Assembly (NCBI GenBank): GCA_032718475.1
Contig: JAUCBJ010008490.1
Span: 65,164-129,163 of the forward strand
DNA length: 64,000 nucleotides
Source of the DNA: Nemertoderma westbladi
Lineage: Eukaryota > Animalia > Xenacoelomorpha
Direction of reading: 5' to 3'
Positions 1 to 64,000 of this stretch are shown one piece after another. Made by a program: the position numbers and the translations under genes. Position 1 is the first letter of the stretch, and each line of letters begins with the position of its first letter. Under the pieces are notes generated by a model. The model saw only the letters and a program-made list of their open reading frames with translations, made no database searches and was not told the origin of the DNA.

Positions 1-3000
1 ACTACGGATAATCCGAACGGATATACGGATACTACAGATAATCCGAACGGATATACGGATACTACGGATAAAATCCGAATGGATATACAGATACTATGGA
101 TAATCCGAACGGATATACGGATACTACGGATAAAATCCGAACGGATATACGGATACTACGGATAAAATCCGAACGGATATACGGATACTACGGATAAAAT
201 CAGAACGGATATACGGATACTACGGATAATCCGAACGGATATACGGATACTACAGATAATCCGAACGGATATACGGATACTACGGATAAAATCCGAACGG
301 ATATACAGATACTATGGATAATCCGAACGGATATACGGATACTACGGATAAAATCCGAACGGATATACGGATACTACGGATAAAATCCGAACGGATATAC
401 GGATACTACGGATAAAATCCGAACGGATATACGGATACTACGGATGAAATCCGAACGGATATACGGATACTACGGATAAAATCAGAACGGATATACGGAT
501 ACTACAGATAAAATCAGAACAGATATACGGATACTACGGATAAAATCACAAAGGATATATGGATAAAATCAGAATGGATATACGGATAATCCGAACGGAT
601 ATACGGATACTACGGATAATCCGAATGGATATTCGGATACAACGGATAAAATCCGAACGGATATACGGATACTACGGATAAAATCAGAACGGATATACGG
701 ATACTACGGATAAAATCCGAACGGATATACGGATACTACGGATAAAATCAGAACGGATATACGGATACTACGGATAAAATTAGAACAGATATACGGATAC
801 TACGGATAAAATCAGAAAAGATATATGGATAAAATCAGAACGGATATACGGATACTACGGATAATCCGAACGGATATACGGATACTATGGATAAAATCCG
901 AACGGATATACGGATACTACGGATAAAATCAGAACGGATATACGGATACTACGGATAAAATCAGAACAGATATACGGATACTACGGATAATCCGAACGGA
1001 TATACGGATACTACGGATAATCCGAATGGATATACGGATACAACGGATAAAATCCGAACAGATATACGGATACTACGGATAAAATCAGAACGGATATACG
1101 GATACTACGGATAAAATCAGAACGGATATACGGATACTACGGATAATCCGAACGGATATACGGATACTACGGATAATCCGAACGGATATACGGATACTAT
1201 GGATAAAATCAGAACGGATATACGGATACTACGGATAAAATCAGAACGGATATACGGATACTACGGATAAAATCAGAACAGATATATGGATACTACGGAT
1301 AAAATCAGAAAGGATATATGGATAAAATCAGAATGGATATACGGATAATCCGAACGGATATACGGATACTACGGATAATCCGAATGGATATACGGATACA
1401 ACGGATAAAATCCGAACGGATATACGGATACTACGGATAAAATCAGAACGGATATATGGATACTACGGATAAAATCCGAACGGATATACGGATACTACGG
1501 ATAAAATCAGAACGGATATACGGATACTACGGATAAAATCCGAACGGATATACGGATACTACGGATAAAATCAGAACGGATATACAGATACTACGGATAA
1601 AATCAGAACGGATATACGGATACTACAGATAATCCTAATGGATATACGGATACAACGGATAAAATCCGAACGGATATACGGATACTACGGATAAAATCAG
1701 AACGGATATACGGATACTACGGATAAAATCCGAACGGATATACGGATACTACGGATAAAATCAGAACGGATATACGGATACTACGGATAAAATCCGAACG
1801 GATATACGGATACAACGGATAAAATCAGAACGGATATACGGATACTACGGATTATCCGAACGGATATACGGATACTACGGATAATCCGAACGGATATACG
1901 GATACTATGGATAAAATCAGAACGGATATACGGATACTACGGATAAAATCAGAACGGATATACGGATACTACGGATAAAATCAGAACAGATATACGGATA
2001 CTACGGATAAAATCAGAAAGGATATACGGATACTACGGATAATCTGAATGGATATACGGATACAACGGATAAAATCCGAACGGATATACGGATACTACGG
2101 ATAAAATCAGAACGGATATACGGATAATCCGAACGGATATACGGATACTACGGATAATCCGAATGGATATATGGATACAACGGATAAAATCCGAACGGAT
2201 ATACGGATACTACGGATAAAATCAGAACGGATATACGGATACTACGGATAAAATCCGAACGGATATACGGATACTACGGATAAAATCAGAACGGATATAC
2301 GGATACTACGGATAATCCGAACGGATATACGGATACTACGGATAATCCGAACGGATATACGGATACTATGGATAAAATCAGAACGGATATACGGATACTA
2401 CGGATAAAATCAGAATGGATATACGGATACTACGGATAAAATCAGAACAGATATACGGATACTACGGATAAAATCAGAAAGGATATACGGATACTACGGA
2501 TAATCTGAATGGATATACGGATACAACGGATAAAATCCGAACGGATATACGGATACTACGGATAAAATCAGAACGGATATACGGATACTACGGATAATCC
2601 GAATGGATATACGGATACAACGGATAAAATCCGAACGGATATACGGATACTACGGATAAAATCAGAACGGATATACGGATACTACGGATAAAATCCGAAC
2701 GGATATACGGATACTACAGATAAAATCAGAACGGATATACGGATACTACGGATAAAATCAGAACGGATATACGGATACTACGGATAAAATCAGAACGGAT
2801 ATACGGATACTATGGATAATCCGAACGGATATACGGATACTACGGATAATCCGAATGGATATACGGATACAACGGATAAAATCAGAACGGATATACGGAT
2901 ACTACGGATAAAATCCGAACGGATATACGGATACTACGGATAAAATCAGAACGGATATACGGATACTACGGATAAAATCCGAACGGATATACGGATACTA

Positions 3001-6000
3001 CGGATAATCCGAACTGATATACGGATACTACGGATAAAATCCGAACGGATATATGGATACTACGGATAAAATCCGAACGGATATACGGATACTATGGATA
3101 AAATCCGAACGGATATACGGATACTACGGATAATCCGAACGGATATACGGATACTACGGATAAAATCAGAACGGATATACGGATACTACGGATAAAATCA
3201 GAACGGATATATGGATACTATGGATAATCCGAACGGATATACGGATACTACGGATAAAATCAGAACGGATATACGGATACTACGGATAAAATCAGAAAGG
3301 ATATATGGATAAAATCAGAACGGATATACGGATAATCAGAACGGATATACGGATACTACGGATAATCCGAACGGATATACGGATACTACGGATAATCCGA
3401 ATGGATATACGGATACTACGGATAAAATCAGAAAGGATATACGGATACTACGGATAAAATCAGAAAGGATATACGGATACTATGGATAAAATCAGAAAGG
3501 ATATACGGATACTATGGATAAAATCAGAACGGATATACGGATACTACGGATAAAATCCGAACAGATATACGGATACTACGGATAAAATCAGAACGGATAT
3601 ACGGATAATCCGAACGGATATACGGATACTACGGATAATCCGAATGGATATATGGATACAACGGATAAAATCCGAACAGATATACGGATACTACGGATAA
3701 AATCAGAACGGATATACGGATACTACGGATAAAATCCGAACGGATATACGGATACTACGGATAAAATCAGAACGGATATACGGATACTACGGATAATCCG
3801 AACGGATATACGGATACTACGGATAATCCGAACGGATATACGGATACTATGGATAAAATCAGAACGGATATACGGATACTACGGATAAAATCAGAATGGA
3901 TATACGGATACTACGGATAAAATCAGAACAGATATACGGATACTACGGATAAAATCAGAAAGGATATACGGATACTACGGATAATCTGAATGGATATACG
4001 GATACAACGGATAAAATCCGAACGGATATACGGATACTACGGATAAAATCAGAACGGATATACGGATACTACGGATAATCCGAATGGATATACGGATACA
4101 ACGGATAAAATCCGAACGGATATACGGATACTACGGATAAAATCAGAACGGATATACGGATACTACGGATAAAATCCGAACGGATATACGGATACTACGG
4201 ATAAAATCAGAACGGATATACGGATACTACGGATAAAATCAGAACGGATATACGGATACTACGGATAAAATCAGAACGGATATACGGATACTATGGATAA
4301 TCCGAACGGATATACGGATACTACGGATAATCCGAATGGATATACGGATACAACGGATAAAATCAGAACGGATATACGGATACTACGGATAAAATCCGAA
4401 CGGATATACGGATACTACGGATAAAATCAGAACGGATATACGGATACTACGGATAAAATCCGAACGGATATACGGATACTACGGATAATCCGAACTGATA
4501 TACGGATACTACGGATAAAATCCGAACGGATATATGGATACTACGGATAAAATCCGAACGGATATACGGATACTATCGGATAAAATCCGAACGGATATAC
4601 GGATACTACGGATAATCCGAACGGATATACGGATACTACGGATAAAATCAGAACGGATATACGGATACTACGGATAAAATCCGAACGGATATATGGATAC
4701 TACGGATAAAATCAGAACGGATATACGGATACTACGGATAAAATCCGAACGGATATACGGATACTACGGATAAAATCAGAACGGATATACGGATACTACG
4801 GATAAAATCAGAACGGATATACGGATACTACGGATAATCCGAATGGATATACGGATACTACGGATAAAATCCGAACGGATATACGGATACTACGGATAAA
4901 ATCAGAACGGATATACGGATACTACGGATAAAATCCGAACGGATATACGGATACTACGGATAAAATCAGAACGGATATACGGATACTACGGATAAAATCC
5001 AGAACGGATATACGGATACTACGGATAAAATCCGAACGGATATACGGATACTATGGATAAAATCCGAACGGATATACAGATACTACGGATAAAATCAGAA
5101 TGGATATACGGATACTACGGATAATCCGAACGGATATACGGATACTACAGATAAAATCAGAACGGATATACGGATACTACGGATAATCCGAACGGATATA
5201 CGGATACTACGGATAATCCGAACGGATATACGGATACTACGGATAAAATCCGAACGGATATACGGATACTACGGATAAAATCCGAACGGATATACGGATA
5301 CTACGGATAAAATCCGAACGGATATACGGATACTACGGATAAAATCGAACGGATATACGGATACTACGGATAAAATCAGAACGGATATACGGATACTACG
5401 GATAATCCGAACGGATATACGGATACTACGGATAATCCGAACGGATATACGGATACTATGGATAAAATCAGAACGGATATACGGATACTACGGATAAAAT
5501 CAGAACGGATATACGGATACTACGGATAAAATCAGAACAGATATACGGATACTACGGATAAAATCAGAAAGGATATATGGATAAAATCAGAACGGATATA
5601 CGGATACTACGGATATCAGGATATACGGATACAACGGATAAAATCCGAACGGATATACGGATACTACGGATAAAATCAGAACGGATATACGGATACTACG
5701 GATAAAATCCGAACGGATATACGGATACTACGGATAAAATCCGAACGGATATACGGATACTACGGATAAAATCAGAACGGATATACGGATACTACGGATA
5801 AAATCCGAATGGATATACGGATACTACGGATAAAATCCGAACGGATATACGGATACTACGGATAAAATCCGAACGGATATACGGATACTACAGATAATCC
5901 GAACGGATATACGGATACTACGGATAAAATCAGAACGGATATACGGATACTATGGATAAAATCAGAATGGATATACGGATACTATGGATAAAATCAGAAC

Positions 6001-9000
6001 GGATATACGGATACTACGGATAAAATCCGAACGGATATACGGATACTACGGATAATCCGAACGGATATACGGATACTATGGATAAAATCAGAACGGATAT
6101 ACGGATACTACGGATAAAATCCGAACGGATATACGGATACTACGGATAATCCGAACGGATATACGGATACTACGGATAATCCGAACGGATATATGGATAC
6201 TACGGATAAAATCCGAACGGATATACGGATACTACGGATAAAATCCGAACGGATATACGGATACTACGGATAATCCGAACGGATATACGGATACTACGGA
6301 TAAAATCCGAATGGATATACGGATACTACGGATAAAATCCGAACGGATATACGGATACTACGGATAAAATCCGAACGGATATACGGATACTACGGATAAA
6401 ATCCGAACGGATATACGGATACTACGGATAAAATCAGAACGGATATACGGATACTACGGATAATCCGAACGGATATACGGATACTACGGATAATCCGAAC
6501 GGATATACGGATACTACGGATAAAATCAGAACGGATATACGGATACTACGGATAAAATCAGAACGGATATACAGATACTACGGATAAAATCAGAACAGAT
6601 ATACGGATACTACGGATAAAATCAGAAAGGATATATGGATAAAATCAGAACGGATATACGGATAATCCGAACGGATATACGGATACTACGGATAATCCGA
6701 ATGGATATACGGATACTACGGATAAAATCCGAACGGATATACGGATACTATGGATAAAATCAGAACGGATATACGGATACTACGGATAAAATCCGAACGG
6801 ATATACGGATACTACGGATAAAATCAGAACGGATATACGGATACTACGGATAAAATCCGAACGGATATACGGATACTACGGATAAAATCCGAACGGATAT
6901 ACGGATACTACGGATAAAATCAGAACGGATATACGGATACTACGGATAATCCGAATGGATATACGGATACTACGGATAAAATCCGAACGGATATACGGAT
7001 ACTACGGATAAAATCAGAACGGATATACGGATACTACGGATAAAATCCAGAACGGATATACGGATACTACGGATAAAATCAGAACGGATATACGGATACT
7101 ACGGATAAAATCCGAACGGATATACGGATACTACGGATAAAATCCGAACGGATATACGGATACTACGGATAATCCGAACGGATATACGGATACTACGGAT
7201 AATCCGAACGGATATACGGATACTACGGATAAAATCAGAACGGATATACGGATACTACGGATAAAATCCGAACGGATATACGGATACTACGGATAAAATC
7301 AGAACGGATATACGGATACTACGGATAATCCGAACGGATATACGGATACTACGGATAATCCGAACGGATATACGGATACTACGGATAAAATCCGAACGGA
7401 TATACGGATACTACGGATAAAATCAGAACGGATATACGGATACTACGGATAAAATCAGAACAGATATACGGATACTACGGATAAAATCAGAAAGGATATA
7501 CGGATAAAATCCGAACGGATATACGGATACTACGGATAAAATCAGAACGGATATACGGATACTACGGATAAAATCAGAACGGATATACGGATACTACGGA
7601 TAAAATCAGAACGGATATACGGATACTACGGATAAAATCAGAAAGGATATATGGATAAAATCAGAACGGATATACGGATAATCCGAACGGATATACGGAT
7701 ACTACGGATAATCCGAATGGATATACGGATACAACGGATAAAATCCGAACGGATATACGGATACTACGGATAAAATCAGAACGGATATACGGATACTACG
7801 GATAAAATCCGAACGGATATACGGATACTACGGATAATCCGAACGGATATACGGATACTACGGATAATCCGAACGGATATACGGATACTACGGATAAAAT
7901 CAGAACGGATATACGGATACTACGGATAATCCGAACGGATATACGGATACTACGGATAAAATCAGAACGGATATACGGATACTACGGATAAAATCCGAAC
8001 GGATATACGGATACTACGGATAAAATCAGAACGGATATACGGATACTACGGATAAAATCCGAACGGATATACGGATACTACGGATAATCCGAACGGATAT
8101 ACGGATACTACGGATAATCCGAACGGATATACGGATACTACGGATAATCCGAATGGATACACGGATACAACGGATAAAATCAGAACGGATATACGGATAC
8201 TACGGATAAAATCCGAACGGATACTACGGATAAAATCCTAACGGATATACGGATACTACGGATAAAATCAGAACGGATATACGGATACTACGGATAATCC
8301 GAATGGATATACGGATACTACGGATAAAATCAGAACGGATATACAGATACTACGGATAATCCGAACGGATATACGGATACTACGGATAAAATCCGAACGG
8401 ATATACGGATACTACGGATAAAATCCGAACGGATATACGGATACTACGGATAAAATCAGAATGGATATACGGATACTACGGATAATCCGAACAGATATAC
8501 GGATACTACGGATAATCCGAACGGATATACGGATACTACGGATAATCCGAATGGATATACGGATACTACGGATAAAATCAGAACGGATATACGGATACTA
8601 CGGATAAAATCCGAACGGATATACGGATACTACGGATAAAATCCGAACGGATATACGGATACTACGGATAAAATCCGAACGGATATACGGATACTACGGA
8701 TAAAATCCGAACGGATATACGGATACTACAGATAATCCGAACGGATATACAGATACTACGGATAATCCGAATGGATATACGGATACTACGGATAATCCGA
8801 ATGGATATACTGATACTACGGATAAAATCCGAACGGATATACGGATACTACGGCTAATCCGAACAGATATACGGATACTACGGATAATCCGAATGGATAT
8901 ACGGATACTACGGATAAAATCCGAACGGATATACGGATACTACGGATAATCCGAACAGATATACGGATACTACGGATAATCCGAACGGATATACGGATAC

Positions 9001-12000
9001 TATGGATAAAATCCGAACGGATATACGGATACTACGGATAATCCGTACGGATATACGGATACTACGGATAATCCGAATGGATATACGGATACTACGGATA
9101 AAATCCGAATGGATATACGGATACTACGGACAAAATCCGAACGGATATACAGATACTACGGATAATCCGAACAGATATACGGATACTACGGATAATCCGA
9201 ATGGATATACGGATACTACGGATAATCCGAATGGATATACTGAAACTACGGATAAAATCAGAACGGATATACAGATAATCAGAACGGATATACGGATACT
9301 ACGGATAAAATCAGAATGGATATACGGATACTACGGATAAAATAAGAACGGATATACGGATACTACGGATAAAATCCGAACGGATATACGGATACTACGG
9401 ATAAAATCCGAACGGATATACGGATACTACGGATAAAATCCGAACTGATATACGGATACTACGGATAAAATCCGAACGGATGGATACTATGGATAAAATC
9501 CGAACGGATATACGGATACTACGGATAAAATCCGAACGGATATACGGATACTACGGATAAAATCCGAACGGATATACGGATACTACGGATAAAATCAGAA
9601 CGGATATACGGATACTACGGATAATCCGAACGGATATACGGATACTACGGATAATCCGAACGGATATACGGATACTACGGATAATCCGAATGGATATATG
9701 GATACTACAGATAAAATCCGAACGGATATACGGATACTACGGATAAAATCCGAACGGATATACGGATACTACGGATAAAATCAGAACGGATATATGGATA
9801 CTACGGATAATCCGAACGGATATACGGATACTACGGATAATCCGAACGGATATACGGATACTACGGATAAAATCCGAACGGATATACAGATACTACGGAT
9901 AAAATCAGAAAGGATATACGGATACTACGGATAATCCGAACGGATATACGGATACTACGGATAATCCGAACGGATATACGGATACTACGGATAAAATCCG
10001 AACGGATATACGGATACTACGGATAATCCGAACGGATATACGGATACTACGGATAATCCGAACGGATATACGGATACTACGGATAATCCGAACGGATATA
10101 CGGATACTACGGATAAAATCAGAAAGGATATACGGATACTACGGATAATCCGAACGGATATACGGATACTACGGATAATCCGAACGGATATACGGATACT
10201 ACGGATAATCCGAACGGATATACGGATACTACGGATAATCCGAACGGATATACGGATACTACGGATAATCCGAACGGATATACGGATACTACGGATAATC
10301 CGAACGGATATACGGATACTACGGATAAAATCAGAAAGGATATACAGATACTACGGATAATCCGAACGGATATACGGATACTACGGATAAAATCCGAACG
10401 GATATATGGATACTATGGATAAAATCCGAACGGATATACGGATACTACGGATAAAATCCGAACGGATATACGGATACTACGGATAAAATCAGAACGGATA
10501 TACGGATACTACGGATAATCCGAACGGATATAAGGATACTACGGATAATCCGAACGGATATACGGATACTACGGATAATCCGAATGGATATACGGATACT
10601 ACGGATAAAATCCGAACGGATATACAGATACTACGGGTAAAATCAGAAAGGATATACGGATACTACGGATAATCCGAACGGATATACGGATACTACGGAT
10701 AATCCGAACGGATATACGGATACTACGGATAAAATCCGAACGGATATACGGATACTACGGATAATCCGAACTGATATACGGATACTACGGATAATCTGAA
10801 CGGATATACGGATACTACGGATAATCCGAACGGATATACGGATACTACGGATAAAATCCGAACAGATATACGGATACTACGGATAAAATCCGAACGGATA
10901 CTAGGATAAAATCCGAACGGATATACGGATACTACGGATAAAATCCGAACGGATATACGGATACTACGGATAAAATCCGAACGGATATACGGATACTACG
11001 GATAAAATCCGAACGGATATACGGATACTATGGATAAAATCCGAACGGATATACGGATACTATGGATAAAATCCGAACGAATATACGGATACTACGGATA
11101 ATCCGAACGGATATACGGATACTACGGATAAAATCCGAACGAATATATGGATACTACGGATAATCCGAATGGATATACGGATACTACGGATAAAATCCGA
11201 ACGGATATACGGATACTACGGATAATCCGAACGGATATATGGATACTATGGATAAAATCCGAACGGATATACGGATACTACGGATAATCCGAACGGATAT
11301 ACGGATACTACGGATAAAATCCGAACGAATATATGGATACTACGGATAATCCGAACGGATATACGGATACTACGGATAAAATCCGAACGGATATACGGAT
11401 ACTACGGATAAAATCCGAACGGATATATGGATACTATGGATAAAATCCGAACGGATATACGGATACTACGGATAAAATCCGAACGGATATACGGATACTA
11501 CGGATAAAATCAGAACGGATATACGGATACTACGGATAATCCAAACGGATATAAGGATACTACGGATAATCCGAACGGATATACGGATACTACGGATAAT
11601 CCGAATGGATATACGGATACTACGGATAAAATCCGAACGGATATACAGATACTACAGATAAAATCAGAAAGGATATACGGATACTACGGATAATCCGAAT
11701 GGATATACGGATACTACGGATAATCCGAACGGATATACGGATACTACGGATAAAATCCGAACGGATATACGGATACTACGGATAATCCGAACTGATATAC
11801 GGATACTACGGATAATCCGAACGGATATACGGATACTACGGATAATCCGAACGGATATACGGATACTACGGATAAAATCCGAACGGATATACGGATACTA
11901 CGGATAAAATCCGAACGGATACTAGGATAAAATCCGAACGGATATACGGATACTACGGATAAAATCCGAACGGATATACAGATACTACAGATAAAATCCG

Positions 12001-15000
12001 AACGGATATACGGATACTATGGATAAAATCCGAACGGATATACGGATACTACGGATAAAATCCGAACGAATATACGGATACTACGGATAATCCGAACGGA
12101 TATACGGATACTACGGATAAAATCCGAACGAATATATGGATACTACGGATAATCCGAACGGATATACGGATACTACGGATAAAATCCGAATGGATATACG
12201 GATACTACGGATAATCCGAACGAATATACGGATACTACGGATAAAATCCGAACGGATATCTGGATACTACGGATAATCCGAAAGGATATACGGATACTAC
12301 GGATAATCCGAATGGATATACGGATACTACGGATAAAATCAGAACGGATATACGGATACTACGGATAAAATCAGAAAGGATATACGGATACTTCGGATAA
12401 AATCCGAAAGGATATACGGATACTACGGATAAAATCCGAACGGATATACAGATACTACGGATAAAATCAGAACGGATATACGGATACTACGGATAAAATC
12501 CGAACGGATATACGGATACTACGGATAAAATCCGAACGGATATACGGATACTACGGATAAAATCCGAACGGATATACGGATACTACGGATAATCCAAATG
12601 GATATACGGATACTACGGATAAAATCAGAACGGATATACGGATACTACGGATAAAATCAGAAAGGATATACGGATACTACGGATAAAATCAGAACGGATA
12701 TACGGATACTACGGATAATCCGAACAGATATACGGATACTACGGATAATCCGAATGGATATACGGATACTACGGATAATCCGAATGGATATACTGAAACT
12801 ACGGATAAAATCAGAACGGATATACGGATAATCAGAACGGATATACGGATACTACGGATAAAATCAGAACGGATATACGGATACTACGGATAAAATCCGA
12901 ACAGATATACGGATACTACGGATAAAATCCGAACGGATATACGGATACTACGGATAAAATCCGAACGGATATACGGATACTACGGATAAAATCCGAACGG
13001 ATATACGGATACTACGGATAAAATCCGAACGGATATACGGATACTACGGATAAAATCCGAACGGATATACGGATACTACGGATAAAATCCGAACGGATAT
13101 ACGGATACTACGGATAAAATCCGAACGGATATACGGATACTACGGATAAAATCAGAACGGATATACGGATACTACGGATAATCCGAACGGATATACGGAT
13201 ACTACGGATAATTCGAACGGATATACAGATACTACGGATAAAATCCGAACGGATATACAGATACTACGGATAAAATCAGAAAGGATATACGGATACTACG
13301 GATAATCCGAACGGATATACGGATACTACGGATAATCCGAACGGATATACGGATACTACGGATAAAATCCGAACGGATATACGGATACTACAGATAATCC
13401 GAACGGATATACGGATACTACGGATAATCCGAACGGATATACGGATACTACGGATAATCCGAACGGATATACGGATACTACGGATAAAATCAGAAAGGAT
13501 ATACGGATACTACGGATAATCCGAACGGATATACGGATACTACGGATAATTCGAACGGATATACGGATACTACGGATAATCCGAATGGATATATGGATAC
13601 TACAGATAAAATCCGAACGGATATACGGATACTACGGATAAAATCCGAACGGATATACGGATACTACGGATAAAATCAGAACGGATATACGGATACTACG
13701 GATAATCCGAACGGATATACGGATACTACGGATAATCCGAACGGATATACAGATACTACGGATAAAATCCGAACGGATATACAGATACTACGGATAAAAT
13801 CAGAAAGGATATACGGATACTACGGATAATCCGAACGGATATACGGATACTACGGATAATCCGAACGGATATACGGATACTACGGATAAAATCCGAACGG
13901 ATATACGGATACTACAGATAATCCGAACGGATATACGGATACTACGGATAATCCGAACGGATATACGGATACTACGGATAATCCGAACGGATATACGGAT
14001 ACTACGGATAAAATCAGAAAGGATATACGGATACTACGGATAATCCGAACGGATATACGGATACTACGGATAATCCGAACGGATATACGGATACTACGGA
14101 TAATCCGAACGGATATACGGATACTACGGATAATCCGAACGGATATACGGATACTACGGATATACGGATACTACGGATAATCCGAACGGATATACGGATA
14201 CTACGGATAAAATCAGAAAGGATATACGGATACTACGGATAATCCGAACGGATATACGGATACTACGGATAATCCGAACGGATATACGGATACTACAGAT
14301 ACTATGGATAAAATCCGAACGGATATATGGATACTATGGATAAAATCCGAACGGATATACGGATACTACGGATAAAATCCGAACGGATATACGGATACTA
14401 CGGATAAAATCAGAACGGATATACGGATACTACGGATAATCCGAACGGATATAAGGATACTACGGATAATCCGAACGGATATACGGATACTACGGATAAT
14501 CCGAATGGATATACGGATACTACGGATAAAATCCGAACGGATATACAGATACTACGGATAAAATCAGAAAGGATATACGGATACTACGGATAATCCGAAC
14601 GGATATACGGATACTACGGATAATCCGAACGGATATACGGATACTACGGATAAAATCCGAACGGATATACGGATACTACGGATAATCCGAACTGATATAC
14701 GGATACTACGGATAATCCGAACGGATATACGGATACTACGGATAATCCGAACGGATATACGGATACTACGGATAAAATCCGAACGGATACTACGGATAAA
14801 ATCCGAACGGATACTAGGATAAAATCCGAACGGATATACGGATACTACGGATAAAATCCGAACGGATATACGGATACTAAGGATAAAATCCGAACGGATA
14901 TACGGATACTACGGATAAAATCCGAATGGATATACGGATACTATGGATAAAATCCGAACGGATATACGGATACTACGGATAAAATCCGAATGAATATACA

Positions 15001-16456
15001 GATACTACGGATAATCCGAACGGATATACGGATACTACGGATAAAATCCGAACGAATATATGGATACTACGGATAATCCGAACGGATATACGGATACTAC
15101 GGATAAAATCCGAACGGATATACGGATACTACGGATAATCCGAACGGATATATGGATACTATGGATAAAATCCGAACGGATATACGGATACTACGGATAA
15201 TCCGAACGGATATACGGATACTACGGATAAAATCCGAATGAATATATGGATACTACGGATAATCCGAACGGATATACGGATACTACGGATAAAATCCGAA
15301 CGGATATATGGATACTATGGATAAAATCCGAACGGATATATGGATACTATGGATAAAATCCGAACGGATATACGGATACTACGGATAAAATCCGAACGGA
15401 TATACGGATACTACGGATAAAATCAGAACGGATATACGGATACTACGGATAATCCGAACGGATATAAGGATACTACGGATAATCCGAACGGATATACGGA
15501 TACTACGGATAATCCGAATGGATATATGGATACTACGGATAAAATCCGAACGGATATACAGATACTACGGATAAAATCAGAAAGGATATACGGATACTAC
15601 GGATAATCCGAACGGATATACGGATACTACGGATAATCCGAACGGATATACGGATACTACGGATAAAATCCGAACGGATATACGGATACTACGGATAATC
15701 CGAACTGATATACAGATACTACGGATAATCCGAACGGATATACGGATACTACGGATAATCCGAACGGATATACGGATACTACGGATAAAATCCGAACGGA
15801 TATACGGATACTACGGATAAAATCCGAACGGATACTAGGATAAAATCCGAACGGATATACGGATACTACGGATAAAATCCGAACGGATATACGGATACTA
15901 TGGATAAAATCCGAACGGATATACGGATACTACGGATAAAATCCGAACGGATATACGGATACTATGGATAAAATCCGAACGGATATACGGATACTACGGA
16001 TAAAATCCGAACGAATATACGGATACTACGGATAATCCGAACGGATATACGGATACTACGGATAAAATCCGAACGAATATATGGATACTACGGATAATCC
16101 GAACGGATATACGGATACTACGGATAAAATCCGAACGGATATACGGATACTACGGATAATCCGAACGAATATACGGATACTACGGATAAAATCCGAACGG
16201 ATATCTGGATACTACGGATAATCCGAAAGGATATACGGATACTACGGATAATCCGAATGGATATACGGATACTACGGATAAAATCAGAACGGATATACGG
16301 ATACTACGGATAAAATCAGAAAGGATATACGGATACTTCGGATAAAATCCGAAAGGATATATGGATACTACGGATAAAATCCGAACGGATATACAGATAC
16401 TACAGATAAAATCAGAACGGATATACGGATACTACGGATAAAATCCGAACGGATAA
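1..16456. repeat. Satellite A tandem array, block 1 (monomer GGATATACGGATACTACGGAT[AA]AATC[C/A]GAAC, 32 or 30 bp)
   Basis: Continuous head-to-tail repeats; 32-bp (GGATAAAATC) and 30-bp (GGATAATC) variants interspersed; three CGGATA subrepeats per monomer. Runs off the left edge of the window. Confidence 0.98.
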
Positions 16457-16506
16457 TAGAGGCAATCCTGCAATTAATACATCAAGACGACCCCGAATTT
16501 ACCGGT

Positions 16507-17505
16507 ATGCCGGCAACAAAGCAGGATATTCTAGACGAACTTAAAAATGAACTTCCTTCGGTAATTCGATTAGCATACAATCACGTCCACCAAGCTATAA
16601 CTACAACCAACGTTCCTCATAGTTATACGCCAACTATTGAAACTACAATAACTCATCCAATAGCAATTAAACTGCCTACATTTTATGAAAAAGATTCGAG
16701 AGTTTGGTTTGACCAAATTGAACAAATCCTTTCGAATACTCCAGAGGATATTAAAAAGAACAGCCTTTTGCGAGTATTACCAACGAATGTTATTCTCGAC
16801 AGCGGTACGCAGGTTTCCGACGATTTTACAACAATAAAACTCTGTGTAATTAAATTCTTCGATGATAGCGAAGAAAAACGTCTAAAGAGACTCCTTAAAG
16901 AACAACACCTCGGAGACCGAAAACCCTCTGTTACCCTGCGACAACTTCAACGTTTGGCACCTAACAATGAAAACCTTGTAAAGTTGCGATTCCTAGAATT
17001 ATTGCCAGAACCGGTGCGTTTGGCGTTAATATCCATCGATGGAGTAGCCTTGGAGAAACTCGCGGAAATCGCGGATCGAATGGTCGAACAATTGTCGACC
17101 AATGATACAACTAATGTAAACCGAGTCACAATTCCAGGTAATAGTGCAACTGGGGGAGTAGTCCCTGAAACAGGAAACCCTATGGAAATGTGGTGCAACA
17201 ACATGACAAAACAATTATCGACATTAACGCAAGCAATCGATCGTCTATCACATCGAGATGACCATTCTCCTAACCGTGGTCGTAGTCGATATCATGGACG
17301 AAATCCAATCTCCGCCGAACGATCACCTTCAGCTGGAAGAGAATACCGACAACATCGCTCTAAGTCGCGTTCCTTCAACCCGGAAGGAAAATTCTGCTAC
17401 TACCACTGGAGGTTCGGAAGGAAAGCAACCAAATGTTCTGGTCCCGAAAGTTGCAGTTGGAGAGATGGACCACGCGAACCCTTAAACTCACAGTCGGGAA
17501 ACTAA
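16507..17505 (+). pseudogene. gag: Gag, copy 1 (start codon and first ~15 codons deleted; ORF runs from an internal Met)
   Basis: Near-identical to 28180-29271 from Met32 onward; CYYHWRFGRKATKCSGPESC (CHCC) motif. Confidence 0.9.
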
Positions 17506-20500
17506 ACCACTCCGTCGACACAGCGGCCACCGACGGGGTAAATTCTATCTACGTAGCCGCGCATCCATTCGGACAATTTTTAGCAGATAGTGGAAGCGAT
17601 TGTTGTGTTTTACCACTTTGTTACGCCACAAGTAAGTCTGTTAGTGTTCCTAATATTAAATTAAGAGCGGCCAACAAAACTCCTATAAAAGTAATTAGTA
17701 AAGAAAAACTCTATTTTATTCTACCTGATTTTGGTAATGAGGAATTTTATTGGAATTTCTATATAGCAGATGTACCTCAACCTATATTAGGTTATGATTT
17801 TCTTAAAGAATATAGATTTTTGGTTGACTGTGTAAACAATCGTCTAATTCCAATGGATAAATTAAAACTTCCTCTGAGTAAACCCAACATTGAAATTCAA
17901 AAACAACAAACGATACTTTACAACCAAATGTTCGCAGAATTATAGTAGAAAACCCTGTTTATACTGACGAGGTTAACAAATTAGTGGATAAATACACTAC
18001 AATATTTCAACCAATCAATGTCAATGACCCAATTTTACATAAAACTGAGCACCACATACTAACGACGGGAGCGCCAACATTCTCAAAACCGAGACGACTT
18101 TTTGGTGAACGTTTAGAAATCGCTAAAAAAGTATTTAATAAATGGGAAGAACAGGGAGTCTGTTACAGAGGTGAATCCCCATACGCAACTCCTTTACACA
18201 TGGTGCCACAAACAAATTCTAAAACAACACCTTACAGAGCATGTGGTGATTACCGTAATTTAAATTCTCAAACTGTACCTGACAGATACCCAATGCCAAA
18301 CTTAAACGATATTCCCAATAAACTTCATGGCTGTACAGTGTTTTCAAAATTAGATCTTGCTTCTGCCTACACACAGATTCCGATTACTGCCACAGATCAA
18401 CTTAAAACTGCCATTACCACTCCCTTTGGGTTATTTATATTCCGTAGGATGCCCTATGGTCTGCGAAACGCAGCACAAACCTTCCAAAGGTTAATGGATA
18501 CAGTACTGCAAGGAATCCCATTTGCATGGGTATATTTAGATGATATTATGGTTGCAAGTTCAAACCCAGAAGAACATCTTATACACCTTGATATTATATT
18601 TAAACTACTGTCTTCACAAGGTCTACACCTCAGACAAGAGAAGTGTAAATTCTTTTGTTCTAACATTAATTTTGTTGGAGCTCATATTTCCGCTGCTGGA
18701 GTATCCCCATCACCCGAGAAAGTAGAAGCAATCACCTGTTTCCCACAGCCGTCCACAATTAAGGGTCTCAAAAGATTCTTAGGTATGGCTGGCTTCTACC
18801 ATAGATTTGTCCCAAACTTTTCTAGAATAGCAGCCCCACTAACTAATATGACAAGAAATATTAAAGGAAAAGGACATTTTTCTTTAAACTGGACAGATGA
18901 ATCATTAACTGCATTCAGAGAACTCAAAAATGCACTTCAGAACAGCGTAATTCTTGCTTTTCCGAAACTTGGAGCTAATTTTGAGTTAGAACTCACCACA
19001 GATGCTTCCAAAGTAGCTGCAGGTGCTGTATTACACCAGATAGTGGACAAGGTTAAAACCTTTAGCTTTCTTCTCAGCAAAGTACACTCCAAACGAATCA
19101 AACAAATCCGCATTTGATCGAGAATTACTAGCGATATATTTATCACTTAAACATTTTTCGTGGTTAATTGGAACACAATTTAATATAAAAACTGACCACA
19201 AACCACTACTACACATTCTCACTATGAAGAATCCTACACCTCAACAATCCAGATGGATCTCTTATCTCTCGGAATTCAATTGCACAATTACACACGTAGC
19301 AGGAGCCACCAATGTAGTAGCCGACACATTATCCCGTACCACATCAGCAATTAGCATTGAATATGACGAATCGTTAGCTAAAGCTCAATCAGAAGATTCA
19401 TCACTTATGTCATTTATCAACAAAACTAATCTTCCATTGAAGAAAATAGCAATTGGAGATACAATTTTATGGTGTGACGCCACAACAGATTACCTTAGAC
19501 CATATGTACCAACCAACATGAGATTTGGATTATTTTCTCAAGTTCATGGACTCTCACATTTGGGAGCTAGGGCAACTATTAAACAAATTTGTGAAAAATA
19601 CATTTGGCCTGGAATTAAACATGATCTTAGAAGATGGTGTCGAGAGTGTATCCGTTGCCAAAGAAGTAAAGTAATTAGACATACAAAGGCCCCAATTGGA
19701 TCAATTCCAACATCAGACCGTTTCCAGTCAATTCATATTGATATAGTCGGACCTCTACCACCTTCAAATGGTTTCCGTTATATGGTAACTATTATCGACC
19801 GTTTCACCAGATGGCCGGAAGTAATACCGGTGAGTAATATTGATACTATAAGTGTAGCGAAAGGACTGATCAATGGTTGGATCAGTCGTTTTGGTGTTCC
19901 TCGAGAACTCATATCAGACAGAGGAGCGCAATTTGAATCGAATATTTGGGGCGAATTGATGACTTTACTTGGTATTACACGAAAGCGAACAACATCATAT
20001 CATCCCCAGTGTAACGGCGCTGTGGAAAGGTTTCACAGAACTTTAAAGAATGCTTTAAGAGCACATGCAGTTGACTCCAGTTGGTCGGATTCATTGCCAA
20101 TGGTACTTTTGGGTCTGTGAACGAGCGTTAATTGCTCTGGATTCAGTCCATCCACAATGATTTATGGAGGAACAATAGAACTTCCTCAACAATTCTTTGT
20201 TCCAACAGATGTTGAGAAAAACACATCAACTTATTTACCGCAATATATGGAAAAACTTTTCGAAACAATAAATAATTTTACTGTTCCGGAACGGAAACAT
20301 TCAACACCAACATATATACCAACATCTTTAGACTCTGTGACGCATGTTTGGATACGAAATGATCGACTCAAGTCCAGTCTCAGTGATCGTTATAATGGAC
20401 CATTTAAGATAATTGAAAGAAAAGATAAAACAGTTAGTATTTCTATTAAAGGAAAGTTGGATACAGTTTCCATAGACCGCACAAAACCTGCCTTTGTAAA

Positions 20501-20981
20501 TACAGAGGAAGACAAAGAGCAGATCAAAACTGATAGAGTCACCCATTGTGATAAAACAACCAATAATTATACAAGTAAGACAACTCAGCATGACCAACCA
20601 CCCAAATTCAAACCTAATCAAGTCGTAATGGCTAAACGAAACGGATTTAGATTTTGGCCAGGTTTAATAATGAACAATATCACAAGGATTCGAAATTGCA
20701 AGTGTCCAACAGATTGTGTACCCATTAAGTTTTTTGGTGCAGATAGTAAAGAATTCATACCTTTGAGTAATATTTTATTATTCAAACCAGAAAATATTAA
20801 ACACGTTACCACAAGAAATTTTAATAATGCAATTGATATTGCAAAAAGGTATTTAGATTTATGTAAAGTTAACTCACTATTTAGCAATAAAACTAGCAAA
20901 ACTGTCAAATTTTCTTCAGATAAACATTATGCATATTTTTATAAAAATGATGCTCCGCAACTCATACGGGGGGTACTGTAA
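17496..20981 (+). pseudogene. pol: Pol (PR-RT-RNaseH-IN-PWWP), copy 1, disrupted
   Basis: LADSGS protease, YLDD RT, TTDAS RNase H, HHCC and D-D-E integrase (HIDIVG, ISDRG, VERFH), GPF motif. Frameshifts at ~17895-17945 and ~19050-19060; CGA>TGA stop at 20118-20120. Confidence 0.95.
20607..20855 (+). other. PWWP domain at integrase C-terminus (copy 1)
   Basis: FKPNQVVMAKRNGFRFWPGLI...VPIKFFGADSKEFIPLSNILLF...FNNAIDIA follows the PWWP pattern (VxAKxxG[YF]xxWP...xxFFG...FxxAxxxA). Confidence 0.85.
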
Positions 20982-21171
20982 TGCCTGAGTACGAAGTATT
21001 GGTGAAGGGATCTAAGATATAATATATAGAGTTATATAGAGTTACCGGTAGTGTGTGTACAGGACTACTGGATATATTGAGAGAATAGAGAATTATAAGA
21101 TCTGATTAAGTGATTACTTTAATATATTATTTTCTTCTATTTGTCTATTAAATATTGTATGTTACATTATA
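20977..21171 (+). repeat. 3' LTR of Gypsy copy 1 (195 bp)
   Basis: TGTAATG...CATTATA; identical by eye to 27928-28122 and 32747-32941; preceded by a G-rich PPT (CGGGGGGTAC). Confidence 0.96.
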
Positions 21172-24100
21172 GATATACGAATACTACGGATAAAATCCGA
21201 ACGGATATACGGATACTACGGATAAATTCCTAACGGATATACGGATACTACGGATAAAATCCGAACGGATATACGGATACTACGGATAAAATCCGAACGG
21301 ATATACGAATACTACGGATAAAATCCTAACGGATATACGGATACTACGGATAAAATCCGAACGGATATACGGATACTACGGATAAAATCAGAATGGATAT
21401 ACGGATAATACGGATAATCCGAACGGATATACGGATACTACGGATAAAATCAGAACGGATTTACGGATAATACGGATAATCCGAATGGATATACGGATAC
21501 TACGGATAAAATCCGAACGGATATACGAATACTACGGATAAAATCCGAACGGATATACAAATACTACGGATAAAATCCGAACGGATATACGGATACTACG
21601 GATAAAATCCGAACGGATATACGAATACTACGGATAAAATCCTAACGGATATACGGATACTACGGATAAAATCCGAACGGATATACGAATACTACGGATA
21701 AAATCCTAACGGATATACGGATACTACGGATAAAATCCGAACAGATATACGAATACTACGGATAAAATCCTAACGGATATACGGATACTACGGATAAAAT
21801 CCGAACGGATATACGGATACTACGGATAAAATCAGAACGGATATACGGATAATACGGATAATCCGAACGGATATACGGATACTACGGATAAAATCAGAAC
21901 GGATATACGGATAATACGGATAATCCGAATGGATATACGGATACTACGGATAAAATCCGAACGGATATACGGATACTACGGATAAAATCCGAACGGATAT
22001 ACGGATACTACGGATAATCCGAACGGATATACGGATACTACGGATAAAATCCGAACGGATATACGGATACTACGGATAATCCGAACGGATATACGGATAC
22101 TACGGATAAAATCCTAACGGATATACGGATACTACGGATAAAATCCGAACGGATATACGGATACTACGGATAATCCGAACGGATATACGGATACTACGGA
22201 TAAAATCCTAACGGATATACGGATACTACGGATAAAATCAGAACGGATATACGGATACTACGGATAATCAGAACGGATATACGGATACTACGGATAATCC
22301 GAACGGATATACGGATACTACGGATAAAATCCGAACGGATATACGGATACTACGGATAAAATCAGAATGGATATACGGATACTACGGATAAAATCAGAAT
22401 GGATATACAGATACTACGGATAATCCGAACGGATATATGGATACTACGGATAATCCGAACGGATATACGGATACTACGGATAAAATCAGAATGGATATAC
22501 GGATACTACGGATAATCCGAACGGATATACGGATACTACGGATAATCCGAACGGATATACAGATACTACGGATAAAATCAGAATGGATATACGGATACTA
22601 TGGATAATCCAAACGGATATACGGATACTACGGATAATCCGAACGGATATACGGATACTACGGATAAAATCCGAACGGATATACGGATACTACGGATAAA
22701 ATCAGAATGGATATACGGATACTACGGATAATCCGAACGGATATACGGATACTACGGATAAAATCCGAACGGATATACGGATACTACGGATAAAATCAGA
22801 ATGGATATACGGATACTACGGATAAAATCAGAATGGATATACAGATACTACGGATAATCCGAACGGATATACGGATACTACGGATAATCCGAACGGATAT
22901 ACGGATACTACGGATAAAATCAGAATGGATATACGGATACTACGGATAATCCGAACGGATATACGGATACTACGGATAATCCGAACGGATATACGGATAC
23001 TACGGATAAAATCAGAATGGATATACGGATACTACGGATAATCCAAACGGATATACGGATACTACGGATAATCCGAACGGATATACGGATACTACGGATA
23101 AAATCCGAACGGATATACGGATACTACGGATAAAATCAGAATGGATATACGGATACTACGGATAATCAGAACGGATATACGGATACTACGGATAAAATCC
23201 GAACGGATATACAGATACTACGGATAAAATCCGAACGGATATACGGATACTACGGATAAAATCCGAACGGATATATGGATACTACGGATAAAATCAGAAT
23301 GGATATACGGATACTACGGATAATCAGAACGGATATACGGATACTACGGATAATCAGAATGGATATACGGATACTATGGATAATCCGAACGGATATACGG
23401 ATACTACGGATAATCCAAACGGATATACAGATACTACGGATAAAATCCGAACGGATATACGGATACTACGGATAAAATCAGAATGGATATACGGATACTA
23501 CGGATAATCAGAACGGATATACGGATACTACGGATAATCCGAACGGATATACGGATACTACGGATAAAATCAGAATGGATATACGGATACTACGGATAAT
23601 CCGAACGGATATACGGATACTACGGATAATCCGAACGGATATACGGATACTACGGATAAAATCCGAACGGATATACGGATAAAATCAGAATGGATATACG
23701 GATACTACGGATAATCAGAACGGATATACGGATACTACGGATAAAATCCTAACGGATATACGGATACTACGGATAAAATCCGAATGGATATACGGATACT
23801 ACGGATAAAATCCGAACGGATATACGGATACTACGGATAAAATCCGAACGGATATACGGATACTACGGATAAAATCAGAATGGATATACGGATACTACGG
23901 ATAATCAGAACGGATATACGAATACTACGGATAAAATCCGAACGGATATACGGATACTACGGATAAAATTAGAACGGATATACAGATACTACGGATAAAA
24001 TCCTAACGGATATACGGATACTATGGATAATCCGAACGGATATACGGATACTACTGATAAAATCCTAACGGATATATGGATACTACGGATAAAATCCGAA

Positions 24101-27100
24101 CGGATATACGGATACTACGGATAAAATCCGAACGAATATACGGATACTACGGATAATCCGAACAGATATACGGATACTACGGTAAAATCAGAACGGATAA
24201 ACGGATACTACGGATAAAATCAGAATGGATATACGGATACTACAGATAAAATCCGAACGAATATACGGATACTACGGATAATCCGAACGGATATACAAAT
24301 ACTACGGATAAAATCCAAACGGATATACGAATACTACGGATAAAATCAGAACGGATATACGGATACTACGGATAATCAGAACGGATATACGGATACTACG
24401 GATAATCCGAACGGATATACGGATACTATGGATAAAATCAGAACGGATATACGGATACTACGGATAAAATCCGAACGGATATACGAATACTACGGATAAA
24501 ATCCGAACGGATATACGGATACTACGGATAATCCGAACGGATATACGGATACTATGGATAAAATCAGAACGGATATACAGATACTACGGATAATCCGAAC
24601 GGATATACGGATATTACGGATAATCCGAATGGATATACGGATACTACGGATAAAATCCGAACGGATATACAGATACTACGGATAAAATCAGAAAGGATAT
24701 ACGGATACTACGGATAATCCGAACGGATATACGGATACTACGGATAATCCGAACGGATATACGGATACTACGGATAAAATCCGAACGGATATACGGATAC
24801 TACGGATAATCCGAACTGATATACGGATACTACGGATAATCCGAACTGATATACGGATACTACGGATAATCCGAACGGATATACGGATACTACGGATAAT
24901 CCGAACGGATATACGGATACTACGGATAAAATCCGAACGGATACTACGGATAAAATCCGAACGGATACTAGGATAAAATCCGAACGGATATACGGATACT
25001 ACGGATAAAATCCGAACGGATATACGGATACTAAGGATAAAATCCGAACGGATATACGGATACTACGGATAAAATCCGAATGGATATACGGATACTATGG
25101 ATAAAATCCGAACGGATATACGGATACTACGGATAAAATCCGAACAAATATACAGATACTACGGATAATCCGAACGGATATACGGATACTACGGATAAAA
25201 TCCGAACGAATATATGGATACTACGGATAATCCGAACGGATATACGGATACTACGGATAAAATCCGAACGGATATATGGATACTACGGATAATCCGAATG
25301 GATATATGGATACTATGGATAAAATCCGAACGGATATACGGATACTACGGATAATCCGAACGGATATACGGATACTACGGATAAAATCCGAATGAATATA
25401 TGGATACTACGGATAATCCGAACGGATATACGGATACTACGGATAAAATCCGAACGGATATATGGATACTATGGATAAAATCCGAACGGATATATGGATA
25501 CTATGGATAAAATCCGAACGGATATACGGATACTACGGATAAAATCCGAACGGATATACGGATACTACGGATAAAATCAGAACGGATATACGGATACTAC
25601 GGATAATCCGAACGGATATAAGGATACTACGGATAATCCGAACGGATATACGGATACTACGGATAATCCGAATGGATATATGGATACTACGGATAAAATC
25701 CGAACGGATATACAGATACTACGGATAAAATCAGAAAGGATATACGGATACTACGGATAATCCGAACGGATATACGGATACTACGGATAATCCGAACGGA
25801 TATACGGATACTACGGATAAAATCCGAACGGATATACGGATACTACGGATAATCCGAACTGATATACAGATACTACGGATAATCCGAACGGATATACGGA
25901 TACTACGGATAATCCGAACGGATATACGGATACTACGGATAAAATCCGAACGGATATACGGATACTACGGATAAAATCCGAACGGATACTAGGATAAAAT
26001 CCGAACGGATATACGGATACTACGGATAAAATCCGAACGGATATACGGATACTACGGATAAAATCCGAACGGATATACGGATACTACGGATAAAATCCGA
26101 ACGGATATACGGATACTATGGATAAAATCCGAACGGATATACGGATACTACGGATAAAATCCGAACGAATATACGGATACTACGGATAATCCGAACGGAT
26201 ATACGGATACTACGGATAAAATCCGAACGAATATATGGATACTACGGATAATCCGAACGGATATACAGATACTACGGATAAAATCCGAACGGATATACGG
26301 ATACTACGGATAATCCAAACGAATATACGGATACTACGGATAAAATCCGAATGGATATCTGGATACTACGGATAATCCGAAAGGATATACGGATACTACG
26401 GATAATCCGAATGGATATACGGATACTACGGATAAAATCAGAATGGATATACGGATACTATGGATAAAATCAGAAAGGATATACGGATACTTCGGATAAA
26501 ATCCGAAAGGATATATGGATACTACGGATAAAATCCGAACGGATATACAGATACTACAGATAAAATCAGAACGGATATACGGATACTACGGATAAAATCC
26601 GAACGGATATACGGATACTACGGATAAAATCCGAACGGATATACGGATACTACGGATAAAATCCGAACGGATATACGGATACTACGGATAATCCAAATGG
26701 ATATACGGATACTACGGATAAAATCAGAACGGATATACGGATACTACGGATAAAATCAGAAAGGATATACGGATACTACGGATAAAATCAGAACGGATAT
26801 ACGGATACTACGGATAATCTGAACGGATATACGGATACTACGGATAAAATCCGAACGGATATATGGATACTTCGGATAAAATCCGAACGGATATACGGAT
26901 ACTACGGATAAAATCCAAACGGATATACGGATACTACGGATAAAATCCGAACGGATATACGGATACTACGGATAAAATCCGAACGGATATACGGATACTA
27001 CGGATAAAATCCGAACGGATATACGGATACTACGGATAAAATCAGAACGGATATATGGATACTACGGATAATCTGAACGGATATACGGATACTACGGATA

Positions 27101-27927
27101 AAATCCGAACGGATATACGGATACTACGGATAAAATCAGAACGGATATACGGATACTACGGATAATCTGAACGGATATACGGATACTACGGATAAAATCC
27201 GAACTGATATACGGATACTACGGATAAAATCCGAACGGATATACGGATACTACGGATAAAAGCCGAACGGATATACGGATACTACGGATAAAATCCGAAC
27301 GGATATACGGATACTACGGATAAAATCCGAACGGATATACGGATACTAAGGATAAAATCCGAACGGATATGCGGATACTACGGATAAAATCAGAACGGAT
27401 ATACGGATACTACGGATAATCTGAACGGATATACGGATACTACGGATAAAATCCGAACGGATATACGGATACTACGGATAAAATCAGAACGGATATACGG
27501 ATACTACGGATAATCAGAACGGATACTACGGATAAAATCCGAACGGATATACGGATACTACGGATAAAATCCGAACGGATATACAGATACTACGGATAAA
27601 ATCCTAACGGATATACGGATACTACGGATAATCCGAACGGATATACGGATACTATGGATAATCCGAACGGATATACGGATACTACGGATAAAATCCTAAC
27701 GGATATACGGATACTACGGATAAAATCCGAACGGATATACGGATACTACAGATAAAATCCGAACGGATATACGAATACTACGGATAAAATCTGAACGGAT
27801 ATACGGATACTACGGATAATCCGAACAGATATACGGATACAACGGATAAAATCCGAACGGATATACGAATACTACGGATAACATCCTAACGGATATACGG
27901 ATACTACGGATAAAATCCGAACGGATA
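21172..27927. repeat. Satellite A array, block 2
   Basis: Same 30/32-bp monomer; contains the junction (~24580) of the large tandem duplication. Confidence 0.98.
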
Positions 27928-28122
27928 TGTAATGCCTGAGTACGAAGTATTGGTGAAGGGATCTAAGATATAATATATAGAGTTATATAGAGTTACCGGT
28001 AGTGTGTGTACAGGACTACTGGATATATTGAGAGAATAGAGAATTATAAGATCTGATTAAGTGATTACTTTAATATATTATTTTCTTCTATTTGTCTATT
28101 AAATATTGTATGTTACATTATA
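27928..28122 (+). repeat. 5' LTR of Gypsy copy 2 (195 bp)
   Basis: Direct repeat of 32747-32941; internal TATATAGAGT(T) tandem duplication; ATTAAA near the 3' end. Confidence 0.96.
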
Positions 28123-28123
28123 T

Positions 28124-28141
28124 TGGTGACCCAGACGAGAT
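28124..28141 (+). promoter_or_regulatory. Primer-binding site, tRNA-Trp
   Basis: TGGTGACCCAGACGAGAT matches the canonical tRNA-Trp PBS TGGTGACCCCGACGTGAT at 16/18 positions, 1 nt after the LTR. Confidence 0.88.
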
Positions 28142-28179
28142 ATAAATCTAAATTCGAATAAACTCTAAAAGATCTAAAG

Positions 28180-29271
28180 ATGCCTGGGGGACTAGATTTA
28201 CACAATCAACCTAAATCAATTTTAGAGGCAATCCTGCAATTAATACATCAAGACGACCCCGAATTTACCGGTATGCCGGCGACAAAGCAGGATATTCTAG
28301 ACGAACTTAAAAATGAACTTCCTTCGGTAATTCGATTAGCATACAATCACGTCCACCAAGCTATAACTACAACCAACGTTCCTCAAAGTTATACGCCAAC
28401 TATTGAAACTACAATAACTCATCCAATAGCAATTAAACTGCCTACATTTTATGAAAAAGATTCGAGAGTTTGGTTTGACCAAATTGAACAAATCCTTTCG
28501 AATACTCCAGAGGATATTAAAAAGAACAGCCTTTTGCGAGTATTACCAACGAATGTTATTCTCGACAGCAGTACGCAGGTTTCCGACGATTTTACAACAA
28601 TAAAACTCTGTGTAATTAAATTCTTCGATGATAGCGAAGAAAAACGTCTAAAGAGACTCCTTAAAGAACAACACCTCGGAGACCGAAAACCCTCTGTTAC
28701 CCTGCGACAACTTCAACGTTTGGCACCTAACAATGAAAACCTTGTAAAGTTGCGATTCCTAGAATTATTGCCAGAACCGGTGCGTTTGGCGTTAATATCC
28801 ATCGATGGAGTAGCCTTGGAGAAACTCGCGGAAATCGCGGATCGAATGGTCGAACAATTGTCGACCAATGATACAACTAATGTAAACCGAGTCACAATTC
28901 CAGGTAATAGTGCAACTGGGGGAGTAGTCCCTGAAACAGGAAACCCTATGGAAATGTGGTGCAACAACATGACAAAACAATTATCGACATTAACGCAAGC
29001 AATCGATCGTCTATCACATCGAGATGACCATTCTCCTAACCGTGGTCGTAGTCGATATCATGGACGAAATCCAATCTCCGCCGAACGATCACCTTCAGCT
29101 GGAAGAGAATACCGACAACATCGCTCTAAGTCGCGTTCCTTCAACCCGGAAGGAAAATTCTGCTACTACCACTGGAGGTTCGGAAGGAAAGCAACCAAAT
29201 GTTCTGGTCCCGAAAGTTGCAGTTGGAGAGATGGACCACGCGAACCCTTAAACTCACAGTCGGGAAACTAA
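28180..29271 (+). CDS. gag: Gag (363 aa, intact) with CX2HX9CX5C nucleocapsid motif
   Basis: KLPTFY...WFxQIE, LGDRKPSxxLRxL and CYYHWRFG motifs are typical of CsRn1/Kabuki/Boudicca-type Gag. Confidence 0.92.
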   Translation: MPGGLDLHNQPKSILEAILQLIHQDDPEFTGMPATKQDILDELKNELPSVIRLAYNHVHQAITTTNVPQSYTPTIETTITHPIAIKLPTFYEKDSRVWFDQIEQILSNTPEDIKKNSLLRVLPTNVILDSSTQVSDDFTTIKLCVIKFFDDSEEKRLKRLLKEQHLGDRKPSVTLRQLQRLAPNNENLVKLRFLELLPEPVRLALISIDGVALEKLAEIADRMVEQLSTNDTTNVNRVTIPGNSATGGVVPETGNPMEMWCNNMTKQLSTLTQAIDRLSHRDDHSPNRGRSRYHGRNPISAERSPSAGREYRQHRSKSRSFNPEGKFCYYHWRFGRKATKCSGPESCSWRDGPREPLNSQSGN

Positions 29272-29326
29272 ACCACTCCGTCGACACAGCGGCCACCGAC
29301 GGGGTAAATTCTATCTACGTAGCCGC
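29262..29326 (+). promoter_or_regulatory. -1 ribosomal frameshift signal (GGGAAAC plus stem-loop/pseudoknot); also at 17496-17560
   Basis: G GGA AAC directly before the gag TAA; pol is in the -1 frame; 6-nt spacer, then stem ACTCCGTCG/CGACGGGGT. Confidence 0.85.
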
Positions 29327-32300
29327 GCATCCATTCGGACAATTTTTAGCAGATAGTGGAAGCGATTGTTGTGTTTTACCACTTTGTTACGCCACAAGTA
29401 AGTCTGTTAGTGTTCCTAATATTAAATTAAGAGCGGCCAACAAAACTCCTATAAAAGTAATTAGTAAAGAAAAACTCTATTTTATTCTACCTGATTTTGG
29501 TAATGAGGAATTTTATTGGAATTTCTATATAGCAGATGTACCTCAACCTATATTAGGTTATGATTTTCTTAAAGAATATAGATTTTTGATTGACTGTGTA
29601 AACAATCGTCTAATTCCAATGGATAAATTAAAACTTCCTCTGAGTAAACCCAACATTGAAATTCAAAAACAACAAACGATACTTTACAACCAAATGTTCG
29701 CAGAATTATAGTAGAAAACCCTGTTTATACTGACGAGGTTAACAAATTAGTGGATAAATACACTACAATATTTCAACCAATCAATGTCAATGACCCAATT
29801 TTACATAAAACTGAGCACCACATACTAACGACGGGAGCGCCAACATTCTCAAAACCGAGACGACTTTTTGGTGAACGTTTAGAAATCGCTAAAAAAGTAT
29901 TTAATAAATGGGAAGAACAGGGAGTCTGTTACAGAGGTGAATCCCCATACGCAACTCCTTTACACATGGTGCCACAAACAAATTCTAAAACAACACCTTA
30001 CAGAGCATGTGGTGATTACCGTAATTTAAATTCTCAAACTGTACCTGACAGATACCCAATGCCAAACTTAAACGATATTCCCAATAAACTTCATGGCTGT
30101 ACAGTGTTTTCAAAATTAGATCTTGCTTCTGCCTACACACAGATTCCGATTACTGCCACAGATCAACTTAAAACTGCCATTACCACTCCCTTTGGGTTAT
30201 TTATATTCCGTAGGATGCCCTATGGTCTGCGAAACGCAGCACAAACCTTCCAAAGGTTAATGGATACAGTACTGCAAGGAATCCCATTTGCATGGGTATA
30301 TTTAGATGATATTATGGTTGCAAGTTCAAACCCAGAAGAACATCTTATACACCTTGATATTATATTTAAACTACTGTCTTCACAAGGTCTACACCTCAGA
30401 CAAGAGAAGTGTAAATTCTTTTGTTCTAACATTAATTTTGTTGGAGCTCATATTTCCGCTGCTGGAGTATCCCCATCACCCGAGAAAGTAGAAGCAATCA
30501 CCTGTTTCCCACAGCCGTCCACAATTAAGGGTCTCAAAAGATTCTTAGGTATGGCTGGCTTCTACCATAGATTTGTCCCAAACTTTTCTAGAATAGCAGC
30601 CCCACTAACTAATATGACAAGAAATATTAAAGGAAAAGGAAATTTTTCTTTAAACTGGACAGATGAATCATTAACTGCATTCAGAGAACTCAAAAATGCA
30701 CTTCAGAACAGCGTAATTCTTGCTTTTCCGAAACTTGGAGCTAATTTTGAGTTAGAACTCACCACAGATGCTTCCAAAGTAGCTGCAGGTGCTGTATTAC
30801 ACCAGATAGTGGACAAGGTTAAAACCTTTAGCTTTCTTCTCAGCAAAGTACACTCCAAACGAATCAAACAAATCCGCATTTGATCGAGAATTACTAGCGA
30901 TATATTTATCACTTAAACATTTTTCGTGGTTAATTGGAACACAATTTAATATAAAAACTGACCACAAACCACTACTACACATTCTCACTATGAAGAATCC
31001 TACACCTCAACAATCCAGATGGATCTCTTATCTCTCGGAATTCAATTGCACAATTACACACGTAGCAGGAGCCACCAATGTAGTAGCCGACACATTATCC
31101 CGTACCACATCAGCAATTAGCATTGAATATGACGAATCGTTAGCTAAAGCTCAATCAGAAGATTCATCACTTATGTCATTTATCAACAAAACTAATCTTC
31201 CATTGAAGAAAATAGCAATTGGAGATACAATTTTATGGTGTGACGCCACAACAGATTACCTTAGACCATATGTACCAACCAACATGAGATTTGGATTATT
31301 TTCTCAAGTTCATGGACTCTCACATTTGGGAGCTAGGGCAACTATTAAACAAATTTGTGAAAAATACATTTGGCCTGGAATTAAACATGATCTTAGAAGA
31401 TGGTGTCGAGAGTGTATCCGTTGCCAAAGAAGTAAAGTAATTAGACATACAAAGGCCCCACCCAATTGGATCAATTCCAACATCAGACCGTTTCCAGTCA
31501 ATTCATATTGATATAGTCAGACCTCTACCACCTTCAAATGGTTTCCGTTATATGGTAACTATTATCGACCGTTTCACCAGATGGCCGGAAGTAATACCGG
31601 TGAGTAATATTGATACTATAAGTGTAGCGAAAGGACTGATCAATAGTTGGATCAGTCGTTTTGGTGTTCCTCGAGAACTCATATCAGACAGAGGAGCGCA
31701 ATTTGAATCGAATATTTGGGGCGAATTGATGACTTTACTTGGTATTACACGAAAGCGAACAACATCATATCATCCCCAGTGTAACGGCGCTGTGGAAAGG
31801 TTTCACAGAACTTTAAAGAATGCTTTAAGAGCACATGCAGTTGACTCCAGTTGGTCGGATTCATTGCCAATGGTACTTTTGGGTCTGCGAACGAGCGTTA
31901 ATTGCTCTGGATTCAGTCCATCCACAATGATTTATGGAGGAACAATAGAACTTCCTCAACAATTCTTTGTTCCAACAGATGTTGAGAAAAACACATCAAC
32001 TTATTTACCGCAATATATGGAAAAACTTTTCGAAACAATAAATAATTTTACTGTTCCGGAACGGAAACATTCAACACCAACATATATACCAACATCTTTA
32101 GACTCTGTGACGCATGTTTGGATACGAAATGATCGACTCAAGTCCAGTCTCAGTGATCGTTATAATGGACCATTTAAGATAATTGAAAGAAAAGATAAAA
32201 CAGTTAGTATTTCTATTAAAGGAAAGTTGGATACAGTTTCCATAGACCGCACAAAACCTGCCTTTGTAAATACAGAGGAAGACAAAGAGCAGATCAAAAC

Positions 32301-32376
32301 TGATAGAGTCACCCATTGTGATAAAACAACCAATAATTATACAAGTAAGACAACTCAGCATGACCAACCACCCAAA

Positions 32377-32625
32377 TTCAAACCTAATCAAGTCGTAATG
32401 GCTAAACGAAACGGATTTAGATTTTGGCCAGGTTTAATAATGAACAATATCACAAGGATTCGAAATTGCAAGTGTCCAACAGATTGTGTACCCATTAAGT
32501 TTTTTGGTGCAGATAGTAAAGAATTCATACCTTTGAGTAATATTTTATTATTCAAACCAGAAAATACTAAACACGTTACCACAAGAAATTTTAATAATGC
32601 AATTGATATTGCAAAAAGGTATTTA
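32377..32625 (+). other. PWWP domain at integrase C-terminus (copy 2)
   Basis: In frame with the integrase catalytic core and GPF region in ORF 31552-32751. Confidence 0.85.
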
Positions 32626-32746
32626 GATTTATGTAAAGTTAACTCACTATTTAGCAATAAAACTAGCAAAACTGTCAAATTTTCTTCAGATAAACATTAT
32701 GCATATTTTTATAAAAATGATGCTCCGCAACTCATACGAGGGGTAC

Positions 32747-32941
32747 TGTAATGCCTGAGTACGAAGTATTGGTGAAGGGATCTAAGATATAATATATAGA
32801 GTTATATAGAGTTACCGGTAGTGTGTGTACAGGACTACTGGATATATTGAGAGAATAGAGAATTATAAGATCTGATTAAGTGATTACTTTAATATATTAT
32901 TTTCTTCTATTTGTCTATTAAATATTGTATGTTACATTATA
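32747..32941 (+). repeat. 3' LTR of Gypsy copy 2
   Basis: 195 bp; pol stop TAA lies at LTR nt 3-5; PPT-like GAGGGG just upstream. Confidence 0.96.
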
Positions 32942-35900
32942 GATATACGAATACTACGGATAAAATCCGAACGGATATACGGATACTACGGATAAATTCC
33001 TAACGGATATACGGATACTACGGATAAAATCCGAACGGATATACGAATACTACGGATAAAATCCTAACGGATATACGGATACTACGGATAAAATCCGAAC
33101 GGATATACGAATACTACGGATAAAATCCTAACGGATATACGGATACTACGGATAAAATCCGAACGGATATACGGATACTACGGATAAAATCAGAATGGAT
33201 ATACGGATAATACGGATAATCCGAACGGATATACGGATACTACGGATAAAATCAGAACGGATTTACGGATAATACGGATAATCCGAATGGATATACGGAT
33301 ACTACGGATAAAATCCGAACGGATATACGAATACTACGGATAAAATCCGAACGGATATATGAATACTACAGATAAAATCCGAACGGATATACGGATACTA
33401 CGGATAAAATCCGAACGGATATACGAATACTACGGATAAAATCCTAACGGATATACGGATACTACGGATAAAATCCGAACGGATATACGAATACTACGGA
33501 TAAAATCCTAACGGATATACGGATACTACGGATAAAATCCGAACAGATATACGAATACTACGGATAAAATCCTAACGGATATACGGATACTACGGATAAA
33601 ATCCGAACGGATATACGGATACTACGGATAAAATCAGAACGGATATACGGATAATACGGATAATCCGAACGGATATACGGATACTACGGATAAAATCAGA
33701 ACGGATATACGGATAATACGGATAATCCGAATGGATATACGGATACTACGGATAAAATCCGAACGGATATACGGATACTACGGATAAAATCCGAACGGAT
33801 ATACGGATACTACGGATAATCCGAACGGATATACGGATACTACGGATAAAATCCGAACGGATATACGGATACTACGGATAATCCGAACGGATATACGGAT
33901 ACTACGGATAAAATCCTAATGGATATACGGATACTACGGATAAAATCCGAACAGATATACGGATACTACGGATAATCCGAACGGATATACGGATACTACG
34001 GATAAAATCCTAACGGATATACGGATACTACGGATAAAATCAGAACGGATATACGGATACTACGGATAATCAGAACGGATATACGGATACTACGGATAAT
34101 CCGAACGGATATACGGATACTACGGATAAAATCCGAACGGATATACGGATACTACGGATAAAATCAGAATGGATATACGGATACTACGGATAAAATCAGA
34201 ATGGATATACAGATACTACGGATAATCCGAACGGATATATGGATACTACGGATAATCCGAACGGATATACGGATACTACGGATAAAATCAGAATGGATAT
34301 ACGGATACTACGGATAATCCGAACGGATATACGGATACTACGGATAATCCGAACGGATATACAGATACTACGGATAAAATCAGAATGGATATACGGATAC
34401 TATGGATAATCCAAACGGATATACGGATACTACGGATAATCCGAACGGATATACGGATACTACGGATAAAATCCGAACGGATATACGGATACTACGGATA
34501 AAATCAGAATGGATATACGGATACTACGGATAATCCGAACGGATATACGGATACTACGGATAAAATCCGAACGGATATACGGATACTACAGATAAAATCA
34601 GAATGGATATACGGATACTACGGATAAAATCAGAATGGATATACAGATACTACGGATAATCCGAACGGATATACGGATACTACGGATAATCCGAATGGAT
34701 ATACGGATACTACGGATAAAATCAGAATGGATATACGGATACTACGGATAATCCGAACGGATATACGGATACTACGGATAATCCGAACGGATATACGGAT
34801 ACTACGGATAAAATCAGAATGGATATACGGATACTACGGATAATCCAAACGGATATACGGATACTACGGATAATCCGAACGGATATACGGATACTACGGA
34901 TAAAATCCGAACGGATATACGGATACTACGGATAATCCAAACGGATATACGGATACTACGGATAATCCGAACGGATATACGGATACTACGGATAAAATCC
35001 GAACGGATATACGGATACTACGGATAAAATCAGAATGGATATACGGATACTACGGATAATCAGAACGGATATACGGATACTACGGATAAAATCCTAACGG
35101 ATATACGGATACTACAGATAAAATCCGAACGGATATACGGATACTACGGATAAAATCCGAACGGATATATGGATACTACGGATAAAATCAGAATGGATAT
35201 ACGGATACTACGGATAATCAGAACGGATATACGGATACTACGGATAATCAGAATGGATATACGGATACTATGGATAATCCGAACGGATATACGGATACTA
35301 CGGATAATCCAAACGGATATACAGATACTACGGATAAAATCCGAACGGATATACGGATACTACGGATAAAATCAGAATGGATATATGGATACTACGGATA
35401 ATCAGAACGGATATACGGATACTACGGATAATCCGAACGGATATACGGATACTACGGATAAAATCAGAATGGATATACGGATACTACGGATAATCCGAAC
35501 GGATATACGGATACTACGGATAATCCGAACGGATATACGGATACTACGGATAAAATCCGAACGGATATACGGATAAAATCAGAATGGATATACGGATACT
35601 ACGGATAATCAGAACGGATATACGGATACTACGGATAAAATCCTAACGGATATACGGATACTACGGATAAAATCCGAACGGATATACGGATACTACGGAT
35701 AAAATCCGAACGGATATACGGATACTACGGATAAAATCCGAACGGATATACGGATACTACGGATAAAATCAGAATGGATATATGGATACTACGGATAATC
35801 AGAACGGATATACGAATACTACGGATAAAATCCGAACGGATATACGGATACTACGGATAAAATCAGAACGGATATACGGATACTACGGATAAAATCCTAA

Positions 35901-38900
35901 CGGATATACGGATACTACGGATAATCCGAACGGATATACGGATACTACTGATAAAATCCTAACGGATATATGGATACTACGGATAAAATCCGAACGGATA
36001 TACGGATACTACGGATAAAATCCGAACGAATATACGGATACTACGGATAATCCGAACAGATATACGGATACTACGGTAAAATCAGAACGGATAAACGGAT
36101 ACTACGGATAAAATCAGAATGGATATACGGATACTACGGATAAAATCCGAACGAATATACGGATACTACGGATAATCCGAACGGATATACAAATACTACG
36201 GATAAAATCCAAACGGATATACGAATACTACGGATAAAATCAGAACGGATATACGGATACTACGGATAATCAGAACGGATATACGGATACTACGGATAAT
36301 CCGAACGGATATACGGATACTATGGATAAAATCAGAATGGATATACGGATACTACGGATAAAATCCGAACGGATATACGAATACTACGGATAAAATCCGA
36401 ACGGATATACGGATACTACGGATAATCCGAACGGATATACGGATACTATGGATAAAATCAGAACGGATATACGGATAATCCGAACGGATATACGGATACT
36501 ACGGATAAAATCCTAACGGATATACGGATACTATGGATAAAATCAGAACGGATATACGGATAATACGGATAATCCGAACGGATATACGGATACTACGGAT
36601 AAAATCCGAACGGATATACGGATACTATGGATAAAATCCGAACGAATATACGGATACTACGGATAATCCGAACAGATATACGGATACTACGGATAAAATC
36701 AGAACGGATATACGGATAATACGGATAATCCGAACGGATATACGGATACTACGGATAAAATCAGAACGGATATACGGATACTACGGATAATCAGAACGGA
36801 TATACGGATACTACGGATAAAATCCAAACGGATATACGGATACTACGGATAATCAGAACGGATATACGGATACTACGGATAATCAGAACGGATATACGGA
36901 TACTACAGATAATCAGAACGGATATACGGATACTACGGATAAAATCAGAAAGGATATACGGATACTACGGATAATCCGAACGGATATACGGATACTACGG
37001 ATAATCCGAACGGATATATGGATACTACGGATAAAATCCGAACGGATATACGGATACTACGGATAATCAGAACGGATATACGGATACTACGGATAATCAG
37101 AACGGATATACGGATACTACAGATAATCAGAACGGATATACGGATACTACGGATAAAATCAGAAAGGATATACGGATACTACGGATAATCCGAACGGATA
37201 TACGGATACTACGGATAATCCGAACGGATATACGGATACTACGGATAATCAGAACGGAAATACGGATACTACGGATAAAATCCGAACGGATATACGGATA
37301 CTATGGATAAAATCAGAACGGATATACGGATACTACGGATAATCCGAATGGATATACGGATACTATGGATAAAATCCGAACGGATATACGGATACTACGG
37401 ATAAAATCAGAACGGATATACGGATACTACGGATAAAATCAGAAAGGATATACGGATACTACGGATAATCCGAACGGATATACGGATACTACGGATAATC
37501 CGAACGGATATACGGATACTACGGATAAAATCCGAACGGATATACGGATACTACGGATAAAATCCGAACGGATATACGGATACTATGGATAAAATCAGAA
37601 CGGATATACGGATACTACGGATAAAATCCGAACGGATATACGGATACTACGGATAAAATCAGAACGGATATACGAATACTACGGATAAAATCCGAATGGA
37701 TATACGGATACTACGGATAATCAGAACGGATATACGAATACTACAGATAAAATCCGAACGGATATACGAATACTACGGATAATCAGAACGGATATACGAA
37801 TACTACGGATAAAATCAGAACGGATATACGAATACTACGGATAAAATCAGAACGGATATACGAATACTACGGATAAAATCCGAACGGATATACGAATACT
37901 ACGGATAATCAGAACGGAAATACGAATACTACGGATAAAATCCGAACGGATATACGGATAATCAGAACGGATATACGAATACTACAGATAAAATCCGAAC
38001 GGATATACGAATACTACGGATAATCAGAACGGATATACGAATACTACGGATAAAATCAGAACGGATATACGAATACTACGGATAAAATCCGAACGGATAT
38101 ACGGATACTACGGATAATCCGAACGGATATACGGATACTACGGATAAAATCAGAACGGATATACGAATACTACGGATAAAATCCGAACGGATATACGGAT
38201 ACTACGGATAATCCGAACGGATATACGGATACTACGGATAAAATCCGAACGGATATACGGATACTACGGATAAAATCCAAACGGATATACGGATACTACG
38301 GATAAAATCCGAACGGATATACGGACACTACGGATAAAATCCGAACGGATATACGGATACTACGGATAAAATCCGAACGGATATACGGATACTACGGATA
38401 AAATCCGAACGGATATACGGATACTACGGATAAAATCAGAACGGATATACGGATACTACGGATAATCCGAACGGATATACGGATACTACGGATAATCCGA
38501 ACGGATATACGGATACTACGGATAAAATCCGAACGGATATACAGATACTACGGATAAAATCCAAACGGATATACAGATACTATGGATAATCCGAACGGAT
38601 ATACGGATACTACGGATAATCCGAACGGATATACGGATACTACGGATAAAATCCGAACGGATATACAGATACTACGGATAAAATCCGAACGGATAGACAG
38701 ATACTACGGATAAAATCCAAACGGATATACAGATACTACGGATAAAATCCGAACGGATATACAGATACTACGGATAAAATCCAAACGGATATACGGATAC
38801 TATGGATAAAATCAGAACGGATATACGAATACTACGGATAAAATCAGAACGGATATACGAATACTACGGATAAAATCCGAACGGATATACGAATACTACG

Positions 38901-41900
38901 GATAATCAGAACGGAAATACGAATACTACGGATAAAATCAGAACGGATATACGAATACTACGGATAAAATCCGAACGGATATACGGATACTACGGATAAT
39001 CCGAACGGATATACGGATACTACGGATAAAATCCGAACGGATATACGGATACTACGGATAAAATCCAAACGGATATACGGATACTACGGATAAAATCAGA
39101 ACGGATATACGGATACTACGGATAATCCGAACGGATATACGGATACTACGGATAATCCGAACGGATATACGGATACTACGGATAAAATCCGAACGGATAT
39201 ACAGATACTACGGATAAAATCCAAACGGATATACAGATACTATGGATAATCCGATCGGATATACGGATACTACGGATAATCCGAACGGATATACGGATAC
39301 TACGGATAAAATCCGAACGGATATACAGATACTACGGATAAAATCCGAACGGATATACAGATACTACGGATAAAATCCAAACGGATATACGGATACTATG
39401 GATAAAATCAGAACGGATATACAGATACTACGGATAAAATCAGAATGGATATACGGATACTACGGATAATCCGAATGGATATACGGATACTACGGATAAA
39501 ATCCGAACGGATATACGGATACTACGGATAAAATCCGAACGGATATACGGATAAAATCCGAACGGATATACGGATAAAATCAGAACGGATATACGGATAA
39601 TCCGAACGGATATACGGATACTACGGATAATCCGAATGGATATACGGATACAACGGATAAAATCCGAACGGATATACGGATACTACGGATAAAATCAGAA
39701 AGGATATATGGATAAAATCAGAACGGATATACGGATAATCCGAACGGATATACGGATACTACGGATAATCCGAATGGATATACGGATACAACGGATAAAA
39801 TCCGAACGGATATACGGATACTACGGATAAAATCAGAAAGGATATATGGATAAAATCAGAACGGATATATGGATAATCCGAACGGATATACGGATACTAC
39901 GGATAATCCGAATGGATATACGGATACAACGGATAAAATCCGAACGGATAAAATCCGAACGGATATACGGATACTATGGATAAAATCAGAACGGATATAC
40001 GGATACTACGGATAAAATCCGAACGGATATACGAATACTACGGATAAAATCCGAACGGATATACGGATACTAAGGATAAAATCAGAACGGATATACGGAT
40101 ACTACGGATAATCCGAATGGATATACGGATACTACGGATAATCCGAACGGATATACAGATACTATGGATAATCCGAACGGATATACGGATAATCCGAATG
40201 GATATACGGATACTACGGATAAAATCCGAACGGATATACAGATACTACGGATAAAATCAGAACGGATATACGGATACTACGGATAATCCGAATGGATATA
40301 CGGATACTACGGATAAAATCCGAACGGATATACGGATACTACGGATAAAATCCGAACGGATATACGGATACTATGGATAAAATCAGAACGGATAAAATCC
40401 GAACGGATATACGGATACTATGGATAAAATCAGAACGGATATACGGATACTACGGATAAAATCCGAACGGATATACGAATACTACGGATAAAATCCGAAC
40501 GGATATACGGATACTAAGGATAAAATCAGAACGGATATACGGATACTACGGATAATCCGAATGGATATACGGATACTACGGATAATCCGAACGGATATAC
40601 AGATACTATGGATAATCCGAACGGATATACGGATAATCCGAATGGATATACGGATACTACGGATAAAATCCGAACGGATATACAGATACTACGGATAAAA
40701 TCAGAACGGATATACGGATACTACGGATAATCCGAATGGATATACGGATACTACGGATAAAATCCGAACGGATATACGGATACTACGGATAAAATCCGAA
40801 CGGATATACGGATACTACGGATAAAATCAGAACGGATATACGGATACTACGGATAAAATCAGAACGGATATACGGATACTACGGATAAAATCAGAACGGA
40901 TATACGGATACTACGGATAAAATCAGAACGGATATATGGATACTACGGATAAAATCAGAACGGATATACGGATACTACGGATAAAATCAGAACGGATATA
41001 CGGATACTACGGATAAAATCCGAACGGATATACGGATACTACGGATAAAATACGAACGGATATACGGATACTACGGATAATCCGAACGGATATACGGATA
41101 CTACGGATAAAATCAGAATGGATATACGGATACTACGGATAAAATCAGAACGGATATACGGATACTACGGATAAAATCAGAACGGATATACGGATACTAC
41201 GGATAAAATCCGAACGGATATACGGATACTACGGATAAAATCCGAACGGATATACGGATACTACGGATAAAATACGAACGGATATACGGATACTACGGAT
41301 AATCCGAACGGATATACGGATACTACGGATAAAATCCGAACGGATATACGGATACTACGGATAAAATACGAACGGATATACGGATACTACGGATAATCCG
41401 AACGGATATACGGATACTACGGATAAAATCCGAACGGATATACGGATACTACGGATAAAATACGAACGGATATACGGATACTACGGATAATCCGAACGGA
41501 TATACGGATACTACGGATAAAATCCGAACGGATATACGGATACTACGGATAAAATACGAACGGATATACGGATACTACGGATAATCCGAACGGATATACG
41601 GATACTACGGATAATCTGAATGGATATACGGATACTACGGATAAAATCAGAACGGATATACGAATACTACGGATAAAATCAGAACGGATATACGGATAAT
41701 CAGAACGGATATACGGATACTACGGATAAAATCAGAACAGATATACGGATACTACGGATAATCAGAACGGATATACGGATACTACGGATAAAATCAGAAC
41801 GGATATACGGATACTACGGATAATCAGAACGGATATACGGATACTACGGATAAAATCAGAACGGATATACGGATACTACGGATAATCTGAACGGATATAC

Positions 41901-42420
41901 GGATACTACGGATAAAATCAGAACGGATATATGGATACTACGGATAAAATCAGAACGGATATACGGATACTACGGATAATCTGAACGGATATACGGATAC
42001 TACGGATAATCCGAACGGATATACGGATACTACGGATAAAATCAGAACGGATATATGGATACTACGGATAAAATCAGAACGGATATATGGATACTACGGA
42101 TAAAATCAGAACGGATATACGGATACTACGGATAAAATCCGAACGGATATACGGATACTACGGATAAAATCAGAACGGATATATGGATACTACGGATAAA
42201 ATCAGAACGGATATATGGATACTACGGATAAAATCAGAACGGATATACGAATACTACGGATAAAATCCGAACGGATATACGGATACTACGGATAAAATCC
42301 GAACGGATATACGGATACTACGGATAAAATCAGAATGGATATACGGATACTACGGATAAAATCAGAACGGATATACGGATACTACGGATAAAATCAGAAC
42401 GGATATACGGATAATCTGAA
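32942..42420. repeat. Satellite A array, block 3 (ends at the array edge)
   Basis: Same monomer; local variants (TACGAATAC, ATCCTAAC, AATACGAAC) cluster regionally. Confidence 0.98.
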
Positions 42421-42468
42421 AAAACGAAAATATCGAAATTATAAAACTTTAAATAAAATCTAATTTTC

Positions 42469-45400
42469 CAGTCAGATAGGTATTATTAGAAGGCACACTT
42501 TACATTGAGATAGGTATTATTAGAAGGCACACTTTACATTGAGATAGGTATTATTAGAAGGCACACTTTACATTGAGATCGGTATTATTAGAAGGCACAC
42601 TTTACAGTCAGATAGGTATTATTAGAAGGCACACTTTACAGTCAGATAGGTATTATTAGAAGGCACACTTTACAGTCAGATAGGTATTATTAGAAGGCAC
42701 ACTTTACAGTCAGATAGGTATTATTAGAAGGCACACTTTACAGTCAGATAGGTATTATTAGAAGGCACACTTTACATTGAGATAGGTATTATTAGAAGGC
42801 ACACTTTACATTGAGATAGATATTATTAGAAGGCACACTTTACAGTCAGATAGGTATTATTAGAAGGCACACTTTACATTGAGATAGGTATTATTAGAAG
42901 GCACACTTTACATTGAGATAGGTATTATTAGAAGGCACACTTTACATTGAGATCGGTATTATTAGAAGGCACACTTTACATTGAGATAGGTATTATTAGA
43001 AGGCACACTTTACATTGAGATAGGTATTATTAGAAGGCACACTTTACATTGAGATATGTATTATTAGAAGGCACACTTTACATTGAGATAGGTATTATTA
43101 GAAGGCACACTTTACATTGAGATCGGTATTATTAGAAGGCACACTTTACATTGAGATAGGTATTATTAGAAGGCACACTTTACAGTCAGATAAGTATTAT
43201 TAGAAGGCACACTTTACATTGAGATAGGTATTATTAGAAGGTACACTTTACATTGAGATATGTATTATTAGAAGGTACACTTTACAGTCAGATAGGTATT
43301 ATTAGAAGGCACACTTTACAGTCAGATAGGTATTATTAGAAGGCACACTTTACAGTCAGATAGGTATTATTAGAAGGCACACTTTACAGTCAGATAAGTA
43401 TTATTAGAAGGCACACTTTACATTGAGATAGGTATTATTAGAAGGTACACTTTACATTGAGATATGTATTATTAGAAGGTACACTTTACAGTCAGATAGG
43501 TATTATTAGAAGGCATACTTTACAGTCAGATCGGTATTATTAGAAGGCACACTTTACATTGAGATAGGTATTATTAGAAGGCACACTTTACATTGAGATA
43601 GGTATTATTAGAAGGCACACTTTACATTGAGATAGGTATTATTAGAAGGCACACTTTACATTGAGATAGGTATTATTAGAAGGCACACTTTACATTGAGA
43701 TAGGTATTATTAGAAGGCACACTTTACATTGAGATAGGTATTATTAGAAAGCACACTTTACATTGAGATAGGTATTATTAGAAGGCACACTTTACAGTCA
43801 GATAGGTATTATTAGAAGGCACACTTTACAGTCAGATCGGTATTATTAGAAGGCACACTTTACAGTCAGATAGGTATTATTAGAAGGCACACTTTACATT
43901 GAGATAGGTATTATTAGAAGGCACACTTTACAGTCAGATAGGTATTATTAGAAGGCACACTTTACAGTCAGATAGGTATTATTAGAAGGCACACTTTACA
44001 GTCAGATAGGTATTATTAGAAGGCACACTTTACATTGAGATAGGTATTATTAGAAGGCACACTTTACAATCAGATCGGTATTATTAGAAGGCACACTTTA
44101 CAGTCAGATAGGTATTATTAGAAGGCACACTTTACATTGAGATAGATATTATTAGAAGGCACACTTTACATTGAGATAGGTATTATTAGAAGGCACACTT
44201 TACAGTCAGATAGGTATTATTAGAAGGCACACTTTACATTGAGATAGGTATTATTAGAAGGCACACTTTACATTGAGATAGGTATTATTAGAAAGCACAC
44301 TTTACATTGAGATAGGTATTATTAGAAGGCACACTTTACAGTCAGATAGGTATTATTAGAAGGCACACTTTACAGTCAGATCGGTATTATTAGAAGGCAC
44401 ACTTTACAGTCAGATAGGTATTATTAGAAGGCACACTTTACATTGAGATAGGTATTATTAGAAGGCACACTTTACAGTCAGATAGGTATTATTAGAAGGC
44501 ACACTTTACAGTCAGATAGGTATTATTAGAAGGCACACTTTACAGTCAGATAGGTATTATTAGAAGGCACACTTTACATTGAGATAGGTATTATTAGAAG
44601 GCACACTTTACAATCAGATCGGTATTATTAGAAGGCACACTTTACAGTCAGATAGGTATTATTAGAAGGCACACTTTACATTGAGATAGGTATTATTAGA
44701 AGGCACACTTTACAATCAGATCGGTATTATTAGAAGGCACACTTTACAGTCAGATAGGTATTATTAGAAGGCACACTTTACATTGAGATAGATATTATTA
44801 GAAGGCACACTTTACATTGAGATAGGTATTATTAGAAGGCACACTTTACAGTCAGATAGGTATTATTAGAAGGCACACTTTACATTGAGATAGGTATTAT
44901 TAGAAGGCACACTTTACAGTCAGATAGGTATTATTAGAAGGCACACTTTACAGTCAGATCGGTATTATTAGAAGGCACACTTTACAGTCAGATAGGTATT
45001 ATTAGAAGGCACACTTTACATTGAGATAGGTATTATTAGAAGGCACACTTTACAGTCAGATAGGTATTATTAGAAGGCACACTTTACAGTCAGATAGGTA
45101 TTATTAGAAGGCACACTTTACATTGAGATAGGTATTATTAGAAGGCACACTTTACAGTCAGATCGGTATTATTAGAAGGCACACTTTACAGTCAGATAGG
45201 TATTATTAGAAGGCACACTTTACATTGAGATAGGTATTATTAGAAGGCACACTTTACAGTCAGATAGGTATTATTAGAAGGCACACTTTACATTGAGATA
45301 GGTATTATTAGAAGGCACACTTTACATTGAGATAGGTATTATTAGAAGGCACACTTTACATTGAGATAGGTATTATTAGAAGGCACACTTTACATTGAGA

Positions 45401-45629
45401 TCGGTATTATTAGAAGGCACACTTTACATTGAGATAGGTATTATTAGAAGGCACACTTTACATTGAGATAGGTATTATTAGAAGGCACACTTTACATTGA
45501 GATAGGTATTATTAGAAGGCACACTTTACATTGAGATAGGTATTATTAGAAGGCACACTTTACAGTCAGATAGGTATTATTAGAAGGCACACTTTACATT
45601 GAGATAGGTATTATTAGAAGGCACACTTT
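42469..45629. repeat. Satellite B tandem array, block 1 (34-bp monomer GGTATTATTAGAAGGCACACTTTACA[TTG/GTC]AGATA)
   Basis: Strict 34-bp period, about 93 monomers, two main variants. Confidence 0.98.
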
Positions 45630-45888
45630 TGTCCGGAATATTTCGGAATCCCGGGCATCGAAAATATCACAGACCGAAAGAAAACATGTATTTCTTGCTT
45701 GCTAGTATATTACTCAGTTCGTATATATATCAGTATATGATAGGATAACGTACATACATAAATGTCAGATAACACAAAACTAAAACAGTAAAACTAAAAG
45801 CACAGTGTACTCTACTGCCGTACTGCCTGACTGAACTACCAACTGAAAGCACCCAGCTGATCATCCTAAATACAGTATATTTGGGACA
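45630..45888 (-). repeat. 3' LTR of BEL/Pao (259 bp)
   Basis: Direct repeat of 51799-52057 with 2 substitutions seen; TGGGGCCCAGTG PPT-like tract adjacent on the minus strand. Confidence 0.95.
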
Positions 45889-46013
45889 CACTGGGCCCCA
45901 GAGAAAATACATATTTGCACAACAGATACTTAGCTTCATGGATAAGACAAAACTAGTAAGACACAAATATGTTTACATAGAAATTTGATTAAAAATATCT
46001 TTCAAATATAAAT

Positions 46014-49000
46014 TCAATCGCTTTCACCTTCACTTTCATAGACTTGCATAATTTTACGTCTTGCGTCAATAGCAGCTTTACGTTTCGGTCGAACTACATT
46101 AGCTGTTTCAACAGTAGTTTCGGTCGAAGTCAATGTGGGTGTAGGGTCATGAACATCAGGGCACTCCAAGGGATAAAGACGCTTGATTGGCCTTACACAA
46201 CTACCATTCTTAGTCCTTAATGTCACTGATCGTACATGACCATCTATACCTTTATGTAACTCGATGACCTTTCCTAATGACCACTGCATACGAGGTATCT
46301 TGTCACCAATCAATACAACATCGCCGATATTTGGAGATCGTATAATTTCCTTGGCTGTACCCCGATGAAACTCGCGTAATGTTGACAAATAATCCTTATT
46401 CCACAGACACCATGCTCGATTAAGAATGTTCTCAAGATATTGATGGCGTTCGATTAGCCCCTCTCGAATTCCGAACGGAGGATCATTATTCAGATTGTTA
46501 CTCTCTTCAATATCGACAGGATATCCTGAGATGCGATGTCCGATGAGTAGCATAGAGGGTGTTAAGGGTTCTACTTCCCCAACGTTAGAACTAACATAGG
46601 TTAATGGCCGGTCGTTCATCATTGCTTCAACCTCTGTTGCAATGGTCTGCAGAGCCTCGAAATCGATAATGCGACGTCCTAATGCCCTCTTCAAAATACT
46701 TTTCCCTATTCCGATCAATCGCTCGTAGAGCCCTCCAAACCAAGGAGAATACGGAGGGATGAATTCCCAAGAACAACGTTGTGATAAGAGGTAACTCTGA
46801 ACTGATGATTCACCTTGTAAGTCTCGTAAATCTAGGTCAGCACCAATGAATGTGGTTGAATTGTCACTTATAAAACGCGACGGACATCCTCTACGCGCTA
46901 TAAATCTACGTAGCGCACATAAGAAAGTTTTGACTGAATTGTCCCGTACGACTTCCCAATGGACAGCCCTAGAGGAAGCGCACGTAAAAAGAACAAGGTA
47001 TGCCTTAACAATTTTGTTGCATTCTTCCACTTGTAAAGCGCCTGTATAATCAACACCAGTTGTGTTGAAGGGCCGAGACACCTGGACACGATAGGCAGGT
47101 AAGGGAGGAATGGGAACTGATGAATAAGACGGTCCTTGAACACGAATGCAATTTTTACAACTACGGACTAAGGAGTTTACTCTCTGTCTGATACGAGGAA
47201 TCCACCAGTTTTGTCTAATATGCATGATAGTCTGAGAATCTCCCACATGCATGTGACGATAATGGAAATCCAAGATGATTAAGTCGGTAATCCTATGTTT
47301 AGAAGGCAACAAAATTGGAAATTTCGTGTTCCAATTTAAATCAGCGTAATCAATGCGACCCTTACTACGAATTATATTAGTGTCATCTAAGAAAAGTTGT
47401 AGTTGTTTTACAAGCACTGGTGTTCGTCTACAAACCATGGGCTTATTTCCCTTTGTCGTAAGGAAATCCAAGACTTCAGTGAAAGTCTCACGTTGGATTC
47501 TATGTACCCAATAAGTTTCGGCTGCCTTAATGTCATTAACACCAAGAACAGGAGCAATATTACAATAAGAGCTACCGTGACATTTGAGATTACGGACGAA
47601 TCTCAGAATCCAGGCAGATACTCGTAATAGACGACTGTAGTCGCTATAATCGGCTGGGTTTAAGACATCGGTAATAACATCCCTTTCTCCATCTCCAAGA
47701 ATGCTGGTAATCTTATCGTTGTCGTTCTTCTCAGCATCAATAAGGTTACTAGCAACAGAAGCTATTACCACGGAATTTGGCCAACGGGTACAATCTGGTA
47801 ACCAATCTGGGCCATATTTCCACAAATCAGAAATAATAAACTTGGAATAATTGATACCCCTTGTTAAAAGATCACTTGGATTGTCATTCGTACCCACATG
47901 TTTGAATGTAGTAGTAGGTAGTAATTCTCTAATTTCTAAAACTCGATTACGTACATACGGTTTATCCAGTTTGATTGACTGTAACCAACATAGAGCAATA
48001 GTGCTGTCAGACCATAGGAAAAGACAACCGCATAAAAATTCCTTGTAATAAATATTAGAAACGTAAGTTAATAGTCTAGCTCCAACTAAAATGGCAGTCA
48101 ATTCCAACTGCGGCAAAGTGAGGCTGCCACTGGCTAAACGTTCAACACTCTTAACCGGAGTAACACGTGCCTTGGCTGTTACTAAAGCAGAACCATTGCT
48201 GTTAACCATGTAAACAACGGCACCATAAGCCTTAGTTGATGCATCACAAAAGCAATGAAAATCAGTTTCGTCTGATAGTGACTACATTCTAGGCATGGAG
48301 AAGGCGGATAATAGATTCAAATCACAAACTAATTTTGACCAATCACGAGCCAGATTACTAGGAATGACGTCATCCCATTTCAAATTTAATTTCCAGAGTT
48401 CTTGAATTAGCATTTTAGAACGAATAGTAACCGGAACTAACCACCCATAGGGATCATATATCTTTGGAGCAGAACTAACAACATGGCGTTTTGTCAGTTT
48501 GTCAATGTCAGGAACGTCAATTTTGCGGGTTGGAAAACCTAAGGTGTCTGCATTAATATTCCAATTAATACCAAAAATCAAGGTGTCAGGTTTGTCAGTT
48601 GTAGGACCGTCACCATTCAGTCTAATAATGTTACTCAATTTCGGTGAATTTGTGAACCATTGTCGCAAAGGAAACCCACCTTCCCTTAAAATAGCGCGAC
48701 TTTGAATGTAAAAATCAATAAGTCGATCTTCGGATACCTCTGTATCCTGTAAATTGTCTACATACATATTTTGCAAAATTATTTTTGCAATAGGAGCATT
48801 ACACTGTTTAAGGTGATGTTGAATAGTTGAGTTCAACAAAAATTGGCTGCAGTTTGCACCAAATAAAACCACTTTAAATCTATAAGTCAAAATTGGACTA
48901 TTAAGATCAAATGGATCTTTAGGCCAAAGAAATCTAGTGACGTCACGGTCTATTTCGGCTAACACTATTTGAAAATAAGCCTTTTCAATATCAGAAATAG

Positions 49001-51607
49001 CACAGAAATTATGAATACGAAAACGTAACAATAAATCATACAGTAGTTGATTTGTAGGCGGACCAGTTAACAAACAATCATTTAAACTGACATTGTTTTT
49101 ACCGCTACCAGAAGAACAATCATACACTATACGTAAAGGAGTAGTGGCGGATTGCGGTTTTTCTACACCGTGGTGTGGTATATAGTGCACCAGATTACCG
49201 CTACGAGTGATTCCATTGGATACAAAAATATCATCAACAGGAACTAATTCAATAAAATTTCTAGTTAACTGCTCATTAACTAAGTTATTGTAACAAGTTA
49301 GAAAGTCTGGGTTTCTACGTAATTTATTTAATGTAGATTCTAACCGTTTTCTACATAAACCGTAGTTTAGTGATAAATGGGCGTGGTTTTGTAACCATGG
49401 CAACCTTGTAATGTACATACCATCACTATATTCAATGCTATTATTAAATTCAAGAATAGCTGTTTCGTGATCAAAATTGGTAGCATTCATGTTAATACCA
49501 ATTTCATCTAAACTCCACAAACGTTCTAAACATACAGAAACGTCATTACATTGGAGGCATAATTCACTTGGTTTAACATAGCAATATTCAAAATTATGAT
49601 TTACACTAATGCCAATGTGCATAACAGAAATAACGTTATTTTGTATACGTGCATCAGAAATCTTACCAGAATGTACATTTCCTACTATGATATTACCCAA
49701 ATTGGATGGTAATACATTTACGTCATTTATAACATTATCATTGTAAACAAAATTGAAATACTGATCACTACCAATAAGTAAACAAATATTGGAAATGGAA
49801 TCCCCACGGCAAGGATCCGCTAAACTAAATCCTTGTAATGTAAACCGATCGACGATCGCGGAACGGCCCGGAGTCGACAAACGAGGCAGTCTATCAACTA
49901 AAATAGCGTTTGTTTCCACGAAACCATCTGAGGTTTCAACGTTAAATGAAACTACATCGTACCATTGACACAATCCGTCACTATTAATCCCATCGATACC
50001 GATCCAAATCCGTTCCACAATAGGAAGATGTAATGATTCAGCAGCTTGGCGGAGCAATAGAGTACGTTGCGAGCCTTGATCGAAAAGCGCCCGCAACTTA
50101 TAGGTACGACGATTATTATCGCTAATAACCGGAACTACGGCAGTCGGTAGTAGCGTTGAATGGTTATCGGTAACCAGAGTAGAAAAGGAGACGGAGGCAA
50201 CACTTCCCTTTGAACCACTAGATGCAGTCGGTTGTCGGTTTGTGTCTCTAGAGCTAGATGCTTGGGATTGTAATAACGTGGAACCGTGTAGCACTGTATG
50301 ATGGCGACTGTTACAAACGAAACAATTTTGGGTCGAACACTTCGATAAGTTCGAATGTTCCGGTTTTAAACAGTTGGTACACAGCTTTAATTCATTGACG
50401 CGCTGTGCTTTCTTATCAGGCGTTTTATATATATCGCAGAAACGAACGCTATGCTCACCCTTACACAGGAAGCATTTTATCGGCCTTATAGGTCTATTAG
50501 TGAACGTCTTCGATGATGGAGATGAGACGGAGAACGAACCGGCGGTTCCGCCTCTGACGTCTTCCGGAGAAAACCTCTTCTTGTCGACCCAACCTCCCTT
50601 TCCCTTCGAAGAAATTGTTGGCTGGGATTCTAGCGAAGTTAACTGCTCGATCTCCTCTTGAAGAGCTTTACGTGGTTCGTCAAGGGTCCAATATGAAGTT
50701 CGAGCCGCACGATTAATGTTATCTCGGATTTTGGCGGGAAGTTTCCTCAACAAAATTTCAGAATAGACATATCCCGCCTCTTCCACATTACCACCGAGAT
50801 TCCTAATGCCACGTATCTGAGCCTCGTACATAGCTCGGAACGCAGCAAGTTCCCGAGATGACACACCCGGGGACTCCAAATCTAGAAGTAGATGTAAACG
50901 CAACCGCATAATTAATTGCGGTTTACCGAACGATTCGCGTAGTAACTGGACAGATTCCTCGTAATCTTCGTTCGATCTTTGGAAGTTGTCGACTAGTCTG
51001 GCAGCATCTCCGCTGAGCTGCCCTTCTAGGTAGGAAAACTTCGTCGCCCCAGCTAAATCAGAACGGCTATGAACGGCGTCGTTAAATCTATCCCAAAAGT
51101 TAGTCCAGTCGACTGGATTGCCACTGAAAACCGGAAGCTTTAATACCGGAAGCTTCTGAGTTTTATGAGGGTTTGTAGAGGACGCACCTGATGTATTATG
51201 ATTGTGAAGATGTTGTGGTTGGCCCATATCATCGAATTGACCATGATAATCACCAGAATTGAAACGATTGTTGTTCTCTCTAATTCGTATGAACTTCTCA
51301 CAACTATTGTGGAAGAAATTCGCATATCGTCCTTGGAATTCGTTTCTATATCCGCAGCAATGACGTCAGCCTCGACAATATGAGAATATATTTCCTCGTT
51401 GACAACGTTCAACTTCGATTGTTGAACTCGAAGAGCCTCGATAACATCCCGGATCGTGTCGACATCCGGATCGGTTACAAACTCCCTAGTGGCTGCGTCA
51501 ACATAGATTAAACCATCGAGTTGAGTCATTAGTCGAGACGCTACCGACTTGTGACCTCGTCGCTTATTTTTCAGGTGTCGTAAGGTGTCAGCATCCATGT
51601 CCATCAC
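46014..51607 (-). pseudogene. BEL/Pao gag-pol polyprotein with one frameshift and one in-frame stop
   Basis: KLPVFSGNPVDW, CFLC..H..C / CTNC..H..C / CFVC..HH..LH knuckles, ALFDQGS protease, YVDN RT, FCDASTKAYGAVVY RNase H, DYTG/SDN/YERLIG integrase. Frameshift at ~51300; TAG at 48282-48284. Confidence 0.95.
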
Positions 51608-51778
51608 GCTATTACGTTGCCGTTAAATCGGGATCCGTTGACCCAATAGGCAAGCCTGATTGCTGACTACTGGACTAGCAGACAAGTCTGCTACTGCTAG
51701 TGCTGCGGTAAAACGATTAGGCTCTACCGGTATTACCGGTAAGAGTTATTATTGTCAGGACGACAATTTCCGGGCGAG

Positions 51779-51796
51779 TCCCGGGTCACCGCACCA
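51779..51796 (-). promoter_or_regulatory. Primer-binding site, tRNA-His-like
   Basis: TGGTGCGGTGACCCGGGA, 2 nt inside the 5' LTR boundary; resembles the tRNA-His PBS TGGTGCCGTGAC. Confidence 0.65.
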
Positions 51797-51798
51797 AA

Positions 51799-52057
51799 TG
51801 TCCGGAATATTTCGGAATCCCGGACATCGAAAATATCACAGACCGAAAGAAAACATGTATTTCTTGCTTGCTAGTATATTACTCAGTTCGTATATATATC
51901 AGTATATGATAGGATAACGTACATACATAAATGTCAGATAACACAAAACTAAAACAGTAAAACTAAAAGCACAGTGTACTCTACTGTCGTACTGCCTGAC
52001 TGAACTACCAACTGAAAGCACCCAGCTGATCATCCTAAATACAGTATATTTGGGACA
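51799..52057 (-). repeat. 5' LTR of BEL/Pao (259 bp)
   Basis: Direct repeat of 45630-45888. Confidence 0.95.
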
Positions 52058-52534
52058 ACTTTACATTGAGATAGGTATTATTAGAAGGCACACTTTACAT
52101 TGAGATAGGTATTATTAGAAGGCACACTTTACATTGAGATCGGTATTATTAGAAGGCACACTTTACAGTCAGATAAGTATTATTAGAAGGCACACTTTAG
52201 TGAGACCGGTATTATTAGAAGGCACACTTTACAGTCAGATAAGTATTATTAGAAGGCACACTTTAGTGAGACCGGTATTATTAGAAGGCACACTTTACAG
52301 TCAGATAAGTATTATTAGAAGGCACACTTTAGTGAGACCGGTATTATTAGAAGGCACACTTTACAGTCAGATAAGTATTATTAGAAGGCACACTTTAGTG
52401 AGACCGGTATTATTAGAAGGCACACTTTACATTGAGATAGGTATTATTAGAAGGCACACTTTACAGTCAGATAGGTATCATTAGAAGGCACACTTTACAT
52501 TGAGATAGGTATTATTAGAAGGCACACTTTACAT
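52058..52534. repeat. Satellite B, block 2
   Basis: 34-bp monomers, including a local 68-bp dimer with the TTAGTGAGACC variant. Confidence 0.96.
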
Positions 52535-53034
52535 CAGTGGCGTGGTGGGACCCAGTATGGGGCCCGTGAAATCCCAAAAAAAGGGCCCATTCATAAATGC
52601 TAGATCACCTGGAATTTTGACGAACAAACCCTAACGCACAAAATATTTTATAGAAAAAGGCTTTTATAAAGTTTTGAAGAAACAAATATAATAGCACAGT
52701 TAATCATAATAATACTGTATAAGAAGTGATATAGGGCCGTACACAATATATTTATTTAAACTTTTTACTTTCTACCGCGAAGTTTCGATTTAGTTATAGT
52801 TGTTGCAAAGGCTTCAAAATGTAGAGCTTCCTTCGTCAAGTTTTTCAATATAACAGCTGTAGTTCAATTTCATCGGTCCAAGACCTGTTTAATTTCATCA
52901 GGAGAATGCTTCCAAATGTTAGTGAGATTGCATGAAACTTGAAATAGAGGTAGAATAATTTTTAGCAACAAGCGTTTAAAAAATGTCGATATTGCACCAG
53001 TTACTACACCATATACCATAGTTATTACACCATA

Positions 53035-53300
53035 AAAGTAAATTTTCTTCGGCCGCTAGGCCAGGGATTACGCACAAAGTCTGACGACTTATTTCCAGTG
53101 CGGTCCCCCCAAAACTTTACTCCCCAGAGGAAACTCCAGTACTCATTTAGCTACCACTTAAGGATGCAAAGCAGAGATGCGCCCTGGCTGGTCCCTTTAA
53201 AGCATTCGTGCTGAAACGAAAACTGCCCTGGCCCATGTGAGGATTGAACCCACGACCTACAGGAGATGTGAATTCAATGCAACCACTACACCAAGGTGGA
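53035..53300 (-). mobile_element. tRNA-derived SINE nested in the hAT element
   Basis: Minus-strand A box TGGTGTAGTGG (53283-53293) and B box GGTTCAATCC (53241-53250); TTTACTTT tail; candidate TSD ACCATA (53029-53034 and 53301-53306). Confidence 0.75.
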
Positions 53301-53568
53301 ACCATACACCGCAGTTATTCATTGTCTGCCTTATCTGCTTATAGTAACATTCGTTGTAAAGGGTCAACATTTACTTTTGAACCCAGAAAACGTTTATAGG
53401 CAATAAAATAAAAAACCAAAAGGTAATACAACGTTGTTGCGCGGGTGTAGCCTACATGTATTTTACACATTATTGTGTGGTATTGTCAAATATTTTACAA
53501 TAGTTTTTGAGTATTCAAAAAAATCAAGTCTCCCCTAAAATCAAGTCTCCCTCACTCTCCCTAGTGAA

Positions 53569-54082
53569 GGAAAGCTGATGGAGAAAAGGATTCAAAATAT
53601 GTAGAATTTCGTTGAAAAATGGCTGAGATATGAGCGTTCAATAATGTTGCATAGTGTTGCACCTCTACGAGGCTATTTTATTATATTCTAATTAAGCCAT
53701 GGGACTGGGAGTGGCACAATAAAACACGATAAAGAGAATAAATAATAAATTAAATTAAAAGCACCGTCACTTAGATATACTGAAGTAGAGTTAATGAATC
53801 CGGTGGAGATTCTATTTAATAATTACATCATATTCTGGAACATTTTGTTAAAGTATGAATAGCTACGTAATAGTATGATTAAAAAGGTAATGATTGCATT
53901 GTTGTACAGCTATGTATTGGACAAACAAAATGTTCCAGAATATGGTGTTTTTATTTAAATAGAATAAAATTACCTCACGCAGATGCAAAACTATGTAACT
54001 TTCTAACGCTCATATTTCGGCTATTCTTCAACGAAATTCAGATTGTGTTACATATTTGGGATCATTCCATGATCAGCTTTCC
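53569..54082. repeat. Degenerate long inverted repeat (foldback/MITE-like)
   Basis: Outer arms GGAAAGCTGAT...GAATTTCGTTGAA...ATATGAGCGTT versus their reverse complement at ~53960-54082; inner perfect 21-bp IR at 53829-53849 / 53924-53944. Confidence 0.75.
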
Positions 54083-55244
54083 ATCCTTACAAACACATCA
54101 CAATAACGTTGAAGAATAACTGCGGTATAACTGGTGCAATAACGACCGAGGCACCTTTTTGAAACGCTTTTAGCTAAAAAATGAGAACAAAAATAAAAAT
54201 TCTGACTAAGATTTGTTTAAAAAAATGTGTGCTTGGGGGGGGGGGGGGGGGTGGGGTCATGTAGCTGAACGACACTATATATTCCAGGAAATGGTGTACT
54301 ACTATATTGTAAACAGGTAGGTGTATAACATTGAGTGTAATATGAAGACTGACAGGACTTTGGGAATTAACAGTTATTACATAGTGTATAGATGATAGAA
54401 ATGCTAACGCTGGTGAATGCCTACCATTTCATCCGTTCAGTTATTACATAGGTATATCCAATGACTTTTGGACAAACTGACCAATCAGACAACACGTTGA
54501 CCAGCGTTCTCAGACAGATAAGATTACATCATGTTTATTATATTAGAGTACCTACCTATGTACCTCTATTTCATGGGAGATGACTGGTATATTGAACTTT
54601 GGTAGATGGTCAGCTCAGGTGAAACGAATGCATTCCCAACTGTTATATGTACATACACAGCACAGAGCATTATAGGGGAAGAGGGCGCCCCACTACGGTA
54701 GGCAATTAGGCTCCCTTTTCCTATTAACAACTCAATATTTACAGACTACTGCTAAAGAAAGGCTGGCCATTATTGGGTAATGAATGAGGCAGGGTATAGA
54801 ACAGGTGTAAATGGAGTACGTCTCCATCGTGATTTCTATCTGGTCTGGCGGGCTGGCACTAATGTAACTTCAACACAGTTTGCCTTGTCTGACGCCTGAG
54901 GGGACTTTTTCAATATAGAATAATACTGGTATGTGCCCCTACCAACGTTTACTACCCCCCCCCCCCCCACCCCCCTCCCCCCTCATCCTATCAAACCCTC
55001 TTAGATTAGTGCTGTGCATGCTAACTGCGACGCGACATGAAACCTTTATAGCTATTGTTTTGGTTTCGTTGCTTAAATTTTATTGGAAATATGTAATACT
55101 ATAACTATAATTATAACTATATATAATAACTATAATTTTTTATAACATCAATATAATTTTATGACCCTGAGGGGTCCTGGGGGCCCTGATCGTCAAGGGG
55201 GCCCGGGAATTTTCCCGAATAGATGTATGGCCACCACGCCTCTG

Positions 55245-58200
55245 CTTTACATTGAGATAGGTATTATTAGAAGGCACACTTTACAGTCAGATAGGTATCA
55301 TTAGAAGGCACACTTTACATTGAGATCGGTATTATTAGAAGGCACACTTTACATTGAGATAGGTATTATTAGAAGCCTCACTTTACATTGAGATAGGTAT
55401 TATTAGAAGGCACACTTTACATTGAGATAGGTATTATTAGAAGGCACACTTTACATTGAGATAGGTATTATTAGAAAGCACACTTTACATTGAGATAGGT
55501 ATTATTAGAAGGCACACTTTACATTGAGATAGGTATTATTAGAAGGCACACTTTACATTGAGATAGGTATTATTAGAAGGCACACTTTACATTGAGATAG
55601 GTATTATTAGAAGGCACACTTTACATTGAGATAGGTATTATTAGAAGGCATACTTTACAGTCAGATAGGTATTATTAGAAGGCACACTTTACATTGAGAT
55701 AGGTATTATTAGAAGGCACACTTTACATTGAGATAGGTATTATTAGAAGGCACACTTTACATTGAAATTGGTATTATTAGAAGGCACACTTTACAGTCAA
55801 ATAAGTATTATTAGAAGGCACACTTTACATTGAGATAGGTATTATTAGAAGGCACACTTTACATTGAGATAGGTATTATTAGAAGGCACACTTTACATTG
55901 AGATAGGTATTATTAGAAGGCACACTTTACATTGAGATTGGTATTATTAGAAGGGACACTTTACATTGAGATCGGTATTATTAGAAGGCACACTTTACAG
56001 TCAGATAAGTATTATTAGAAGGCACACTTTACATTGAGATAGGTATTATTAGAAGGCACACTTTACATTGAGATAGGTATTATTAGAAGGCACACTTTAC
56101 ATTGAGATAGGTATTATTAGAAGGCACACTTTACATTGAGATTGGTATTATTAGAAGGCACACTTAACATTGAGATCGGTATTATTAGAAGGCACACTTT
56201 ACAGTCAGATAGGTATTATTAGAAGGCACACTTTACATTGAGATCGGTATTATTAGAAGGCACACTTTACATTGAGATAGGTATTATTAGAAGGCACACT
56301 TTACAGTCAGATAAGTATTATTAGAAGGCACACTTTACATTGAGATAGGTATTATTAGAAGGCACACTTTACATTGAGATAGGTATTATTAGAAGGCACA
56401 CTTTACATTGAGATAGGTATTATTAGAAGGCACACTTTACATTGAGATTGGTATTATTAGAAGGCACACTTTACAGTCAGATAAGTATTATTAGAAGGCA
56501 CACTTTACATTGAGATAGGTATTATTAGAAGGCACACTTTACATTGAGATAGGTATTATTAGAAGGCACACTTTACATTGAGATTGGTATTATTAGAAGG
56601 CACACTTTACAGTCAGATAAGTATTATTAGAAGGCACACTTTACAGTCAGATAGGTATCATTAGAAGGCACACTTTACATTGAGATAGGTATTATTAGAA
56701 GGCACACTTTACATTGAGATAGGTATTATTAGAAGGCACACTTTACATTGAGATAGGTATTATTAGAAGGCACACTTTACATTGAGATAGGTATTATTAG
56801 AAGGCACACTTTACATTGAGATAGGTATTATTAGAAGGCACACTTTACAGTCAGATAGGTATCATTAGAAGGCACACTTTACATTGAGATCGGTATTATT
56901 AGAAGGCACACTTTACATTGAGATAGGTATTATTAGAAGGCACACTTTACAGTCAGATAGGTATCATTAGAAGGCACACTTTACATTGAGATCGGTATTA
57001 TTAGAAGGCACACTTTACATTGAGATAGGTATTATTAGAAGGCACACTTTACATTGAGATAGGTATTATTAGAAGGCACACTTTACATTGAGATAGGTAT
57101 TATTAGAAGGCACACTTTACATTGAGATAGGTATTATTAGAAGGCACACTTTACATTGAGATAGGTATTATTAGAAGGCATACTTTACAGTCAGATAGGT
57201 ATTATTAGAAGGCACACTTTACATTGAGATAGGTATTATTAGAAGGCACACTTTACAGTCAGATAGGTATCATTAGAAGGCACACTTTACATTGAGATAG
57301 GTATTATTAGAAGGCACACTTTACATTGAGATTGGTATTATTAGAAGGCACACTTTACAGTCAGATAAGTATTATTAGAAGGCACACTTTACATTGAGAT
57401 AGGTATTATTAGAAGGCACACTTTACATTGAGATAGGTATTATTAGAAGGCACACTTTACATTGAGATTGGTATTATTAGAAGGCACACTTTACATTGAG
57501 ATAGGTATTATTAGAAGGCACAATTTACATTGAGATTGGTATTATTAGAAGGCACACTTTACAGTCAGATAAGTATTATTATAAGGCACACTTTACAGTC
57601 AGATAGGTATCATTAGAAGGCACACTTTACATTGAGATAGGTATTATTAGAAGGCACACTTTACATTGAGATAGGTATTATTAGAAGGCACACTTTACAT
57701 TGAGATAGGTATTATTAGAAGGCACACTTTACATTGAGATAGGTATTATTAGAAGGCACACTTTACATTGAGATAGGTATTATTAGAAGGAACACTTTAC
57801 AGTCAGATAGGTATCATTAGAAGGCACACTTTACATTGAGATCGGTATTATTAGAAGGCACACTTTACATTGAGATAGGTATTATTAGAAGGCACACTTA
57901 ACATTGAGATCGGTATTATTAGAAGGCACACTTTACAGTCAGATAGGTATTATTAGAAGGCACACTTTACATTGAGATTGGTATTATTAGAAGGCACACT
58001 TAACATTGAGATCGGTATTATTAGAAGGCACACTTTACAGTCAGATAGGTATTATTAGAAGGCACACTTTACATTGAGATCGGTATTATTAGAAGGCACA
58101 CTTTACATTGAGATAGGTATTATTAGAAGGCACACTTTACAGTCAGATAAGTATTATTAGAAGGCACACTTTACATTGAGATAGGTATTATTAGAAGGCA

Positions 58201-59289
58201 CACTTTACATTGAGATAGGTATTATTAGAAGGCACACTTTACATTGAGATAGGTATTATTAGAAGGCACACTTTACATTGAGATTGGTATTATTAGAAGG
58301 CACACTTTACAGTCAGATAAGTATTATTAGAAGGCACACTTTACATTGAGATAGGTATTATTAGAAGGCACACTTTACATTGAGATAGGTATTATTAGAA
58401 GGCACACTTTACATTGAGATTGGTATTATTAGAAGGCACACTTTACAGTCAGATAAGTATTATTAGAAGGCACACTTTACAGTCAGATAGGTATCATTAG
58501 AAGGCACACTTTACATTGAGATCGGTATTATTAGAAGGCACACTTTACATTGAGATAGGTATTATTAGAAGGCACACTTTACATTGAGATAGGTATTATT
58601 AGAAGGCACACTTTACATTGAGATAGGTATTATTAGAAGGCACACTTTACATTGAGATAGGTATTATTAGAAGGCACACTTTACATTGAGATAGGTATTA
58701 TTAGAAGGCATACTTTACAGTCAGATAGGTATTATTAGAAGGCACACTTTACATTGAGATAGGTATTATTAGAAGGCACACTTTACAGTCAGATAGGTAT
58801 CATTAGAAGGCACACTTTACATTGAGATAGGTATTATTAGAAGGCACACTTTACATTGAGATTGGTATTATTAGAAGGCACACTTTACAGTCAGATAAGT
58901 ATTATTAGAAGGCACACTTTACATTGAGATAGGTATTATTAGAAGGCACACTTTACATTGAGATAGGTATTATTAGAAGGCACACTTTACATTGAGATTG
59001 GTATTATTAGAAGGCACACTTTACATTGAGATAGGTATTATTAGAAGGCACAATTTACATTGAGATTGGTATTATTAGAAGGCACACTTTACAGTCAGAT
59101 AAGTATTATTAGAAGGCACACTTTACAGTCAGATAGGTATCATTAGAAGGCACACTTTACATTGAGATAGGTATTATTAGAAGGCACACTTTACATTGAG
59201 ATAGGTATTATTAGAAGGCACACTTTACATTGAGATAGGTATTATTAGAAGGCACACTTTACATTGAGATAGGTATTATTAGAAGGCAC
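55245..59289. repeat. Satellite B, block 3
   Basis: 34-bp monomers with 1530-bp higher-order periodicity of rare variants. Confidence 0.98.
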
Positions 59290-61123
59290 TACTACTACTA
59301 CTACTAGGATCGGCATGCTGCATTGCAGCTGCATTTTTAAGAATGCTGTGCCGGCTTGTCAACAAAATTGCGCCGCCACAACTCCCTATCACCCATGACA
59401 TTTGCTAGATCATCCGCATCTTTAAGGCCAGTGTCCTTTAAGATGCGTCTCAAGAAAGTCATGGGCTGTCCACCATGCTTATTCACTCCATGAGGCTGCC
59501 AAAGTACAAGATTATGCACTGGCTGGTCCTCACGGCGAAAGCAATGTCCTGCAAAGCGGAGGCGATTTTGTTCTAGTGTCAAGCTTGGGGGAACCAATGA
59601 GACGCCTCCAATGTTATATAGTGTCTGGTTGGAGATGTGTGCATTGTACTTGACACAATGTACCCGGCGTAGCATTCTTGTGAATGTGCCATCCAGAGAT
59701 TTGGTGTCCTCAGCAGTTAGAGCCCAGCATGGACTCCCGTAGAGGAGTACTGGAACTACTGCTGCTCTAAATAATCGGACCTTAAGTTTCCGATTAATTC
59801 TAGGTGACTTCCAAATCCTGGAAAGCCTATTCAAGGCTGCCCATGCCTTTCCCTTACGTATTCGAAGGTCCTCACCTGACTTCCGGATCCATGATCCCAG
59901 GTAACAGAAGTCGTCCACATGCTCAAGCATACCATCCTTTGAGCTTATGCTCATCCGATCAGAGACTTGCTGAGGACTTTCAAAGTTAACTGTCAGAATT
60001 TTGGTCTTTCTGGAGTTAATAAAAAGACCAACACTAGAAGCAGCATGTTCTAATGAGCTGAGGAGCCGCTGGGCTCCCTCTAATGATTCTGAGAGTACTC
60101 CTAAGTCATCAGCAAAGTCTAGATCAGTTAGGTACTTGGCAGGATTTCCTCGACTTCTGGAGCCAGTAGGTGGAGTTATCATCACCCCATCATCATTATG
60201 ATGATCTAAGGACATGCGTAGAACATAGTCAACCACAATAATGAACAAGAATGGTGCAAGTGTGTCTCCTTGGAGGACGCCCCATAACACTTCAAATGGT
60301 TCTGTGTCACCGTCAACAGTAGACACAAATGTTGTCGAACCATCGTATACTGATCTGATTGCTGCAATAATTTCATCAGGAATCCCATATAATGAAAGTA
60401 TGCTGAACATACGTGAGCGAGAGACTGAATCAAAGGCCTTGAAGAAGTCAACAAAGATAACAGCCAGATGCCTGTCTTTCTTTTTTGATAACTCTTCAAT
60501 TATCCTTCTAAGTGCCAAAATGGGCTCCATGGTCCCACGACCTTTACGGAACCCATTCTGATTTCCACGTAGCAGTCTCTCAATGGGATCCCTGATGCGA
60601 TTTAATAGAATTCTATTGTATAGTTTTGCAGCAATCGAGATCAATGAGATTCCCCGAAAAGAACCATAGAGTGTTAGGTTGCCCTTCTTGGGAACTGGCA
60701 CCAACTTATTTGTTTTCATTTCTTGTGGGACTCTTGTTGTACGGTACATGTCTACTATGATGGGATAGATGAGCTTTAAACACTCAGGTATTTTAAAGAC
60801 CTCAGGGGGAACACCATCTACTCCACTGGCACGATTGGTCTTAATGCTCTTTGCAGCAGCCTTCACTTCTGCAAAGGAGATATCGCCAATGGGAATATCT
60901 GGGAGTACAGACTCAGACACTTTTACTTCTATAAAGTTATCAGGCAATACCCTGTCATTATTGAGGAGCTTTTCAAAGTGGGCTTTCCAACCATTGAGGC
61001 GATCGGCTGGTGATTCAGCCTTAACCTTGGTGGTTGGTTGGCTTTTCCGCCCAGTAAGCAGATTGATCGATTTCCATGCCTGGGATGATTGCCTGCTGTC
61101 GTCAGCATCATTGATGGCATCAC
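59290..61123 (-). mobile_element. 5'-truncated RTE-like non-LTR retrotransposon
   Basis: 12-bp TSD ATTAGAAGGCAC (59278-59289 and 61124-61135); (TAG)n 3' tail; very short 3' UTR; RT ORF; no endonuclease domain. Confidence 0.93.
59337..61123 (-). pseudogene. LINE reverse transcriptase, N-terminally truncated but otherwise open
   Basis: FRGISL, QNGFRKGR, FVDFFKAFDSV, GVLQGDTLAPFLF, LDFADD, FCYLGS motifs; frame stays open upstream of 60947 to the truncation point. Confidence 0.92.
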
Positions 61124-63299
61124 ATTAGAAGGCACACTTTACATTGAGATAGGTATTATTAGAAGGAACACTTTACAGTCAGATAGGTATCATTAGAAGG
61201 CACACTTTACATTGAGATCGGTATTATTAGAAGGCACACTTTACATTGAGATAGGTATTATTAGAAGGCACACTTAACATTGAGATCGGTATTATTAGAA
61301 GGCACACTTTACAGTCAGATAGGTATTATTAGAAGGCACACTTTACATTGAGATTGGTATTATTAGAAGGCACACTTAACATTGAGATCGGTATTATTAG
61401 AAGGCACACTTTACAGTCAGATAGGTATTATTAGAAGGCACACTTTACATTGAGATCGGTATTATTAGAAGGCACACTTTACATTGAGATAGGTATTATT
61501 AGAAGGCACACTTTACAGTCAGATAAGTATTATTAGAAGGCACACTTTACATTGAGATAGGTATTATTAGAAGGCACACTTTACATTGAGATAGGTATTA
61601 TTAGAAGGCACACTTTACATTGAGATAGGTATTATTAGAAGGCACACTTTACATTGAGATTGGTATTATTAGAAGGCACACTTTACAGTCAGATAAGTAT
61701 TATTAGAAGGCACACTTTACACTGAGATAGGTATTATTAGAAGGCACACTTTACATTGAGATAGGTATTATTAGAAGGCACACTTTACATTGAGATTGGT
61801 ATTATTAGAAGGCACACTTTACAGTCAGATAAGTATTATTAGAAGGCACACTTTACAGTCAGATAGGTATCATTAGAAGGCACACTTTACATTGAGATAG
61901 GTATTATTAGAAGGCACACTTTACATTGAGATAGGTATTATTAGAAGGCACACTTTACATTGAGATAGGTATTATTAGAAGGCACACTTTACATTGAGAT
62001 AGGTATTATTAGAAGGCACACTTTACATTGAGATAGGTATTATTAGAAGGCACACTTTACAGTCAGATAGGTATCATTAGAAGGCACACTTTACATTGAG
62101 ATCGGTATTATTAGAAGGCACACTTTACATTGAGATAGGTATTATTAGAAGGCACACTTTACAGTCAGATAGGTATCATTAGAAGGCACACTTTACATTG
62201 AGATCGGTATTATTAGAAGGCACACTTTACATTGAGATAGGTATTATTAGAAGGCACACTTTACATTGAGATATGTATTATTAGAAGGCACACTTTACAT
62301 TGAGATAGGTATTATTAGAAGGCACACTTTACATTGAAATAGGTATTATTAGAAGGCACACTTTACATTGAGATAGGTATTATTAGAAGGCATACTTTAC
62401 AGTCAGATAGGTATTATTAGAAGGCACACTTTACATTGAGATAGGTATTATTAGAAGGCACACTTTACAGTCAGATAGGTATCATTAGAAGGCACACTTT
62501 ACATTGAGATAGGTATTATTAGAAGGCACACTTTACATTGAGATTGGTATTATTAGAAGGCACACTTTACAGTCAGATAAGTATTATTAGAAGGCACACT
62601 TTACATTGAGATAGGTATTATTAGAAGGCACACTTTACATTGAGATAGGTATTATTAGAAGGCACACTTTACATTGAGATTGGTATTATTAGAAGGCACA
62701 CTTAACATTGAGATCGGTATTATTAGAAGGCACACTTTACAGTCAGATAGGTATTATTAGAAGGCACACTTTACATTGAGATCGGTATTATTAGAAGGCA
62801 CACTTTACATTGAGATAGGTATTATTAGAAGGCACACTTTACAGTCAGATAAGTATTATTAGAAGGCACACTTTACATTGAGAAAGGTATTATTAGAAGG
62901 CACACTTTACATTGAGATAGGTATTATTAGAAGGCACACTTTACATTGAGATAGGTATTATTAGAAGGCACACTTTACATTGAGATTGGTATTATTAGAA
63001 GGCACACTTTACAGTCAGATAAGTATTATTAGAAGGCACACTTTACATTGAGATAGGTATTATTAGAAGGCACACTTTACATTGAGATAGGTATTATTAG
63101 AAGGCACACTTTACATTGAGATTGGTATTATTAGAAGGCACACTTTACAGTCAGATAAGTATTATTAGAAGGCACACTTTACAGTCAGATAGGTATCATT
63201 AGAAGGCACACTTTACATTGAGATAGGTATTATTAGAAGGCACACTTTACATTGAGATAGGTATTATTAGAAGGCACACTTTACATTGAGATAGGTATT
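61124..63299. repeat. Satellite B, block 4
   Basis: 34-bp monomers continuing in register after the LINE TSD. Confidence 0.98.
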
Positions 63300-64000
63300 G
63301 AGTAAAGAAGGGGAGAATGGCCTCCTCATCTCACCACAGCGGAGATCAGACAAGCCAAGGGAGCGGAGAAAGTCAAACCGAAAACCCGGACGAGTAAATC
63401 AAGCTGTTTTAAGCCAGCGATAGATCTGTCTGTGCTACACACCGCCGGTATTGCAACTGTGGATCTAAATTCATCATGGATGTTACTCGAACTATAAATA
63501 AATCCGTTATAGAAATCAGGGAAAGAGACTGGAAATCTGGAACACCAGACGTCTCACAAGGACTCTCTCCTCTCCTACAAAGGGCAATAGATCATTACAG
63601 CTCCTGGAATCGGCTCTGCAAGGCCATTGTGTATCTGAAAAGATGTTTCCATCATCACTATTCCAGGACGAAGATCGCTAATGATACCGCTCCAGTAGTA
63701 GCTGAAAGAGTCCATGCTACTAAAGACCTTCCCACTTATAGAGTGCCTGATAGGTTTCTGACTGAGAAGATCAGTTACCAAGAACATGATGATACCAATA
63801 AGCAGATACTGAGACTCCTGCAATGCTATGAGGATTCCGACAAGTATTTCCTGTTGTTGAGAAATCCACAGATGCGCTTAAGGGATCGTTTCTCTAGCAC
63901 AATGATAGATGGGTTAATACGCGTCGGAGGGAGACTAACCAATGCTCCATTGTCCTTTGACAACCTTTGGCAGTTTAACCCGCCAAATTAAGATGTCTTC
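63300..64000 (+). mobile_element. Internal pol fragment of a second BEL/Pao-like family (RNase H-integrase linker)
   Basis: ORF 63476-63991 has YSSWNRLCKAIVYLKR and IDGLIRVGGRLTNAPL, counterparts of YSDYSRLLRVSAWILR and TNIIRSKGRIDYADL in the 46014-48209 ORF; no LTR at the junction. Confidence 0.75.

Follow-up and report, generated by a model that had tools for sequence, protein, structure and literature searches.

A PWWP domain in the integrase tail of a Ty3/Gypsy retrotransposon lying in satellite DNA of Nemertoderma westbladi

The stretch of DNA considered here, called the window (64,000 nucleotides at its full length), holds two copies of an LTR retrotransposon surrounded by satellite DNA, and in both of them the integrase is followed by a segment resembling a chromatin-binding domain. 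The question raised by this locus is whether a retrotransposon lineage has taken a PWWP domain into its own integrase and, if so, what the domain would do there. Two known systems serve as points of reference: HIV-1 integrase borrows the PWWP domain of the host protein LEDGF/p75 to stay on chromatin, and the chromodomain of chromoviruses sits at the same position of the integrase as the PWWP domain of the window element.

The element and its PWWP domain

Copy 2 is a 5,014-bp LTR element with both LTRs (Table 1). It has the features of Ty3/Gypsy elements, that is, LTRs, a primer binding site, a polypurine tract and a target site duplication, with the order gag, protease, reverse transcriptase, RNase H, integrase. 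The gag and protease frames overlap in -1 at 29130-29271, and the D-D-E core is recognised by the landmarks HIDIV at 31504, SDRG at 31684 and NGAVER at 31783, with the GPF motif at 32167. No env was found in the element: its integrase frame ends where the 3' LTR begins and leaves no room for one. All three LTRs (ending at 28122, 21171 and 32941) finish in TA instead of the usual CA, though the insertion is recent and accompanied by a clean 4-bp duplication.

The 4-bp target site duplication and the -1 overlap of gag and pol are features shared with the CsRn1 clade; the primer binding site TGGTGACC at 28124..28131 is putatively of the tRNA-Trp type, and the CHCC knuckle agrees in its order and first spacings. 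The window element is unlike CsRn1 in the PWWP domain of its integrase tail, in its TG...TA LTRs and in the last spacing of the knuckle, which is 5 instead of 3. Members of the clade (CsRn1, PwRn1 and AgCR) are described as having a Trp-type primer site, a CHCC Gag knuckle of the form CX2HX9CX3C and a 4-bp duplication, with gag and pol that are either fused or separate or overlap in -1 (PMC2582038). No Pfam family match to a chromodomain was obtained in the window element at E <=1. The first-pass annotation had called the element CsRn1-like and not a chromovirus, and these hallmarks support that assignment.

Table 1. Coordinates of the features recognised in the window
Feature	Position	Strand	Remarks
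30/32-bp satellite array hosting the element	1..42413	.	blocks 1-16456, 21172-27927, 32942-42413
Tandem segmental duplication	14664..36473	.	about 14664-24579 and 24818-36473; element and satellite flanks copied
Copy 1	16457..21171	+	without 5' LTR, primer binding site and gag start; 3' LTR 20977-21171
PWWP domain, copy 1	20607..20855	+	ORF, Pfam
Target site duplication, left, 4 bp, GATA	27924..27927	+	inside satellite monomer
5' LTR, copy 2, 195 bp, TG...TA	27928..28122	+	identical to both 3' LTRs
Primer binding site TGGTGACC	28124..28131	+	behind 5' LTR
gag, CHCC knuckle CX2HX9CX5C at 29161-29220	28180..29271	+	DUF7041 match weak, below cut-off
Protease frame, DSGS at 29352	29130..29711	+	overlaps gag in -1 frame; ends at frame break
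Reverse transcriptase (YLDD at 30299) and RNase H start	29660..30883	+	ends at frame break
RNase H remainder and integrase HHCC zinc finger	30810..31511	+	ORFs, Pfam
Integrase D-D-E core, GPF module, linker, PWWP, basic tail, stop	31441..32751	+	436-residue frame
Low-complexity linker, ~35 residues	32269..32376	+	low pLDDT in model
PWWP domain, copy 2	32377..32625	+	Pfam, solved-structure sequences, model, Foldseek
KTVKF, RVxF-like terminal motif	32668..32682	+	PWWP-less relatives have one too
Short polypurine tract	32738..32746	+	upstream of 3' LTR
3' LTR, copy 2	32747..32941	+	identical to 5' LTR
Target site duplication, right, 4 bp, GATA	32942..32945	+	pairs with left GATA
BEL/Pao element, TG...CA ends, 5-bp duplication, long open frames	45630-52057	-	in 34-bp satellite
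hAT-like DNA transposon without long frame, terminal inverted repeats, 8-bp duplication	52535-55244		family from TIR and TSD length only
5'-truncated LINE, reverse transcriptase, (TAG)n tail	59290-61125	-	in 34-bp satellite
BEL/Pao-like fragment start	63300-64000		by eye, without Pfam match; cut by window end

That the domain at 32377-32625 is a PWWP domain can be regarded as settled. The peptide FKPNQ...AKRYL, encoded there on the forward strand and a second time at 20607-20855, matches Pfam PF00855 with 33.2 bits in copy 2, 33.7 bits in copy 1 and 36.0 bits when the domain is taken alone, the curated cut-off of this family being 25.6 bits. Among sequences of solved structures the nearest to the window PWWP are LEDGF/PSIP1 and HRP-2 (E 3e-4), and a profile of the family retrieves 51 chains at E <=0.01, headed by NSD2, DNMT3B, LEDGF, HRP-2 and NSD3. 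A structure model built from an alignment of 10 rows (the single-sequence model had a pLDDT of 39) shows a strand barrel followed by a helix, confident at residues 161-250, with block-mean pLDDT values of 76-88 across most of the domain and 62 in one block; the beta-barrel, the insertion between strands 2 and 3 and the C-terminal helix of the PWWP fold are all present in this prediction. In a Foldseek search with the model all 42 rows listed are PWWP structures, with probability 1.00 and target TM of 0.50-0.71. Nothing in a viral structure library matched convincingly (best TM 0.2 on the query, with large rmsd), and the ESM Atlas yielded no usable hit.

The by-eye recognition of the domain in both copies, and of a linker between the GPF motif and PWWP, is thereby borne out, the latter being a low-complexity stretch of about 35 residues. 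The claim that the domain is in frame with the integrase stands in part. In copy 2 the D-D-E core and PWWP occupy one frame, but a frame break near 31457, found in this copy only, severs the zinc finger from it, and copy 1 has a stop codon (20118-20120) between its catalytic core and PWWP. Two further frame breaks, at the protease/reverse transcriptase boundary and within RNase H, are common to both copies, which differ from each other by 10 substitutions and one indel. Neither copy is intact, the reading frames of both being broken.

Three public runs of the same organism (two samples) cover all 30 of 30 bins of the element, including PWWP; where the frame breaks fall differs among public runs. 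Since contigs in these runs span the GPF-linker-PWWP junction, the fusion of integrase and PWWP is not an assembly artefact; a chimera with a host exon was rejected on the grounds that the junction is covered in three runs and is common to eight other lineages. In a fourth run, X4, only 7 of 30 bins are covered and the integrase only in part, and it was discarded as a PWWP-less form of the element because its contig merely ends ahead of PWWP. The contig depth of 95-245 for the element, set against roughly 30 in some related contigs, would hint at few copies, but depth is not a copy number and was given no weight. Runs X1-X3 also contain a related family of LTRs that has the same primer site and differs from window positions 28042-28176 by 10 other letters and 11 gap letters.

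Relatives with a PWWP domain in the integrase tail

A HMMER search with 285 C-terminal residues against 1.84 billion representatives at 50% identity returned 3560 hits, and among the best 150 of these a PWWP domain lies behind the GPF module in eight, a number which is a lower bound. The PWWP scores are 84-127 bits in the eight as opposed to at most 4.4 bits in the rest of the best 150, with a profile in which the eight carriers were themselves included. Independently of it, six of the eight pass the Pfam PWWP cut-off and all eight match at E <=0.1; P0071 stays below the cut-off with 22.6 bits, and P0007 matches only at E <=0.1. All are single unnamed predicted proteins without flanks (six from Logan, one from ENA and one from JGI), among them P0004, an unbroken frame of 1128 residues with reverse transcriptase, RNase H, zinc finger, core and PWWP. 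The lineage envisaged by the first-pass annotation thus has at least eight further members with PWWP in the integrase tail.

In a tree of the integrase only, from which PWWP was left out, all seven placeable PWWP-bearing rows form one branch, with support of 96/79, slightly under the threshold of the tool. This tree comprises 46 rows and 182 columns; of 65 long matches the best 40 were used, and short near relatives were added, whereas the length of P0071 and P0137 did not suffice for placement. The PWWP state changes once in 96% of 200 bootstrap trees, and none of 500 shuffles was as low. A quick tree of 142 rows also brings seven PWWP rows together, with support of 67. The nearest rows devoid of PWWP, P0018, P0025, P0030 and P0039, have short tails, and P0012 ends early. 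On these sequence comparisons a single origin of the integrase-PWWP combination is favoured.

The PWWP domain is preceded by the GPF module and followed by a terminal basic motif, and because relatives devoid of PWWP have that motif too, the domain was inserted into the tail and not appended to it. We infer that PWWP was captured once, long ago, and that a host gene was its source, the domain being in frame and intronless. LEDGF was not accepted as the donor, as NSD2, NSD3, DNMT3B and HRP-2 are within a few bits of it. Among the nine lineages mean identity goes down from 44% for the integrase to 34% for the PWWP barrel, 28% for its helix, 19% for the tail and 16% for the linker, and the domain appears to have been retained by selection.

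Word-seeded homolog searches yielded no relative among 87 candidates, only P0007 among 2255 and only P0001 among 2, and as they are too insensitive, these blanks carry no weight on the size of the family. A metagenome scan with 354 pattern matches led to two loci, L001 and L002, with no integrase in either. L001 holds at 3674-6310 a host-type multidomain chromatin gene unrelated to the element, in which PWWP is followed by PHD- and SET-like parts (trithorax/ATX-like, by eye), and L002 is a small fragment whose frames all fall short of 100 residues.

The integrase tails of these CsRn1-like elements have a further feature. An RVxF-like motif is found in 55 of 116 integrase tails (P0001-P0150 and the window), compared with a mean of 6.3 and a maximum of 13 in 500 shuffles. 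RVxF is the docking motif of the PP1 phosphatase, and deltaretroviral integrases carry a PP2A-B56 motif. A literature search showed no report of an RVxF-like motif in such integrase tails; it could be a handle for a host phosphatase, or merely a basic localisation signal.

Cage residues and the possible function of the domain

PWWP domains in general have a cage of three aromatic residues (PMC3119473), which in LEDGF and HRP-2 are Y18, W21 and F44 (PMC3663649, PMC3119473). By alignment, the cage of the window PWWP consists of F at LEDGF position 18, W21 and F44. Of the residues previously listed as cage positions (G-F, W-P, F-F-G) the aromatics F18, W21 and F44 are therefore kept, but the glycines do not belong to the cage. 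The full three-aromatic cage is retained in six of the nine lineages and eroded in P0006, P0007 and P0071; W21 and P22 (LEDGF numbering) are invariant in all nine. The mark specificity of LEDGF is described as being set by M15, Y18, H48 and E49, and its W21 and F44 as being also core residues required for folding (PMC3663649). At positions 15, 48 and 49 the window has R, D and S, which are not of the LEDGF type. Position 49 is non-acidic in all nine lineages, and position 15 varies freely; in the alignment of the family profile with solved structures DNMT3B likewise has K at position 49. In charge the domain ranges from basic to near neutral across the lineages, with 15 K+R and 6 D+E in the window.

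Our main reading, to which we assign a probability of roughly 0.55, is that PWWP would hold the integration complex on nucleosomes with a methylated lysine, H3K36me2/3 being the most likely mark, and so bias the choice of insertion sites. The steps are modelled by analogy on LEDGF/HIV and the chromoviruses. After processing of Pol, the domain would hang from the integrase on its flexible linker, the F-W-F cage would take the methyl-lysine and the basic surface nucleosomal DNA, and strand transfer would occur nearby, with a 4-bp duplication as the result. Against this reading, the sole known insertion site of the window family is satellite and not a gene body, and PWWP domains are described as binding other marks as well, namely H3K79me3 and H4K20me (PMC3119473).

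If so, the window element would resemble HIV-1 with LEDGF/p75 in that its integrase is held on chromatin by a PWWP domain, and would be unlike HIV-1 in encoding this domain in cis. Chromoviruses, e.g. MAGGY, are Ty3/Gypsy elements with a chromodomain at the integrase C-terminus (Gao et al. 2008). They share with the window element a Gypsy Pol ending in a Royal-family methyl-lysine reader for which a targeting role is proposed; the window element is unlike them in that its reader is PWWP, its backbone has CsRn1 hallmarks, and the mark to be expected, by analogy, is H3K36me in place of H3K9me. CopiaMBD of centipede and spider is reported to have captured an MBD reader (PMC6673714), and Grau-Bove et al. 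report 823 candidate fusions, mostly with chromo and PHD domains (bioRxiv 2021.11.30.470311). In these accounts, too, a host chromatin reader was captured and an effect on insertion sites was proposed, with a reader, superfamily or clade different from those of the window element. Capture of readers by transposons is thus already known for the chromodomain, PHD and MBD, and PWWP is a new reader on the same theme. PWWP was among the domains surveyed by Grau-Bove et al., whose main text names no PWWP fusion (bioRxiv 2021.11.30.470311), and the main text of PMC6673714 has no mention of PWWP. A search of the open literature, including PWWP with Metaviridae, found no PWWP-bearing retrotransposon, Repbase, Dfam, GyDB and subscription journals being outside its scope. 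The branch of Gypsy elements with a PWWP integrase is an old and apparently undescribed one.

It can be proposed, tentatively and with something like one chance in three in mind, that an old animal Gypsy clade reached the solution of LEDGF independently, capturing PWWP once and aiming by it at H3K36-methylated chromatin. Were this true, the clade would be the 'PWWP-virus' counterpart of the chromoviruses, aimed at a mark of active chromatin; LTR elements are known to encode few targeting devices of their own, and these are mostly directed to silent chromatin. With PWWP encoded in cis, the HIV-LEDGF principle would also have its natural experiment, one that would test whether elements can gain from being directed to H3K36-methylated chromatin. 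The clade supplies cage-intact and cage-eroded members, as well as PWWP-less sisters, as natural controls, so that reader and insertion pattern can be compared across genomes.

The cage residues can also be read differently. The best-kept residues, W21, P22, F44 and F45, are core residues too, positions 15 and 49 are unlike LEDGF, the cage is eroded in three of nine lineages and the domain is basic in most members, all of which would suit a mark-blind grip on DNA or nucleosomes that raises the efficiency of integration with no choice of chromatin type. We consider this rather unlikely, as position 18, a specificity residue of LEDGF, is aromatic in six of nine lineages at an identity of about 34%. 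Less probable still is that PWWP serves some other role, such as nuclear retention or protection against silencing, or that it is a tolerated, decaying passenger. The sisters P0018, P0025, P0030 and P0039 do transpose without PWWP, the region behind the GPF module is variable and tolerates insertions, and the same cage erosion could be a sign of decay; yet PWWP is in frame in nine lineages whose integrases are only 36-53% identical, its identity is twice that of the adjoining linker, and its position is that of the chromovirus chromodomain.

The satellite setting

Both copies lie within the 30/32-bp satellite, as the first-pass annotation had noted. Behind the two copies, 3.4 kb of satellite are 99.4% identical with 2 gaps, and the 1.8 kb ahead of copy 1 are 99.4% identical, with 0 gaps, to the spacer ahead of copy 2; three control pairs from the same array have 93.7-95.5% identity and 25-54 gaps. 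Because the flanks match beyond the control pairs, two independent insertions into the satellite were rejected, and the sequence points to one insertion with a later duplication of a block of about 11.8 kb. The insertion is recent, the 5' end of copy 1 underwent a deletion, and unequal exchange in the array is the most likely route of duplication.

The neighbouring 34-bp satellite contains four elements, namely two of the BEL/Pao type, a hAT-like one and a LINE. Clean target duplications flank two of the four, and no Pfam reader domain was found in five scanned ORFs of these elements. A CsRn1-like element in the company of BEL/Pao elements would suit an animal host. Outside the window, an LTR end is followed by non-satellite letters in one contig of X1 and three of X3, the LTRs shown for these contigs being 92-94% like the window LTR, so that they may belong to a sister family; among the contigs listed, none joins the exact window LTR to a flank.

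These observations bear on the suggestion, made at first sight of the locus, that PWWP directs insertion to satellite or centromeric chromatin, which the evidence does not support: the insertion seen is young (identical LTRs), has a clean 4-bp duplication and does lie in satellite, centromere-seeking LTR elements exist (PMC11735389) and H3K36me2 is reported to occur at times in pericentromeric heterochromatin (PMC11076809), but there was one event and not two, elements devoid of a reader sit in the adjacent satellite, the diverged LTR ends listed in X1 and X3 enter non-satellite letters, and the centromeric nature of the satellite is a premise only, so that targeting of this kind appears improbable.

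The array itself shows two further features. Its summed contig depth is very high in two runs, and at 42413-42474 the 30/32-bp satellite passes in a sharp junction, through an A-rich spacer of about 60 bp, into the unrelated 34-bp satellite.
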